Shown: positions 1-64,000 of the stretch, piece after piece
How positions within the stretch are numbered: position 1 is the first letter of the stretch
Layout: each line of letters opens with the position of its first letter
Origin: Desulfosudaceae bacterium
Lineage (GTDB): Bacteria > Desulfobacterota > Desulfobacteria > Desulfobacterales > Desulfosudaceae
Direction of reading: 5' to 3'
Assembly: GCA_963674745.2 (NCBI GenBank)
Contig: CAXXDV010000001.1
Coordinates: 1,280,001-1,344,000, forward strand
DNA length: 64,000 bases
Position numbers and translations under genes: made by a program
Notes under the pieces: model-generated
What the model was told of the DNA's origin: nothing
Seen by the model: the letters and a program-made list of their open reading frames with translations, nothing else
Database searches by the model: none

Positions 1-476
1 TTGACCGCTAAATTGAGCGCTTTTTTCGACCGTGACGCAATAATATCAGCCACTGCTTCGGCCTGCATCAAATCTATTTTACCATTTAAAAAAGCACGGC
101 GGGTAAACTCCCCGGGCTCGGCAAGCCTGGCGCCGAGGTCCATCAGCAACTGAAGAATCGTATTCAAAACATAAGGGCTGCCATGGGCATGGATTTCGAC
201 CACATCCTCTCCAGTGTATGATCGGGGTCCGCGCATAAAAACAACCAGAACCTCATCAATCAGCTGGTGATCATCAACAATCTGTCCATGATAAAACCGG
301 TGTGATCGAATCGTTTCGATAGAAAGTGTTGCCGGGGCTTCGTCTGGCCGGGCACGAGATACTGGTCGAAATACCTGTAAAAGAAGCGCTAAAGACCGGG
401 GTCCTGAGACCCGAATGACCCCAACACCGCCGGCGGCAAGAGGCGTGGCAATGGCGGCTATGGTGCTGTTTTCCAT
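1..476 (-). CDS. mnmE: tRNA modification GTPase MnmE, N-terminal part (runs off window edge; not in ORF track)
   Basis: Manual translation from ATG at 476: MENSTIAAIATPLAAGGVGVIRVSG...IDEVLVVFMRGPRSYTGEDVVEIHAHG...LAEPGEFTRRAFLNGKIDLMQAEAV. Canonical position downstream of jag. Confidence 0.95.
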   Translation of the reverse strand, partial: MENSTIAAIATPLAAGGVGVIRVSGPRSLALLLQVFRPVSRARPDEAPATLSIETIRSHRFYHGQIVDDHQLIDEVLVVFMRGPRSYTGEDVVEIHAHGSPYVLNTILQLLMDLGARLAEPGEFTRRAFLNGKIDLMQAEAVADIIASRSKKALNLAV

Positions 477-559
477 TTTTCTGTTTTTCTAAAACATTTG
501 GAGGCCTTTTGAGCTTAAAAAAGGTGGTGGCCATCAACAACTTTTTAAGGGTTAGACCG

Positions 560-1402
560 TTACTTCTCTCCGCCCTTTTTTCCTCGCCAGGTTTTTTTAC
601 CTGGATGAATGACAATATTCCGGACTTCTCCACCACCCGTACTTCGCGTTTTAACGTTTTTGTTCTTTCGTAGCGCGTCGTGAATTATTTTTCGTTCATA
701 AGCATCCATGCGGTTGATGGTGGTCGGTTTTCCCGTCTGTTTGACTTTATCCGCCATTCTTGCGGCCAGGGATTTCAAAGAGGCTTTTCTTTTTTCCATA
801 TATTTTTCGACATCCACAGAAACCCGGGCCCGTTCGCCACAGGACTTGTGAATGATTTTTTCCACGATATGCTGCATGGCCTTCAACGTCTGTCCGTGCT
901 TTCCGATCAATATGGCGGCATTGTCCCCTTCGATATTAAAAAAAGCCTGCTGGTTCTGTAAACGGAAAGAGACGGTCGCTTCGGTGCCGATACAATCAAT
1001 GATTTTGGAAAGCGCGATTTTTCCAACTTCAAGGTCCGCTTCGGTAAGCGTTCTTTCCGGCTCACGGTCTAAGGCGTCCGGTTCAGGGTCTAAGGCGTCC
1101 GGTTTCGCGGGAGCCGGGGGTTCGTCTGCTTCCTCCGGGTTGTTCGTGTCCGCATCGGCAAAGGTTTCATCCACCAGGGAAAGAATTTCCTGTCTTTCCT
1201 TTTCCGCCGCTGTTACTTCCGCGTTTTCCGGCTTCTTAACACGGATTTTAGCATTTTTTGCACCGACCAGACCGAAAATTCCACTGGAGCCGGAAAATTC
1301 TATTTCATATTTAAGCTTTTCTGTCGTAACCCCAAGTTCTTTACACGCATTTTGTATGGCAGCATCAACGGTTTTTCCTTCAAAAAAAGACCAGGAAGCC
1401 AT
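560..1402 (-). CDS. jag: Jag/EloR (KhpB) RNA-binding protein with Jag_N, KH and R3H domains
   Basis: FEGKTVDAAI N-terminus, KH motif LIGKHGQTL, R3H motif ERKIIHDAL. GGAGG RBS before ATG 1402. Follows yidC. Confidence 0.93.
   Translation of the reverse strand: MASWSFFEGKTVDAAIQNACKELGVTTEKLKYEIEFSGSSGIFGLVGAKNAKIRVKKPENAEVTAAEKERQEILSLVDETFADADTNNPEEADEPPAPAKPDALDPEPDALDREPERTLTEADLEVGKIALSKIIDCIGTEATVSFRLQNQQAFFNIEGDNAAILIGKHGQTLKAMQHIVEKIIHKSCGERARVSVDVEKYMEKRKASLKSLAARMADKVKQTGKPTTINRMDAYERKIIHDALRKNKNVKTRSTGGGEVRNIVIHPGKKTWRGKKGGEK
1056..1104 (-). repeat. In-frame 21-bp tandem repeat (about 2.3 copies) in the jag linker, encoding PDALDPE-PDALDRE
   Basis: tccggctcacggtctaaggcg / tccggttcagggtctaaggcg / tccggtt. 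Confidence 0.85.
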
Positions 1403-1417
1403 TTTTTCCTCCACTAC

Positions 1418-3097
1418 TTAAGATTTCTCCCGGGTGACATACTGCTGCTGAAAAATCGAAAAAAGGTTGTTCACTATAAAATACAGCACCAGCCCGGAAG
1501 GGAAGTTGATAAAAATAACGGTTAAAAATATCGGCATCAGCAGCATCATTTTGGCCTGGGCCGGATCCCCCGGAGACGGTTGCATTTTCTGCTGCAAAAA
1601 CATGGTGGCACCCATGATAATCGTCAGCACAGGAATTCCCGTCGGTGGTTGCATCAGGGGAATTGTAAAATCAAAAGAAAAAAGTCGCTCCGGGGCGGAA
1701 AGATCATTGATCCACATGAAAAAATGGGCGTGGCGGAGTTCTATGGCCTGGTAAAGCATTCGATAAAAAGCAATAAACACCGGAATCTGAATCACCATGG
1801 GAAGGCAGCCCCCCAGTGGGTTGACTTTATATGTTTTATAAAGCCCCATCATTTCCTGATTCATTTTCTGTTTATCGTTTTTATATTTTTCCCGTATTTC
1901 CGCCATTAAGGGTTGTATCTTCTTCATCTCACCCATGGATTTATAGCTCTTTGTGCCCAAAGGCCAGAACAGCAGTTTGATGATCAGCGTCACCAGCATG
2001 ATGGAAATCCCGTAGTTGGGAATGATGCGATAGATCTGCTTCATCAGCCAGAGACAGGGCCTGGCTACAACATCGAACCAGCCAAAATTAACCGCCCGGT
2101 CTAAATCACTGCCGACCGATTTTAAAACACTGATATCCTTGGGCCCCATATAAAGCGTATAGTGATAGGTCGACTTCGCCTGGGGTGACAGGGACGCCAT
2201 GTTCTGACGATATTGAACCGATACCAGACCGTCTTCCCCATGCTTCAGAGCCATGACGGCTTCGTCCGGCTGTTCGGGAATCACAGCGGTCATAAAATAG
2301 CGGGTCTGAATGGCAACCCAGGAAAGAGGGCCGGGAATACTCGGGGTCTCTTCTATCTTTTTGAGCTTGACCTCTTCCAGTTTTCCCCCGATGTAAGTGC
2401 AGGGGCCTTCAAACACAAACCGGCTTTCCTTTTCTGAAAAATTGCGGTTTAGAGATACGCCCAGAACACCGCCAAACGGTTCTGCCGATCGGTTTTCAAC
2501 CGTAATATCAAGACCAACCGTATAAGTATCCGGCAAAAAGGTGTATCGTTTTGTTATGGATACGAACTCGTTTACATGGCTTTTAAAAGAAAGCGTTCTG
2601 GCCGAGCCGGCGACCTCAACCGTTCCGGAAACACCGGCATCCGGGTAAAAACGGCTTGTTTTATTATCCGGTACAGCGGTTAATTCAAAATTAACGCAGC
2701 CGGTCCCCCGGTCGTTTTTTTCTGAAATAAGCTGTTTGTTTGGTGATGCGTCACTATTGTCTGCTTTATAGTGTTTTAAATTAAAGGCCGTAAAACACAT
2801 TTCCCGTCCTGATAACACGGCTGAATACAATGGGGTTTCAATAAAGATGGGGGGTGAGGGCGGTTCTTCAACAACCGTGGTCACCTCCGTCATTTTATCG
2901 CCATCGTCTTCCACCGGTTTTTTGGCTGGAGGCAATGCTTCCCGGAGGGGTTCTGACGGAGGGTGAACAACCTTCTCCTCTTGTGCCGTTTGCTCGGGGA
3001 CAGGCGCCCGGGGCATTTCCGGTTTAAAGAAAAAATCCCAGACCAGAAGAATAAGAACTGATAGCACAATGGCTATAACAAGTCGTGTTTGTTCCAT
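1418..3097 (-). CDS. yidC: Membrane protein insertase YidC
   Basis: N-terminal TM anchor, periplasmic domain, conserved motifs NYGISI, GCLPMVIQIPVF, WINDLS, PSGLVLYF. Confidence 0.97.
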   Translation of the reverse strand: MEQTRLVIAIVLSVLILLVWDFFFKPEMPRAPVPEQTAQEEKVVHPPSEPLREALPPAKKPVEDDGDKMTEVTTVVEEPPSPPIFIETPLYSAVLSGREMCFTAFNLKHYKADNSDASPNKQLISEKNDRGTGCVNFELTAVPDNKTSRFYPDAGVSGTVEVAGSARTLSFKSHVNEFVSITKRYTFLPDTYTVGLDITVENRSAEPFGGVLGVSLNRNFSEKESRFVFEGPCTYIGGKLEEVKLKKIEETPSIPGPLSWVAIQTRYFMTAVIPEQPDEAVMALKHGEDGLVSVQYRQNMASLSPQAKSTYHYTLYMGPKDISVLKSVGSDLDRAVNFGWFDVVARPCLWLMKQIYRIIPNYGISIMLVTLIIKLLFWPLGTKSYKSMGEMKKIQPLMAEIREKYKNDKQKMNQEMMGLYKTYKVNPLGGCLPMVIQIPVFIAFYRMLYQAIELRHAHFFMWINDLSAPERLFSFDFTIPLMQPPTGIPVLTIIMGATMFLQQKMQPSPGDPAQAKMMLLMPIFLTVIFINFPSGLVLYFIVNNLFSIFQQQYVTREKS

Positions 3098-3237
3098 TTT
3101 TTTTGTATCCTGACAATAACTTTTTTACAGAGGACAGCACGGTCGAACAGCTGCCAAAAACAAAACACAGGTCTTGTTCTCGGCCTGTTCAGCTTGGATG
3201 CGTATTCGGAAAAAAAGACAGACGGCTTGTCCGTGGC

Positions 3238-3453
3238 TTAAGGGACGGGATCATAACCACCGGGATGAAAAGGCTGACATTTTGAAAGTCTTCTAATGGA
3301 AAGTAAGCCCCCTTTTATAACCCCATACCGATGGACAGCTTCGTAAGCATATTCTGAGCAGGTAGGATAAAACCGGCAGGCAGGCCCCAGCAAGGGGGAT
3401 AACCACCACTGATATGCTTTTATTAACAAAAGGAGGCCTTTTTTAAATATCAT
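3238..3453 (-). CDS. yidD: Membrane protein insertion efficiency factor YidD
   Basis: [22 protein letters not shown]...[13 protein letters not shown]. Likely start ATG 3453, overlapping the rnpA end. Confidence 0.93.
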
Positions 3454-3796
3454 GGCTAGAAATTTTTTCAAAAATTTTATCCAGTGATGAAAAAACCTTC
3501 TCTGAAGAACATTGCGCAATATTTTTTTTGGCAATGATATTAATATCCCAACAACCACATAGGTTTTGCTTGCTTGTTCTGAAACGCTCTCTGACCTGTC
3601 GCTTTAAACGGTTTCGTGTAGCGGCGTTTCCCGCTTTTTTAGATATCGTCAATCCCAGCCGGCTGTTATTTCTGTTGTTTCCTGTAAACTGAGCAATAAA
3701 GCAATCCGAATGTGCTTTTTTCCCCTTGTTCCTTAATAGAACAAACTCCGCCCTCTTTAACAGCCTGTATTTTTTTGAAAAACTAAACTCTGCCAA
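3443..3796 (-). CDS. rnpA: Ribonuclease P protein component
   Basis: [20 protein letters not shown] motif ATRNRLKR. Probable TTG start at 3796 (start uncertain). Confidence 0.92.
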
Positions 3797-3912
3797 CAGA
3801 ACCAGCTTGTTTTGTAAAAAGTTTTCGTCTGTTTCCAATCAACCCCGTTGGGTGTTTTGGCCTGGTCATGTTTTCCGTTTGCGTCACGTCTTTCTCTCGA
3901 ACAATCAAACAA

Positions 3913-4047
3913 TTAAACAGACAGCCGTTTTCTTCCTTTTGCTCTCCTCCTTTTAATAATATTTCTACCCTGTTTTGTAGACATACGTTTTCTGAAGCCG
4001 TGTGTTCTGGCTCGTTTCACACGACTCGGCTGATATGTGCGTTTCAT
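3913..4047 (-). CDS. rpmH: 50S ribosomal protein L34 (44 aa, missed by ORF track)
   Basis: Manual translation: [44 protein letters not shown]. Confidence 0.98.
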
Positions 4048-4098
4048 GATCCTACATCCTTTTTATCGGTATTTGTTCTCAAAAAAAATAATCCACCT

Positions 4099-4127
4099 TT
4101 TATAATACCGGCAAAACCAAAAGTCAA
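4099..4127 (-). promoter_or_regulatory. Putative sigma70 promoter of the rpmH operon
   Basis: Minus strand TTGACT-17 bp-TATAAA, about 50 bp upstream of rpmH. Confidence 0.55.
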
Positions 4128-4174
4128 GATATAAAAAATTATCAATAAAATCAGATTAAACCATTAACGTCTGG

Positions 4175-5710
4175 TCATAAAATTTCTTCTATTTCAAATT
4201 GCTCGATATGAAATTTCGGCATGGGATAAATAATGATCTGCCTTTCCAGTTTTTGTTCCAGTGCGTTTATCAGGTTGTTTTCTTCTCCATGAAGCACTTC
4301 TGCAATATCCGGATGAACCTTTACGGTTATTTTTTCACCGGTGATGTCTCCGGAGCCCCTCAATACTTCTCTGTACAAATTATAGCAAATGGTCTGTCTG
4401 GAAAGTAAACGGCCGTCTCCTTCACAATAAAAACACGGTTCGCACAGCATGCTGGCGATGGAGTTTCGGGTCCTTTTCCGGGTCATCTGAATTAGTCCCA
4501 GTTCTGAAAACGGCAGAACGGTGGTTTTGTTTTTATCTTTCTCCAGATATTCCTTCAGTGCGCTGAAAACCTTATCCCTGTTGGTTTCCTTAGCCATATC
4601 AATAAAATCGATAATAATAATACCGCCCAGATTACGAAGCCGTATCTGGTAGGCAATTTCTCTGGCGGCTTCCAGGTTGGTTTTAAAAACCGTTTCTTCA
4701 AAATTATGCTTACCCACATACCGACCGGTATTTACATCAATAACCACCAACGCCTCGGTCTGTTCAATAATGATATACCCGCCGGATTTCAACCAGACCT
4801 TGTTCTTCAGTGCCCGAAAAATATCCCCTTCAATGTTATAGGCGTCAAAAAGCGGTTCGCTTCCGGAATAACGTTCAACCGATACTTTCATCTGCGGCAT
4901 TACTTCATCCAGAAAAGCGAGTATTTCATTGTAAACAATGTCGGAATCCACAATGACGCAATCTGCCTCATGGGTCAGATAATCACGGACCGCTCTTAAT
5001 GAAACGGTCATTTCTCTGTGTAAAAGTGTCGGTGCGGAAACATTGCTGTAACGCTTTTGAACCTTTTTCCACAAACTAATCAAAAACCCCATCTCTTTTT
5101 TAAGGGTTTGTTCGTCGATGTTTTCTGCCGCTGTCCGGACGATAAACCCGAAATTTCCCTCTCTTAAAGAAACAACCATCTCTTTTAGTCGGGTTCGTTC
5201 TTTTTCTTCGATAATCCTTTTGGATACACCAACATGTTCAACCGTCGGCATCAACACCAGAAAACGGCCCGGCAGTGAGATGCGTGTTGTTATCCTTGCG
5301 CCCTTGCTGCCTATCGCGGATTTTGATACTTGAACCAGCATTTCCTGGTTTTCCGTTATCAGATCGCTGATATTAACCGCCTGAAGGGTAACGGCATTTG
5401 ATTCATAATCCGAAATTTCATTATTATCCGTTTCTTCATTTTCCACAGAACCCACGAACATCTCATCCATATCCCAGAAAGCGCCGGGTACGACATCATT
5501 AACGTATATAAACGCGGCCTGGTCCAGGCCCAGATCCACGAAAGCCGCCTGCATTCCTGGAAGTACCCGTTGAACCCTGGCTTTATAGATATTGCCGGAT
5601 ATGTTAAATTGATCTCCTCTTTCCATGAAAAACTCTACCACCGTCCCATCCTCAAGCAGGGCGACACGGGTTTCGTTCTCCGTGGCATTTATTATCAACT
5701 CTTTTGACAT
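4175..5710 (-). CDS. rng: Ribonuclease G (Rne/Rng family)
   Basis: GNIYKARVQRVLPGMQAAFVD, S1 domain, IDVNTG, LRNLGGIIIIDFIDM, C-x2-C-x-G-x-G zinc link; 511 aa, RNase G length. Confidence 0.93.
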   Translation of the reverse strand: MSKELIINATENETRVALLEDGTVVEFFMERGDQFNISGNIYKARVQRVLPGMQAAFVDLGLDQAAFIYVNDVVPGAFWDMDEMFVGSVENEETDNNEISDYESNAVTLQAVNISDLITENQEMLVQVSKSAIGSKGARITTRISLPGRFLVLMPTVEHVGVSKRIIEEKERTRLKEMVVSLREGNFGFIVRTAAENIDEQTLKKEMGFLISLWKKVQKRYSNVSAPTLLHREMTVSLRAVRDYLTHEADCVIVDSDIVYNEILAFLDEVMPQMKVSVERYSGSEPLFDAYNIEGDIFRALKNKVWLKSGGYIIIEQTEALVVIDVNTGRYVGKHNFEETVFKTNLEAAREIAYQIRLRNLGGIIIIDFIDMAKETNRDKVFSALKEYLEKDKNKTTVLPFSELGLIQMTRKRTRNSIASMLCEPCFYCEGDGRLLSRQTICYNLYREVLRGSGDITGEKITVKVHPDIAEVLHGEENNLINALEQKLERQIIIYPMPKFHIEQFEIEEIL

Positions 5711-5746
5711 ATCGAAATCCTGATTAATTAACGATAAAAAATACTA

Positions 5747-8272
5747 CTATATCGTCTCAATTTTGACAACCCTGGCCTGTTTGACCGTTTTCTCTGTCAG
5801 TTCGAACAGGGCGCCGGCAATATCTGTTGGTTTGGCCTTTTGACCGGATATTTCTTTTATTTCCATCATCAGGCGTTTTTTATCTATCACCTCTAAATTC
5901 GACACGATCTTTTTTAGATCGATTTTTTTGACGACCCCTTTTTTATTCTGTTTTTCCAGTAAAAAATGCTCCCGCTGGCGAAAAGCGTCAGCTTTTTTGT
6001 TGTCAAAAATGTCGGCTTGGCTTTCTATACGATAAATCGAGGTTTTGTCTTCGGCCTTCTTTTTACCTTTTGTTTCCGGTAATATTCGGCAGTCCTTTAT
6101 GTCGATACCCTCCGGAAGTTCCTGGTTTAAGGCTTTTTTAACCGCATCCGGTTCAACCATTCCGTTTACCGTCAAAATAAGCGTTTCTTTTTCACTCTCA
6201 ACGCCAACCGGCAACGGATCCGGAAAAACGATTTTCGGCATGGGATGATAGCCCTGAGAATAAAAAACAGGAATTTGTGCGCGATTGATGGCCCGGATAA
6301 AAATATTGATAAATTCCAAATGCCCAAAATACCCGGCCGGTCCGGTTTTGGCATAATCGATGGCCAGCTTGTTTTTTACGGTGAATATTTTTTGAGTTTT
6401 TAATACGGTGTTAACCGTCGATGTTGATCTGTTCTCAGAAGCGTTCAGCCTTGGTTTTATTTCCTTAAAATCGCATATGCCGCAATCGCTGCAACTGCCG
6501 TCTCTACAGTCCTGCGTCAATTCCTGCTGATACGCCTTTTCTCTTTCTTTAATAAAAAACGCTTTTGTAATTCCGCACGAAATCATGTCCCATGGTAACG
6601 GTTCACCGGTATCTCTTTTCCGTTTTGTATAAAAATCCAGATCAATCTCGTTTTCCTCGGCTGCGTCAAGCCAAAAATTGAAATTAAAACTGTCACTCCA
6701 GCCATCAAACCGGCATCCTTTCATATATGCCGCTTCTATTAATCGGGATAAGCGCCGGTCTCCACGGGCAAAAACACCTTCAATAAAACTCGCTTCCGGG
6801 TTCTGCCATTTAAATCCGATCTGCCGGTTTGTAAGGCTGGTTTTAAGATATTTTATGGTTTCTTTTGCTGTCTCAAGTGGAAGTTGTCTTTCCCATTGAA
6901 ACGGCGTGTGTGCCTTGGGAATAAAAGTCGCCACGCTGACATTTAGTTTTTGTTTACCCTTTTGTTTGTTACCGATCTTTGAAAGACGACGCACCAGCGC
7001 AATGATTTCATTAACATCCTGATCGGTTTCCGTCGGCAAACCGATCATAAAATAAAGTTTAATCAGATTCCATCCCAAAGAAAAAGCGTCATTAACCGTA
7101 CGTGTTATTTCTTCTTCGGTAACATTTTTATTGATAACATCCCTTAAACGCTGACTTCCGGCCTCGGGTGCGATGGTAAAGCCGGTTTTTCTGACGCTTT
7201 TAATAAGCTGCATGGTATTCTGGTCTAAAGATCCGGCTCTGAAAGAAGGAACCGAAACCGCTATGTGTTTTGAGCTGTACTTAAACATCATCTGTTCTAT
7301 CAGACAATTTAAGCCGCCATAATCTCCCGTGCTCAAGGAAAGTAAAGATACGTCTTCGTAACCGGTGTTTTTTAAGGCTTCGTCCGCCTGGCTCAAGACC
7401 TCATCTACCGGCCTTTCTCTAACCGGTCTGTAAATCATGCCCGCCTGGCAGAATCGGCAACCCCGGGAACACCCTCGCGCCACTTCCAGTCTCAGCCTGT
7501 CATGAACCGGTTTACCAAAAGGCAAAACCGGTTTATCGGGAAAATCTTCATTTTTCAGCCATGGCGTAACGGCTTTGGACACGGTGCCAACCGACCCTTT
7601 TTTAGGATCAAGGTGTTCAAATCCCTGATCATCATAACGTGCCGTATACCATTCGGGTATATAAACGCCTTTTATTCTAGACCACGCCTCAAGAACCGCC
7701 TTTTTATCTGTTTTACCGTTGTTTGTTTTAATTTTGAGAAGATCAGACGCCATTTGAACGATAACCGATTCAGCATCACCGACAACAATGGCATCAAAAA
7801 AATCAGCCACCGGTTCAGGGTTAACCATACACGGTCCACCGGCGATTATCAGTGGATAGGAATCATCCCGTTGCCTGGCATAAAAAGGAATATTTGAAAG
7901 ATCCATAATGGTTAACACATTTGTATAGTTCAGCTCATAAAGAAGAGAAAAGCCGACAACATCAAATGTACTCACCGATTTCCCGGTTTCCAGTGAAAAT
8001 AAGGTTCTGCCCGTTTTTCTCAATTGTTGTTCCATATCAAGACCCGGGGAAAAAACCCGTTCGGCCATGACATTTTCCATCTTGTTTAAAAGATAATACA
8101 AAATCTGCATGCCAAAATGAGAGGTCCCTATTTCATAAAGATCCGGGAAACAAAGCGCAAAAGAGACCTTGTGCGGTTTGTCCGGCTTTACGCTGTTTAT
8201 TTCACCACCTATATAACTGCTCGGTCTTCTGACAAAAGGCATTACTATCGGAAAATCATCAAACTTCATCAT
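5747..8272 (-). CDS. TIGR03960-type B12-binding radical SAM protein fused to a TIGR03936/DUF2344-type C-terminal domain
   Basis: PSSYIGGEIN, FPDLYEIGTSH, CSRGCRFC (CxxxCxxC), C-terminal GHLEF...YSQGYHPMPK. Usual neighbour of RNase G. Likely start 8272. Confidence 0.88.
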   Translation of the reverse strand: MMKFDDFPIVMPFVRRPSSYIGGEINSVKPDKPHKVSFALCFPDLYEIGTSHFGMQILYYLLNKMENVMAERVFSPGLDMEQQLRKTGRTLFSLETGKSVSTFDVVGFSLLYELNYTNVLTIMDLSNIPFYARQRDDSYPLIIAGGPCMVNPEPVADFFDAIVVGDAESVIVQMASDLLKIKTNNGKTDKKAVLEAWSRIKGVYIPEWYTARYDDQGFEHLDPKKGSVGTVSKAVTPWLKNEDFPDKPVLPFGKPVHDRLRLEVARGCSRGCRFCQAGMIYRPVRERPVDEVLSQADEALKNTGYEDVSLLSLSTGDYGGLNCLIEQMMFKYSSKHIAVSVPSFRAGSLDQNTMQLIKSVRKTGFTIAPEAGSQRLRDVINKNVTEEEITRTVNDAFSLGWNLIKLYFMIGLPTETDQDVNEIIALVRRLSKIGNKQKGKQKLNVSVATFIPKAHTPFQWERQLPLETAKETIKYLKTSLTNRQIGFKWQNPEASFIEGVFARGDRRLSRLIEAAYMKGCRFDGWSDSFNFNFWLDAAEENEIDLDFYTKRKRDTGEPLPWDMISCGITKAFFIKEREKAYQQELTQDCRDGSCSDCGICDFKEIKPRLNASENRSTSTVNTVLKTQKIFTVKNKLAIDYAKTGPAGYFGHLEFINIFIRAINRAQIPVFYSQGYHPMPKIVFPDPLPVGVESEKETLILTVNGMVEPDAVKKALNQELPEGIDIKDCRILPETKGKKKAEDKTSIYRIESQADIFDNKKADAFRQREHFLLEKQNKKGVVKKIDLKKIVSNLEVIDKKRLMMEIKEISGQKAKPTDIAGALFELTEKTVKQARVVKIETI

Positions 8273-8480
8273 TCTCTCTCTTCTGTTGATCGAAAGACGA
8301 TACCTGTATATTTGAAAATTGGTTTTATTATCAACCGGTTTTATTGTGTCGGGCAACGCCCGGTATAAGATGATGATACGGGATTTTCAGAATCAAAATC
8401 TGGACAGGGTCTTTGTTTTTAGAATAAAGAAGGGGTCTTTTAAACTTTATCAAACAATATCAGCGCTTCTAAAATATTAT

Positions 8481-10907
8481 TTATATATCAAGCGTTTCTA
8501 CTTCCAGCGCATTATCATGGATAAACTTTTTTCTGGGTTCTACATTATCACCCATCAGAACCGTGAAGGTCTCATCAGCCTCAGCAGCATCCTCTATTTT
8601 TACTTTCAGCAGTCTTCTGCTTCCCGGCTCCATGGTTGTTTTCCAGAGCTGATCCGCATTCATTTCTCCAAGACCTTTATATCTTTGAAAAACAACTCCT
8701 TTTTTGCCTGACTCCTCCATGTAAAGATACATCTTTTTAATGGTTTCAAAAGAGGCTTCTTCTTTATCGGTTTCGGTGTTATAAACGATAAATGGTGGTT
8801 CATTATACTTCGATATTTTCTGAGCCAAGACCACCATATTCTGATATTTATTTGAATAAATTAAGTTTCTTCCTATCTTAATTGGTTTAATATCCGTCAT
8901 GGGTTTACCGGTTATAAATTCTTCTTCGTCATCTTGAACCGGAATCGTTATAAAAAATTCATATATTTGTTTTTCTTCATTAAATAATATGTCATCGACC
9001 AGAAAGCCGTTTTCAGATAAAACCGTTCTTAAGCTTGAAATTTTTTCTTTATCCTTCAATACTTCTTTATCTGTCACTTTTTGGCGAATCAACAAATCCA
9101 GCAGTTTAGCGTTATATCCCCTTTTCTTTAAATCGGCCATTTCTTTTAAATAATCCGAAACATGACCTAAGAAAACAAATAATTCTTCATCTTCAAGCCG
9201 TTTATTACCAGCTATTACATACCTTTTATCACAGGCATTTTTTATAAAATAATCGATTAACTGGGACTCCTTATCAATATATTGCTCGTTTTTTCCCTTT
9301 CCAAGTTTAAAAAGTGGCGGTTGAGCGATATACAGATATTCTTTTTCGATCAATTCACGCATCTGCCTGAAAAAAAAGGTTAATAATAATGTTCTGATAT
9401 GAGCGCCATCAACATCCGCGTCCGTCATAATAATGACTTTATGGTATCTTAGTTTTTCAATTTCATATTCCTCACTTCCCGCGCCCATCCCAAGAACGGT
9501 TATAATATTCTTTATTTCTTCACTTTTTAAAATTTTATCAAACCGCGCTTTTTCTACATTTAAAATTTTACCCTTTAGGGGCAAAATAGCCTGAAACCTT
9601 CGATCCCTTCCCTGTTTAGCAGACCCCCCGGCGGAATCACCCTCAACCAGAAACAATTCTCTTTCTGCCGGATCGGTTGATTGACATTCGGCCATTTTAC
9701 CAGGGAGGCTTGAATCCATTAACGCACCCTGGCTCCTGGCAATATCTCTGGCTTTTTTGGCGGCGTTTCTGGCTCTGGCGGCTTCTAATGATTTATTAAT
9801 AATAACTTTGCCGATAGAGGGATTTTCTTCTAAAAAAGTATTTAATTTTTCATAAACAAGCGAATCCACATATCCTTTAACTTCACTGTTTCCAAGTTTG
9901 GTCTTGGTCTGACCTTCAAACTGCGGGTTTCTTATTCTGACACTGATGATCGCTGATAACCCTTCCCTGGCGTCCTCTCCGGTAATTTTTTCGGTGCTTT
10001 TTTTGGCGGCAGATACATTCACCATATATTGATTGACTGACCGGGTTAAGGCGCCTTTAAATCCGATAAGATGAAATCCCCCTTCGGTCGTATTAATATT
10101 ATTGGCAAATGAATAAATTTTTTCTGAAAAACTATCGTTATACTGAATTGCCACCTCTATCTGGACGTCATTTTTTTTACCGGCTATATATATCGGTTTG
10201 TGTAAAACCTGATGGGCTCTGTTTAAATATTCAATAAAAGATTGAATACCACCGTCATAACAATATTTGACCGATTCATCGGTCCTTTCGTCGTCTATTT
10301 GTATCGTTATTCCTTTATTTAAAAAAGCCAGCTCTCGGAGTCGACGACTTAATATTTCGAAATTGAAATTATCAGAATTCATAATTTCAGTGTCAGGCTT
10401 GAAAATAATTCTTGTTCCTCTTTTATCGGTATTACCGACAACCTCTAGCTCACTTGTTTTTTTACCTTTGCGAAAGATTTGTTTATAAATTTTTCCTTTG
10501 TTAAAAACATTTACTTCCAAAACTTCTGAAAGGGCATTAACAACGGAAATTCCTACACCATGAAGCCCTCCGGAAACCTTGTAATTGGAATTATCAAATT
10601 TACCGCCGGCATGCAGTTTTGTTAAGACCACTTCAACCGCGGGAACCTTTTCCTTTTCATGTATGCCAACTGGAATACCACGTCCGTTATCTTCAATACT
10701 GACCGAATTATCTTTGTTGATGACAACAACAATCCGATCGCAATAACCGGCCATGGCTTCATCAATACTGTTGTCTACAACTTCATAAACAAGATGATGA
10801 AGACCTTCACTGTCAACATTACCAATATACATAGAAGGTCTTAAACGAACAGGTTCAAGCCCTTCTAGAACATTGATACTTTTTTCGTTATAATTTGTTT
10901 CTTCCAT
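8481..10907 (-). CDS. gyrB: DNA gyrase subunit B
   Basis: EVVDNSIDE, DNGRGIP, LHAGGKF, VEGDSAGGSAK, MTDADVDG, QRYKGLGEMN, long insertion in the TOPRIM region. Confidence 0.97.
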   Translation of the reverse strand: MEETNYNEKSINVLEGLEPVRLRPSMYIGNVDSEGLHHLVYEVVDNSIDEAMAGYCDRIVVVINKDNSVSIEDNGRGIPVGIHEKEKVPAVEVVLTKLHAGGKFDNSNYKVSGGLHGVGISVVNALSEVLEVNVFNKGKIYKQIFRKGKKTSELEVVGNTDKRGTRIIFKPDTEIMNSDNFNFEILSRRLRELAFLNKGITIQIDDERTDESVKYCYDGGIQSFIEYLNRAHQVLHKPIYIAGKKNDVQIEVAIQYNDSFSEKIYSFANNINTTEGGFHLIGFKGALTRSVNQYMVNVSAAKKSTEKITGEDAREGLSAIISVRIRNPQFEGQTKTKLGNSEVKGYVDSLVYEKLNTFLEENPSIGKVIINKSLEAARARNAAKKARDIARSQGALMDSSLPGKMAECQSTDPAERELFLVEGDSAGGSAKQGRDRRFQAILPLKGKILNVEKARFDKILKSEEIKNIITVLGMGAGSEEYEIEKLRYHKVIIMTDADVDGAHIRTLLLTFFFRQMRELIEKEYLYIAQPPLFKLGKGKNEQYIDKESQLIDYFIKNACDKRYVIAGNKRLEDEELFVFLGHVSDYLKEMADLKKRGYNAKLLDLLIRQKVTDKEVLKDKEKISSLRTVLSENGFLVDDILFNEEKQIYEFFITIPVQDDEEEFITGKPMTDIKPIKIGRNLIYSNKYQNMVVLAQKISKYNEPPFIVYNTETDKEEASFETIKKMYLYMEESGKKGVVFQRYKGLGEMNADQLWKTTMEPGSRRLLKVKIEDAAEADETFTVLMGDNVEPRKKFIHDNALEVETLDI

Positions 10908-12046
10908 TATATTTTCATCGGCATAATGATATTTAAATTAGTTTCTGTTTCCTGTCCGCATATAATACAGGGTGTTTGCTCATCCTTTATTTTTAACAAT
11001 ACTTTTGCCTCATCAATAATATTTAAGGCGTCAATAAAGTAATGCGGGTTAAACATGGTCTCTATCGTGTTTTTATCATATTTTATATTTATATATTCCG
11101 ACGATTCACCCCTTTCCGGGTTAGCTGCGTTAATTGTTAATTTATCTTTTTCAAACTTGAAAATAACCCCCTTGTAATCTTCTGAGGTTAAAATAGACAT
11201 TCTTTCCAGCATGTTTTTAAACTCTTTTTTTTCTACTTCAATTAACGTTCTGTCTTCATCTTCAAAAAGCCCTTTTAAATCCGGAAAATTACCGCTGAAA
11301 AGATTTATATATATAATTTCATTATCTTTTTTCACTATAAAATAGTTTTCTTTAACACCGATACCAACTTTTCCTTTATCATGTAAAAATTTTTGAACTT
11401 CATTCAGCGCTTTTTTGGGGATAATAATTTGCTGACCCGATTCGATTCCCTCTAAATTTTTTTCTTTTAACACGGACTCGGTTTTGGTCAATCTTTTACC
11501 GTCTGTAGAAATCATTATAATTTTTACATTATTATCTTCTGTTTCAATACATTCGAAATCAACACCGAGAATATGAACCCTTTTTTCATCCCCGCTATAC
11601 ATGACCTGAACCGCCCAGGTGATCATTTTTTTAAACGTTCCGGCTTCGATTTCAAAATAGGATATATCTTTTATTTTGGGGAGTTCTGGAAATTCCTGAC
11701 TGTTTGCACCGACAATATTATATTTAAGGCTGCTACCATCTTTTAAATCCGTTATTTCGATCCATTGTTTTTTCTTTTCATTAATGAAAAGATTTTCTTT
11801 GTCTGATTTTTTTACGATATCATAAAAATCACGGGCGTTTATGGTTATTTCACCCTGTTTTTCAATCGTGGCCGGATAAATTCCCTCAAATCCGGTTTCG
11901 ATATCAGTCGCGCAAATGGAAATACCTTTTTCATTTGTTTTAATTAAAATGTTTTCGGTAATTGCCAGAGAAGATTTTTTACCGGTAATACCTTGAATGT
12001 TGGCCAGCGTATTAATAATATCTGATTTTTTAATTGAACATTTCAT
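10907..12046 (-). CDS. dnaN: DNA polymerase III beta sliding clamp
   Basis: ATDIE, STDGKRL, IIPKKAL, C-terminal IIMPM. TAATG overlap with gyrB. Confidence 0.95.
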   Translation of the reverse strand: MKCSIKKSDIINTLANIQGITGKKSSLAITENILIKTNEKGISICATDIETGFEGIYPATIEKQGEITINARDFYDIVKKSDKENLFINEKKKQWIEITDLKDGSSLKYNIVGANSQEFPELPKIKDISYFEIEAGTFKKMITWAVQVMYSGDEKRVHILGVDFECIETEDNNVKIIMISTDGKRLTKTESVLKEKNLEGIESGQQIIIPKKALNEVQKFLHDKGKVGIGVKENYFIVKKDNEIIYINLFSGNFPDLKGLFEDEDRTLIEVEKKEFKNMLERMSILTSEDYKGVIFKFEKDKLTINAANPERGESSEYINIKYDKNTIETMFNPHYFIDALNIIDEAKVLLKIKDEQTPCIICGQETETNLNIIMPMKI

Positions 12047-12099
12047 AATAATGTCCTTTTGAATTTGTTATAAATTCGTGTCAGAAAGAGGTTAATCTT

Positions 12100-12565
12100 C
12101 TTTAATGAAAATATCAATAAATTATTAGGGAAGAACAAAAATTATAATATAAGTATATTAATTAAATATATAATATAAACTAATTAAGGGGTGTTCATAA
12201 CCGGCATAACTTTTTAAGGGTTTAATTTTTTTGTATAATTAATCCAGTATGCAAATGTTTATAAAATATCGGCAATACGGCTGAAAAGAACAGTTAATGA
12301 AAAGATGTTTATAACTTTTATGATATGAACAATTATTTAACCGGTTATTTAACGCGGTCATTAAGACGGGACGATATGCGGATAATAAAGAGTTGAACCG
12401 ATATTTATAAGATAAAAAGAGAAAAGGAAAAAGGATGTAACATAATCTAAGGAAGACCGGATGTTGTTAGGTTTAAAAAAAAGGTATAATAAAAAAATAA
12501 TTAAAAAATTTGCCAACGTTTTGTTTTAGTGTTATATTCATAAGCTGGTAAATGTTGATAAAAGT
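12100..12565. other. Candidate chromosomal replication origin (oriC)
   Basis: Very AT-rich intergenic region upstream of dnaN. TGTTNATAA (=TTATNAACA) at 12192, 12256, 12306, 12553; TGCGGATAA at 12377; TTTGTATAA at 12230. AT-only tract at about 12140-12187 abuts CCCC plus a box. Genes diverge from this point. Confidence 0.65.
12510..12538 (+). promoter_or_regulatory. Putative sigma70 promoter with extended -10 for the cNMP-domain gene
   Basis: TTGCCA-17 bp-TATATT preceded by TG. Confidence 0.5.
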
Positions 12566-12612
12566 TGAAAGATTCTTTTTTTTATGGCAAACCAGATAAA
12601 GGATTTTCACTC

Positions 12613-13131
12613 ATGCTTGAATCAAAATACCTGAAAGATAACATCCAGAATATTCAGCGCCTCATGGCGATTCCCGCTTTAAAGTCATTTGAAACAAGAA
12701 GCCTGTCTAAAATTTTGAGGCTCAGTAAAATAAGGGAATATGAGGACGGTGAAATCATTATTAAAGAAGGGGATATTGATCCCTGGCTTTATTTTCTTCT
12801 TTCAGGACAGGTGCGGATTCAGAAAGGCGGAGAGGAAATAACCTGTATTTCCACAACAGGGGAAATTTTCGGGGAGATGAGGATTGTTGACGATAAAGCC
12901 AGATCCGCTTCAGTTGTTGCTGATGGAAAAACGATTTGTCTGGCAGTCAACACCACTGCGCAGCAGAGACTGATGGCCCACGGTAAGGGAGAAAAAGAAG
13001 ATGCGGTGGAATTTGTTCTGTTGCTTTACAAAATTTTTTCCGAATATATGAGCGCCCGTTTAAGATTGACAAACGATGAACTGATTAAAGAAAAAAAGAA
13101 AGTAAGGGCGCTTAAAAAGAAAGTAAAGTAA
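12613..13131 (+). CDS. Cyclic-nucleotide-binding (CRP-like cNMP) domain protein with no obvious HTH
   Basis: YEDGEIIIKEGD..LYFLLSGQVRI..GEIFGEM..RSASVVA. Likely ATG 12613. Confidence 0.85.
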   Translation: MLESKYLKDNIQNIQRLMAIPALKSFETRSLSKILRLSKIREYEDGEIIIKEGDIDPWLYFLLSGQVRIQKGGEEITCISTTGEIFGEMRIVDDKARSASVVADGKTICLAVNTTAQQRLMAHGKGEKEDAVEFVLLLYKIFSEYMSARLRLTNDELIKEKKKVRALKKKVK

Positions 13132-13138
13132 CAGGGGT

Positions 13139-14161
13139 ATGACCAGTCGAACGGTTTCCTTTTCACGGAACGCGATAAATGTTTTTTTTCATATTCTGAC
13201 ACGCTGTAACCTCAACTGTTCCCATTGTTATATCAACCCCCGGCAACATGGTGATCAGACATTACCCTTAGAAACCATCCGTATATGGCTGGATGCGTTT
13301 GCCGATAAATCGAAAAAAGCCAATGTTATTTTTTTAGGCGGCGAACCGACCCTTCATCCTGATCTTTCACAGGCGGTTAAATATGCCCGGCAAATCGGCT
13401 ATCAATCTATTACTATAGACACCAATGGTTATCTTTTTAATAATATTCTGTCCAGGATAACACCTGCCGATGTTGACTATCTCAGTTTCAGTCTGGACGG
13501 TGCCACCGGCCCGGTTAATGATGCCATCCGGGGCAAAGGATGTTATGATCAATGCCTGTCCGGAATCCGGTGCTCGGTTGCCGGGGGGTTCAAAACCAGC
13601 CTGATCTATACCGTCAGCGCGGTTAATCTCCATGAACTGCCGGAAATGGTTCCGCTTGTAGACCAACTTCAAATTGACCGGTTTTTTATTCAGGTTATCG
13701 GTATTCGGGGTAAATCCGCGAAAAAAAGAAATGCCGATAGCCGATCGAATCAAGTATCCCGCGATCAGTGGCAGGAAGTGGTGCCGGCCGTGGCTGAAGC
13801 CATAGCACAAAAGGGGATTACCGTAACCTACCCAAAAGTTTTCCTGTCAACGAACGAGACCTTTGAATGCGCAGGCCTGGTGGCGGACAACTATTTTATT
13901 TTTCCCAATGGCCGGGTTTATCGTTGCCCCCTTTGCGAAGACTTTCCGTTCCATAGCCTGGTTTTTGAAAATAACCGGCTGACCGAAAGACCGCCTTTGA
14001 ATGAAAAAGATTTTTTCGGTTTGTCTATATCTGAAGGATGTGTCATGAATAAACTCATTCAGCCGGACAATCTGTCTTATGACAAAGAAGGTCGACCGGA
14101 ACATAAAATTGCCTGCTGCATGTTGAAAGAAGAATTCTCCGGAAAAAGCAGCAGAAAATAA
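13139..14161 (+). CDS. Radical SAM protein with Cys-rich (twitch/SPASM-like) C-terminus
   Basis: CNLNCSHC, GGEPTL, TNG, SLDG; C-terminal C..IFPNGRVYRCPLC..GC..CC. Confidence 0.88.
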   Translation: MTSRTVSFSRNAINVFFHILTRCNLNCSHCYINPRQHGDQTLPLETIRIWLDAFADKSKKANVIFLGGEPTLHPDLSQAVKYARQIGYQSITIDTNGYLFNNILSRITPADVDYLSFSLDGATGPVNDAIRGKGCYDQCLSGIRCSVAGGFKTSLIYTVSAVNLHELPEMVPLVDQLQIDRFFIQVIGIRGKSAKKRNADSRSNQVSRDQWQEVVPAVAEAIAQKGITVTYPKVFLSTNETFECAGLVADNYFIFPNGRVYRCPLCEDFPFHSLVFENNRLTERPPLNEKDFFGLSISEGCVMNKLIQPDNLSYDKEGRPEHKIACCMLKEEFSGKSSRK

Positions 14162-14259
14162 CGCCTTCCGGGCTCTTTATTCCTCCAAAAAACAGCCTGA
14201 CTTACAAAAGTATAAAAAAAGCAAAGAATCAGAAAAAAGCAGAACGGTTAAAAAAGATC

Positions 14260-16692
14260 ATGTCCGATAATAGCGCCGACCACGGAAAAAGGAATCTTTT
14301 AAAAAGCTGGTTTGCCGTAACCGGCGGCTGGATTTATCAACACCGGTGGCTGGTTTTAATGATATGTCTTGTCTTGCTGGGCCTGGCCGGTTCTCTGGGT
14401 TGGAGCGTTCGTTTTGATAACAGTTTTACAGCCTATTTTGACGAAGATGATCCCACCTATACGGCCTTTCTTGATTTCAGGGACGAATTTGGTTCGGATG
14501 AAACCTCATATATTCTCTACAGGGCGCCGGAGGCGGAGCATGGCGTCTGGAATATAGAGATAATGAAAAAAATTTACGGGCTGACCCAACAGCTGGAAGA
14601 AGAGGTTCCGTTTGTTAAAGATGTTGTTTCCCTGGCCAATGCCGAATTTATCGAGGGTGTTGAAGGAGAGCTGCTGGTCCATGATATTCTTGAAAATTTC
14701 CCGGAAAACCAGAAAGCGCTGCTGGATTTAAAAGCGCGGATAATGAACAAACCGATTTATATAAACGGGCTGGTCAGTAAAGACGGAAAGTATGGCGCGA
14801 TTATTATCGAGATGGAAAAAGCCAGTATTGATCCTATCGATGAAATTCGTTTTGATCCGGAAAAGGGAGATCAGATGGATAATCTGTATCCGCAGATTAC
14901 CCATGATCGGATTGAGGCGATTCTGACCATGCCGGAATATACCGGAATTGATTTTTATCATACCGGAGATGTTTCTTTAAATGCTTCCTACAACCGGATT
15001 TCTCAGTCGGAAAGTGTGCGGCTGGGGATTATCGCATTTGTCGTTATCGGCCTGATGCTGTTGTTCTTTTTTCGAAATGTCATGGGGATTGCCGGACCGT
15101 TGCTGATTATTTCAGGGTCGGTTGCTGCTGTTTACGGTTTTATGGGTTTAATGTCATGGACGCTTGATTTGATGTTTATTATGCTGCCGGCCCTGCTGGT
15201 GGCCGTGGGTGTCGCCGACGCGGTTCATCTTTTGTCCGAGTACAATCATTATTTTGATCAAGAATATGAGCGGAAAAAAGCCATCCAGCAGACCCTTTTT
15301 CTGATGGGCGTACCCTGTCTTTTTACGTCGTTAACGACCATGGCCGGTTTTGCCTCGATGAGTGTTTCACCCATAAAGGCCATCAAGCATTTTGCCATCT
15401 ACAGCTCGGTCGGCGTGGGCGCGGCTTTCGTGCTGACCGTGACCCTGCTGGTGGCCCTGGTTTCCTTCGGGCGAAAAATGCGTAAAAGAAAAACGGTTGA
15501 AAAAGAAGCCGGTGACCTGGAAGCCTCTTTTTTGGGAAGGGTGTTGATCCGGATAAGCGCTATTAATTTTAAAAACAAAGGCCTTATTCTCTTTGTTTTT
15601 ACGGGTTTGATTCTGTTCACCGGTGCGGGATTGTTTCGGCTAGAGGTGGACTCAAATTTTTTATCTGAATTTTCCACCCGGGCGGAAATCAGGCGCGTCA
15701 CCGAGTTTGTTGACCGGATTATGGGCGGATCAACCAGCTTCAGTTACGTGTTTGATTCCGGCCAGACGGACGGTGTAACCGATCCGGACTTTTTACGACA
15801 GATTGAAGCCATGCAGGTAGAGGCGGAAAAGAAAGATGTTATTATGAAGGCCTATTCCATTGTCGATTTACTCAAGGATATTAACCGGGAATTTCACAAT
15901 GGAGATACGGACTATTATCGAATACCGGAAACCCGGGAAATGGCAGCGCAACTGCTTCTGGTGTATGAAATGTCGGGCGGCGATGATCTTACGGACTACC
16001 TGTCCGGAGATTTTCGTAAAGCCCGGCTGGAGCTGCGATGTCAGGCCGTGGCCAGCAGCAGGTATAAAAAAACAGTGGAAGAACTGGATGTCTATCTGAA
16101 ATCGAGGGCCAAAGCAGACCTGTATCCTGCGCCGATTTTGTCCGGCATGGGAACGTTATGGTTGAAGCTGCTGGATTATATCACCAGCAGCCAGATCCTG
16201 GGGTTTTCTATCGCTTTTTGCGTTATCGCCGCCATGATGTGCCTTGTCCTTGGTTCCTGGCGCGTGGGCATGCTGTCCATGATTCCCAACCTGTCACCGA
16301 TTATCATCACCCTCGGCCTGATGGGTTGGTTGGGTATTGAGCTGGATTACGTTAAACTGTTGATCGGCTGTGTTGCCATCGGGTTGGCGGTGGATGATAC
16401 GGTGCACATGATCGTTCGTTATCAGCACGAATTCAGCGTTAGAAAAAATTACCGGGAGGCCCTGACCGCGTCTTTTCTGGGCGTGGGTCGGGCGCTGTTT
16501 ATTACCTCGATCGTCCTGGTGGCCGGATTCCTGGTGTATGTGTTTTCAATCATGCAGACACTGGTGGATTTCGGCCTTCTGGTGGCCTTTACAATCGTGA
16601 TGGCGCTTCTGGCGGACTTCTTTCTGTTGCCGGCGCTGGTGCTTTTCTTGAAGCCGTTTGGTCCGGAATATCCGACGCCGGCGGAAGGGTGA
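14260..16692 (+). CDS. MMPL/RND-family transporter
   Basis: Two repeats of one TM + large loop + five TMs; GVGVADAVH and GLAVDDTVH motifs. Confidence 0.9.
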   Translation: MSDNSADHGKRNLLKSWFAVTGGWIYQHRWLVLMICLVLLGLAGSLGWSVRFDNSFTAYFDEDDPTYTAFLDFRDEFGSDETSYILYRAPEAEHGVWNIEIMKKIYGLTQQLEEEVPFVKDVVSLANAEFIEGVEGELLVHDILENFPENQKALLDLKARIMNKPIYINGLVSKDGKYGAIIIEMEKASIDPIDEIRFDPEKGDQMDNLYPQITHDRIEAILTMPEYTGIDFYHTGDVSLNASYNRISQSESVRLGIIAFVVIGLMLLFFFRNVMGIAGPLLIISGSVAAVYGFMGLMSWTLDLMFIMLPALLVAVGVADAVHLLSEYNHYFDQEYERKKAIQQTLFLMGVPCLFTSLTTMAGFASMSVSPIKAIKHFAIYSSVGVGAAFVLTVTLLVALVSFGRKMRKRKTVEKEAGDLEASFLGRVLIRISAINFKNKGLILFVFTGLILFTGAGLFRLEVDSNFLSEFSTRAEIRRVTEFVDRIMGGSTSFSYVFDSGQTDGVTDPDFLRQIEAMQVEAEKKDVIMKAYSIVDLLKDINREFHNGDTDYYRIPETREMAAQLLLVYEMSGGDDLTDYLSGDFRKARLELRCQAVASSRYKKTVEELDVYLKSRAKADLYPAPILSGMGTLWLKLLDYITSSQILGFSIAFCVIAAMMCLVLGSWRVGMLSMIPNLSPIIITLGLMGWLGIELDYVKLLIGCVAIGLAVDDTVHMIVRYQHEFSVRKNYREALTASFLGVGRALFITSIVLVAGFLVYVFSIMQTLVDFGLLVAFTIVMALLADFFLLPALVLFLKPFGPEYPTPAEG

Positions 16693-16718
16693 TTTTTAGA
16701 GAAACCCTTAAGTTTACA

Positions 16719-16772
16719 AAAAGAAAAAGACCGTGTGTCCCTGTTTTCATAAACACACGGTCTTTTTCTTTT
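16719..16772. terminator. Bidirectional rho-independent terminator between convergent MMPL genes
   Basis: Perfect 20-bp inverted repeat AAAAGAAAAAGACCGTGTGT...ACACACGGTCTTTTTCTTTT. Confidence 0.85.
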
Positions 16773-16792
16773 CGGACCAGGTCAAAAAACGG

Positions 16793-19144
16793 TTATTCTA
16801 CTTTTTTCGGTTTTACCAGAAAACAGGCCAGCGCCGGGAGAAGCAGCAGGGCGCCGAGCATGTTCACAAAAAACATGAAGGTCAGCAGGATGCCCATGTC
16901 GGCCTGAAATTTGAGCGGTGAAAAGATCCAGGTGACCACGCCGATGGCCAGGGTTATACCGGTAAAAAGCACGCCGATACCGGTCACGCCCAGCGTGTTT
17001 TCATATGCTTCTTGCAGCGAGACCCCTTCCTCTAAAAAGGTCCGGATGCGGCTGAAAATATAAATACCATAATCAACACCAACACCGACACCCAGAGCCA
17101 CCACGGGCAGGGTCGAAACCTTGAGACCGATTTCCAGCAGACTCATTAAAGCATAAGCCAGAATTGAAACCAGGCCCAGGGGCAAAACAACGCACAACAT
17201 GCCGCGGAAAGACCGGAAGGTAATCAGGCACAGAAAGATGATAGCTGAAAACACATAAAAAAGTATCGGAAACTGGGAAGCCGCCACTTCTTCATTGGTC
17301 GCCGCCATGACCCCGACGCTGCCTGTAGCCAGCCGGAACTTGATTTTGTCTGTTCCGTATTTTTCCCGGAACTTTTTAACTTCCGCGACAATTCTTTCGA
17401 TGGTTTCAGCCTTGTGGTCTTTGGTAAAAATCATGACCGGCATCACATCGCCACAAGAATTGTAAAGACCGCTGCCGGTAGGGATGTAGGCGACCGACTG
17501 GATCAAAACACTCTGATTTCTGGATAGCACCCGCCACTTGGGGCTGCCCTCGTTCCAGCCGGAATTGATAATTTTGGCGATATCCGGCAGGCTGATGACT
17601 GACTGGACACCCGGCACATTACGCATATGCCACCCGAACCGGTCAATCAGTTCCATGGTATCATAATCAATACAACCTTCTTTTGTTGTTTCCACAATGA
17701 CTGAAATAATATCCACCCCGATGGAAAAACGGTTGCTGACAATCTCCGAATCAATGTTATACCGGGAATTGGGTCGTAACTCGGGCACACCCCGGTGAAG
17801 GTCGCCGATTTTTACATCCATGGCTTTCCAGCTGCCCAGCACAAGGAGTACGAGGGCAACCAAAAGGGTAATGCCAGCGGGCTTGGGCGTCGTTATTCTG
17901 GCCAGTTTATGCCAGATGGGTCTTAGAGAACGGCGTTGACGGTCAATACGCTGTTTATATTTTTCATTATAGCTCAGATAAGACATGAGCACCGGAATCA
18001 GGATCAGGTTGGTTAAAATGATGATGGCCACACCGATACTGGCCGTAATGGCCAGTTCCTGAATGATACGGATTTTAATAAACAGAATCGTGACAAACCC
18101 GATGGTATCACTTATCAGGGCAACGCTCCCCGGAACAAGCAGCCGCCGGAAGCTTTCCCTGGCGGCCTCCATGCCGTTGTGGCCGGACAGAACCATTGTT
18201 TTGACAACGCTGACCATTTGAACACCATGGCTGACGCCGATGGCAAAAATAAGGAACGGTACCAGGATGCCCATGGGGTCAATACCGTAACCCATGGCCG
18301 TCAGGATACCCAGTTGCCAGATCACGGCCATCAGGGAGGCGGTCAGGGGGATAATCGTCAGTTTGAGAGAAAGGGTATAAAAATAGATTAACAGGGCGGT
18401 GATCAGAAACGTAAAACCAAAAAAAAGAATCACCCGCGCCACACCATCGGCGATATCACCGATTACTTTGGCAAAGCCGATGATATGGATGCTAAAACGG
18501 TTGCCGGCATCCTGGTTTTCATATTTTTCCCGGATCTCTTTTTCAAGCTTGTGCGCTAAGTCAACAGGGTCCAACCGCTTTCCTGTGTCAGGGTTGATTT
18601 CCATCAGTTGAGCGCTGACAATGGCACCGGAAAAATCATTGGCAATCAATCGTCCGACGATGCCGGCTTTGAGGATATTGCTTCTGACGCGGGCAAGGCC
18701 TTCTTTTGTGGGCTTAAAATCGTTCGGTATGACATTGCCGCCGGCAATACCGTCTTCGACCACCTCCGTGTAACGGACATTGGGCGTAAAAATAGACTTT
18801 ACCTGGGCGCGATCCACGCCGGGCAGAAAAAACACATCGTCGGTGACGTTTTTTAACAGCTCGAAAAACTCCGGCGTAAAAATATCACCCTCTTTAGTCA
18901 TCACAGCAATGAGAATACGGTTGGCCCCGCCGAAATCCTTCCGGTGTTCAACATAGGTTTTCATGTATTCGTGTTCAAGCGGTAGCAGTTTTTCAAAACC
19001 GGCATCTATTCTCAAGTGGGTGACGGAAAAGAGCATGTAAACCGTGATCAGAACAAAAAAACAGATGACCAGTAAACGGTTTTTAAAAATAAGATCTTCA
19101 AACCGGGACTTAATGGAAGCGTTTTTCATAATCATAGGATCCAT
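16793..19144 (-). CDS. MMPL/RND-family transporter of the DUF1302/DUF1329 cluster
   Basis: DAGFEKLLP..H.Y, FGGANRI, AIGVSHGVQ, GVGVDYGIY; 12-TM RND layout. Confidence 0.9.
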   Translation of the reverse strand: MDPMIMKNASIKSRFEDLIFKNRLLVICFFVLITVYMLFSVTHLRIDAGFEKLLPLEHEYMKTYVEHRKDFGGANRILIAVMTKEGDIFTPEFFELLKNVTDDVFFLPGVDRAQVKSIFTPNVRYTEVVEDGIAGGNVIPNDFKPTKEGLARVRSNILKAGIVGRLIANDFSGAIVSAQLMEINPDTGKRLDPVDLAHKLEKEIREKYENQDAGNRFSIHIIGFAKVIGDIADGVARVILFFGFTFLITALLIYFYTLSLKLTIIPLTASLMAVIWQLGILTAMGYGIDPMGILVPFLIFAIGVSHGVQMVSVVKTMVLSGHNGMEAARESFRRLLVPGSVALISDTIGFVTILFIKIRIIQELAITASIGVAIIILTNLILIPVLMSYLSYNEKYKQRIDRQRRSLRPIWHKLARITTPKPAGITLLVALVLLVLGSWKAMDVKIGDLHRGVPELRPNSRYNIDSEIVSNRFSIGVDIISVIVETTKEGCIDYDTMELIDRFGWHMRNVPGVQSVISLPDIAKIINSGWNEGSPKWRVLSRNQSVLIQSVAYIPTGSGLYNSCGDVMPVMIFTKDHKAETIERIVAEVKKFREKYGTDKIKFRLATGSVGVMAATNEEVAASQFPILFYVFSAIIFLCLITFRSFRGMLCVVLPLGLVSILAYALMSLLEIGLKVSTLPVVALGVGVGVDYGIYIFSRIRTFLEEGVSLQEAYENTLGVTGIGVLFTGITLAIGVVTWIFSPLKFQADMGILLTFMFFVNMLGALLLLPALACFLVKPKKVE

Positions 19145-19204
19145 TCGGGCTTGAGTTAATAAACAAGAAAAGTCAAAAAACTCGTTTGGTTAAAGTGGTA
19201 AAAA

Positions 19205-20206
19205 TCATTTTGTTTCGGACAGAAAAAACCGTTTTACGCCTTGATCGCCGACAAGAAGGACGGTATTGTTGTCAACCGGCAAAATCGAGACAATGCTCAT
19301 CCGGTCCGACTGCTGGCGTATTTTAAACGATTTTCCACCATCCTCGCTGATGAGAAGAATACCGCCCATGCCTCCGATGACAATACGTCCGTCATCTAAA
19401 CGGGTTCCCCCGTTAAACAGGACTTTGACGGGGATATTGATTTGCTCCCAGTTCGCGCCGGCATCTTCGGATCGGTACACATGACCCTGGAGGCCGAAAA
19501 TAAGCACGGTATCACCGTCCAGTGGAAGCGTCCCGAAAAAAGAGCCGCCATAGGGTGACGGCAATGAAACCCAGGTTTGCCCCAGGTCATCCGAGCGGTA
19601 TATCGTTCCCGCCTCACCGGCAATATAAAGCTTGCCGTTATCGGACATCCGGACCTGATTTAAGTGCCAGTCATCCTCGCTGACCATTTTATCGGTCCAG
19701 TTCAGGCCACCGTCTTTTGTCGTCAGAAAATAACCGTAGGCCCCGATGGCAAAGCCTTTCTCGGGGTTCTGAAACCAGACATCCAGCAGCGGCCGCTCTT
19801 CTTCAGGGGCGGAATATACCAGGGACCAGTTTTTCCCACCATCGGTGGTTCGAAGAATTACGGCGTCGTGACCGACCGCCCAGCCCAGTTTTTTGTCATG
19901 GAAATAAACACCGGTCAGGGTGGCAAGGGTCTGGACTTTGGCCTGCGTCCACGTATTTCCCCCATCATCCGAATAAAGAATATGCCCCCTCTCTCCGACA
20001 ACGACCATCCGGTCTCCCGCAAAACAACCGGCCAGTAAAAGTGTTTTAGCGGCCAGCGGGGCGATAACGGAATATTCAGGCGGTGGTTCGGCGGCAGGCA
20101 GCGCAACGGAAAACAGGGCAGACGAAACAAAACAGACAAACAAAATCACAGCGGGGTTCTTTTTTAAAAACAGCGCTGGAAAAAAAAATTTTTTTAACCG
20201 GTTCAT
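19205..20206 (-). CDS. YCF48-like/BNR-repeat beta-propeller exported protein
   Basis: Repeated Asp-box S/T-x-D-G-G-x-T/N-W motifs (SDDGGNTW, TTDGGKNW, TKDGGLNW, SDDLGQTW, SEDAGANW); signal peptide. Confidence 0.88.
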   Translation of the reverse strand: MNRLKKFFFPALFLKKNPAVILFVCFVSSALFSVALPAAEPPPEYSVIAPLAAKTLLLAGCFAGDRMVVVGERGHILYSDDGGNTWTQAKVQTLATLTGVYFHDKKLGWAVGHDAVILRTTDGGKNWSLVYSAPEEERPLLDVWFQNPEKGFAIGAYGYFLTTKDGGLNWTDKMVSEDDWHLNQVRMSDNGKLYIAGEAGTIYRSDDLGQTWVSLPSPYGGSFFGTLPLDGDTVLIFGLQGHVYRSEDAGANWEQINIPVKVLFNGGTRLDDGRIVIGGMGGILLISEDGGKSFKIRQQSDRMSIVSILPVDNNTVLLVGDQGVKRFFLSETK

Positions 20207-20242
20207 AAAAAGTAAATCCCTGTTGCCAGATTAAAAGATAAA

Positions 20243-20268
20243 GCCGGGAGGGCGGCCACCCTCCCGGC
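20243..20268 (-). terminator. Intra-operon GC-rich hairpin after DUF1329 (partial terminator or mRNA stabiliser)
   Basis: GCCGGGAGGG-cggcca-CCCTCCCGGC followed by TTTATCTTT on the minus strand. Confidence 0.6.
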
Positions 20269-20305
20269 CAACCACATGTTTTTTTAATCGCTTTTCGAGG
20301 CGAAA

Positions 20306-21667
20306 CTACCTTCTTCCCTGGCGTCTCAACGCGGCCGGGGTAAAGTCTTCCTTGGATAATTCAATGTCAAACTCCGGCACCGAGCTTTCATTCATCAGGC
20401 CCAGGGCGAGATACCGGCCGGATTGAAGATCGCCATGCACCTCCAGGGTGGTCCACAGGTTGGGTATGCTATAATAGTTCATTGCATGGCCTTCGTCATA
20501 CCGCCAGAGCTGATCACGGTTGTCATAGATATCGGCCAAAAGAATCTGCCAGGAGTCTTCATCCACGTAAAACGTGCGGCGTTTATAAAGATGGCGGCTG
20601 CCTTCCTTTAGCGTGGCCTCTACAACCCAGACCCGGTGAAGTTCATAGCGGCAGACATCCGGATTGAGATGCAGGGGGGTCAGGATGTCTTCGTATTTCA
20701 GCTTGTCACTGTGAAGCCTGTACTCATTATAGGGCACGTAAAGTTCTTTTTTGCCCACCAGCTTCCAGTCATAGCGGTCGGTTGCGCCGGAAAACATATC
20801 AAACTGATCCGTCGTACGCACGCCGTCAGCCGCCGTTCCCGGATTATCATAAGCCACGTTGGGCGCCCTGCGGACCCGCCGCTGACCCGGGTTGTAAATC
20901 CAGGCCGAACGGGGTTCGACAACCTGGTTCATGGTTTCATGGACCAGCAGGATGCCGCCGGCCAGCCGGGCCGGCGCCACGACTTCCTGCTTAAAGTACG
21001 CCACGACATTACCCACAGTTTCCGGCGTCGCGCCTTCATGGGCGTAAAGCATGTCCCACGAATCTTCCATTTTAACCAGGGTGTAATCACCGCTTCGGGT
21101 CAATACGGCCTGGGCAATGGAGCGTGCGGCGGTTACACAGCGATAGCGCAGGATGTGGTTCCAGATGACCTCCAGACCGTTTTTGGGAATCGGGAACGGG
21201 GTACCGATAGCCGAATTTTTCACGCCGTAACCGTTTTCCACCAGCTCAGCCGTGGCGGCCGCTTTTTTGGTCGCTTCGTAAATCCGTTCCGGAAAGGCAG
21301 CGGTGCGGCGGGTCTGATATACGTTCATCTTAAAAGTGTCATATGTTTCCAGCATGGCCTTTTGGGCGGCCGACAGCTTATCGGCATACTGGTTCATATT
21401 GTCCTTGGTGATGGTAAACAGGGCTTTATCGTCGGGAAACGGGTCGATGTAATGCATGCCGGGTTGGTAACCCGCCGGCGGTGTGGTGATCCCGCCGGTC
21501 CAGGCCGGAATGGTGCCGTCGGCGTTGCCGGCCCTTTCACCACCCATGGGCGTCAGGTCCTTGTCCAGGCGGGCGATTTCCTCAGGTGACATCTTGGCGC
21601 CGGCCGATGAGGCGACAACAGCCAGCAGCATTGCAAGACTGATACATAAGAGCTTTTTTTTCAACAT
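20306..21667 (-). CDS. DUF1329 periplasmic (LolA-like) protein
   Basis: Signal peptide; LTPMGGERAGNADGTIPAWTGG, YNPGQRRVRRAP, RYELHRVWVVEATLK, KRRTFYVDEDSW. Confidence 0.92.
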   Translation of the reverse strand: MLKKKLLCISLAMLLAVVASSAGAKMSPEEIARLDKDLTPMGGERAGNADGTIPAWTGGITTPPAGYQPGMHYIDPFPDDKALFTITKDNMNQYADKLSAAQKAMLETYDTFKMNVYQTRRTAAFPERIYEATKKAAATAELVENGYGVKNSAIGTPFPIPKNGLEVIWNHILRYRCVTAARSIAQAVLTRSGDYTLVKMEDSWDMLYAHEGATPETVGNVVAYFKQEVVAPARLAGGILLVHETMNQVVEPRSAWIYNPGQRRVRRAPNVAYDNPGTAADGVRTTDQFDMFSGATDRYDWKLVGKKELYVPYNEYRLHSDKLKYEDILTPLHLNPDVCRYELHRVWVVEATLKEGSRHLYKRRTFYVDEDSWQILLADIYDNRDQLWRYDEGHAMNYYSIPNLWTTLEVHGDLQSGRYLALGLMNESSVPEFDIELSKEDFTPAALRRQGRR

Positions 21668-21684
21668 AATCAATCTCCCATTAT

Positions 21685-23598
21685 TTAGAATGAATATTTG
21701 ATGTTGGCTTGTACAAAGTCACGATCATTGATCAGGTTGTACCGGCCCGCGCCGAAGTAGTTCGTATAACTGACATCAACCGACCAGGCGCTTAAATACG
21801 TTGCTGTTACACCAAAGGTAACGGCCTTGCGGTTTTCAAGGAAATTTCCCCCCGGACCCGGAGTGTTTCCGTCTACGTCATGTTGCCAGACAAGGCGGGG
21901 TGAAAGACCGATGGCGCCGATAGCATCTTCGTATGTCAGTTTGGTCAGCAACCGGTATCCCCAGGAATTGGCGTCCGCAAAATGTCGTGAAGTTTCAGAT
22001 GCTTTTCCGGCATGGGCGCCGCCGAACGGTTTGGTCGGATCCATACCCGGCAAAACCGCCTGGGACGGGTTGCCGGTGGTATAAGAACCGGCAGACTCAA
22101 GGCGCAACTCACTTTTGCTCGGCATATCATCGACATAGGTATATCCGACTTCACAGAGCATGGTCAGGTTGTCGGCGCCGAAGGTCGGCCCGAAGACCTG
22201 GGTGGCGGTCATCGTTGCCGTCGTTACGTCTCTTTCGATATAACCGTGAATAATCTCATTGGGACCATAGGTTTCGTTAAAGTACTGGCTGACCTGGTTG
22301 TCTTTATAGGTCGGGTTGAACTCGATGGGTGACAGGTAGGCCAGGATCAATTCCACATCATCGATCTGCAGGGGAAGGTCAGGACGGTAGGCGACTTCCC
22401 CCTGGAGGGCGATGCCGGTGGCGCCCAGGGAGGTGTTGAAACTGAGGCCGTACATCTCGATATCTTCCGGATATTCGGTAAAGTAAAAACCGGTTTTGGA
22501 ATAATTGTTGACGCAAGCGCCGGCGGCTGCTGAAACGTCGCCACCCACCGCCGCAACGGTTTGCTGAAAGGCGGCTGCGGACGAACCGGCCACACCCGCT
22601 TCGGTTCCGGTCTGGGTGCTTAATATGGGCACCCGGCTGTGATAATTCATATAGTAAAAGCTGAATTCCGTATCATTCAGGGCTTCGGAAAAATAACGGA
22701 ACGCGAGACCATACTGACCGTCGTCATCAGCCTTTGCGTCCGGCCCGCGTTTAACCATCAGAAATTCCGGATCGAAACCCATTGGCCCCAGATCCGTTCC
22801 TTCGTCGGAAATCGAACCAAAAGCCAGTACCACATATTTCCCCCCTTCACCGGCCGCGTCCGAGGTGGAAAAATAGGATCCCGGGGGATCAACATCGGTA
22901 TTGTCCCAGTCATACAGGTACAACGCTTCCAGGGTTGTGCTGTCAGTAAGACCGAATGAACCGTAGACCATGCCTTCAGGAACCAGCGCTTCTTTTAATT
23001 CGGCACCGGGTACCCGGATAGCGCTGACATTTATGGGGTTGATGGTGTTGATACCGCCCTGGAAAAAAGTGCCTTCCCCCCAGCTGACGACCTGATCACC
23101 AACGCGGAGATCAATGGGCATGCCGAAAACGTCAAAAGACCCGGAAAGATAGGCGTCAAGTACTCTGGCATCGCTTCCCACCAGCTCCAGGGCGTCATCA
23201 GACAGTTCCATTTTGTCCATGTGGCGGTTTTCGACTTCAAAATCATAAAAAGCCGTGCCCCGGACAAAGGCGCCCAGATTTTTATACGTCAGAAGCAAAT
23301 CGGACGTTATTTTTGGCGCGTTTCCGACAAGGCCTTCGCCGAAGTTCAGGTTTCCATTATCGCCGTTTACAGAGAACGCGTTACCGCCGTTCATCAGGCC
23401 GATAATGTCCTGGTCCCGGTCCTGTACGCGCCATTTCAAGCCATAGGAGAGTGTCGTGTCAAAACTACCCTGGATTTCTCCCATTTCAAACATTAAAGCA
23501 TGGGCCGGTTTAACGAAACCGGGAATTAAAATTGTCGAAAATAAAAATACCCCCCCCGACAACAACCAGACAAAAAGATGTAATGGTTTGATTTTCAT
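21685..23598 (-). CDS. DUF1302 outer-membrane beta-barrel protein
   Basis: SFDTTLSYG..R, NGDNGNLNF, RVGDQVVSWGE, C-terminal DRDFVQANIKYSF. Confidence 0.92.
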   Translation of the reverse strand: MKIKPLHLFVWLLSGGVFLFSTILIPGFVKPAHALMFEMGEIQGSFDTTLSYGLKWRVQDRDQDIIGLMNGGNAFSVNGDNGNLNFGEGLVGNAPKITSDLLLTYKNLGAFVRGTAFYDFEVENRHMDKMELSDDALELVGSDARVLDAYLSGSFDVFGMPIDLRVGDQVVSWGEGTFFQGGINTINPINVSAIRVPGAELKEALVPEGMVYGSFGLTDSTTLEALYLYDWDNTDVDPPGSYFSTSDAAGEGGKYVVLAFGSISDEGTDLGPMGFDPEFLMVKRGPDAKADDDGQYGLAFRYFSEALNDTEFSFYYMNYHSRVPILSTQTGTEAGVAGSSAAAFQQTVAAVGGDVSAAAGACVNNYSKTGFYFTEYPEDIEMYGLSFNTSLGATGIALQGEVAYRPDLPLQIDDVELILAYLSPIEFNPTYKDNQVSQYFNETYGPNEIIHGYIERDVTTATMTATQVFGPTFGADNLTMLCEVGYTYVDDMPSKSELRLESAGSYTTGNPSQAVLPGMDPTKPFGGAHAGKASETSRHFADANSWGYRLLTKLTYEDAIGAIGLSPRLVWQHDVDGNTPGPGGNFLENRKAVTFGVTATYLSAWSVDVSYTNYFGAGRYNLINDRDFVQANIKYSF

Positions 23599-23697
23599 AA
23601 GCCCTCCCCGCGAAAGAGTTAATTAAGAATGATACATTGATAGGAATACGGTTGACATTCTTTAACCACCAGAAACACGGTTAATTTTGTAGAACAA

Positions 23698-23726
23698 AGT
23701 TTAGCAAAAGAAAAAGGCGGTGTCAA
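23698..23726 (-). promoter_or_regulatory. sigma70 promoter for the DUF1302 uptake operon
   Basis: Minus strand TTGACA-17 bp-TAAACT with extended -10 TG. Confidence 0.7.
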
Positions 23727-23758
23727 TGCTTTTGCGGGCAGGGTTTTACGAAAAAGCG

Positions 23759-24565
23759 TTATCCGTTTCCGGACACCTGCTTTCCGGCTTCGGCCGCCGC
23801 ACCCAGGGCGCCCATCAGTTGCGGGTCAACTGAAAGGGGTTCGAGCTCCATTCGCAGCATTCGGGCCAGGTGGGTGGTCAGGCCGCGGCTCTTGGAGCAG
23901 CCGCCGGTAACCGTCACTTTCGGCTGGATGCCGACGCGTTTTAACAGCGTGAAGCTGCGTTTGGCGATGGAGGCCTGAATACCGGCGGCAATGTCGGCGG
24001 CCGGTTTTTTCTTGCTCAGCAGGCTGATAACTTCTGTTTCGGCAAATACGCTGCATTGAGACGTAATGGGAATGACCGATTTGGCCTGCATGGAGAGCTC
24101 GGAAAACTGGTCCAGATCCATTTTGAAGATGCGACTCATCATTTCCAGAAATCGTCCGGTGCCGGCCGCACACTTATCGTTCATGACAAATTCCCGAACC
24201 CGGCCCTGATCGTTCAAGGCGATGGCTTTGACGTCCTGTCCGCCGATATCGAGAACAGTGCGGACCCCCGGGTTGCAGAAATAAACACCCGAAGCGTGGC
24301 AGGTGATTTCGGAGATGTTGTCATGGGCAAAGGGCACCTCGTTTCGACCGTAGCCGGTTCCGATCAGGCGGGTAAGGCTGCTTATTCCGTTCAGCCCTTC
24401 CACCTGCCTGCCGGCCAGCGCCAGCACTTTGGTGGCGGTCTCTTCAGGATCGATTTCACTGGGGATAATGGCCGTGCCGACAATAGCGTTGTCTTTTAAA
24501 ATGACGGCTTTGCCGGTGGTGGATCCGACATCACAACCGCCGAAAAAAAGTGCTTCCGTACCCAT
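23759..24565 (-). CDS. Acyl-CoA dehydratase/reductase activase (BadF/BadG/BcrA/BcrD ASKHA ATPase, 4Fe-4S)
   Basis: GCDVGSTTGK, SEITCH, DIGGQD, MNDKCAAGTGRFLE, ITSQCSVFAE. Confidence 0.92.
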   Translation of the reverse strand: MGTEALFFGGCDVGSTTGKAVILKDNAIVGTAIIPSEIDPEETATKVLALAGRQVEGLNGISSLTRLIGTGYGRNEVPFAHDNISEITCHASGVYFCNPGVRTVLDIGGQDVKAIALNDQGRVREFVMNDKCAAGTGRFLEMMSRIFKMDLDQFSELSMQAKSVIPITSQCSVFAETEVISLLSKKKPAADIAAGIQASIAKRSFTLLKRVGIQPKVTVTGGCSKSRGLTTHLARMLRMELEPLSVDPQLMGALGAAAEAGKQVSGNG

Positions 24566-24579
24566 AAGAAGTTTCTCCG

Positions 24580-25983
24580 TTATACATCCAGGCGTTTCGC
24601 ATGCATGATGTTTTCCATAAAGTGATTGACCTGTTCGATAATGCCTTCCCTGGAAACGATTCTGGGGTCGCTTAAGTCATAATTGATAATCAGCATGGGC
24701 AGGTTGTGCTCCCGGCATTTTTCCCGCAATATACCGTTTAAGGCGGCGGTGTTTTTACAGCCCACATGTCCGGCCACCCAGAGCATATCAAGGTCAAACT
24801 GTTTGATCATGTTAAAAATATCGTCCAGATAGTTTTCCGCCGGTCCCCGGGTGTGGCGGGCCATGGGGCCTTCCATGATGTTCAGGCCCAGGCCGTACAA
24901 CAGGGATTCCTCGGTTGAAGTGTCAATAAAAGGCTCCCGGCGGTTATAGGACATGCTGTCGATAATCAGCGAAACACCGTAAGCGGATTCCGCCCAATTA
25001 AAAAGGTCAATGGCGTGCAGCAGTGGCGGGTTCCACAGCAGGGCCCGGTATTTTTCATTGGTCACGGCACCGGTCCCGGTCCGCAGGTTTTTTTCGGCCA
25101 GGTCCCGGAGGCGCTTGAACAACAAGGTCGTTTCCGGTTCACCAGGGGAAACGTTGGCGCCCCAGAGGTGACTCAAATAAACCGGTTCCGCGGCCAGAGG
25201 TGCCGGTCGGGTCTTGAGCATATCCCACAGCTCCAGTTCATATTCAACCATGCGGTTGCGTTCTTCGCAGATCCGCGCCAGTTTGTCCCAGTCCATTTTT
25301 CCCGGCGTGTTGTCTTCAAGCCACTTGATCAGGCGCCGGAGTTCTCCCACGAAAAAAGCGCGCGTCCGGTCATTATAAAAATGGTGCGGAATGTCCAGTC
25401 GGAAAGTCGGCAGTTTTAACGTTCTTTCGATCAACGTGTAGGAGGACATACCACCGTCACAAGGCAGGTTTGAAGAAATCAGGGCCAGGGCCGGCGGTAT
25501 TTCTCCGGCCAGAAAAAATCCCATGGTGCTTTTGGGCAGGCTGCAGACGTCCGGGGGTATACCGTAATTTTCCGCTTGATCAATATACTGTTCCACGGCA
25601 TGCGGATCGATCATGGGCAGAGCAATGCCCAGTAGTTCAGCCATGAATGGTGTAAGGCCCATGGCCCTGAAAAGTTCAGGCGGGACCATGTCTTCGTGGA
25701 CAATCAGCCGGTCGCCGCGCAGAAACATGTCATCCAGAACCCGGACAAAACCGTTGATAACAAATGAAATAACCACCAGCGTGGCTTCATAATAAGCGTC
25801 GTTACGGTTTTGACCAAATTTTTGGTTGAGCAGGTTGGCACGTAACAGCACTTTCATCCAGGGGTACCGCTTAAGATCACGCAGTGTTTTGAGGGGGCCG
25901 TTGCGCAGGGCCATACCAGCAATGGCCGACAGGTTGGCGGCGACGTGTTTGGTATATAACGCCCGGCGGGTGATTTGATTCAT
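24580..25983 (-). CDS. 2-hydroxyacyl-CoA dehydratase / benzoyl-CoA reductase family subunit (alpha, HgdA/BcrB-like)
   Basis: Cys ligands DVCSLPKS, LPCDGG, HVGCKN; LEDNTPGKMDWDKL. Confidence 0.88.
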   Translation of the reverse strand: MNQITRRALYTKHVAANLSAIAGMALRNGPLKTLRDLKRYPWMKVLLRANLLNQKFGQNRNDAYYEATLVVISFVINGFVRVLDDMFLRGDRLIVHEDMVPPELFRAMGLTPFMAELLGIALPMIDPHAVEQYIDQAENYGIPPDVCSLPKSTMGFFLAGEIPPALALISSNLPCDGGMSSYTLIERTLKLPTFRLDIPHHFYNDRTRAFFVGELRRLIKWLEDNTPGKMDWDKLARICEERNRMVEYELELWDMLKTRPAPLAAEPVYLSHLWGANVSPGEPETTLLFKRLRDLAEKNLRTGTGAVTNEKYRALLWNPPLLHAIDLFNWAESAYGVSLIIDSMSYNRREPFIDTSTEESLLYGLGLNIMEGPMARHTRGPAENYLDDIFNMIKQFDLDMLWVAGHVGCKNTAALNGILREKCREHNLPMLIINYDLSDPRIVSREGIIEQVNHFMENIMHAKRLDV

Positions 25984-25986
25984 TTT

Positions 25987-27105
25987 TTATTTTCCCATGC
26001 TTTCAAGAAAAGCCTGCACCCGGGTCTGAAGTTGCCCCAGGCCGGTGCCGCTGTATTCCCGTTCCAGGACGAGTACCCGGAAGCCGGCCTTTCGCAAGGC
26101 TTCTATCAGAGAAGCCGATTCCACGCCCCAGGTGTCGCAGAATTTGATAAATTCGATGATAATGCCGTCCACCCGGAAGTCTTCGGCCGCGGCGACGATC
26201 TGTTTCAGTCGCTTGTCAAAATCTTCCATCATGCGCGGGCAGGACGGCACCGACAGGGTGTGTTCGGCGATTGCCGTCAGCGGGTCGCCTTCCAGCCGGA
26301 TTTGGTCCAGTCCGGGAATGGAGCCGGTGCAGATACGGTCCGCGACCACCAGGGCGCCGGTGGATTCGATGGCTTCAATATACCGGGGATCATCCAGCTG
26401 TCCGCCGACGATCATCAGCCGGGCGCGATGGTTTCCGGTTTCCCTGCCTTCTTTTAGCTGGTCGCGAAAGTCTTCAATAGGCTTGCGGATCAAATGACGG
26501 GGCGTTGTAAAAGCGGCCATCAACAACCGATGAAAGTCGGTTCCTGATAACGGCGGGCGTTCTTTTTTTCTTTGTTCCGATATGGATTGCAACAGGGCCA
26601 GAAAATGGTTTTCTTCTTTTACAGCGTTTATCAAGGCCTCATCCGTAACGGAAATCTGAAAATGGGACGCCAGGTGCGCTATCAGTTCTTTCAACTCGTC
26701 AACGTACCAGGCCAGCCCCTCTTTTCCGGTCCGGTGGGGCACATCAAGAATATGGGAAAAATCCAGAGGCATGAGGTGGCTGATGTTGTCATGCAGGCGT
26801 CGCAGGTGATCGCAACTGGCTGTGTGTACCCATCCGCCCAGAAAGTCATAACGGGAATCCATGGCAAACTCAAGCAGGCTGCGGGTGTAGGAACAGGTCA
26901 GCTTGGAAAGATAAATATCGGCCAGTTCTGTATCCCCCACGCCCGGTGCCCGCATTCGTAAGGGAAACAGAGGGGGGATTGAAAGCAGTACCCGTGGCAC
27001 ATAGCTGCAGGTGTAACCAATAGGAATACCGCCCTGGTCGATGGCGTTTTGCACCAGCAGGTTGACAGGGTCTTCCAGGTATTGATCGAACAGGCTTGTC
27101 TTCAT
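25987..27105 (-). CDS. 2-hydroxyacyl-CoA dehydratase / benzoyl-CoA reductase family subunit (beta, HgdB/BcrC-like)
   Basis: GYTCSYVP, TCSYTRS, SCDHLRR, SCPRM, KFCDTWG, GQLQTRVQAFLE. Confidence 0.9.
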   Translation of the reverse strand: MKTSLFDQYLEDPVNLLVQNAIDQGGIPIGYTCSYVPRVLLSIPPLFPLRMRAPGVGDTELADIYLSKLTCSYTRSLLEFAMDSRYDFLGGWVHTASCDHLRRLHDNISHLMPLDFSHILDVPHRTGKEGLAWYVDELKELIAHLASHFQISVTDEALINAVKEENHFLALLQSISEQRKKERPPLSGTDFHRLLMAAFTTPRHLIRKPIEDFRDQLKEGRETGNHRARLMIVGGQLDDPRYIEAIESTGALVVADRICTGSIPGLDQIRLEGDPLTAIAEHTLSVPSCPRMMEDFDKRLKQIVAAAEDFRVDGIIIEFIKFCDTWGVESASLIEALRKAGFRVLVLEREYSGTGLGQLQTRVQAFLESMGK

Positions 27106-27115
27106 CCGCCGGCAA

Positions 27116-27856
27116 TCATTCTTTTGTTTTTGATTTTTCTTTCATGGCCTGGCGCATGTTACGCAGTTCGGACACCTCGTCGCAGACCGGGCTGTACTCG
27201 CAGGAATCACAATCAAAGTCCATTTCTTCAACCATTTTGTTCATGGCCCCGATAATCTCTCCCACATCGTCACCGATGGTTTTTAAGGCCAGAACATCCT
27301 CAACTGTCGATGTGACAAAAACGATTTCAACCCCATGAATATATGGTTTTTCTATTAATTCAACCATCAGGGCGCTTCCCAGCAGGGACAGGGAAAAACC
27401 GTCGGCGACCGCGGTTTTGCTGATTCTGCTCCATTCCCGCTGGTACTGTGAAACCGCCCGCATCATGTAACCGGCCAGGCTGATGTCGTATTTGGCCAGT
27501 TCCATTTCCCGGTAACGGTCATAACTGTTCTCTTCGTCAAAACCGCAGACTTCCACCATGACGACTTTGCCGAAAGGCACCAGCGGGCGGGTTTCCCGGT
27601 GAATATCCGGGCCGATCAGAGAGATGCGGCCGTGATGAACGGCGTTGGGGCGATCGGTCCAGAACAGAAACGACGTGGCCGCAGTTTTGGGGCTGCCCAA
27701 CTCTACGGCGGTGTCCGTTGACAGAACCAGGTTGCTGTTTCCCCCGGACGGCCAGCCTGGATCGGTTGCGGCAGTGAACGTTGAAAAGTCGTTTTTTCCG
27801 GTTCTGTCGGCCAGAAAATGTCTGATGCGTTCGAGGTGTGTGTCAAACAGAGCCAT
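27116..27856 (-). CDS. Stand-alone protein resembling the middle domain of acetyl-CoA synthase beta subunit (AcsB/CdhC), with C-terminal CxxCx5C
   Basis: GRISLIGPDI...PFGKVV and WSRISKTAVADGF resemble the ACS segments GK(I/V)EVIGPDI...PLGI and WLRISK.A..KGF as I recall them; tail DCDSCEYSPVCDEV. Confidence 0.72.
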   Translation of the reverse strand: MALFDTHLERIRHFLADRTGKNDFSTFTAATDPGWPSGGNSNLVLSTDTAVELGSPKTAATSFLFWTDRPNAVHHGRISLIGPDIHRETRPLVPFGKVVMVEVCGFDEENSYDRYREMELAKYDISLAGYMMRAVSQYQREWSRISKTAVADGFSLSLLGSALMVELIEKPYIHGVEIVFVTSTVEDVLALKTIGDDVGEIIGAMNKMVEEMDFDCDSCEYSPVCDEVSELRNMRQAMKEKSKTKE

Positions 27857-27865
27857 TTGTTGCCT

Positions 27866-28648
27866 TTATTTTTGGTCGAGCATTTCCGCAGCGAACAGGG
27901 CCGCACCCAGGGCGCCATTGATCTGCGGATCAACGGGCAGTGTTTTGACCGGGACGCCCAGCCCGTCGGAAAGGGCATTGAACATGCCGCTGTTTTTGGC
28001 CACCCCGCCGGTCATGACCACATCCTCATGAACCTCGATGCTCTTGGCCAGGGAGGCGACCCGGTTGGCCATGGCATGATGCAGGCCGCAGATAATGCTA
28101 CGCACATCGCGGCCCTCGTTGATCAGCGATACAACTTCGGTTTCGGCAAAAATGACGCACTGGTTGGATATTCTGATTTTTTCATTTGCTTGAGCTGAAA
28201 GTTCACCCATGTCGGCCAGATCGACTTCCAGGGCTTTGGCCATGACTTCGAGAAAGCGGCCGGTGCCGGCCGCACATTTGTCATTGTATATATAACGGGC
28301 CACGTTGCCTTTATCATCAATTCTTATGGCTTTGGCGTCCTGACCGCCGATATCGACAATGGTGCGTACCGAGGGCAAATTCCACCAGGCGCCTTTGGCA
28401 TGACAGGAAATTTCTGATTGCGTGGCGTCGGCAAAGGAAACCGCGTCTTTGCCATATCCCGTTCCGACAGTGATTTTTATATCAGAGAGGGAAATATCCG
28501 CGTTTTCCGCCGCCAGACGGATAACCGCATTGGCGGAATCTTCAGGCCTGGTCTTTACCCGGATTACTTCCTGACCGATTATTTTGTCGTCGTTCATGAT
28601 GACGGCCTTGGCAGTCAGCGAACCGATGTCACACCCTGCAGTAATCAT
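27866..28648 (-). CDS. Acyl-CoA dehydratase/reductase activase
   Basis: MITAGCDIGSLTAK, SEISCH, DIGGQD, NDKCAAGTGRFLE, ISNQCVIFAE; AAGGTG RBS before ATG 28648. Confidence 0.92.
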   Translation of the reverse strand: MITAGCDIGSLTAKAVIMNDDKIIGQEVIRVKTRPEDSANAVIRLAAENADISLSDIKITVGTGYGKDAVSFADATQSEISCHAKGAWWNLPSVRTIVDIGGQDAKAIRIDDKGNVARYIYNDKCAAGTGRFLEVMAKALEVDLADMGELSAQANEKIRISNQCVIFAETEVVSLINEGRDVRSIICGLHHAMANRVASLAKSIEVHEDVVMTGGVAKNSGMFNALSDGLGVPVKTLPVDPQINGALGAALFAAEMLDQK

Positions 28649-28659
28649 ATTTTCACCTT

Positions 28660-28826
28660 TATGGCGTCGTAAAAAGCCCAATTGCCGCGGGGCGGCCGGC
28701 TGCGTTGCGCTTCGTCTCTCGGAAGTTCACGTACTAATTTGTACGCTGCATTCCTCGAGATTCGCGACGCCTTGATCTTGAACTTTTTATTTTGCCATCC
28801 AAATTAAAACTGTTTTATGATTCCAT
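28660..28826. mobile_element. MITE-like intergenic repeat, copy 1
   Basis: ATGGCGTCGTAAAAAGCCCAATTGCCGC..GCTGCGTTGCGC..GTAC..GTACGCTGCATTCCTC..CTTGAACTTTTTATTTTGCCATCC is colinear with the copy at 42774-42950. Confidence 0.75.
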
Positions 28827-29606
28827 GTTTACGTTTTCGTTTGCGAATATGGCCGCCCCGATGGCACCGGCCAGCTGAGGATCGGCCCGCCGTATTTTCC
28901 GGATGCGGTACCCGAGAATTTTTTCCAGGGTGCTGACCACGCCGCTGTTTTTGGCCACGCCGCCGGTCATGCAGATTTCCTTTTCCACTTTGACGGTATT
29001 GGCCAGAATGGCCACCCGTTTGGCCATGGCGCTGTTGATGCCGGCGCCGATATCCTCAATCAAGTATCCGGAGTTCAAGTACTTGATGACGTCGGCCTGG
29101 GCCCAGACCGTACAGGTTGAGGCCAGCATGATCGGTGAGCGGGCCCGGGCGGACAGGTCGCCCAGTTCATCAATGCCGATATTTAGAACGTCGGCCATGA
29201 CTTCCAGAAAGCGGCCGGTGCCGGAGGCGCATTTGTCGTTGGTGATAAAGTTTTCAACAGCGCCGGCGTCATTCAGCTTGATGGCCTTGCAGTCCTGCCC
29301 GCCGATATCGATAACGGTTTTGACCGTCGGCACCATCCAGTGCGCGCCTTTCCCGTGGCAGGCGATTTCCGACCTGGCTTCACTGAGAAACGGGATCTTG
29401 TCCCGGCCGTAACCGGTTCCCACGACATACCCGATTCCGGACATGTCCACCCCGGCGTTTGCCAGGGCCTGGTCCATTGCTGCCTGGGCCGATTCCCCGG
29501 GTCTGGCCTTGGAACGGATAATGCTGGAGCCGACAATTTTTTTGCCTTTCATGATAACGGCTTTGGATGTCAGCGATCCGACATCGCAACCGGCGACAAG
29601 TTTCAT
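28815..29606 (-). CDS. Acyl-CoA dehydratase/reductase activase
   Basis: GCDVGSLTSK, SEIACH, DIGGQDCK, TNDKCASGTGRFLE, STCTVWAQ. Confidence 0.92.
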   Translation of the reverse strand: MKLVAGCDVGSLTSKAVIMKGKKIVGSSIIRSKARPGESAQAAMDQALANAGVDMSGIGYVVGTGYGRDKIPFLSEARSEIACHGKGAHWMVPTVKTVIDIGGQDCKAIKLNDAGAVENFITNDKCASGTGRFLEVMADVLNIGIDELGDLSARARSPIMLASTCTVWAQADVIKYLNSGYLIEDIGAGINSAMAKRVAILANTVKVEKEICMTGGVAKNSGVVSTLEKILGYRIRKIRRADPQLAGAIGAAIFANENVNMES

Positions 29607-31003
29607 AACAACCCCCTTACACTGAAGAATTCTTCCAGGCGCTCTTTGGTGTTTTCCCAGGATTCCACCCGGTCGTCAAAAGCGTCGTCGTAAAGAATAT
29701 GGGTGGGATAACCCAGTTTTTCCAAGTCTCTGGCAAAAGGCTTGACCATGCCCCAGGTGTTGCGGCAGCCCGGGGTGCCGTTGTAGATAATGCAGTCGGC
29801 CTTGAAGGCCCGGGCAATGGCAAGGGTTTCGTCCAGCCACATGTTGGGCTGGTCATAGGGGCCGCGAATGGAACGGACCATGGGCAAACGGGCGTTTAAC
29901 TGGGCAATGCTGTTCAGCATGGCCGCTTCCGATCCCGTGTTTATTTTATAAGCCGACCCGGGAAGGTCCTTTGTGTAAGACGTTCCTTCCATAAAGGTTT
30001 TGGAAAGAATGCTGCCCAGATGGGAAATACCGTTGTCGTCCAGCCATTTCCAGAAGGTCATGTCCACCGTGTAATGATCGATATAACACAGGTAAAGTCG
30101 CCTTTTTTCAACCTTGGACTTTAAACCTGAAACCCCATTTTCAACGTTCTGCCGGACGACCTTCCGCATTTCTTCAAGGGCACGGGTGTATTCCGGTAAT
30201 CCGGCGCATATAAAACGGCCGGCATAGATAAACATGTTGTAGATGGGCGGCACCGGACAGGGTACGACCATCTGCATGTCCTCCATGTCTGAAATGATGG
30301 TGTCCTGCTTTTCCACTTCCAGAAGAACGTCTTTCAGCCGGTCATAATCCATTTTATTACCGGTCTGCTCTTCCAGAAACCGGATCATTTCCCGGTAGTC
30401 CTCGAGCTGGTACTGGCTGGTGCGGTCGTCGTTGATCTTCTGGGGATAGTTGAGCTGGTAGCAGGGTTTTTCCAGATAGCTGGACGCAAAGGCGAAGGCA
30501 TTGGCGTTGGTGTCGCAGACACCGGGCGTGTCACAGACCAGAAAGTCGATTTCTTCGGCCAGACCCGCGAAATAGGCGCCCAAAGAGCCCCTCTGAGAAG
30601 AGCAGGATGTCTCGGTCAGGCCGACCTCGCAGCCGAAATCCAGATAATCAAATGCTCCCCGGCGCCAGACCATACTGGCCAAGGCGGACAGGATTTCAAA
30701 TGTTACGGGCACGGCGTCCACGGCATAGAGGATGGCCGGGGAAAAACAGAAGGTCGTGGCCGCAATTTTTTTTCCTTTGGCATGAGCCGTCAGAATATTA
30801 TCGAAGAACCGGGCCATCATCTTCAGAAAAACCGCTCCCGGTTCGCCCTCGTCCAGAATGGCGCCCAAAGGCTTGTTGAAATAGGGGACATACCGCATCA
30901 AAATGTCTTTTTCCTTGGGCGTGCCGTCCGATGCCTTGGACGCGGCACTGATGATGCGGTCCAACATCCAGTCAAAATGATATTCTTTTATTTCCGCCCG
31001 CAT
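29603..31003 (-). CDS. 2-hydroxyacyl-CoA dehydratase / benzoyl-CoA reductase family subunit (alpha-like)
   Basis: TSCSSQRG, GVCDTN, PGCRNTWG; FLEEQTGNKMDYDRLK. Confidence 0.88.
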   Translation of the reverse strand: MRAEIKEYHFDWMLDRIISAASKASDGTPKEKDILMRYVPYFNKPLGAILDEGEPGAVFLKMMARFFDNILTAHAKGKKIAATTFCFSPAILYAVDAVPVTFEILSALASMVWRRGAFDYLDFGCEVGLTETSCSSQRGSLGAYFAGLAEEIDFLVCDTPGVCDTNANAFAFASSYLEKPCYQLNYPQKINDDRTSQYQLEDYREMIRFLEEQTGNKMDYDRLKDVLLEVEKQDTIISDMEDMQMVVPCPVPPIYNMFIYAGRFICAGLPEYTRALEEMRKVVRQNVENGVSGLKSKVEKRRLYLCYIDHYTVDMTFWKWLDDNGISHLGSILSKTFMEGTSYTKDLPGSAYKINTGSEAAMLNSIAQLNARLPMVRSIRGPYDQPNMWLDETLAIARAFKADCIIYNGTPGCRNTWGMVKPFARDLEKLGYPTHILYDDAFDDRVESWENTKERLEEFFSVRGLL

Positions 31004-31040
31004 AAAACGACCTCCTGCGTTTGGGGATTGTTGTTTGTGG

Positions 31041-32180
31041 TTAGCCTGTAAGCCGTTCCAAAAAGGCCTGAATTCTCATTTGCAGACGGCCGGTTTCCGT
31101 CAGCGGGCCATACTCTCTTTCAATTTTCAGACAGGGCACCCCCGCTTTTTCCAGGTCCCGTTCCAGCAGGCCATGTTCCGAGCCGTGCAGGTCACAAAAG
31201 CGGATGTTCTGCATGATAACACCGTCAATGGCGGCCGCGTCGATTTTTTTCTTTAAAATATCCAGGCGTTCTTTGTATTTACCGAACATTCTCGGGCAGG
31301 TGCATTCACCCAGATATCCTTCGGCCATGGCTTCAAGAGGATCACCGGCTTCCGCCACCAGGTTGCCTTCATAGCGCACGCCAAAGCAGAGGTTTTCGGC
31401 CACCACCAGGGCGGTTTCATTCTTTTCAATCAATTCAATCAGCTCTATGTCGTCACTGATGCTGCCGATAACCAAGAGGCGTTTTTTTCCGGTGGAAACC
31501 GGGCGGCTGCTTTTCAGGTCCGCCAGGAGTTGTTCCAGCTTTTCCGTATATGTTTCCCTCGGCATGACCGTGCCGGCCACGGCCACGGCAAAGGCCTGGG
31601 AACCGGTTATGGGCACTTCCGGCCGGGCCCGGATCTCCTCCAGCTCCTTGAGCAGCAAACGGCCCCGGTTGTAAATCGCGATGGATTGCCGCAAGGCCTC
31701 ATCGTTTACGGTGACGTTGAAATGTTTCTGCACAGCATCGATAAGCATTTGAATTTCATCTTTAAACCATTTCATGCCATGGGGCAGTGTTTTGTGGGGC
31801 ACGTCAAAATAATAAAAGAAGGGCGGTACGATGCCTTCATAATCTTCTCCGGCTTTTCGCCAGCATTCGTCCAGACGGCGCATGGCGTCACAACCGGGTG
31901 TAATAATAGTGCCGTCCAGAAAGTGATACTTGCCCTTGCCGGCCAGTTGCAGAATGCATTTGGGAAAAGAACAGATAAAGGGCCCGAAAAAGGCGTCGCC
32001 GATGTCCGTGCCTTCGGTTTCAATGCCGCGGATACGGACCGGCAGAATGTCGACCGAATGAAAAATTTCAGCCGGCACGTAAGAGCAGGTATAGCCGACG
32101 GTTTTTTTTCCGGACGCCCGCCAGTCCTGAATGGTCCGGTTATAAAGAGTGGTTGTGGCCTCGTAAAAAAGATCAGTCAT
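31041..32180 (-). CDS. 2-hydroxyacyl-CoA dehydratase / benzoyl-CoA reductase family subunit (beta-like)
   Basis: GYTCSYVP, FICSFPK, GCDAMRR, TCPRM, RFCDLHG, GRLQMRIQAFLE. Confidence 0.9.
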   Translation of the reverse strand: MTDLFYEATTTLYNRTIQDWRASGKKTVGYTCSYVPAEIFHSVDILPVRIRGIETEGTDIGDAFFGPFICSFPKCILQLAGKGKYHFLDGTIITPGCDAMRRLDECWRKAGEDYEGIVPPFFYYFDVPHKTLPHGMKWFKDEIQMLIDAVQKHFNVTVNDEALRQSIAIYNRGRLLLKELEEIRARPEVPITGSQAFAVAVAGTVMPRETYTEKLEQLLADLKSSRPVSTGKKRLLVIGSISDDIELIELIEKNETALVVAENLCFGVRYEGNLVAEAGDPLEAMAEGYLGECTCPRMFGKYKERLDILKKKIDAAAIDGVIMQNIRFCDLHGSEHGLLERDLEKAGVPCLKIEREYGPLTETGRLQMRIQAFLERLTG

Positions 32181-33675
32181 GTTGCTCAGCCTCCCCGTTT
32201 TTTAATAATAAAGCAGCCAGCATGTGCCGCGCGCTTTCCGCTGCATCTTCAAACTCGTCATCATCGACCGCCAGGGCCTTGATGAACCCTTTTGTCAGTG
32301 GTGGAACCATGGCCCGGGCCAGGGGACGCAAGGCCTCACCGACGATTTCGCCCGCATTTTCCAGGAAAGCGGAAACTTCATATGTGTCCAGGGCGTCCAT
32401 CAGGGACGTGATTTTATCCCGGAGCACTTCCGGCCGGTCTTCGAACATCCGGTTGGCCAGCAGGACGGTGGCGTTGATGATGTTGGCCCCTTCCTGAAGG
32501 TCCAGACCGGCCAGCGACTGGGCCAGGGCCTCATTGATTTTTTCGGTATCCAGCGACTCCAGCGTTTCCAGCCGGTGGCCGAGGGTCCGAAAACGGGCAT
32601 TATGGACGGCGCTTTTTGTGGACAGGCTGCCGGCCAGCAGTTCCGGATGGTCGGCCAGAACATTCGTCAGGGCCCGGCCGGCTTGTTCTTTTATTTCTGC
32701 GACGGCGGTTCGGGATTTCCAGAACACCTCACCGTTGATTGTGCTGAAAACGGATTCAAGCAGGACCGACACATCGTTGGGCAACTGCGGGGCGCCCGGT
32801 TCGCCAATCAGTGCGCTGCCGACATGAAACCGGCGGACCATTTCGGCCAGTTCGTTGACCAGGCGGCCGACCGTGTCCGCGTCGGTTTCCCTTAACACCG
32901 AGAGAATAACGTCGGCCACCAGATCCGGTGATCCTTTTTCGTTAAACATACCGACAGCTTGAGCCAATGCGTCAACGGCGATGTTGCCAAGAGACGGTAC
33001 CAGCGCCAGAAAGGAAATCACCTTGCCGGGATAATGCCACATGGTCGTGTTGATCATGTGAACCACAGCGGAGATCGAGGGTATTCCTGTCTCCAGAGCT
33101 TCTTTTACTTCACCGAAGTCCAGGCTGGTGATCCACTTTTCGAAGGCCGGCGCCAGGGCCCTGGACAGAAAATCGGGCTCGTTTTTATGAACATCATTGA
33201 TGGTTCGACAGAAGACGGTTAAAAGTTCAGCGCTTTTTCCGGTTGAAAGATCCCGGACGATGGTTTCAACCAGCCTTTTTTTGGCCGCCACATCCAATTT
33301 CCGGATTTCTTCGGCGCCATTGACCAAAAGGGACAGAAGACCGTTCAGCAGCAGGCCGGTATGGGCGGAAGCCCGGCTGGTGAACGCCTCGTCTGATGCC
33401 AGGGAATGCAGGGCCGGTGCTTCGTCCAGCCCTTTTTCGTCCAGCATGGCGTTTTTTATGCTGTTGCCGGCTGCACTGGCAACGCCTTTGCGGAACACGC
33501 TTCGGGCCGGACCCGCCCCGGTGCCGCTGACCGCCCACAGGCGGATCAGTTCGGGAAGGAGGTTTCCGGCCAACTGGCGCATTTCTTTTGTGTTGCTGAT
33601 CTGTTCCAGGACTTCCCGGAAGGCCGGTGCATCCGACAAGATCTCCTTCGAGCCGATATGGTGTTGTTTCGACAT
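32173..33675 (-). CDS. Hypothetical all-alpha helical-repeat protein (about 500 aa)
   Basis: Long ORF coupled to neighbours on both sides; Leu/Ala/Glu-rich with recurring xxLDxxxhxxhh motif; no recognised family. Confidence 0.8.
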   Translation of the reverse strand: MSKQHHIGSKEILSDAPAFREVLEQISNTKEMRQLAGNLLPELIRLWAVSGTGAGPARSVFRKGVASAAGNSIKNAMLDEKGLDEAPALHSLASDEAFTSRASAHTGLLLNGLLSLLVNGAEEIRKLDVAAKKRLVETIVRDLSTGKSAELLTVFCRTINDVHKNEPDFLSRALAPAFEKWITSLDFGEVKEALETGIPSISAVVHMINTTMWHYPGKVISFLALVPSLGNIAVDALAQAVGMFNEKGSPDLVADVILSVLRETDADTVGRLVNELAEMVRRFHVGSALIGEPGAPQLPNDVSVLLESVFSTINGEVFWKSRTAVAEIKEQAGRALTNVLADHPELLAGSLSTKSAVHNARFRTLGHRLETLESLDTEKINEALAQSLAGLDLQEGANIINATVLLANRMFEDRPEVLRDKITSLMDALDTYEVSAFLENAGEIVGEALRPLARAMVPPLTKGFIKALAVDDDEFEDAAESARHMLAALLLKNGEAEQHD

Positions 33676-33676
33676 G

Positions 33677-34429
33677 TTATAATGACTCCCGGTTTTCAAG
33701 TGGGTTGACGATGGATTTTTTTTCTTTGCCGGCGGTAATCGAGGGGTCTTTCATACGCTGGTTGATCAGATCTCGACCGGCATCCAGCGTTTTTAAGGCC
33801 ACTTCTTTTTCCTTGGTTAGGTATTCGTTCACCGTTTCAACCGCCATTTCCCGGTTACCCTGCTGTAGATAAGCGTTTCCCCGTTCCACGATTTGCAGGT
33901 TTTCATAAAGACTCTCGCTGCGCAGGGTAAAGGTCAGATATTGCATGCGGCGGACACTCGGCAACAGATCTAAAATCATTTCTTCCAGCAGCGGATTTCT
34001 GGCCGCCTTTAAGCAATTCAGGCTGAAATCAAAAAAGGAGGTGTAGTAGGCATGAATATCTTTGCGACGAACGGCATCGGCCGCATTGAGCACGGTCTGG
34101 TTTATTTTTTTTAAATCTTCGGGGGTGCTCTTTTCGGTGCATTCCTTTGCCGCCAGCATGATCAGGGCGCAGGTAATGTTATATAGAGAACTGATATACG
34201 CTTTGGAAAGGCCGGTGACCTTGCTTCCTTTTCGCGGCGTCTGCTCTACCAGACGTTGCTTTTCCAACATCTTCAGCGCTTCGCGAACCGGACTTCGGCT
34301 GACCTGAAGCTCGGCAGCCAGTTGGGCCTCGCGGATGCTTTCACCCGGCTTCAGCTCAAAGCGGATGATTTTTTCCCGAATATGCTCGGCAATCTGTTCC
34401 GGCAAACTTTGTGCGGCGATGAATGTCAC
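33677..34429 (-). CDS. GntR-family (FCD) transcriptional regulator
   Basis: IREKIIRFELKPGESIREAQLAAELQVSRSPVREAL wHTH; FCD-like A.RNPLL; GTG start. Confidence 0.92.
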   Translation of the reverse strand: MTFIAAQSLPEQIAEHIREKIIRFELKPGESIREAQLAAELQVSRSPVREALKMLEKQRLVEQTPRKGSKVTGLSKAYISSLYNITCALIMLAAKECTEKSTPEDLKKINQTVLNAADAVRRKDIHAYYTSFFDFSLNCLKAARNPLLEEMILDLLPSVRRMQYLTFTLRSESLYENLQIVERGNAYLQQGNREMAVETVNEYLTKEKEVALKTLDAGRDLINQRMKDPSITAGKEKKSIVNPLENRESL

Positions 34430-34463
34430 AACCAGACCTTTTTTGATTAAGCCGAATACGCCA

Positions 34464-34511
34464 ATAGTCGATTGTCGACAAAATACCGTTCCGCGCCTCG
34501 CTTGTCAACAA
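34464..34511. promoter_or_regulatory. Putative GntR operator(s) overlapping the operon promoter
   Basis: Perfect palindrome TTGTCGACAA (34472-34481); related TTGTCAACAA (34502-34511) containing a minus-strand TTGACA; fits the FadR-type TnGT-N-ACnA pattern. Confidence 0.6.
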
Positions 34512-34636
34512 AAAAGTGAAAAGTAAAACTTTTATAATAAAAAAAAGGAAATTCTGAGGATAACGGGTTTTTAAAAAGCCTTTAATTTGGGCTTAATGAT
34601 TTTCCGGAAGAACAGAAACGGGTTGTTATGGGTGAC

Positions 34637-35362
34637 TTATTTGTTGGCGGGATCGGGATCAAAAACATAGCCCACCGCCCTTAAACTTCTGAAATGTTTT
34701 GGCCTTTTTGGGTTTTTTTCAAAATACTTGCGCAGCCGGACAATAAAGTTGTCAACCGTGCGGGTCGAGGTGTTACCGGTGTACCCCCAGCCGATTTCAA
34801 GCAGTTTTTTTCGGGATAAAGGTTTGTTGATGTTGGAAAAAAAAAGCTTTAGCAGCAGGGCCTCCTGCTCGGTAAGGGTGATTGTCCCCTGGCGGCACTC
34901 GGCCTGAAGGGTTTCAAAGTTAATGGTGTTACCACAGAAGGAATAAACAGGCGGAACGGCAACTTCCGTCGTCTGCTTGCTCCATGAGGCCCGGGTCAGC
35001 AGCCGTTCCACCCGGAGCAGGAACTCCTCCAGGTCAAAAGGCTTGGTCAGGTAATCGTCCACACCACAGGAAAGCCCTTTGATTTTGTCGGCCGGTTCGG
35101 TTTTGGCGGTTAAAATCAAAACCGGCAGTTTTTCGTCTTCCAGGCGGATGCGCTGTAACAGGGAAAAACCGTCGATTCCCGGCAGCATGACATCGAGCAC
35201 AATCAGGTCCGGGTGTTCGGTTTTCCATTTTTCCAGACCGGACAGGCCATCCTCGGCCCAGGATACGTCATATCCTTTCAAGGACAAATTGAGCTTCAAC
35301 CCCTCGGCAATATGGCCTTCATCCTCGATTATTAGCACGCGCAAAGATGATGATTTGTTCAT
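34637..35362 (-). CDS. OmpR-family response regulator
   Basis: IIEDE, LDVMLPGIDG, DDYLTKPF, RTVDNFIVRLRK, RAVGY. Confidence 0.95.
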   Translation of the reverse strand: MNKSSSLRVLIIEDEGHIAEGLKLNLSLKGYDVSWAEDGLSGLEKWKTEHPDLIVLDVMLPGIDGFSLLQRIRLEDEKLPVLILTAKTEPADKIKGLSCGVDDYLTKPFDLEEFLLRVERLLTRASWSKQTTEVAVPPVYSFCGNTINFETLQAECRQGTITLTEQEALLLKLFFSNINKPLSRKKLLEIGWGYTGNTSTRTVDNFIVRLRKYFEKNPKRPKHFRSLRAVGYVFDPDPANK

Positions 35363-36345
35363 TGGTTTTCCATGTTGACAGGTTGTTTGGTTGTGGGGCT
35401 GGATGGAAGCAGCAGCTTAAAAACCGTGCCCGGCCCGTCCTTTCTGGCTTCCACCCGGATGGTTCCCTTGTGAAGATTGACAATACTGGCGACAAGATAA
35501 AGGCCCAGGCCGCTGCCTTTGGCCGAACAGTCCTGGGCATTGCCGGCCTGATAAAACTTTTTGAAAATCTGTTTCCGGTCGGCTTTGGTAACACCAATGC
35601 CGTTGTCTATAAAACGGACCAGACAGTTTTTGCGGTGTTTTTCAAAAACAATGTCTATTCCGGGAGGATCGGCAGTATTGTATTTGACGGCATTGGTCAG
35701 CAGATTCATCAACAGCATTTCAAACAAAACCGGACTGATCCGGCAGCAGCAGGGTGAGCCGGCCCGGTTTTCAACGGTAATGGCCGCATTTTTGAACATG
35801 TGGCGGTTGTTCTCAATAAACCGTTCCGTCACTGCGGCAATATCATCTTCAACAAATTCGCCGGCAAAGGTTTTGCCTTGAATCTCAGCCAGATTCAGGA
35901 TGCTGTTAATGGTGGTCGAAAGCCGGTTGACATCTTCGACCATGGAATGAAGGTACTTGACCTGCTCCTCCCGCTTTAAGTCGTGTCGTAAAAAGGTCTC
36001 CAGAAAAAGCCGCAGGGACGTGACCGGTGTTTTTAATTCATGGGTAAAATTATCGATAAAGTTACGCTGCATGCGAAACAGACGATATGATTTCATGTTG
36101 TAGAAAAAAATGACGGCAATGCCGATCAGAATCAGGCCCACCAGAATTGACAGTACGGTGATGACCACCCAGGTGTGTGCGGCAGCGACATCTGTCTGGG
36201 CGATGTTAAAGCGCAGCATCAGGTCTTTCAAGCCCGCCCGGACCTTGATGTACCAGTAAATATACAGCGACAGGGATATCCCCAGTGCGATGCAGGAAAA
36301 GACAAAAACAGAAATGGAAAAAAGAAGCCAGCGGGTCCGGTTCAT
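35359..36345 (-). CDS. Membrane sensor histidine kinase
   Basis: Two TMs; H-box FTHELKTP, N-box NLLTNAVKY, DNGIG, GSGLGL. Confidence 0.95.
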   Translation of the reverse strand: MNRTRWLLFSISVFVFSCIALGISLSLYIYWYIKVRAGLKDLMLRFNIAQTDVAAAHTWVVITVLSILVGLILIGIAVIFFYNMKSYRLFRMQRNFIDNFTHELKTPVTSLRLFLETFLRHDLKREEQVKYLHSMVEDVNRLSTTINSILNLAEIQGKTFAGEFVEDDIAAVTERFIENNRHMFKNAAITVENRAGSPCCCRISPVLFEMLLMNLLTNAVKYNTADPPGIDIVFEKHRKNCLVRFIDNGIGVTKADRKQIFKKFYQAGNAQDCSAKGSGLGLYLVASIVNLHKGTIRVEARKDGPGTVFKLLLPSSPTTKQPVNMENQ

Positions 36346-36576
36346 AGCAAATGCCCCAATCGTTGAGTACGGCCAACCATACCGTAATTGATAGTAAAAA
36401 GCCAGCCGTTAGCGCCACCAGCCAGATAAAGAAGCAGAACCCAACCGACCCTCAAGCGGAACGAGTATAGCGTTTTCAATGATGGGCTTGACAATCTTTT
36501 TTTGAACACGTTACAAACCAAAAAGAAGTTTTGCGGAGTAAACAGACAGCATAATTTTTCGCAGACTGGAGGTCAT

Positions 36577-36975
36577 ATGCTGAAAACAAAAACGGCTAAA
36601 GCCGTCATTTTTTTTATTACCAGCCTGCTATTTTTTTTGGTCGTTCCCTGTTTGGCTCGGGATGATTCCCCTTAGGCGGCCGAAAAGCTGATGCGGTTTC
36701 AGATAGAATCCTTGAAAAACAGCGATTATCAGAAGTTTATTGAACATGGAAACACGGCGTTTAAAACAGTTATGGATGAATATTCGTTTGACGTTCTGGT
36801 AATGCAGCGAAAAAACAAAATTGCCCGGGGTTATCGCCTTGAATATCTTGGTGCAATAAGAACCATCGGCATGTTCACTCATTTGTGGACGGTACATATT
36901 AAGGATGATAAGTATCAGTTCTTGGGAAAGTTGAGTGTTTCGCACGGAAAAGTCGTCGGATTTGATTTGGAGTAA
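36577..36975 (+). pseudogene. Exported hypothetical protein (132 codons) interrupted by an in-frame TAG at codon 33 (36673-36675)
   Basis: GGAGG RBS + ATG 36577; signal peptide MLKTKTAKAVIFFITSLLFFLVVPCLA-RDDSP*AAEKLMRFQ..., in frame with track ORF 36691-36975. Confidence 0.7.
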
Positions 36976-36981
36976 CAGAAA

Positions 36982-37437
36982 ATGCCATACTCCCTGAAGT
37001 TTTCAACCCGTTTAGCGGCATCAAAACAAGACGTTTGGGAGTGGATAACCTCTCTTGACGGCATATCCAGGGAAATGGCACCGTATATGCGCATGACCGC
37101 GCCCAAAGGCATGACCAGTATCAATTCTTTAGCGTTTCAGCCCGGTCAACGGATGTTCCGGAGCTGGATACTGCTTTTCGGCTTGATCCCTTTTGATTTT
37201 TCGGACCTGACCCTCGAAAGCCTTGATAAGGGCGAAGGGCTTGTCGAGCAGTCGCCCATGGGCAGCATGCGTCTCTGGCGTCATGAGCGGCGCCTGGCTT
37301 CTGTTGAAGGCGGATGCGAGCTGACGGATAAGCTGACCTTTGAACCCAGATTTGCGGGCTGGCTGACGTTCCGCATCATCCGGGCCTTTTTCCGCCACCG
37401 GCATCGCAACCTGGGGCGCTATCTGGGCAAATTATAA
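36982..37437 (+). CDS. SRPBCC-like (ligand-binding, cyclase-like) hypothetical protein
   Basis: STRLAASKQDVWEW...WRHERRL...GCELTDKLTF...FFRHRH. Confidence 0.7.
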   Translation: MPYSLKFSTRLAASKQDVWEWITSLDGISREMAPYMRMTAPKGMTSINSLAFQPGQRMFRSWILLFGLIPFDFSDLTLESLDKGEGLVEQSPMGSMRLWRHERRLASVEGGCELTDKLTFEPRFAGWLTFRIIRAFFRHRHRNLGRYLGKL

Positions 37438-37481
37438 GGGAGATGGAAGGCTGAACAGTCTTTCCAATAACCCAAAACAAT

Positions 37482-37623
37482 CGTCATTCCCGGTTCCGCA
37501 GACTGTGGTCAATCCGTTATCTGGGTGAAACAGAACGAAAACGGGTGCCACGGGCGAAGCGACAGCTTGCCCGTGTTTAAGGGCGACCAGCCGGTCGCCC
37601 CTACAGGGCGAGCCGGGATGACG
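37482..37623. repeat. Nested REP-like palindromic cluster between convergent genes
   Basis: Outer IR CGTCATTCCCGG...CCGGGATGACG; inner CACGGGCGAAGC-gaca-GCTTGCCCGTG; minus-strand GTAG-GGGCGACC-ggct-GGTCGCCC (37581-37604). Confidence 0.75.
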
Positions 37624-37641
37624 CGTTGAGAGACAGGTTGT

Positions 37642-38829
37642 TCAGCCCCCCAGGGTATTGTCGGCCCTGAAAATTTTTATGTTTTTCAGGCTTTTGGGGA
37701 TGTCTTTGACAGTGCCTTTGGCCGCGATGAAATCGGCCGGTAAGCCCGGAGCCAGCGTTCCCGGGGCGTCTAACTTCAAAAGCGCGGCCCCATTAGAGGT
37801 GCCGCACTTGATGGCCTGCTCTACCGAATAACCCGCTTCCAGCAGCAGGCCCAACTCCGCAACAACGCTGTCACCGTGAAACACACCCGGGCTGCCCGCG
37901 TCGGTTCCCAGTGCGATGGTCACGCCGATTTTTCTGGCAAAAGCGATTTGCTCCATCTGGCTTTCCAGGTTAAGGGCGGCCACTTTTCCGCCTTCCCGCT
38001 CCATTCTGGCAAAGGCCTGCATGGTACATGCGGTTGGAATCCAGCAGACCCCTTTTTCCGCCATCCGTTCCAGGTTGTCACAACCCATGAAAAAACCGTG
38101 CTCAATAGAATCTACGCCGGCTTCGACCGCTTCTTTAACTGGAATTTCCCCATTAGCGTGAACCATGACCGCCTGCTTTTTCTTCCGGGCCAGGCGAACG
38201 ATGGCTTTTAATTCATCCGGTTGAAACTGGGGCTTGGTCGTCTGCCCGAATACTTTTAAGCTGTTAATACCGGAATTGATGATTTTTACATGATCGGCGG
38301 ATTCCGTGTTCCGGCTGACGGCGTCCATCAGCCGGTTGCTGTTTATCGCGGTGCCGCCGACAATTTTTCCGTAACGTCCCGGCTTGTAAAAAGCCCGGCC
38401 CGCGGTTTTGACACAAAGCCCGGCCCCGGTGCCGGCAAGGTTTTCTTTTTTATAGCGGACAGCATGCGCACCGGCGTCTCCGCCGTCCCGGACAGCCATC
38501 ACACCGTTCTGGATGTGGCGCTCGACATGACGGCTGATAAACGGTTTGATGGTTTTATAGTCAGCCGTAAACAGGTCAGCGCGGGCTTCATCGGCAACAT
38601 CGGCACACATGAAAAGATGGACATGGCTGTCGACAAAGCCGGGTAAAACCGTATAATCACCCAGGTCAACCAGGGGCAGGTCCGTTTTCGGCAGAACCCC
38701 GGAAATGGACGCGATTTTTCCGTTTTCAACGAGCAAAAAGACGTTTATCCGGACCGGATTCCCGGTGCCGTTGATCAGCGAGCCGGCCTTGACGATGGCG
38801 TTGTTTATATAATTAAGAGAAGATGTCAT
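37642..38829 (-). CDS. Metal-dependent amidohydrolase
   Basis: VLPGFVDSHVH, VMVHA, SIEHG, GTDAG, GTLAPGLPAD. Confidence 0.9.
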   Translation of the reverse strand: MTSSLNYINNAIVKAGSLINGTGNPVRINVFLLVENGKIASISGVLPKTDLPLVDLGDYTVLPGFVDSHVHLFMCADVADEARADLFTADYKTIKPFISRHVERHIQNGVMAVRDGGDAGAHAVRYKKENLAGTGAGLCVKTAGRAFYKPGRYGKIVGGTAINSNRLMDAVSRNTESADHVKIINSGINSLKVFGQTTKPQFQPDELKAIVRLARKKKQAVMVHANGEIPVKEAVEAGVDSIEHGFFMGCDNLERMAEKGVCWIPTACTMQAFARMEREGGKVAALNLESQMEQIAFARKIGVTIALGTDAGSPGVFHGDSVVAELGLLLEAGYSVEQAIKCGTSNGAALLKLDAPGTLAPGLPADFIAAKGTVKDIPKSLKNIKIFRADNTLGG

Positions 38830-38868
38830 TGTGCTTTTTTTCGTTTATTCGTTACATTGATGATAAAA

Positions 38869-39047
38869 AGGATTCTAGGATTCAAGGGGTCAAGGCCCAG
38901 AAGCTCGGACAGCGTTGCATTTACCGCGGCTGATTTTATTAACGCTGTTCGCGAAACTAAGGGTAACCGCTTAAAAGCGGTTTTTATAAAAAACCTTACG
39001 AAAAAACCCTTCACTTGACCCCTTGGCCCCTCGGCCCCTTGAACCCT
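38869..39047. repeat. Inverted octamer-array element
   Basis: Left AGGATTCT AGGATTCA AGGGGTCA AGG; right (reverse complement) AGGGTTCA AGGGGCCG AGGGGCCA AGGGGTCA AGTG. Confidence 0.7.
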
Positions 39048-39066
39048 TTTGTTGTTATACCTGCGA

Positions 39067-40335
39067 CTAACCTTGATTTGTATCTTCTGGTTTACTGAGT
39101 ATCTGTCGCCTGAGCATTTCCAGCGCCGCGAAGGCGAAAATGCGCTTGTTCATGGAGCGGTTCTGAAAAGAAAGGGTCAGTTTTCTGGCCACCGCCTGCC
39201 GTGAACAGGCCAGTCCGATACAGACCGTGCCGACCGGTTTGTCAGGGGTACCACCGTCGGGACCGGCAATACCGCTGGTGGCCAGCCCGTAATTTGCCTT
39301 GGCCAGGCGACGGACATTTTCGGCCATGTCCCGGGCGGTTTCTTCGGATACCGCGCCATGTTTGATAAGTGTTTCTTCAGCAATACCCAGCACGGCGGTT
39401 TTAGCCGCATTGGCATAGGTCACGGCTGAGAGCAGAAAATAATCTGAACTGCCGCTATTGTTGGTCAGAAGGTTTCCTATCAGTCCGCCGGTACAGCTTT
39501 CCGCCACGGCCACGGTTTGCCTTTTTTCCGCCAGCAGGCGCCCCACTTCAGCCGGAAGCGAAAGCCCCTGATCTGAAAAGACACAATCCCCGATTGTCTG
39601 CTTCGCCCAGTCAGCGGCCTGTTCCACCAGCGTCAAGGCGGTGTTTTTGTCCGCATGGCGGGTTGAAACGGTGACAAAAATTTCCGGAAATGAAACACGA
39701 ATGCCGTAACGGACCCGGGGGAATTTTTCCGGCAGCGCGTTCATCATTCGTCCGACTTCGGATTCGGGCAGACCGAATATGGAAAGGGTTTTTGCGACCG
39801 CGCAAGCCGGGCCGTCTACGCGGCGGGAGTCGATATCCGGCAAAACGGATTCGACCAGCATGATTTCCATTTCAAATGGAACGCCCGGCATGACATAAAC
39901 CCGGGAATCACTTATATCCAGGAAGAAGCCCGGGGCCGAGCCGACAGGGTTGGGAATACAGACGGCCTTTTCCGGAAGCAAGGCCTGTTTTGGGTCCGTT
40001 TCCCGCATGGTGACGCCGCGTTCGTTGAAAAAACGTTCAAGCGAGGCATAGGCCGTTTTGTCGGAACGCAAACCGACGCCTGCCGCCTGCGCTACCGCTT
40101 CGGTGGTCAGGTCGTCTCCGGTTGGTCCCAGCCCGCCGGTGACCAGAATGATATCGGCCCGGGCAACCATTTCTTTAAGAGCAGTCGTTATTTCTTGAAT
40201 ATTGTCGCCCACGCAAGTGTGACGCCTGACTTCGATACCCGCCTGCTCCAGCAACCTTGCGATAAAAGCGGAGTTGCTGTCGACGATGGTTCCCGTCAGC
40301 ACTTCATTTCCGGTGGCCAGGACTTCAGCTATCAT
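39067..40335 (-). CDS. cinA: Competence/damage-inducible protein CinA (MoCF domain + NMN deamidase)
   Basis: GNEVLTG..DSN, TGGLGPT.DDLT, AESCTGG, HGAVS, SGIAGPDGG..KPVGTV. Confidence 0.93.
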   Translation of the reverse strand: MIAEVLATGNEVLTGTIVDSNSAFIARLLEQAGIEVRRHTCVGDNIQEITTALKEMVARADIILVTGGLGPTGDDLTTEAVAQAAGVGLRSDKTAYASLERFFNERGVTMRETDPKQALLPEKAVCIPNPVGSAPGFFLDISDSRVYVMPGVPFEMEIMLVESVLPDIDSRRVDGPACAVAKTLSIFGLPESEVGRMMNALPEKFPRVRYGIRVSFPEIFVTVSTRHADKNTALTLVEQAADWAKQTIGDCVFSDQGLSLPAEVGRLLAEKRQTVAVAESCTGGLIGNLLTNNSGSSDYFLLSAVTYANAAKTAVLGIAEETLIKHGAVSEETARDMAENVRRLAKANYGLATSGIAGPDGGTPDKPVGTVCIGLACSRQAVARKLTLSFQNRSMNKRIFAFAALEMLRRQILSKPEDTNQG

Positions 40336-40359
40336 AAGGAATGAACCTGAATTTTGTTA

Positions 40360-40388
40360 TTGACATCGGTTTTTTCTTACCATATTAA
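40360..40388 (+). promoter_or_regulatory. Putative trp operon promoter
   Basis: TTGACA-17 bp-TATTAA upstream of the leader peptide. Confidence 0.5.
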
Positions 40389-40422
40389 AAAGAAGAGCGA
40401 AATTGTTTTTATGGTAATTTTT

Positions 40423-40515
40423 ATGAATATTCAACAGACAAAAGAAAGCAGTAAACGGTTTAACGGCAACTGGTGGTGGCAGTCCTGGCGCTTGGGGTCT
40501 GCCGACGGAGTGTGA
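40423..40515 (+). CDS. trpL: trp operon leader peptide (30 aa; alternative in-frame ATG at 40411)
   Basis: MNIQQTKESSKRFNGNWWWQSWRLGSADGV*: TGG TGG TGG plus a fourth TGG, upstream of trpE and terminator hairpins. Confidence 0.88.
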   Translation: MNIQQTKESSKRFNGNWWWQSWRLGSADGV

Positions 40516-40546
40516 TCTGCCGAAAAAACAAAAATAGATAAAACAT

Positions 40547-40585
40547 AAACCGTGGGCAAACCAAAAAAGTCCGCGGTTTTTTTTT
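40547..40585 (+). terminator. trp attenuator terminator 1
   Basis: AAACCGTGGGC-loop-GTCCGCGGTTT followed by a long T run. Confidence 0.8.
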
Positions 40586-40587
40586 GA

Positions 40588-40626
40588 TAAAGGCCACGGA
40601 CAACCAAGGTGTTCGTGGCCTTTTCT
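40588..40626 (+). terminator. Second tandem hairpin/terminator just before the trpE RBS
   Basis: AAAAGGCCACGGACA-accaagg-TGTTCGTGGCCTTTT-CT. Confidence 0.7.
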
Positions 40627-40644
40627 ATTTAATAAGGAGGGATA

Positions 40645-42153
<1,509 letters not shown>

Positions 42154-42186
42154 CCGGAACGGGAAACATTTTTCAGGGAGGTCGAC

Positions 42187-42768
42187 ATGATCCTTATGAT
42201 AGACAATTATGATTCGTTTACTTATAATCTTGTGCAATATTTGCGGATGCTGTCCGCCGAGGTCGTGGTTGTCAGAAATGACACCCGAACGGTGGCTGAA
42301 GCCTGTGCCATGAAGCCGTCTCACGTGGTTATTTCTCCCGGTCCGGGTCGGCCTTCGCAGGCGGGGATTTCCATGGAACTGATCCGGACACTGTCCGGTA
42401 AAGTGCCGATCCTCGGTGTCTGCCTGGGGCATCAGGCGATAGCCGAGGCTTTCGGGGGGGTGGTCGGGTCGGCAAAAACGCTTATGCACGGAAAAACATC
42501 ATCCATTACGACGGACGGAAAAACGATTTTTGAAAAAATACCGTCGCCGTTTGAGGCCATGCGTTATCATTCTTTGGCTGTAGAGAGAAAAAGCGTGCCC
42601 GAATGCCTGGAAATCAGCGCTGAAACCCGGGACGGTGAAATTATGGGTTTACGGCACATATCGCATCTGACCGAAGGTATCCAGTTTCATCCGGAGTCGA
42701 TCATGACACCCAAGGGAAAAAGAATTCTGAAAAATTTTCTGAGAATGGGAGACAACCCGGCCGTATGA
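42187..42768 (+). CDS. trpG: Anthranilate synthase component II (glutamine amidotransferase)
   Basis: IDNYDSFTYNL, GVCLGHQ, QFHPES. Confidence 0.96.
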   Translation: MILMIDNYDSFTYNLVQYLRMLSAEVVVVRNDTRTVAEACAMKPSHVVISPGPGRPSQAGISMELIRTLSGKVPILGVCLGHQAIAEAFGGVVGSAKTLMHGKTSSITTDGKTIFEKIPSPFEAMRYHSLAVERKSVPECLEISAETRDGEIMGLRHISHLTEGIQFHPESIMTPKGKRILKNFLRMGDNPAV

Positions 42769-42773
42769 GAAAA

Positions 42774-42950
42774 GATGGCTTCGTAAAAAGTCCAATTGCC
42801 GCATGGCGGCCAGCTGCGTTGCGCTGCATCCTTCGGAATTTCAAGTACTTCTATGTACGCTGCATTCCTCAGGATTTGCGCGCCCCCAGTCTTAAGCCGG
42901 GGCTTGAACTTTTTACTTTGCCATCCCAATTTTGACTTTTCGAAGCCATC
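42774..42950. mobile_element. MITE-like intergenic repeat, copy 2 (most complete)
   Basis: Terminal inverted repeats GATGGCTTCGTAAAAAGTC...GACTTTTCGAAGCCATC, flanked by AAAA on both sides. Confidence 0.8.
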
Positions 42951-42969
42951 AAAAGAATAGGGGGGAGTT

Positions 42970-43989
42970 ATGTTTTCAGAGATTTTGTCCAAAATCATCA
43001 CCAGACAGGACCTTGGCCGGGAGGAAATTTCGATCGTGTTTACTGAAATTTTTTCCGGCAGCCTGACGGATGCCCAGATTGGCGCCTTTATCGCAGCACT
43101 GGCGGCAAAGGGAGAAACCTTTGAAGAACTGGCCGGTGCGGCCGAAGCCATGCGGCAGAAAGCCACCCGTGTGCAGGCCGCTTCGTCCATTGTCGTTGAT
43201 ACCTGCGGTACCGGCGGGGATAAAGCCGGTACGTTTAACATTTCAACCACGGCCGCTTTTGTCGTGGCCGGGTCAGGCGTCACCGTGGCCAAGCATGGTA
43301 ACCGTTCTATTTCCAGCAAGTGTGGCAGTGCCGATGTCCTGGAGGCTCTGGGTGTAAAACTGGATACCGAGCCGGAGGTGGCGGAAGAAGCGATCAATGA
43401 GATTAATATCGGCTTCATGTTTGCTCCCAGGTTTCACGGGGCCATGAAGTATGCCGCTGGCCCCAGAAAAGAACTCGGGGTGCGGACGATTTTTAACATC
43501 CTGGGACCGCTGACCAATCCGGCCGGCGCCAACTGCCAGGTGCTGGGGGTTTTTGCCACCCATTTGACCGAAATGGTGGCTGGCGCGCTCAACCTGCTGG
43601 GTTCCCGGCGTGCTTTTGTTGTTCACGGTCATGAAGGCCTGGATGAAATTTCGGTGTGTGCGCCCACCCGTGTGTCGGAATTAAAAGACAAAACCGTTTC
43701 TACCTATGATATTACGCCGGAACAGTTTTTCAGCGAGACGGCCAAAGCGCAGGAGCTGGCCGGAGGTACACCCGAAGAGAATGCCGGGATTACCCGCAAT
43801 GTTTTAAGTGGAAAAGATCAGGGCGCGCGCCGTAATGTCGTGGCCATCAATGCCGCCGCCGCCCTTGTGGCCGCGGACCAGGCCGATACGCTGGCGGACG
43901 GCCTGTCTCTGGCCAACGAAATTATTGACAGCGGAAGGGCCCTGGAAAAGCTGGAGCAATTAATTACCTTTACCAACGAGAACGGATGA
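42970..43989 (+). CDS. trpD: Anthranilate phosphoribosyltransferase
   Basis: DTCGTGGD, NIST, KHGNRS, GSADVLE, RTIFNILGPLTNP, GLDE. Confidence 0.97.
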   Translation: MFSEILSKIITRQDLGREEISIVFTEIFSGSLTDAQIGAFIAALAAKGETFEELAGAAEAMRQKATRVQAASSIVVDTCGTGGDKAGTFNISTTAAFVVAGSGVTVAKHGNRSISSKCGSADVLEALGVKLDTEPEVAEEAINEINIGFMFAPRFHGAMKYAAGPRKELGVRTIFNILGPLTNPAGANCQVLGVFATHLTEMVAGALNLLGSRRAFVVHGHEGLDEISVCAPTRVSELKDKTVSTYDITPEQFFSETAKAQELAGGTPEENAGITRNVLSGKDQGARRNVVAINAAAALVAADQADTLADGLSLANEIIDSGRALEKLEQLITFTNENG

Positions 43990-44030
43990 TGACTTCGTAA
44001 AAAGCTTACTTTGACTTTTTAGTAAGGCAT
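43988..44030. mobile_element. Collapsed remnant of the same MITE-like element (TIRs only)
   Basis: GATGACTTCGTAAAAAGC-ttacttt-GACTTTTTAGTAAGGCAT. Confidence 0.65.
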
Positions 44031-44037
44031 TAATTTT

Positions 44038-44835
44038 ATGACTGAAGATATTCTGAAAAAGATCGCGGCCGCAAAAAAGGAAGAGGTCGCCGAAGCCCGG
44101 AAGCGTGTGCCGGAAGCAGCGCTGCGGCAACAAGCCGAAGCGCGGGACGGCCAGCGACCGTTTATAGAGCGGCTCCGACAGGCCCATGTTGACGGCATCG
44201 GCATTATCGCCGAGATCAAGCGGGCCTCGCCCTCCAGGGGCGATATCCGCGCCGACCTTGATGCTGCCGATTACGCCCGACGCTATGAACAGGGCGGCGC
44301 CACGGCCATTTCCGTGTTGACCGACAGCCGGTTTTTCAAAGGGTCTCTGGCAGATCTTGTTGAGGCACGAAAAAACAGCACCCTGCCGGTGTTGAGAAAA
44401 GATTTTCTCATCGATCCCTACCAGTTTTATGAGGCGGCGGCGGCCGGTGCGGACGCGGTTCTGCTGATTGTCCGCATGCTGTCCGGGGACCGGTTATCCG
44501 ATTTTTTAAGTCTGTGCCGGGAATTGCGGCTGGACCCTCTGGTAGAGGTGCATGATGACGCCGATCTGGAAAAGGCCACCCGATCCGGGGCGGAGCTGAT
44601 CGGCATCAACAACCGCGATCTGCGGACCTTCAGAACCGACATTGCCGTTGCCACCCGGCTGGTGTCCCGTTTTAACGACCGCCAGATTCCCGTGGCGGCC
44701 AGCGGCATCAGCATGCCGGATGATATCCGCGCCACCCGAAAAGCCGGAATTAATAATTTTTTGATCGGCGAAAGCCTGGTCCGGGCGGATGATACGGTTG
44801 CTTTTCTACGGCAGCTGGTGGAAGCGGCTGAATGA
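44038..44835 (+). CDS. trpC: Indole-3-glycerol phosphate synthase
   Basis: IAEIKRASPS.G, ISVLTD..FF.GS, PVLRKDF, GINNRDL. Confidence 0.96.
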   Translation: MTEDILKKIAAAKKEEVAEARKRVPEAALRQQAEARDGQRPFIERLRQAHVDGIGIIAEIKRASPSRGDIRADLDAADYARRYEQGGATAISVLTDSRFFKGSLADLVEARKNSTLPVLRKDFLIDPYQFYEAAAAGADAVLLIVRMLSGDRLSDFLSLCRELRLDPLVEVHDDADLEKATRSGAELIGINNRDLRTFRTDIAVATRLVSRFNDRQIPVAASGISMPDDIRATRKAGINNFLIGESLVRADDTVAFLRQLVEAAE

Positions 44836-44881
44836 AGAACATGTGTGTTAAAACAATAAAAAGTTAACGGGCCTGAAGAAA

Positions 44882-45343
44882 TTGAAAAGAAATATTTTTG
44901 AAATACTGGTGTCGCTGTTATGGGGCACGGCCGCATACATGCTCTATGTGCAAATTTTAAGCGTGGTCAGCACCAAAACCGTCGAGACCTTCGGGGTACT
45001 CAAACACGTTCCTGTTGGTGTGGGCGCGTTTAATTTACGATTAATGGTTTATTACGCTGTTTTAATTTTTCACGACACATTAATCGGATTACCCCTTTTT
45101 ATCATGTTCGGCATGGTTTTGGGGCTGTCCATATCAAAATATCATTTCAGCAGGCCGCTGCTTCTTTGCGCGGGCTTTTTTTTAACCCAGTTTTATTATT
45201 TGTTTATAAGGTTTAATTTCGGGTACGCGATCCCCGCTTATGTAGTCGTCATACGCGCCGCACTGATAGCGCTTCTGCTGGTTTTCTTTACCCGGCTGGG
45301 GTGCACGATTAAAAGGAAATGGGAGGATCAGGCGAGCGAATAA
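44882..45343 (+). CDS. Hypothetical membrane protein (about 4 TMs) inserted in the trp operon
   Basis: 153-codon hydrophobic ORF with TTG start filling the trpC-trpF gap; more AT-rich than its flanks. Confidence 0.65.
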   Translation: MKRNIFEILVSLLWGTAAYMLYVQILSVVSTKTVETFGVLKHVPVGVGAFNLRLMVYYAVLIFHDTLIGLPLFIMFGMVLGLSISKYHFSRPLLLCAGFFLTQFYYLFIRFNFGYAIPAYVVVIRAALIALLLVFFTRLGCTIKRKWEDQASE

Positions 45344-45382
45344 ACGGCTTTTACAAAGTTAAAGAGGCACAAAAGCGATTAA

Positions 45383-46078
45383 ATGAATTTTACAGACGAC
45401 AAAACAGAACTCCAGACGCCGCAGGTGAAGATCTGCGGGATTACCACGCCGGAGACCGCCGAGGCCTGTGTGCGGCTGGGGGCTGATGCCATCGGCTGTG
45501 TGTTTTTTGCCAAAAGCCCCCGGAATATCAGCCAGGAACAGGCCAGGGAGATCTGCGCGGCTGTAAGCGGCCGGGTGGCGACGGTGGGTGTGTTTGTTAA
45601 CGAGCCGGCCGATACGGTTGCAAAAATCGTGGCCGAATGCGGGTTTTCCTGTGCCCAGCTGCATGGAAAAGAGCCACAAAAAACCGTTGATCAGCTCCTG
45701 GGGCAGGGCATTACCGTGGTCAAGGCACTGTTTGCCACAAGGGAACCGTATATTGGGGAGGCTGGGCAATACTGTCCCTCGGCATATCTGGTGGAATGCG
45801 GTAGAGGTTCTCTTCCCGGCGGCAATGCCGAAGTCTGGGACTGGCGCGGCGCCCGAAAAGCGCGGCAGGCCGGGCCGTTGATCCTGGCCGGTGGCCTGTC
45901 TCCGGACAATGTGGCGGCAGCCATAAAAGAGGTGTTTCCGGATGCGGTTGATGTGAGTTCCGGTGTGGAAGCGGCGCCTGGAAAAAAAGATTTAAAAAAG
46001 GTGGCATTATTTATAACGGCTGTCCGCCGGAGCGTTAGCGCATATCCCTCCGGCAGGACCATAAGGAGGATGTTTTAA
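45383..46078 (+). CDS. trpF: Phosphoribosylanthranilate isomerase
   Basis: [29 protein letters not shown]. Confidence 0.95.
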
Positions 46079-47301
46079 TGACGGTGGATACTGTGAGCAA
46101 CGGGTCGGTAATCGGCAAATATCCGGATGAGAGGGGTCACTTCGGAGATTACGGCGGCATGTATATTGCCGAAACCTTGATGCCGGCCGTGTTGGAGTTA
46201 AATGAACAAAGGCTGAAAATCATGTCTGATCCGGCTTTCCAGGCGGAATTGAACCAGCTGCTGGCCGATTACGTGGGGCGGCCAACGCCCCTGTATTTTG
46301 CCAGTCGGCTGACGGAAGCCTTAAAAGGGGCAAGGGTGTATTTAAAGCGGGAAGACCTGGCCCATACCGGCGCCCACAAAATAAACAACACCATCGGTCA
46401 GGCCTTGCTGGCCAAATGGATGGGTAAAAACCGGGTCATCGCCGAAACCGGCGCCGGTCAGCACGGTGTGGCCACGGCCACGGCCGCGGCCCTGCTGGGT
46501 ATGGAATGCCAAGTGTTCATGGGGGTCGAAGACATCGAACGCCAGGCGCCCAACGTCAAACGCATGAAATTGCTGGGGGCGACCGTTACCCCCGTCCAGT
46601 CCGGCACCGGCACCTTGAAAGATGCCATGAACGAAGCCATGCGGCACTGGGTTTCCACCGTGCGCAACACCTTTTACGTCATCGGTTCTGTGGCCGGCCC
46701 CCATCCCTACCCCGCCATGGTTCGCGATTTTCAAAAAGTTGTCGGGGAAGAGACCCGGGAGCAGATCTTGGCCCTTGAGGGGCGGTTGCCGGACCTGCTG
46801 ATCGCCTGTGTGGGCGGCGGCAGCAATGCCATGGGCCTGTTTTATCCGTTTATTGATGACCCGGTCGAAATGATCGGCGTCGAAGCCGGTGGCCGGGGAC
46901 TGGATACCACCGAGCACGCGGCCACACTTAATTGCGGTACCATCGGCGTACTGCATGGTTCCAAGTCTTACGTGCTGCAGGACGAACAGGGACAGATCGC
47001 GCCGGTTCACTCCATTTCGGCCGGGCTGGATTATCCCGGCGTGGGGCCCGAGCACTCGCTGTTAAGGGATTTGAAGCGGGTTCGTTATGTCTCGGCCACT
47101 GATGAAGAGGCCCTGGCTGCCTTTCACCGGTTGTGCCGGCTGGAGGGTATTATTCCGGCTCTGGAAAGCGCGCACGCTCTGGCCGGTGCCATCGGCGTGG
47201 TTCCGGATATGCCGTCAGACAGTATCGTTGTGGTCAATCTTTCCGGCCGGGGAGACAAAGATCTTGGTATTATTGAAGCCAGTGAAAAAGCGGCCGTATA
47301 A
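46078..47301 (+). CDS. trpB: Tryptophan synthase beta chain
   Basis: [47 protein letters not shown]. Confidence 0.98.
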
Positions 47302-47313
47302 CAGGAGAACGAC

Positions 47314-48114
47314 ATGGATCGAATTAAAGAAAAGTTCAAAACGCTGGCTGATGCCAAACAAAAAGCCTTGGTGGGGTTTGTGACCGCGGGCGACCCCGAC
47401 CTTTCGACGTCAAAAAAGATTATTTCCGCCATGTGCCGCTCGGGGGTTGATATCCTGGAGCTGGGTGTTCCGTTTTCCGATCCCACGGCCGACGGACCGG
47501 TCATTCAACGTTCATCGGAAAGAGCGGTTAATAATGGTGTGACGTTGTCGACCGTTCTGGATATGACGGCTGATTTGCGCAAAGAAACAGACACCCCCGT
47601 TATTTTGTTTTCCTACTACAACCCGATTTATGCATATGGGGCCGAATCTTTTTATCAGGCCGCGGTTGAAGCCGGAGCCGATGGTGTTCTGGTGGTTGAT
47701 CTGCCGCCCGAAGAGTCCGAAGAGCTGACCGCCTGCTGGACCAGAAAAAATTTCTCTCTGATCCGGCTGGTGGCACCGACCACGCCGCCGGAAAGGATCA
47801 CCACCATAACCGCTGCCGCGACCGGGTTTGTCTATCTGGTTTCCATGACCGGCGTGACCGGCAGCAATGGCCTGCAAACCGAATCCCTGGCTGATTTGTG
47901 TCAACGGGTAAAAACAACTACCGCCCTGCCCGTGTGTGTCGGTTTCGGCATTTCCACGGTCGAAGATGTGGCCCGGGTATCCCGGGCGGCCGACGGTGTG
48001 GTTATCGGCAGTGCTTTTGAGCGGTTGATTGAAGAAAACCTGGAGAATCCCGACCTACCGGAAATTATGGCCGAACGGGTCCGCCAATACAAGGCGGCCA
48101 CCAGACTGTCATGA
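47314..48114 (+). CDS. trpA: Tryptophan synthase alpha chain
   Basis: AGDPD, ELGVPFSDPTADGPVIQ, YYNP, VGFGIS. Confidence 0.97.
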   Translation: MDRIKEKFKTLADAKQKALVGFVTAGDPDLSTSKKIISAMCRSGVDILELGVPFSDPTADGPVIQRSSERAVNNGVTLSTVLDMTADLRKETDTPVILFSYYNPIYAYGAESFYQAAVEAGADGVLVVDLPPEESEELTACWTRKNFSLIRLVAPTTPPERITTITAAATGFVYLVSMTGVTGSNGLQTESLADLCQRVKTTTALPVCVGFGISTVEDVARVSRAADGVVIGSAFERLIEENLENPDLPEIMAERVRQYKAATRLS

Positions 48115-50054
48115 GCGACCGGCGGCGGATCATCTCTGCCAGGGAGTCGTCTCTGCTTCTGGGTATTTCCGAAGGGACCGTGCGAAACTGGGTCCGGCAT
48201 GGATACCTGAGGCCGGTTAAAGAGAACCCAAAAGCCTTTTATTACAGCGATGTTCTGAAGACAAAAAAGCAACTGGCTTCGGGGGAAATTCGGCGACTGA
48301 ACCAGCGGGCTAATCGGACGCGACTTGAAAGAACGATTATACCGGTCGGATATGTTGATGATGCAGTGCTGCGGGCGCGGGCGAAAAAAATTTGCGCTAT
48401 CCTGGTTGCCCGTCGGCTGGGCCTTGAGCCGGCCATGTTCTGTTTGGCCATGCGGCTGCTGGTACTGAAAAAAGAGGTTCGGCTGGATAATCCCGCCCGA
48501 ATGTTCCAGGCCCGGGCTTATTCCGGATGGCAGCGACCGACCATAAAAGCGGAAATGCTCGATTGGCTTGCCTCAGGAAAGCGCTTTTCGGACAAACGTG
48601 CTGATAACTATCTTGACCTCTACCATGTGGTTGAATCGGCCACCCGTGATGATCTGCTCGGGCTGCTGTATCAGGCCTTGCGCCGGGAAGGCCGGCGCTC
48701 CCGCCAGGGCATGTATTACACGCCGGCGGATCTGCTGGCCGGCGTGTTTGCCGGGGCGTGTCGGAACAGGGGCAGTTTTCTGGACCCCTGCTGCGGGACC
48801 GGCCGGTTTCTGGCGCATGCCGCCCGGTCGGGAGGATATCAGCCCGAAGACCTGGTCGGGTTTGACATTGATCCCATGGCCGTGCGTATTGCCCGGATCA
48901 ACTTGCTGCTGATTTTCAACGACAGGGAGTTTGCCCCGCAAGTTTTCTGCCTGGATGTTCTGGATTCAAAAAAAATCCGGCCTTTCCAGAAGCGTTTCGG
49001 GTTAATCGCCACGAATCCGCCCTGGGGGGCGACAATTACCCCGGCTCAACGCACCCGCCTTCAAAAGGCATTTCCCCTTGTTTCTTCCGGCGAGTCCTTT
49101 TCTTATTTTTTGGCCGCCGGTTTGGATTTGCTGGCCAAAGACGGTAGATTGTCTTATATTCTTCCCGAGTCTTTTTTAAACATCCGCACGCACCGGGATA
49201 TTCGTAAACATCTGCTTTCTTCATCAACGCTGGCGGCCGTCACCTTTTTAGGAAGACGGTTTGGCGAGGTGCTGTCGCCCGCGATTCGGGTCGATGTAAC
49301 CAAAAACCCCCCATCAAAAAAAGTAAAAACCGGGATTGTTTTTCAAGGCGGCCGGACCCACGCGGTGCCGCAAGGCCGGTTTTTGGACAATCGCAACTAT
49401 ATTATTGACGCTTGGATGACCGAACCGGAAAATGCGATTATAAAAAAGATATATCATTTTCCGCATGTTACCCTGGCCGGTACGGCGGACTGGGCCCTGG
49501 GGATCGTCACCGGTGACAACCGGCAATTCGTGTCCGACGTCTGCAAAAAAGGGATGGAACCGGTTTTTCGAGGCAAAGATGTTGAAAAGTACCGGCTGAA
49601 AAAGCCGGATGGGTTTATCCGCTTTGCGCCGGAGCGGTTTCAGCAGACAGCGCCGGAAAGCATTTACCGGACCGGGGAAAAGCTGGTCTATCGTTTTGTT
49701 TCCCGCCGCCTGGTATTTGCCCTTGACAACACCGGCGCCCTGACGCTTAACAGTGCCAATGTCCTGATTCCGAAAATAAGCGGTTATCCCTTAAAAGCCG
49801 TTCTGGGGGTGTTGAACTCCAGTCTCAGCCAGTTTGTGTTCGAGAAAAAATTTCATTCATTAAAGGTCCTGCGAAAGGACCTGGAATCTCTGCCCCTGCC
49901 CCTGCCGGGAAAAGACCGGCTTCGGGAAATGGTCAGGCTGGTTGACCGGGCCCTGGCCGGGGAGGACGTTGCCGTTGCCATTGACCGGCTGATCATGAGT
50001 GATCTGGGGTTGTCCGATGAAGAGATGCGGATTGTTCTGGAAGCAGGAACTTAA
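48111..50054 (+). CDS. N6-adenine DNA methyltransferase (gamma/TaqI-like) with N-terminal HTH; no adjacent endonuclease
   Basis: HTH SLLLGISEGTVRNWVRHG; GMYYTP; motif I FLDPCCGTGRFL; motif IV NPPW; TaqI_C-like GIVTGDN...EKLVYR...LGVLNS; ATGA overlap with trpA. Confidence 0.88.
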   Translation: MSDRRRIISARESSLLLGISEGTVRNWVRHGYLRPVKENPKAFYYSDVLKTKKQLASGEIRRLNQRANRTRLERTIIPVGYVDDAVLRARAKKICAILVARRLGLEPAMFCLAMRLLVLKKEVRLDNPARMFQARAYSGWQRPTIKAEMLDWLASGKRFSDKRADNYLDLYHVVESATRDDLLGLLYQALRREGRRSRQGMYYTPADLLAGVFAGACRNRGSFLDPCCGTGRFLAHAARSGGYQPEDLVGFDIDPMAVRIARINLLLIFNDREFAPQVFCLDVLDSKKIRPFQKRFGLIATNPPWGATITPAQRTRLQKAFPLVSSGESFSYFLAAGLDLLAKDGRLSYILPESFLNIRTHRDIRKHLLSSSTLAAVTFLGRRFGEVLSPAIRVDVTKNPPSKKVKTGIVFQGGRTHAVPQGRFLDNRNYIIDAWMTEPENAIIKKIYHFPHVTLAGTADWALGIVTGDNRQFVSDVCKKGMEPVFRGKDVEKYRLKKPDGFIRFAPERFQQTAPESIYRTGEKLVYRFVSRRLVFALDNTGALTLNSANVLIPKISGYPLKAVLGVLNSSLSQFVFEKKFHSLKVLRKDLESLPLPLPGKDRLREMVRLVDRALAGEDVAVAIDRLIMSDLGLSDEEMRIVLEAGT

Positions 50055-50131
50055 TTTTTTAATTAAATAACCAGGCTATGTATACACGGGCCAAGCGGAG
50101 CTTGCCCTTCATCGTTTTTAGAAGCAAATGC

Positions 50132-50527
50132 TTATTTTTTCGGGGTTTTGCGGAAAGCCACGCCCTGCATGGCGGCGATGGGTGCGCCGCTTTCGTTGTA
50201 GACCGTCATCTGGTAGGTACCCAGCTTTCGGCTGACCGAGACCTCTTTCGCTTCAGCGGTCAGGCGTTCGCCGGTTGCGGCGGCTTTCAGGTAGGAGATA
50301 CTGACCGACACCGCCACGGCGTCGATGCCGTGGGAATTGCAGGCCGCGGCAAAAGCCAGGTCGGCCACGGTGAAAATAGCACCGCCATGGGCCATTTTCA
50401 GTCCGTTTAAGTGTTTATCTTCTACGGTCATTTCCGCTTTGGCATAGCCGGCTGAGACTTCAAGCAGGCGAACGCCGACGGTTTCCGCAAATCGATCCTT
50501 ATCTACGGCTGTGCTGATGAAGGACAT
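50132..50527 (-). CDS. PaaI/hotdog-fold acyl-CoA thioesterase
   Basis: HLNGLKMAHGGAIFTVAD. Confidence 0.9.
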   Translation of the reverse strand: MSFISTAVDKDRFAETVGVRLLEVSAGYAKAEMTVEDKHLNGLKMAHGGAIFTVADLAFAAACNSHGIDAVAVSVSISYLKAAATGERLTAEAKEVSVSRKLGTYQMTVYNESGAPIAAMQGVAFRKTPKK

Positions 50528-50542
50528 GGTCGTTCCTTAATG

Positions 50543-51610
50543 TCAATTTTTGGCCACACTTTTTCCGGTATTGCTCCCGGTCTTCAGGTAGGCCTCGATC
50601 TTCTGCCGGGATGGTGTTTCCTCCGGCCCGGGACCTTGCAGGATGGTGTCGATCAGCTTGTCATCGTCAAGGGCGGTGTCCATCACTTTTTTATTACAGG
50701 TGCGTCCGGAAAGATAACTTTTCAGCAGAAAACGGATGGCTTTTTTCTTGCTTTCATCAGAACCCCAGCCATAAAGCAGGGTTTCACTGATCCGGCCGTT
50801 GCCGTCATCAAGAACGTCATCAATCGCCCGGCTTTCCCTGATCATATCAATAAAATCCGTATCCTGAATAAACTCTCTGAGCCTGGCCACCAGAACACTT
50901 TTGGTTTCTTCTCTGTTCGTCTGAAAGTTTTCGCAAATCTCCCTGTCCGGCGATGTTTTGGCCTGTTCGATATATTTTTCCTTTTTGAACATGTCTTTCA
51001 TGTTCATAAAGGTGTTGTAGATATTATATTTTGTGGCGAAATTGGTCATCCATTCCGGGATGCTGCCGCCAATGTCGGCACGGTAGGTCTGGACAATACC
51101 GGTTTTTTCCCTGGTTACATATTCAAACACATACTGGCCTTTTATGTACGGCATCCGGATGTGACTTTCTCTGGGGGGGTAGGCGACCTCTTCGAACGTG
51201 ATAAAATCGGTGACCGCCCGGGCGTGAGCCAAGTCATATTTTGTAACGGTATTGATTACAACGTCCCGGTCCTTTACCGGCCAGGGAAGGTCGATAGAGA
51301 AATAGGTGCTGAAGTGGTTACGGTCTTTTAACGTTACAACAAAAGCCTTGTCGCAGTCCGGCAGCCATTCCGTCATGGCGGGCGTGTCCCTCAGCGCTTC
51401 GGCGACAACTTCAGCCCGGGCGTCAACCACCATAACCGCCCGGAATTCAAAAATGCCGGAACCGGCCACTTTACGGGAATAGGCCTTGATGCCGTTTTTA
51501 TTCATGACCATTTCCCAGTCACTGCCGCATTCATCGGCAATGGACCGGTTGGTCGTTAAGGTCAGGCAACAGGTCATCAAAACCAAGCAGAACAACTTTT
51601 TCATTAACAT
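50543..51610 (-). CDS. Exported START/SRPBCC lipid-binding domain protein with C-terminal extension
   Basis: Signal peptide; WEMVMNKNGIKAYSR, EWLPDC, LPWPVKDRDVV, ADIGGSIPEW. Confidence 0.8.
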   Translation of the reverse strand: MLMKKLFCLVLMTCCLTLTTNRSIADECGSDWEMVMNKNGIKAYSRKVAGSGIFEFRAVMVVDARAEVVAEALRDTPAMTEWLPDCDKAFVVTLKDRNHFSTYFSIDLPWPVKDRDVVINTVTKYDLAHARAVTDFITFEEVAYPPRESHIRMPYIKGQYVFEYVTREKTGIVQTYRADIGGSIPEWMTNFATKYNIYNTFMNMKDMFKKEKYIEQAKTSPDREICENFQTNREETKSVLVARLREFIQDTDFIDMIRESRAIDDVLDDGNGRISETLLYGWGSDESKKKAIRFLLKSYLSGRTCNKKVMDTALDDDKLIDTILQGPGPEETPSRQKIEAYLKTGSNTGKSVAKN

Positions 51611-51917
51611 GGGTCCTTTGTATGCCTACAGGCTTTTAAGATTTTTTCTTTCTTTAAAACACATGATCTCAGTTGGGTATCCCATGTCCGCCAATAAGTC
51701 AAGAACATAAAACCCGCATACTTAGTAACAACCTGTTATTGCGATAATAATCAGCCATACCCCGGGGTGTTAAGCCGCGGGCGTTTAAAAGCGGTGGCGG
51801 CCCACCGCCGGTCACAGGAAAAAGAAACGATTTCCGTCTTGACATGTATGGCCGGGGGGTGAAGAATGCGGGTGTCAGCATCGTTTACGGTGCGGCCTTT
51901 TCAAAAAAGGACGGAAC

Positions 51918-52718
51918 ATGAACAAAAAGAACCTTTTAATAGAAGAAACGATCGAAAACGTCGGCCTTCTTACCTTTAATCGTCCGGAAAAGCGCAACGC
52001 TTTATCTCCGGAGCTGCTGGTCCTGCTTCATTTAACCCTTTCCCGATGGGCAAAGAGAGGGGATATCCGGGCGGTGATTATAACCGGCGGTGGCGGCCGG
52101 GCTTTTTCTTCGGGCTTTGATGTGACCGCGATTCCTACGGATGTCTCACCAGAGATGGCGGAAATTTTGAAAACCACCAATCCGCTTACGCTGGGCCTGG
52201 AAAGTATCCGTAATTATCCTTATCCGGTTATTGCCATGATGAACGGTTATGCCTTTGGCGCAGGCCTGAACCTGGCCATCTGTTGCGACATCCGCATTGC
52301 GGTGGACACCATCAAGGTCGGCATGCCGCCGGCAAAACTGGGCCTGGTTTATGCCTCCGAAGGGTTAAAGCAGTTTTGTGATGTCCTGGGATCGGCCAGA
52401 ACCCGGGAGGTGTTTTTTACCGCCCGGACCTACGAAGGAGCCGAAGTCCTTGAGGCCGGGTTTGTCAATCGCCTGGTACCGGAGGCTGAGCTCAAAACCG
52501 TCACCCTGGAGACGGCCGGAGAAATTGCCGCCAATGCGCCCCTGTCCCTTAAAGGCATGAAAGAGATTCTAAACCTGCTGGACCGCAACCCCGAACTCCC
52601 CCCGGGAGATCTTGAACGGGCTGAAACCCTTGTCAAACAGGGCTTTGCCAGTAAAGATCTGGCCGAGGGGCAGACCGCTTTTCTGGAAAAAAGGCGGCCG
52701 GTTTTCACGGGAGAATAA
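51918..52718 (+). CDS. Enoyl-CoA hydratase/isomerase family protein
   Basis: NRPEKRNAL, AFSSGFD, PVIAMMNG.AFGAG, EGQTAFLEKRRP.F. Confidence 0.92.
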   Translation: MNKKNLLIEETIENVGLLTFNRPEKRNALSPELLVLLHLTLSRWAKRGDIRAVIITGGGGRAFSSGFDVTAIPTDVSPEMAEILKTTNPLTLGLESIRNYPYPVIAMMNGYAFGAGLNLAICCDIRIAVDTIKVGMPPAKLGLVYASEGLKQFCDVLGSARTREVFFTARTYEGAEVLEAGFVNRLVPEAELKTVTLETAGEIAANAPLSLKGMKEILNLLDRNPELPPGDLERAETLVKQGFASKDLAEGQTAFLEKRRPVFTGE

Positions 52719-53057
52719 AAGCTGTTTTTAATTAACCTGTGAAAGCCAGGGGGACAGAAGAAGCCTCATTCTTTTAATGTAAAGTTAACACAAAAAGAAG
52801 ACAGGAATAACGCTAAAACAGTTGACAAAAACGTATAATTAGGATAAACAACGTATAACTTTATATATTTCTTAATATAAAAAAGGTTTTCTCACATTGT
52901 TGTCCTTAATAATACAGAAAAATGGTGGTTTCAGCCTTGCGCCACCAGGAACCAAAGTCCTGTAAAGATCTGCTTCCAACCAATTTTGGCTGACAAGCGT
53001 ATAATCAGGTAACGCGTAACGTATTTGCATTTTGTAACCTAATCAAGGGGAGGACTT

Positions 53058-54635
53058 ATGAAAAGATTATTATTGGTAACTTTGGTGGCGTCTCTGGCTC
53101 TGGCGCTGACGGTGCCCGCTCTGGCGCTGGATGTCGATTTTTCCGGAGAATACCGGATCCGGGGGTTTTATAACGATAACCCCACCATGCAGGATGACGG
53201 TGATAAAGACTCCGCCTCCTGGCTGGATCATCGTTTCCGTTTAAAAACAAAATTCTCACTTAACGACAACCTTTCGTTGACGACCCGTCTGGACGCATTT
53301 GACGATCAGCCGTTTGGTAATGAACAGAATCTGTTTGACGGCTACAACCAGGATGACAACAACGACATTGACGTGGATGAGATCTATCTGGAGGTTTTGA
53401 CGCCTGTGGGGCTGTTCAAGGGCGGTCGCATTGCCGGCGGCAGCGCCTGGGGTACAGATCTGGGCAATACCGGTGTTGACTACAGCTTTGACCGACTCGA
53501 ATATTTCGCCAAGTCCGGGGACCTGATTTTCGGCGCGATTTATGAAAAACTGACCGAAGACAACACCCTTGGCGAAGTCGACAATGAAGGCGATGGTGAT
53601 ACCTACTACCTGCTGGGTGTTTACAAGGAAGAGAACCTGGAAGCCGGTGTCGGTCTCCGTTTTCAGGACATTGATGAAGTTGCGGACCTGGTGGACAGCC
53701 TGCCTTTAAAGGAAGTGGTTGATATTTTCTCGGCCGCCGGTACGGATATCACGGCCCTTGCCACTTCTCCTCTGGTGGGTTATGCCCCCGGTACCTATTA
53801 CTTGGATCTTCGGCAAAGTGTTCCCGCCGCATCACCCCTGGGCGCCACCCTGGCCGCGGCCGGTGCCGTGCCGCCGGGCACGACCATTCCGGCCAACCCG
53901 TTTCCTGCCGCCATCGCTAGTATTTATTACGGCTACGCAGGCGTCACGAACTATGCTTTTGCGCCCTACGTAAAAGCCTCTTTCGGTGATGTCCGCTTCG
54001 AAGCGGAGGTGATTTATGAAATGGGTGAATACCGGGCCCAAAACAGAGGCATTACGTTTATTGATGCCAACATGCAGCCGGTGAATGCCGGTGATCGCGA
54101 TATCGACTCCCTGACCTACAAGCTGGAAGTGGCCTTTGATATGGATGATTCCTGCTTTAAACTGGGCTGGGCCTCGGCTTCCGGTCAGGATTACGGCGAA
54201 CTCCTGAAACCGGATGGAGACCTGACCATCGGTAACTTGCTGTATCATGGATTGGGTGACGATTTCAGGCCGCTGCTGATCCTGACCGGCGATGTGGCCG
54301 GGCAACCGCTTACCAACGGCTACACCACCCTGCTTTCGGGTGTTGACCTGCTGTATGCCGGCGCTTCTTTTCCGCTGAACGACACCCTGACCCTCAGGGG
54401 TGCCATCGGTCAGGCCTGGGCAAATGAAGACGATTACTCCGGTGGCGAGGATGATTTTGGTTTTGAAATCGATCTGGGCCTTACCTGGGAGATCATGGAC
54501 AACCTGACCTATAAGGCGGATATCGGCTACCTGGACGAGGGGGATGAAGTCCTGTCCGGCACCACCCTGCTTTCACAAGCGGGTGACGGTGATGCCACTT
54601 ACGCCCTATACAATGAAGTCTGCCTGAATTTCTAA
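53058..54635 (+). CDS. Acidic outer-membrane beta-barrel (porin-like) protein
   Basis: GGAGG RBS; signal peptide ending ALA; DVDFSGEYRIRG, DHRFRL, GFEIDLGLTWEIMDNL; C-terminal Phe. Confidence 0.78.
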   Translation: MKRLLLVTLVASLALALTVPALALDVDFSGEYRIRGFYNDNPTMQDDGDKDSASWLDHRFRLKTKFSLNDNLSLTTRLDAFDDQPFGNEQNLFDGYNQDDNNDIDVDEIYLEVLTPVGLFKGGRIAGGSAWGTDLGNTGVDYSFDRLEYFAKSGDLIFGAIYEKLTEDNTLGEVDNEGDGDTYYLLGVYKEENLEAGVGLRFQDIDEVADLVDSLPLKEVVDIFSAAGTDITALATSPLVGYAPGTYYLDLRQSVPAASPLGATLAAAGAVPPGTTIPANPFPAAIASIYYGYAGVTNYAFAPYVKASFGDVRFEAEVIYEMGEYRAQNRGITFIDANMQPVNAGDRDIDSLTYKLEVAFDMDDSCFKLGWASASGQDYGELLKPDGDLTIGNLLYHGLGDDFRPLLILTGDVAGQPLTNGYTTLLSGVDLLYAGASFPLNDTLTLRGAIGQAWANEDDYSGGEDDFGFEIDLGLTWEIMDNLTYKADIGYLDEGDEVLSGTTLLSQAGDGDATYALYNEVCLNF

Positions 54636-54675
54636 AACAGGTATCGGCCGTTTTTTAATGGCGCTTATTTTTATC

Positions 54676-54710
54676 AAAAGCCCCCGGTGTTAACCGGGGG
54701 CTTTTTTTCT
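54676..54710 (+). terminator. Rho-independent terminator after the porin
   Basis: AAAAGCCCCCGGT-gtta-ACCGGGGGCTTTT-TTT. Confidence 0.88.
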
Positions 54711-54805
54711 GGATGATGGGTTCAATGATTCATGTTGACAGCGAAAAGCCGCCTGCTGTATATTGCCAAAAACCATTAAATACCAGCATAGAAAAAGAGG
54801 GTGTA

Positions 54806-55315
54806 ATGATAAGATTAAGTACCAGGATGACCGTAAAGGTCGGTTTCTGCTGCCTGTTGATGAGCTGCCTGTTGATGCCACGGTATGGGTTCAGTCAAGA
54901 GAAAAAAGCTTCTGTGAGCCGGGAAGAGAGAGCCCATATTAATTATGTATTAACGCTTGAGACGGAAAAAGAAATCAGGACTTTTTTATCACAGCCGGTG
55001 GCGTTGCTTACCGAGAAAATTCTGAAGGACATAGAAAAGGAAAAAGAAATCCAGCTGGTACGCTCATCTATGGTCAAAACAGACGCCTGTCTTCATGAGC
55101 TGTTGACCGGGATCGCCAACCTGACAAAAATGTCATGCGGCCACAAAATCAGTCAGGTTAATATAAAACTGACCGCCTCAACCAGCCGCGCTACCATTTG
55201 GACTTCATGGGAGGTTCGCAAGCTGGAAACCCCGGCACTTACCCTGACCCTGTATTATGATGACCCTGATGTTGCGCCGTCTGAGATTACTTGTATGGGC
55301 CATAAATATCACTGA
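54806..55315 (+). CDS. Hypothetical exported protein
   Basis: GAGGG RBS before ATG 54806; hydrophobic N-terminus; no recognised family. Confidence 0.55.
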   Translation: MIRLSTRMTVKVGFCCLLMSCLLMPRYGFSQEKKASVSREERAHINYVLTLETEKEIRTFLSQPVALLTEKILKDIEKEKEIQLVRSSMVKTDACLHELLTGIANLTKMSCGHKISQVNIKLTASTSRATIWTSWEVRKLETPALTLTLYYDDPDVAPSEITCMGHKYH

Positions 55316-56094
55316 TGGGCACCCCGACGTCTTCCCGCCAGTAACGCTGCGCCAAAGGCGCTGACGATCTGGGCGTCAAGCGGCAGCGGCCTTATTTCTG
55401 AACCCAGGTTTTGTTTGATAAAATGTATCACGCCCGGGTTTTTCGCCACCCCACCGACGACGGTCGCAGGGGGCTCAAAGCCTGTCTTGCCGGCCAGAGA
55501 GAGTACCCGCTCGGCAATGGCGCGATGAAGACCGGCCAGAATATCCGCGGCCGGTTCATCGGCATTCACGTGAGAAATGACTTCACTTTCAGCAAATACC
55601 ACGCATTGGCCGGAAAGCTTCAGCGGTCGTGTGGAGGTCATGGAAACAGGGCCGATCTCTTCAACCGGAAGTTCCAGCGCGTCGGCAATCATTTCAAGGA
55701 ACCGGCCGCTGCCGGAAGCACATTTTTCATTTTCAACGTAATCGGCCACCCCGCCGTTTTCATCGATCAGCACCACCCGTGTAATCAGCCCGCCGACGTC
55801 CATCACCGTCCGCATGTCCGTGTCCAGAAAAAAGGCGGCTGAAGCGAGGCATTGCGGAGCGGTAAAACGGCAGTCGGCGAACTTGACCTGCCGCTGGCCG
55901 TAACCGGTCGCCCCGACACGGCTGACCTGTCGTTGTCGTATACCGGCCTGTTTCAAGGTGGATTTGAAGCGTTTTTTGCTTAATCGGGAAAGCACGTCAT
56001 CAACAGGGTGGGTGGAAAACGCCACCAGGCGGTCATCGTCAAGGATAACCACCTTGGCCGTTCTCGTACCGATATCGATTCCTGCTGTAATCAT
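55309..56094 (-). CDS. Activase, divergent BcrD/BadG-like subunit
   Basis: MITAGIDIGT; DVGGLITR instead of DIGGQD; NEKCASGSGRFLE; LSGQCVVFAESEV. Confidence 0.88.
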   Translation of the reverse strand: MITAGIDIGTRTAKVVILDDDRLVAFSTHPVDDVLSRLSKKRFKSTLKQAGIRQRQVSRVGATGYGQRQVKFADCRFTAPQCLASAAFFLDTDMRTVMDVGGLITRVVLIDENGGVADYVENEKCASGSGRFLEMIADALELPVEEIGPVSMTSTRPLKLSGQCVVFAESEVISHVNADEPAADILAGLHRAIAERVLSLAGKTGFEPPATVVGGVAKNPGVIHFIKQNLGSEIRPLPLDAQIVSAFGAALLAGRRRGAHQ

Positions 56095-56906
56095 AGGTCA
56101 CGGGCCTTTTTCGCCCACCAGGCGTCTTTCGCGAACAGGGCTGCGCCCAGCGCACCGATTAATTGGGGATCCAGCGAAAAGGCGGAAAAACAAACACCCA
56201 GTTCCTGTTCCAGCAGCCTGACCATGCCCGTGTTTTTGGATACACCGCCGGTCATGCAGATGTCACCGTTAAGCCCCACGCGACCGACCAGCGCCTTGAT
56301 CCGCCTGGCCAGGGCGGCGTGGATGCCGGCCGCGATATCTTTTTTTTTCTTTCCGGCATAAATTAATTGCAGAACTTCCATTTCAGCAAAGATGGTGCAG
56401 ATGGAACTCAGCGCCAGGGGCTTTTTTGACTTTAAGGCCAGGGCACCCAGTTCCGTCAATTCCACGCCCAGGGTGCGGGCCATCATTTCCAGAAACCGGC
56501 CGGTGCCGGCGGCGCATTTGTCGTTCATGATAAAATCATGCAAATGGCCGTCGATATCCACCCGAATCACCTTGCAGTCCTGACCGCCGATATCAATAAT
56601 CGTCCTGACCGCCGGCAGCAGGTGATGCGCACCGCGACCATGGCAGGAGATTTCGCTGATGTTTTTAGCGGAAAAAGAAATCGCGTCCCGCCCGTAACCG
56701 GTGGAAAAGCAAAGATCGATCTGGTCACGACCCAGACCGGATTCGGCCAGAACCCGGTCAAACGCCTCTGCGGCCGACTGTTCCGGCCGCGGCCGGACGC
56801 GGATGATGGTGGCCGCCAGGGTGTTGCCCGAATCGTCGATTATCAGCGCTTCGGCCGTCAGTGAACCCACATCCACCCCGGCGAAACGCGGCTGGTCCTT
56901 GATCAT
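56091..56906 (-). CDS. Activase, BcrA/HgdC-like subunit
   Basis: GVDVGSLT, SEISCH, DIGGQDCK, MNDKCAAGTGRFLE, SSICTIFAE. Confidence 0.92.
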   Translation of the reverse strand: MIKDQPRFAGVDVGSLTAEALIIDDSGNTLAATIIRVRPRPEQSAAEAFDRVLAESGLGRDQIDLCFSTGYGRDAISFSAKNISEISCHGRGAHHLLPAVRTIIDIGGQDCKVIRVDIDGHLHDFIMNDKCAAGTGRFLEMMARTLGVELTELGALALKSKKPLALSSICTIFAEMEVLQLIYAGKKKKDIAAGIHAALARRIKALVGRVGLNGDICMTGGVSKNTGMVRLLEQELGVCFSAFSLDPQLIGALGAALFAKDAWWAKKARDL

Positions 56907-56921
56907 AACTAAAAAACCGCT

Positions 56922-58080
56922 TCAAAAAGGCTGCAGGCGTTCGAGAAAAGCCTGCACCCTGGTCTTCAACTGTCCCTCACTGCCGGCATAGAGCTCCCTT
57001 TCCAGGTACAGGGTTGGCAGGTTGATTTTTTTGGCTTCATTACGCAGAATAAACGCCTCACCACCCCACAGGTCACAGAATTTGAGCCGTTCGCAGATCA
57101 GACCGTCCAGCCGATAGTCGGTCGCTGCCTGCCGGGTATGGGCGAGTCGCTGCCTGCCGGGTATGGGCGAGTCGGCGCAAAAAATCATCCCCCATCCGGG
57201 GGCAGGAAAGATGGTTCAGGTAGCGATCGGTCAGGGCGTCGATGGGGTCGTCCGCTGTTTCGTCAACCAGGGCGTCAAAGTATCTTCGTCCGAAACACAG
57301 GGAGTCATCAACAATGGCCCCGCCCATACTTTCGATCAGTTCCAGGTGAGCCACCTCTTCTAAGCATCCGGACTGAATCATCAGACGCGGTTGTTTGTCC
57401 GGGTAGGCTTTTCGCCCGTCCAGCTCGACAACCACCTCCTCGAGCATGTCTGCGAACGTCTCCCGCGGCAGGGCCGTTCCCGCCATAATGATGGCCAGGG
57501 CCTCGGCCCCGGTCAATGGCGGATTTTCGGATTTTCGGGTGTCGTAAATTTCGGCCAGCAGCCGTCGAATGCGGTTGGTCAGGCGGATCGCCTCACGAAG
57601 GTCGTCATTGGTGATGGTAATGTCAAAATGGTTTTCCAGAGTCGTTTTTAAAAGCGAATTTTCTTCCCGGTACCATTCGATTGCGTTCTGGGCTTTTTTA
57701 CGCGGGACGGCCAGCAGATGGATCAAGGACGGTCGGTCCTCCAGGGCCGCCCGCCAGTTGTCATACATGCGCCGGATATGATCGCAGGCGTTTATCAGAA
57801 TAACACCGTCGAGAAAATCAAACGAGCCTTCCAGGGCCAGATCGAAAACATGCCGGGTATAGGAACAATTGAAGCTGGAAAACCAGGTGTCTCCCAGGGT
57901 GGTCTTGGTGGAACCCACCGCCCGCATGCGAAACGGCACCATGCCGGCGGCGATAATGATTTCCTCGGGAACGTAGGAACAGAAGATGCCGATAACGTTT
58001 CCGCCGGAAGCCTTAAAAGATTTGAGATGGTCATTGTAAGGCGTGGCGGCTATTTTTTTCAGTTCGTCCAAAACAGGCAT
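56922..58080 (-). pseudogene. Dehydratase/reductase beta subunit (BcrC-like), frameshifted by a 25-bp tandem duplication
   Basis: N-part 57073-58080 (CSYVP, ACDHIRR, SCPRM) and C-part 56922-57188 (KFCDLWG..GQLKTRVQAFLE) are in different frames; removing one repeat unit gives a 377-aa ORF. Confidence 0.88.
57121..57174. repeat. Perfect 25-bp tandem duplication
   Basis: gtcgctgcctgccgggtatgggcga x2, then gtcg. Confidence 0.95.
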
Positions 58081-58081
58081 G

Positions 58082-59563
58082 TCAGGCCAGTCCGTTGGTT
58101 AAGAAAAATTCTTCAATCTGCGCTTTTAACTGGTTTTCGTTGGTCAGGCGCATGTCAAAAATGTCCGATGTCAGCACCAGCAGAGGCATGTTGATCTGTT
58201 TCATTTCTTCTTTGAGCAGCCGGACGCTGGCCCAGCCGTGTTTGCAGCCGGCATGTCCGGCATAAATAAAGCAGTCACCGTTATATTCCCGGCAGACGCG
58301 TTTAAGATCTCGATGGAACAACTCAAGCGGCCCGTGAAACTGCCGGGCCATGGTCAGGTTCATATAAGATGCCGCCAGTCCCCGCACCATGGATTCCGGC
58401 GTACGGGTATCAATGGGCGGGGTATCAACATACCCGACCAGATCGACCACCACCACCGCGCCAAAGACTTCTTCCATCCAGGCAATCAAAGGATGAAAAG
58501 CAATGGGTACGTCAAACCAGATGACCCGGATTTTTTCTTTTTTAAGAGCGCCTTTTCCCGCATCTACCCGCTTGCGGGTGGCACGGTGCAGACGTCGGGC
58601 CACTTCTGTTACTTCCGGCGTTCCCCGGCCACCTTCCCGTAACAGCCAGGTCAGCAGAAAAACAAAACCCGAACTCGGACAGGGCGTCAGGCGGTTCATT
58701 TCATTTATTTCGGTCAGCAGCTCGTTGGTTTTGTTGACCTCTTCCAGTATTTCCCGCAGGCGGTCGAAATCAAGTTTTCGGTTCAGCTGCGTCTCCAGAA
58801 AACCAATCAGTTCCCACACATCCCGGGCGTAATAATCCACGGACCGCTGGTCATCCCAGTAAGGCGTGTCCAGCCGGAAAGTGGGTACGCCGGTCAGGTA
58901 TTCCATGGTTTGATAAGATGAGATCATGCTGTCACAGGGATGGGAAACCGTAACCATGCAGTCGGGTTTGGGATATTGATCGGTCAGAACGCAGCCGACG
59001 GAACTGCGTGCCGCCGAGCAATACTCCGACGGCACACCGGCCTGCTCGGCAATGTCGATCAACCTTTCGACGGGTTCCAGCCCGATCATCATGATCGGAG
59101 CGGCCACCAGGGTTTCGGGAATAATCGGTATGGCGTCAAAAGCGAAAATAAGGTCCGAGGACAGGCACCACTCCAGCCAGACAACGGGCTTGTTTGATTG
59201 TTCGCGGTTAATCACCGACTCTTCCAGAATTTTTTTGAACACTGCCTGGCCCGGCAGCATGGCGTACCAGAATTCCGGGGTCATGGAGTAGCTGGACATG
59301 ATCATGATCTGGTTGCGTTGAAAATAAGTAAACAGCCCCTCATAACGCAGCAGGGGTTTGAGCATTTTCATAAAATTCCGGAAAAATCTTAAGCGCCGTA
59401 ATGTCCGTTGTTCGTTGCATGACCCGTCGGATTTAATACCCAGGAGCTTGTCGACGGTTACCATCCGGTCATACAGCTCTTGCATGTAATGTAACGGCGG
59501 CAGGTCAGCGGTCGACAGATTATCGTCGGCGTGAATTTTCTGCGCGGTAGAGGGCGTTGCCAT
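58082..59563 (-). CDS. Dehydratase/reductase alpha subunit (BcrB/HgdA-like)
   Basis: EYCSAARS, HPCDS, HAGCKHGW; FLETQLNRKLDFDRL. Confidence 0.88.
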   Translation of the reverse strand: MATPSTAQKIHADDNLSTADLPPLHYMQELYDRMVTVDKLLGIKSDGSCNEQRTLRRLRFFRNFMKMLKPLLRYEGLFTYFQRNQIMIMSSYSMTPEFWYAMLPGQAVFKKILEESVINREQSNKPVVWLEWCLSSDLIFAFDAIPIIPETLVAAPIMMIGLEPVERLIDIAEQAGVPSEYCSAARSSVGCVLTDQYPKPDCMVTVSHPCDSMISSYQTMEYLTGVPTFRLDTPYWDDQRSVDYYARDVWELIGFLETQLNRKLDFDRLREILEEVNKTNELLTEINEMNRLTPCPSSGFVFLLTWLLREGGRGTPEVTEVARRLHRATRKRVDAGKGALKKEKIRVIWFDVPIAFHPLIAWMEEVFGAVVVVDLVGYVDTPPIDTRTPESMVRGLAASYMNLTMARQFHGPLELFHRDLKRVCREYNGDCFIYAGHAGCKHGWASVRLLKEEMKQINMPLLVLTSDIFDMRLTNENQLKAQIEEFFLTNGLA

Positions 59564-59578
59564 GATGCTTTCCGACAG

Positions 59579-60868
59579 CTAAAGGGTTTTGGCCAGATGT
59601 TTTGCCATGGCAATAATGGTCAGCGTCGGCGGTCGTCCCGGAGATCGGGGAAACACGGACGCGTCGCAGACAAACAGGTTTTTGGCCCCGAAAGCCTCCA
59701 GGTTGTTGTCCACCACCCGGCCGATGGCGGCGGTGCCGCCGGGATGTCCACCGACATTGTGGTCCACAATAAACGTATTCGGATCAGCCCCGGCCTGGAC
59801 CAGGATCTTTTTGCAGGCTTCCGTACCTTTGTTAAACCGGTCTTCGTCTTCGGGCAGATAGGGTTTGGTGATGCGTTCATTGACGCTGATGCTGCCACCG
59901 GGCGAATCCCCTATTTTGGTGAACATGCCCATGACCCGGGGAAGCTTGTTGCCAAACGCGATGGTACCACCGGATTTGGCCAGTCGCAGCACCTTGTTGC
60001 CGAATACCGGTAGGGCGCCGATGGTGCCGACCAGAAAACCGTCGGTTTCCACGAATTGTTCCGTAGCATAGCAGAAGGTCATTTCATTTTTAGGGCCCAG
60101 GTCTTTTCCAATGGCGTAAACCACGTTCATGGGATCGATAAAAAAGCCCTCTCCCGCATTTTTAATGCCGGAACGCAGGAGAATGGCCGGTGTTCCGATA
60201 CCGCCGGCGGAAATAACGACCTTGTTGGCCCGGATTTCATCCGCGTCGGGTGATTTAATGATAACCCCGGTGGCATTTCCGTTTTCGATGATGACTTTTT
60301 TTACGGTGGAACCGGTAAACACCCTGGCGCCGTTTGCTTCGGCTTCTTTAACATAGTTTCGGGCCGTCCATTTGGCCTCACGCCGGCAGCCGAGCATGCA
60401 GTCATCGCAAGAGGGGTCACACTTTCCGGGATCAACGAATTTCTGCTGGGGCTCAAGGTCTATGCCGACTTCTCCGGCCGCTTTTACCAGCCGTTGGGTG
60501 CAGGGCCACCGCCTGGTGAAATCATCGGGCAGGGGGGCGATGTTGAGCTCTTCTTTGGTCTGACGGGTTTCTTCGGAAATGTCTATGCCCAGTTCCGTAT
60601 TCAGCCATTGCGGCGGATCATAAGCATTGCCGTTGAACACCACCGACGAGCCGCCCACGGTAATTCCCCGTGCCATCAGCCCGCCGCCCTTGGGTCGGAC
60701 CAGTTTGTTGATGGTTACCAGTGAGGCGTATCGGCCCACCGCCCATTGGTTCCAGGTGCCGCGCTCCAGTAGAACGACTTCCCGGCCCTGTCTGGCCAGT
60801 TCTCTGGCGACGGTAGCGCCTCCTGGTCCGGAACCGGCAACAACTACATCTGTTTCAATGCGTGCCAT
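59579..60868 (-). CDS. GMC-family FAD oxidoreductase (short form)
   Basis: VAGSGPGGA, VGGSS, CDPSCDDCMLGC, SAGGIGTP.ILL.SG, HPGGT, DASVFP..PG.PP.LTI. Confidence 0.9.
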   Translation of the reverse strand: MARIETDVVVAGSGPGGATVARELARQGREVVLLERGTWNQWAVGRYASLVTINKLVRPKGGGLMARGITVGGSSVVFNGNAYDPPQWLNTELGIDISEETRQTKEELNIAPLPDDFTRRWPCTQRLVKAAGEVGIDLEPQQKFVDPGKCDPSCDDCMLGCRREAKWTARNYVKEAEANGARVFTGSTVKKVIIENGNATGVIIKSPDADEIRANKVVISAGGIGTPAILLRSGIKNAGEGFFIDPMNVVYAIGKDLGPKNEMTFCYATEQFVETDGFLVGTIGALPVFGNKVLRLAKSGGTIAFGNKLPRVMGMFTKIGDSPGGSISVNERITKPYLPEDEDRFNKGTEACKKILVQAGADPNTFIVDHNVGGHPGGTAAIGRVVDNNLEAFGAKNLFVCDASVFPRSPGRPPTLTIIAMAKHLAKTL

Positions 60869-61139
60869 TATTGCCCCCTGCTAAAAGAACGGTTGTAAAG
60901 CGAAAACTGCCTTGGGAAGCTATGTCGTTTGCAAACAAATTATTATCCTTAAAGAAAAATATGTCAAGAGAAATTTCTACACTCGCAAAAAACGCGGGTG
61001 TTTCGCGCATCGCCCTTCCCCAAGGCGCCGCCGGCAGGCTTTTTGGGTAACGGCTTTTTCTTGCTAAAAGGTGTAAGGACTGATATTAATTAAAGATACA
61101 GGGGGATTCAAAAAGCAACTTTAAAGCAGGAGGCATGCC

Positions 61140-61439
61140 ATGCTGGCAAAAGTAATCATCAAACGACGGTTTAAGCAGCGGTATACCCATGAGGTCATCG
61201 CCCTGCTGCATGACCTGCGGGCGGCAGCCATGTCTCAACCCGGATATGTTTCCGGAGAGACCCTGTCGCAGCCCGACGATCCACTTAAACTGGTGGTTAT
61301 CGGTACCTGGCAGAACCTGGAGAGCTGGCATCAGTGGAAAAAAAGCGACCGTCGCAAAGAGTTCGATGCCATGCTGGATGTTTTGCTGGAAGAACCGACC
61401 ATTTACGAAGAGTATGTTGTCGGTGTTACGCGTCATTAA
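61140..61439 (+). CDS. ABM (antibiotic biosynthesis monooxygenase) domain protein
   Basis: AMSQPGYVSGETL...VIGTWQNLESWHQW..S..R; GGAGG RBS. Confidence 0.85.
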   Translation: MLAKVIIKRRFKQRYTHEVIALLHDLRAAAMSQPGYVSGETLSQPDDPLKLVVIGTWQNLESWHQWKKSDRRKEFDAMLDVLLEEPTIYEEYVVGVTRH

Positions 61440-61506
61440 TCCGGCAGTGCCACAAAAGCCCTTTTTCCCGCTATCTGCGTGATAAACAGGAGAATATCGC
61501 GCCCTG

Positions 61507-61534
61507 TTGACGTTTGGGCAAAAGGTATTATATT
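61507..61534 (+). promoter_or_regulatory. Putative sigma70 promoter for rubrerythrin
   Basis: TTGACG-16 bp-TATATT. Confidence 0.45.
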
Positions 61535-61638
61535 TCAGATGGTTGCCATAAAAACCAGCGTTTTTGGCATTAAATGACGGTTTTTTTAGTGTTGAACGGA
61601 TATACACCCACACACACCAGCATACAGGAGGGTAAGTG

Positions 61639-62151
61639 ATGAAAGAAAAGACGAAAAAAAACGTTGAAACCGCATTTGTCGGGGAAGCCAAGGCCTACTT
61701 CAGATTACTGGCTTACGCTGAAAAAGCCGATGAGGAAGAAATCCCTCAGATGGCCCTGCTGTTCCGTGCCATTGCCGAAGCCGAGCGGGTGCATGCCACC
61801 CGGAATTTGAACCTGGTCAAGGATCTGGTGGTTAAAGATACGGATACGAACCTTGAAAAATCCTTTCAGCGGGAAAAAACGGTCAGTGAGAATATCTACC
61901 CGGATTTTATCAAGGAGGCTGAAGACGAAGGTGAAACAGCCGTTGCCCAGGTGTTCAGTTATGCCCGGGACGCGGAAACCTATCATGCCAAGCTTTACGA
62001 ACGGGCCATTTATGATGTGATCAAGGACAAGGTCAATGCTTACTATGTCTGTCAGGTCTGCGGCTACGTTACCGATAAAAAAGCACCGGAAAAATGTCCG
62101 GTTTGCGGCGCCCCTAAAGAAAAGTTCAAAGCCGTTGAAAATGGATCATAG
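61639..62151 (+). CDS. rbr: Rubrerythrin
   Basis: AFVGEA, AEAERVHA, DAETYH di-iron motifs; C-terminal CQVCGY...CPVCG. Confidence 0.93.
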   Translation: MKEKTKKNVETAFVGEAKAYFRLLAYAEKADEEEIPQMALLFRAIAEAERVHATRNLNLVKDLVVKDTDTNLEKSFQREKTVSENIYPDFIKEAEDEGETAVAQVFSYARDAETYHAKLYERAIYDVIKDKVNAYYVCQVCGYVTDKKAPEKCPVCGAPKEKFKAVENGS

Positions 62152-62890
62152 ACATCGTCCCATATTTTTTGTTCTTGTCGTTGTCGTTTTTCTGGGGTTG
62201 ACAGGATGTTCCTTTGTTGAGCGGAAGTTATTGTTTCACCCCTCTCATCATCCGCACAATAACAGCCTGACACCCTGGAACCGGGACGGTCAAACCATCG
62301 GTTACGCCAGAGCGGTTGAATCGCCGGAAAATGTCTGGTTAATGCTTCACGGAAACGCCGGCCAGGCATCAGACCGCTTGTATGCGGTACCGTGTTTTTC
62401 AGAAAAAGATGCCGTCTTCATCCTCGAATATCCCGGATATGGCGATCGAGAAGGGCGCCCTTCAATAACGGCTTTAAACCAGGCGGCCGAAAACGCTTTT
62501 CGGGGGCTTCGAAAGACCTATCCGGACACACCTGTCTGCGTGGCCGCCGAATCGATCGGGTCGGGGCCGGCCTCTTATCTGGCAAGTCTTTCCGACAAAC
62601 CGGACAAGCTCGTTCTGATCGTTCCGTTTGATAACCTTGCCCTGGTAGCAAAAGAACGGTTTCCCGGTTTTCTTGTCCGGCTGATATTAACAGACAACTG
62701 GGATAATGTGGCCTTGCTTTCAGGTTATAAGGGGCCGGTCGATGTTTTTGGTGCTAAAGCGGACACGGTTTTTCACTTGCGGCACGCCAGGGCGCTGGCG
62801 GAATCAATTCCCGGCGCAAGGCTTGTCCTGGTTGACGGCGGTCATAATGACTGGTCTTGCGCCGGCCGGGTAAAAATAAGAAATCCGTGA
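62141..62890 (+). CDS. Alpha/beta hydrolase, probable lipoprotein
   Basis: Lipobox LTGC; LHGNAG; EYPGYG; nucleophile AESIG; GGHND. Confidence 0.85.
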   Translation: MDHRHRPIFFVLVVVVFLGLTGCSFVERKLLFHPSHHPHNNSLTPWNRDGQTIGYARAVESPENVWLMLHGNAGQASDRLYAVPCFSEKDAVFILEYPGYGDREGRPSITALNQAAENAFRGLRKTYPDTPVCVAAESIGSGPASYLASLSDKPDKLVLIVPFDNLALVAKERFPGFLVRLILTDNWDNVALLSGYKGPVDVFGAKADTVFHLRHARALAESIPGARLVLVDGGHNDWSCAGRVKIRNP

Positions 62891-62910
62891 GGATCTGCCT
62901 TTGAATATTC

Positions 62911-62938
62911 TTGACAACGAACCGGCTTGTGTTACATT
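62911..62938 (+). promoter_or_regulatory. Putative sigma70 promoter for the metal-efflux locus
   Basis: TTGACA-16 bp-TACATT with extended -10 TG. Confidence 0.55.
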
Positions 62939-62968
62939 GTGGTACTGATAGGCTGAAAGAAAAACAGT

Positions 62969-63394
62969 ATGAAAATGTCAAAATATATATTTATCTGTAT
63001 GGTTTCGTTGTGCCTGACGGGACAGGGCGTGACTTTTTCCCGGTTATGCCTTGGCCCGGGGCATGGCCCGGGCCATTCAGACAATGAAATCGTGTGGGCC
63101 AGGCAATGTCATGCTCAGACAGAAGAGACCCGTGTTCCCGGCGCTGGACACGCGGTTTTTTTTGATCACCAGCAACACGGCTGTATTGATCTGCCCATTT
63201 TATCTACAGCCGGTTTTGGCGGAAGCTTGCGGCCGGACAATAAGCTTCAACTCACCAAACCCCTGGTTTTAGGCGCCAACACATTAGACCATCCCGGCCG
63301 GGCAAACGGTCTTACAAAACAAAAAACGGGTTTTTTCCCCGCTTTTTCTGATTTCTTTTTTTTATCCCTTGAATCAACGATTCTCATCATCTGA
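62969..63394 (+). CDS. Small exported His/Cys-containing protein (CzcI-like position)
   Basis: Signal-like N-terminus; LCLGPGHGPGH, HQQHGCIDLPI, terminal LESTILII; directly upstream of a TolC/CzcC gene. Confidence 0.6.
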   Translation: MKMSKYIFICMVSLCLTGQGVTFSRLCLGPGHGPGHSDNEIVWARQCHAQTEETRVPGAGHAVFFDHQQHGCIDLPILSTAGFGGSLRPDNKLQLTKPLVLGANTLDHPGRANGLTKQKTGFFPAFSDFFFLSLESTILII

Positions 63395-63605
63395 TCTTCA
63401 AAAACCCTTCCGGTGATCTGCAGTTCATTCTAGAGGCAAAGGTCTCATGACACCGGCCCTTTCTAATCGCCTTTTTCAATAAAAGCTTATCTACCCGAGG
63501 TTTTCTGGTGGTGCCTTATCCATGACCGGTTTTTTCTTATGGATAATGGCCCCAACAGAAAAGCCCGAAGACACCATCAATCAGGTAATGAAGGAAACAA
63601 ACCAT

Positions 63606-64000
63606 ATGGGCATAAGATATCCGTTGCTTTTGTGGCTGTGTCTTTTTTGTTTTTTCCCCGGCATAAATGCTTCTGTTTTGGGGAACGAAGAACGGACAGT
63701 AAAAGAAACAGTCGTCATGTCATTTAATGATAAGCGCTTAACCGCTTGTCATCAAACCAGAGCGGTCGGCTTGACGCTTGAAAAAGCCGTTTCTGCGGCG
63801 CTTGATAAAAATCCGGATTTAAAGGCAGCAGAGATCAATACCCGGATTGGGGAAGCGGCAGTACAACAGGCCGGTCTTTTTCTAAATCCGGAAATTGAAT
63901 TTGAATACGAGAATTTTGATGAACCTGAAACAACCTTGACCGTCGGTTATCTGTTGGAGCTGGGCAAAAAGCGCAAGTATCGCCGGGATGTGGCTGTTGC
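63606..64000 (+). CDS. TolC/CzcC-family outer-membrane efflux protein, N-terminal part (not in ORF track)
   Basis: Manual translation: MGIRYPLLLWLCLFCFFPGINA...LTLEKAVSAALDKNPDLKAA...QQAGLFLNPEIE...LELGKKR; open to the window edge. Confidence 0.85.
   Translation, partial: MGIRYPLLLWLCLFCFFPGINASVLGNEERTVKETVVMSFNDKRLTACHQTRAVGLTLEKAVSAALDKNPDLKAAEINTRIGEAAVQQAGLFLNPEIEFEYENFDEPETTLTVGYLLELGKKRKYRRDVAV

Follow-up and report, generated by a model that had tools for sequence, protein, structure and literature searches.

A free-standing middle domain of acetyl-CoA synthase encoded within a benzoyl-CoA reductase/2-hydroxyacyl-CoA dehydratase-type operon of a Desulfosudaceae bacterium

Acetyl-CoA synthase (ACS) is seen as an ancient enzyme specialised for a single pathway. 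In a 64,000-nucleotide stretch of the genome of a Desulfosudaceae bacterium (hereafter, the window), an ORF recalling only the middle domain of ACS lies among genes of the benzoyl-CoA reductase (BCR)/2-hydroxyacyl-CoA dehydratase (HAD) type, raising the question of what this protein is and what it does in such surroundings. As described below, the product of this ORF (termed here the ACS fragment) is a stand-alone ACS derivative in which the whole A2 domain and the linker helix are followed by the opening ~25 residues of the C-terminal domain. As for its function, there is an even chance that it serves an undescribed ATP-dependent Fe-S radical enzyme of the benzoyl-CoA reductase/2-hydroxyacyl-CoA dehydratase/double-cubane family as a metallo-accessory that binds CoA and is matured by a CooC-type ATPase.

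Fold and cysteine tail of the ACS fragment

The ORF runs from ATG to TGA on the minus strand, is preceded by an AGG 6-8 nt upstream of the start codon, starts 9 nt past the stop of the preceding ATPase gene and is followed by a gene that begins 10 nt past its own stop. Because the plus-strand frame across the same positions is full of stops, a chance ORF or a wrong strand assignment was rejected. An earlier reading of this DNA, made from the sequence only, had described a 246-residue ORF at these positions without stating the strand. The ORF and all of the strings quoted from it are present, although the protein does not end at SELR, as had been given, but rather continues for 14 residues (NMRQAMKEKSKTKE). 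The features considered in this section are:

27116..27856, minus strand: ACS-fragment protein ('CdhC-like'), 246 aa (ORF; Pfam CdhC; AF2 model; PDB matches to ACS only)
27230..27769, minus strand: A2 (middle) domain of ACS and linker helix, residues 30-209 (VIA-align)
27431..27433, minus strand: codon for Trp142, counterpart of the adenine-stacking Trp of ACS (alignment to Trp405 of 6ytt_A)
27182..27211, minus strand: Cys216-x2-Cys219-x5-Cys225 triad, a predicted vestige of the A-cluster cubane-binding motif (hhalign; conservation)

The Pfam CdhC profile (PF03598) matched residues 45-183 of the protein over positions 15-151 of the 155 in the profile (43.9 bits against a cut-off of 24; E 3e-11). 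In a phmmer search of the PDB, the best 14 distinct sequences were all ACS (E 1.9e-5 to 6.3e-5), as were all 15 PDB matches of the family profile (E 2.7e-10 to 2.9e-9). Among the Foldseek matches listed for the AF2 model (mean pLDDT 87.7), all of those with E ≤ 1.7e-5 were likewise ACS, with the next row at E 0.45. Finally, VIA-align placed residues 30-209 of the model on residues 317-495 of Moorella ACS (1oao_D/1mjg_M; Z 19.6/19.5; rmsd 2.1-2.2 Å over 172 residues), as compared with a Z of 3.8 for the best non-ACS fold. The fragment also has the motifs ELG, GPD and W-x-R-x-x-K in common with ACS. The fold and homology to ACS are thus clear, and the protein is a stand-alone middle (A2, CoA-binding) domain of ACS, as had been proposed from the sequence and is borne out by the Pfam, Foldseek and VIA-align matches. 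ACS (AcsB/CdhC) has, in addition, domain A1 and a full A3 domain, whereas the ACS fragment lacks A1 and nearly all of A3, and, unlike ACS, begins with ~30 N-terminal residues of its own that include a conserved Trp35.

The sequence-only reading considered the CxxCx5C tail to be new and the C-terminal domain of ACS to be absent. When the ACS fragment was aligned by hhalign to the ACS encoded in the same genome (probability 94.9%, E 4.7e-8), however, Cys216, Cys219 and Cys225 came out in register with the first three Cys of CX2CX8CX9C, the motif that, followed by CGC, is found in that ACS. The spacer before the third Cys measures 5 residues in the fragment and 8 in ACS, and is thus 3 residues shorter. 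Judging from this alignment, the tail is not new but rather appears to be the start of the ACS A-cluster cubane motif, retaining three of the four Cys positions. As such, while most of the C-terminal domain is indeed missing, its start was kept. Neither the fourth cubane Cys nor the Ni-binding CGC is present, the chain ending 21 residues past the third Cys.

The Cys triad is conserved, being kept in 30/30 close relatives and in 127 of the 130 full-length diverse relatives from a superfamily with 733 clusters at 50% identity, and is also found in a 24%-identical paralogue within the same genome. The position of Asp215, which precedes the triad, is occupied by Asp in 100 of these 130 relatives, by Glu in 13 and by Asn in 9. 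AF2 confidence over the tail was only pLDDT 52-71. Three Cys are one fewer than in a normal cubane site.

In ACS, most of the contacts to acetyl-CoA are made by the A2 domain. Trp142, Arg144 and Lys147 of the ACS fragment align with Trp405, Arg407 and Lys410 of Clostridium autoethanogenum ACS (6ytt_A), in which Trp405 is reported to stack on the acetyl-CoA adenine and Arg383 and His386 to lie at the acetyl group (bioRxiv 10.1101/2024.08.05.606187). Trp142 is invariant in 30/30 close relatives and is kept in 102 of the 130 distant ones, being swapped for Gln, Asn, Cys, His or Tyr in 24 and for other residues in 4, while Arg144 is kept in 126. The positions of Arg383 and His386 correspond to Met118 and Ala121, such that the acetyl-group residues are not kept. 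The protein is best conserved at the positions that it has in common with the CoA face of ACS A2, namely, Glu52-Leu53-Gly54, Gly82, Trp142 and Arg144. CoA binding by the ACS fragment is predicted from these residues.

Relatives of the ACS fragment are named 'CO dehydrogenase/acetyl-CoA synthase beta subunit' or 'CO-methylating acetyl-CoA synthase' in public sources, a mislabelling that the sequence-only reading had foreseen. Such names, together with a Pfam CdhC score above the cut-off, would suit a real minimal ACS or CO-metabolising protein, yet such an assignment is exceedingly improbable. With the fourth Cys and CGC missing, and the rest of the A-cluster thus lost, the protein cannot be an ACS. 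Moreover, models of full-length ACS scored far under their cut-offs (NF040764, 42.1 bits vs 800; NF007078, 38 vs 809; TIGR00316, 32.6 vs 355.95), the acetyl-group residues differ, and no CODH or corrinoid gene was detected in the window when 51 of its 53 non-overlapping ORFs of at least 110 aa, all but the two at the edges, were scanned with Pfam, in agreement with what had been noted before. Similarly, no homologues of the CoFeSP or methyltransferase-like neighbours of the genome's own ACS were found in 80 related loci. The queries were ORFs from around that ACS, where the stretch expected to encode CODH yielded just one long ORF of doubtful reality on the minus strand. Unlike ACS, the ACS fragment of this window has neither CODH nor CoFeSP genes in its surroundings, and ~1.08 Mb of the same contig separate it from the ACS of this genome. 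A genuine small ACS was accordingly rejected on the basis of ligand set, full-length model scores, acetyl-group residues and gene context, and the earlier view that the protein is neither CO dehydrogenase nor ACS stands.

The gene cluster and its relatives

The gene encoding the ACS fragment lies within a cluster of similarly oriented genes, namely:

33677..34429, minus strand: GntR/FCD regulator, first gene of the cluster (Pfam GntR and FCD; a GntR homologue is found in many related loci)
32173..33699, minus strand: 508-aa all-helical protein of no known family
31041..32180, minus strand: HGD-D subunit, BzdN/HadC-like, likely double-cubane carrier (Pfam HGD-D E 1.6e-88)
29603..31003, minus strand: divergent HGD-D subunit in the BzdO/HadB position (Pfam HGD-D E 2e-48)
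28815..29606, minus strand: BcrAD/HgdC-type ATPase a (Pfam BcrAD_BadFG E 7.6e-59)
27866..28681, minus strand: BcrAD/HgdC-type ATPase b, the gene just before the ACS fragment (Pfam BcrAD_BadFG E 1e-60)
25987..27105, minus strand: second BzdN-like HGD-D subunit (Pfam HGD-D E 1.1e-80)
24580..25983, minus strand: second large HGD-D subunit (Pfam HGD-D E 2.7e-58)
23759..24565, minus strand: third BcrAD/HgdC-type ATPase (Pfam BcrAD_BadFG E 5.8e-54)

The ACS fragment is hence embedded among three activase genes, as the sequence-only reading had it, with HGD-D genes on both sides. In the PDB, the product of 31041..32180 matched BzdN (8s02_B, E 1.3e-38) and HadC (3o3m_B, E 1.1e-36); it reached 170 bits with the NCBIfam double_cubane model, under the cut-off of 350, and likely carries a double-cubane cluster, going by its sequence. 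The sole PDB match of the 29603..31003 product was DCCP (E 3e-6). The 508-aa protein matched no Pfam or NCBIfam model; its AF2 model is all-alpha (pLDDT 74.7), and a Foldseek search with this model against the PDB yielded nothing at E ≤ 0.001, the best E being 0.51, with BAR-domain rows at an rmsd above 25 Å. Roughly 9 HGD-D gene pairs are found in the genome, only 3 of which are linked to an ACS fragment or a CooC-like gene.

Examination of 80 related loci revealed a conserved operon that encodes the helical unknown, two HGD-D subunits, two BcrAD ATPases and the ACS fragment. The 508-aa protein was encoded upstream of the ACS fragment in 46/50 related loci, HGD-D subunits in 54/55 and an ATPase in 67/71, while a second HGD-D pair was found downstream in 27/54. 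Homologues of the ACS fragment are thus found together with HgdAB/BcrBC-type and activase genes. The same arrangement is seen in two subfamilies that lie far apart and with the 24%-identical paralogue in this genome. In a deeply diverged gut subfamily, 12 of the 28 loci with enough flank combine a CooC-like gene, two HGD-D genes and an ATPase gene with the ACS fragment. The superfamily as a whole has 733 representatives at 50% identity, drawn from sulfate reducers, syntrophs, spirochaetes and gut bacteria; the orthologue in the cultured Desulfosudis oleivorans (P0018) is 66% identical.

Orphan copies also exist, showing that linkage to HGD-D, ATPase or CooC-like genes is not obligatory. In one locus of the window's own subfamily (L043), the ACS fragment sits before recC/recB, and the 10 kb on either side hold no HGD-D, ATPase or CooC gene. 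In L117, a locus from outside these 80, its neighbours are a TPM-domain gene and a PucR regulator; 14 of the 28 gut loci have no partner gene in their flanks. Such copies would fit a small protein of general use, redox-active or responsive to CoA, that has no special tie to the enzyme encoded next to it, with the linkage reflecting shared regulation only. This reading is given a low probability. HGD-D or ATPase genes are present in 76 of the 80 loci of the window's own subfamily and, of the other four, L043 alone is a true orphan, since for L026, L031 and L071 the upstream flank does not exceed 156 nt. The 14 gut orphans all represent a single type of locus in near-identical copies, and the repetition of the arrangement across distant subfamilies and a paralogue also speaks against mere shared regulation.

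A single natural fusion was detected (P0083), in which a C-terminal 2x[4Fe-4S] ferredoxin domain comes right after the Cys tail; a weak search of proteins of 432-2000 aa found no fused forms. Genes for EFR1-type flavodoxin-ferredoxins are found in or near some clusters. The fusion and these neighbours point to electron transfer.

A CooC/AcsF-type ATPase partner

The usual partner of the ACS fragment, overlooked in the sequence-only reading, is a CooC/AcsF-type ATPase. A CooC-like gene lies directly downstream of the ACS fragment in 63/74 related loci, with the two reading frames overlapping in 56 of 66 pairs. The best PDB match of the partner is CooC1 (3kje, E 2e-17), in which the CXC motif falls in register; this motif is invariant in 27/27 CooC-like partners, and the ATPase has a deviant Walker A motif. 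In the present window and in four close relatives (L001, L003, L004 and L005), the CooC-like gene is not adjacent. Instead, a 55%-identical orthologue is found in this genome on contig 3 (814372-815106), unlinked to the ACS fragment, where it lies downstream of a paralogous HGD-D pair lacking both ATPases and an ACS fragment. The pairing mirrors that of ACS with AcsF, and the ACS fragment would, on the basis of gene order, be a client of the CooC-type ATPase. The parallel with AcsF and CooC, as they occur with ACS or CODH, is incomplete: AcsF reportedly fills the di-nickel site of ACS, whereas the ACS fragment has no such site, and the partner ATPase in this genome lies ~0.8 Mb into another contig.

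With a CooC-like gene as its tightest and commonest neighbour, the ACS fragment could act solely in assembly, as a scaffold or docking adaptor that, together with the CooC-type ATPase, builds or loads a special cluster (e.g., a double cubane or a Ni site) in the HGD-D subunits while remaining outside the working enzyme. This possibility is considered unlikely. CooC (CooC1 being termed a 'maturation factor') and AcsF are reported to be metal-insertion factors (Gregg et al. 2016), and the ACS fragment and CooC-like gene are found alone as a pair in two loci (L100 and L112). Furthermore, as the CooC-like gene here lies behind an HGD-D pair without ATPases or an ACS fragment, both factors may serve HGD-D proteins in trans. 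Yet a domain of the CoA-binding type in which the adenine-stacking Trp is conserved makes for an odd scaffold, and it is the order of ATPase then ACS fragment that is kept in two deeply diverged subfamilies, whereas the CooC-like gene moves. Related enzymes, moreover, build their clusters without such factors, as with BzdNO, which was reportedly made in E. coli with its clusters (PMC11971306).

A further alternative dispenses with redox chemistry altogether. Here, the Cys triad, perhaps together with Asp215, would bind a structural Zn or other single metal, and the protein would only bind CoA or acyl-CoA, handing substrate to the radical enzyme or regulating it. The presence of just three Cys, the conservation of an acidic or amide residue at position 215, the CoA face being the best-conserved part of the protein, and the lack of a CoA ligase or CoA transferase in the conserved operon core would all be in keeping with such an adaptor. 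It is nonetheless quite improbable, given the homology of the three Cys to the cubane ligands of ACS, the ferredoxin fusion and the CXC-containing CooC-type partner, which suggests delivery of a catalytic or redox metal over plain Zn.

Known reductase systems and a proposed role

The reactions of BCR- and 2-hydroxyacyl-CoA dehydratase-type enzymes rank among the most reducing in biology. The class I BCR (BzdNOPQ/BcrABCD), HadBC with HadI, and DCCP with DCCP-R have the same parts as are found near the ACS fragment, here arranged as two HGD-D subunits with two BcrAD ATPases, then two HGD-D subunits with one ATPase. The small HGD-D subunit of the cluster is about equally close to BzdN, HadC, MbdN and DCCP, and all NCBIfam equivalog models scored far under their cut-offs with the cluster genes. 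The ACS fragment itself matched no HGD-D or BcrAD model, CdhC being its sole family match, and by this sequence comparison is apparently an extra component rather than a canonical BCR/HAD subunit (BcrA-D, BzdN-Q, HgdA-C or HadB/C/I). We know of no ACS-derived subunit, CooC-type ATPase or 508-aa helical protein in the other BCR, HAD and DCCP systems and, to our knowledge, the characterised enzymes function without an ACS-derived subunit. For BzdNO, none of these three is reported (PMC11971306).

No description of a stand-alone ACS middle-domain protein or of a CooC gene in BCR/HAD operons was found in the literature, and the role of an ACS fragment in such an operon appears to be undescribed. 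Of two further reports, one, on isoprene reductase, is unrelated to the ACS fragment (PMC10134865), and the protein that the other refers to as 'CdhC-like' is a full ACS without the prismane domain (PMC13370988).

In the preferred reading, that of a CooC-matured metallo-accessory, the fold, homology, conservation and synteny are observed, and the metal content, CoA binding, physical partners and direction of electron flow are all predicted. The Cys triad would hold a site-differentiated Fe-S centre, possibly nickel-bearing, that would be loaded by the CooC/AcsF-type ATPase, encoded here in trans (contig 3, 814 kb). The A2 face would bind CoA or the acyl-CoA substrate beside this centre, and the protein would work with the two-ATPase module whose genes precede its own, either feeding low-potential electrons to that module or presenting or sensing a CoA thioester. 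The roles put forward in the sequence-only reading, CoA-ester binding or an Fe-S electron relay, would be compatible with the observations. Against this reading stand the presence of three Cys only, the low pLDDT of the tail, the variability of Trp142 and the loss of Arg383/His386, as well as the orphan loci, the non-adjacent CooC-like gene, the few HGD-D pairs that are linked and the characterised BCR, HAD and DCCP enzymes, none of which is known to need a subunit of this kind.

A bolder and rather doubtful version can also be considered, in which the ACS fragment and the CooC-type ATPase would supply a Ni-Fe-S site beside a bound CoA thioester, with ACS-style organometallic or metal-thiolate acyl-CoA chemistry being coupled to ATP-driven injection of low-potential electrons. 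Were this so, a thioester could, for example, be formed, cleaved or decarbonylated outside the Wood-Ljungdahl pathway. With the cubane one ligand short, an iron would be left open, or nickel or the sulfur of CoA could take up a bridging position.

A defined piece of ACS has been reused in free-standing form, comprising a CoA-binding domain and three putative cluster Cys and, in most genomes, coming with a CooC/AcsF-type helper. Defining the role of the metallo-accessory envisaged here would reveal a new route of cofactor loading or a new feed of electrons or substrate to BCR/HAD-type enzymes, and would aid in identifying what the enzyme of an operon widespread in anaerobes acts on. A further gain would be to correct the systematic mis-annotation as a 'CO dehydrogenase/acetyl-CoA synthase beta subunit', which inflates Wood-Ljungdahl predictions in metagenomes.

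Benzoyl-CoA reductases have dedicated ferredoxins, namely, Fdx in Thauera and BzdM in Azoarcus. Like these, the ACS fragment is a small Cys-bearing protein encoded in a reductase operon beside ATPase genes, with one of its relatives being fused to a ferredoxin. It differs from both in having an unrelated fold, three Cys only, a CoA-binding-type domain and its own CooC-type ATPase.

The ACS fragment and its operon

The protein considered here, a 246-aa CdhC-like relative of acetyl-CoA synthase (ACS; AcsB/CdhC) termed the ACS fragment, is encoded by an ATG-to-TGA ORF on the minus strand at window positions 27116-27856; the plus-strand reading was rejected, given stops throughout. All of the strings quoted in the sequence-only reading are present in the minus-strand translation, which extends 14 residues past the end quoted there. 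AGG precedes the start codon, itself found 9 nt beyond the stop of the upstream gene, while 10 nt separate the stop codon from the start of the next gene. As such, the gene lies in a tightly packed operon, listed here in order of transcription. HGD-D denotes a subunit family of benzoyl-CoA reductases (BCR) and 2-hydroxyacyl-CoA dehydratases (HAD), and BcrAD a BcrAD_BadFG/HgdC-type ATPase.

Genes of the operon and the set that follows it
Gene 1, minus: GntR/FCD regulator
Gene 2, 32173-33699, minus: 508-aa all-helical protein assigned to no Pfam or NCBIfam family; fold search of PDB without a significant match
Gene 3, minus: HGD-D, 379 aa
Gene 4, minus: HGD-D, 466 aa
Gene 5, minus: BcrAD ATPase
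Gene 6, 27866-28681, minus: BcrAD ATPase, directly before the ACS fragment
Gene 7, 27116-27856, minus: ACS fragment
Gene 8, minus: HGD-D, 372 aa
Gene 9, minus: HGD-D, 467 aa
Gene 10, minus: BcrAD ATPase
After gene 10, 16793-23598, minus: DUF1302, DUF1329, BNR/Ycf48-like protein, MMPL/RND transporter

The TTG called mechanically as the start of gene 6 probably lies too far upstream; the ATG 12 codons further on (MITAGCDIGS...) agrees better with the family N-terminus. The DUF1302/DUF1329/BNR/MMPL set suggests that a hydrophobic compound is handled, a possible clue to the substrate of the operon; a second MMPL protein, with a sterol-sensing-domain match, is encoded at 14260-16692. Because jag, yidC, rnpA, gyrB and dnaN are found at the start of the window (560-12046, together with RNase E/G and radical SAM/DUF2344 genes), the operon is located near the origin region of the chromosome.

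In a PDB search, the 379-aa HGD-D protein was similarly near to BzdN (E 1.3e-38), HadC (1.1e-36), MbdN (1e-32) and a double-cubane cluster protein (DCCP; 3.4e-24), while its 466-aa partner is very divergent. The NCBIfam equivalog models all scored far under their cut-offs. The window's enzyme belongs, as an undescribed member, to the BCR/HAD/DCCP superfamily. In BzdNO, as described in PMC11971306, the small subunit carries an [8Fe-9S] double cubane and the large subunit an aqua-[4Fe-4S] cluster on three cysteines. No CODH or corrinoid protein was found among the 51 of 53 window ORFs scanned, as the sequence-only reading had held. A third BCR/HAD-type set, without an ACS fragment or a CooC/AcsF-type (CooC-like) ATPase gene, occupies 55309-60868 of the minus strand (GMC-type flavoprotein, HGD-D of 493 aa, HGD-D of 335 aa, two BcrAD ATPases). 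Its 335-aa HGD-D gene appears to be broken: a separate 97-aa frame at 56934-57179 matches the final ~80 positions of the profile.

Likeness to the middle domain of ACS

The Pfam CdhC model, which in its present form represents the ACS middle domain (A2) in 155 positions, matched residues 45-183 of the ACS fragment with 43.9 bits (cut-off 24), whereas full-length NCBIfam ACS models gave only 32.6-42.1 bits against cut-offs of 355.95-809, the match being confined to the CdhC stretch. The best 14 matches in a PDB sequence search were all ACS chains, spanning Moorella residues 335-465, and with a profile from 30 relatives 15 of 15 matches were ACS sequences (E 2.7e-10 to 2.9e-9). An AlphaFold2 model (mean pLDDT 87.7, pTM 0.84) was compared by Foldseek, as the sequence-only reading had proposed, and found ACS alone, the listed rows up to E 1.7e-5 all being ACS and the next row having E 0.45. 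VIA-align placed model residues 30-209 on Moorella ACS 317-495 (Z 19.6, rmsd 2.1 Å, 172 aligned residues), the best unrelated chain reaching Z 3.8. Given that sequence and structure matches are to ACS only, the core is the complete A2 domain, followed by the helix through which ACS continues to its C-terminal A3 domain, upholding the earlier proposal of a stand-alone middle domain.

The CxxCx5C tail had been considered new, yet this is not the case. When the family profile was aligned by hhalign with the ACS of the same genome (contig 1, ~2.389 Mb; 94.9% probability, E 4.7e-8, 181 columns), C216, C219 and C225 fell on the first three cysteines of the ACS SC-x2-C-x8-C motif, the spacer being three residues shorter. 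Read across a frameshift, this ACS retains the full CX2CX8CX9C and, further on, CGC, which correspond to Cys506, 509, 518, 528 and Cys595-Gly-Cys597 of the Moorella enzyme. There, the cubane is held by Cys506, 509, 518 and 528, and nickel by Cys509, 595 and 597. Judging from the alignment, the tail cysteines are inherited from ACS, with three positions homologous to cluster ligands kept. Comparison with the own-genome ACS revealed no equivalent of the fourth cubane cysteine or the CGC site in the ACS fragment. The fragment cannot, therefore, be ACS, and despite its shared domain and cysteines, a true mini-ACS is hardly credible.

The own-genome ACS gene itself (contig 1, ~2,388,262-2,390,473) is divided between two overlapping frames, one stopping soon after ...SPERTGL and the other carrying CGAYNW..., the fourth cubane cysteine and CGC. 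This reflects a frameshift pseudogene or else an error in the assembly. The gene that comes next is CoFeSP-like.

In the ACS complex described in 10.1101/2024.08.05.606187, acetyl-CoA contacts are mainly A2 residues, the adenine being stacked on Trp405 and the diphosphate lying opposite a Lys/Arg-rich patch, with Arg383 and His386 of the Clostridium autoethanogenum enzyme at the acetyl group. W142 of the ACS fragment aligns with Trp405, while Met118 and Ala121 occupy the positions of Arg383 and His386. Given that W142 is kept but the other two are replaced, the CoA-anchoring part of the site is retained in the window's subfamily, and the acetyl-transfer residues are not.

Distribution and partner genes of the family

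A word-indexed search returned 327 relatives of 135-431 aa (the best 120 being 239-308 aa), and a profile search run exhaustively over 1.84 billion representatives returned 733 with E <= 0.001, of which 531 reach E <= 1e-10 and 238 reach E <= 1e-30, nearly all of 230-260 aa. Of 401 genomes sampled evenly from the phylum, 33 by our count carry the stand-alone form (matches with E <= 1e-20 in frames shorter than 400 aa), some of them in up to four copies; the remaining matches, frames of ~410-810 aa, are authentic ACS. Among 130 full-length sequences (220 aa or more) from the best 150 of the 733, CxxCx5C was present in 127, one exception looking frameshifted and two truly being without the tail. 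In the MAFFT alignment, the best conserved positions, mostly common to ACS, were E52 (127/130), L53 (126), G54 (128), G82 (129), G129 (127) and R144 (126), with D215 kept in 100. Each cysteine of the triad, whose conservation the sequence-only reading had marked for checking, was kept in 127, showing the triad to be a hallmark of the family.

When one genome per species was scanned, 140 loci were obtained. The analysis used the best 80, from Desulfobacterales, Desulfosudaceae, Smithella, Syntrophaceae and Spirochaetota/Leptospirales MAGs; mechanically called ORFs were compared with the window proteins by phmmer, counting only loci with enough flank. Among these, HGD-D genes precede the ACS fragment in 54/55, an ATPase in 67/71 and the 508-aa protein, at the head of the operon, in 46/50, while a second HGD-D pair follows in 27/54. 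Co-occurrence with HgdAB-family genes, likewise proposed for checking, was thus evident, an HGD-D or ATPase gene being found somewhere in 76/80 loci. Of the other four, L026, L031 and L071 each extend no more than 156 nt upstream, and L043 is an orphan across 10 kb on both sides, lying before recC/recB. A further 80 loci were scanned in a subfamily that has diverged deeply and comes chiefly from gut metagenomes, 52 having too little flank; of the 28 flanked by 5 kb or more upstream and 1 kb or more downstream, 12 contain a CooC-like gene, two HGD-D genes, one ATPase gene and the ACS fragment, two contain the ACS fragment followed by a CooC-like gene only, and 14, near-identical to each other, contain none of the partner genes. 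It is accordingly shown for two subfamilies, deeply diverged from each other, that the ACS fragment travels with BCR/HAD-type enzymes and comes right after the ATPase genes of these enzymes.

Unseen in the sequence-only reading was the CooC-like gene (256 aa), directly 3' of the ACS fragment in 63 of the 74 loci with enough flank among the best 80. The two frames overlap in 56/66 pairs (first-start ORF calls), and the ACS fragment is usually in translational coupling with a CooC/AcsF-type ATPase. Among solved structures, the closest relative of the CooC-like protein is CooC1, an ATPase that inserts nickel (3kje, E 2e-17), and the two align at the CXC metal motif. Both CXC and the deviant Walker A are invariant in 27/27 aligned copies. 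A CooC-like gene directly downstream is missing from the window and from L001, L003, L004 and L005, four close relatives; in L003 it lies ~7 kb further on. Several genes absent from the window occur in some related clusters (L010 15263-17254 and 8712-9896; L025 15070-16380 and 18845-20161), encoding a tungsten-type aldehyde:ferredoxin oxidoreductase and Cys-rich proteins of 390-440 aa that contain a 2x[4Fe-4S] domain.

A CooC-like copy (55% identical) is encoded elsewhere in the genome (contig 3, 814372-815106), in a cluster (810,000-820,000) with paralogues of the 508-aa protein (~817.8-819.1 kb) and HGD-D pair, followed by the CooC-like ATPase. Containing no BcrAD ATPase or ACS fragment, this cluster looks complementary to that of the window, with its ATPases and fragment but no CooC-like gene. 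A second, distantly related system (contig 3, 672,000-687,000) encodes on one strand two BcrAD ATPases, then a 256-aa ACS-fragment paralogue that is 24% identical and has the same CxxCx5C, and then a CooC-like ATPase of its own. On the divergent strand it encodes HGD-D, a GMC-like flavoprotein and a second HGD-D; genes for an EFR1-type flavodoxin-ferredoxin and for two proteins like enoyl-CoA hydratase are in the vicinity. Of the 19 HGD-D matches (~nine pairs) in the genome, which also has 15 BcrAD matches, only three pairs have an ACS fragment or a CooC-like gene linked to them.

Predicted role

A literature search covering papers outside subscription revealed no description of such an ACS-derived protein or of CooC genes in BCR/HAD operons. 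ACS A2 is a known domain, appearing here in what looks to be an unprecedented stand-alone form and partnership, with a predicted function. The cysteine triad would hold a site-differentiated Fe-S centre, perhaps with nickel, loaded by the CooC-type ATPase much as AcsF reportedly acts with ACS, going by the title of Gregg et al. 2016; the A2 face would bind CoA or the acyl-CoA substrate beside this centre, and the protein would serve the ATPase module as electron donor, or else present or sense the thioester. The chances of this composite reading are judged to be about even. Against it, a normal cubane site takes one cysteine more than the triad provides, and the tail is modelled with low confidence (pLDDT 52-71). 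The coupling to a CooC-like gene could also reflect an assembly factor only; with the CoA-anchoring residue kept in the fragment, this seems unlikely. The characterised relatives of the enzyme do without such a component, a further point against the composite reading, as is Trp142, kept in 102/130 relatives but replaced in 28. A non-redox CoA adaptor with a structural metal would make use of the same A2 face and of a triad short of a cubane, yet is quite improbable beside the CooC-type ATPase partner. Orphan copies likewise speak against the composite reading and would suit a general redox or CoA protein, an improbable prospect given an HGD-D or ATPase gene in 76/80 loci of the window's subfamily. 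Within the composite reading, hints of electron transfer come from one natural fusion (P0083, a relative), in which a 2x[4Fe-4S] ferredoxin domain directly follows the cysteine tail, and from EFR1-type flavodoxin-ferredoxin genes in or near some clusters.
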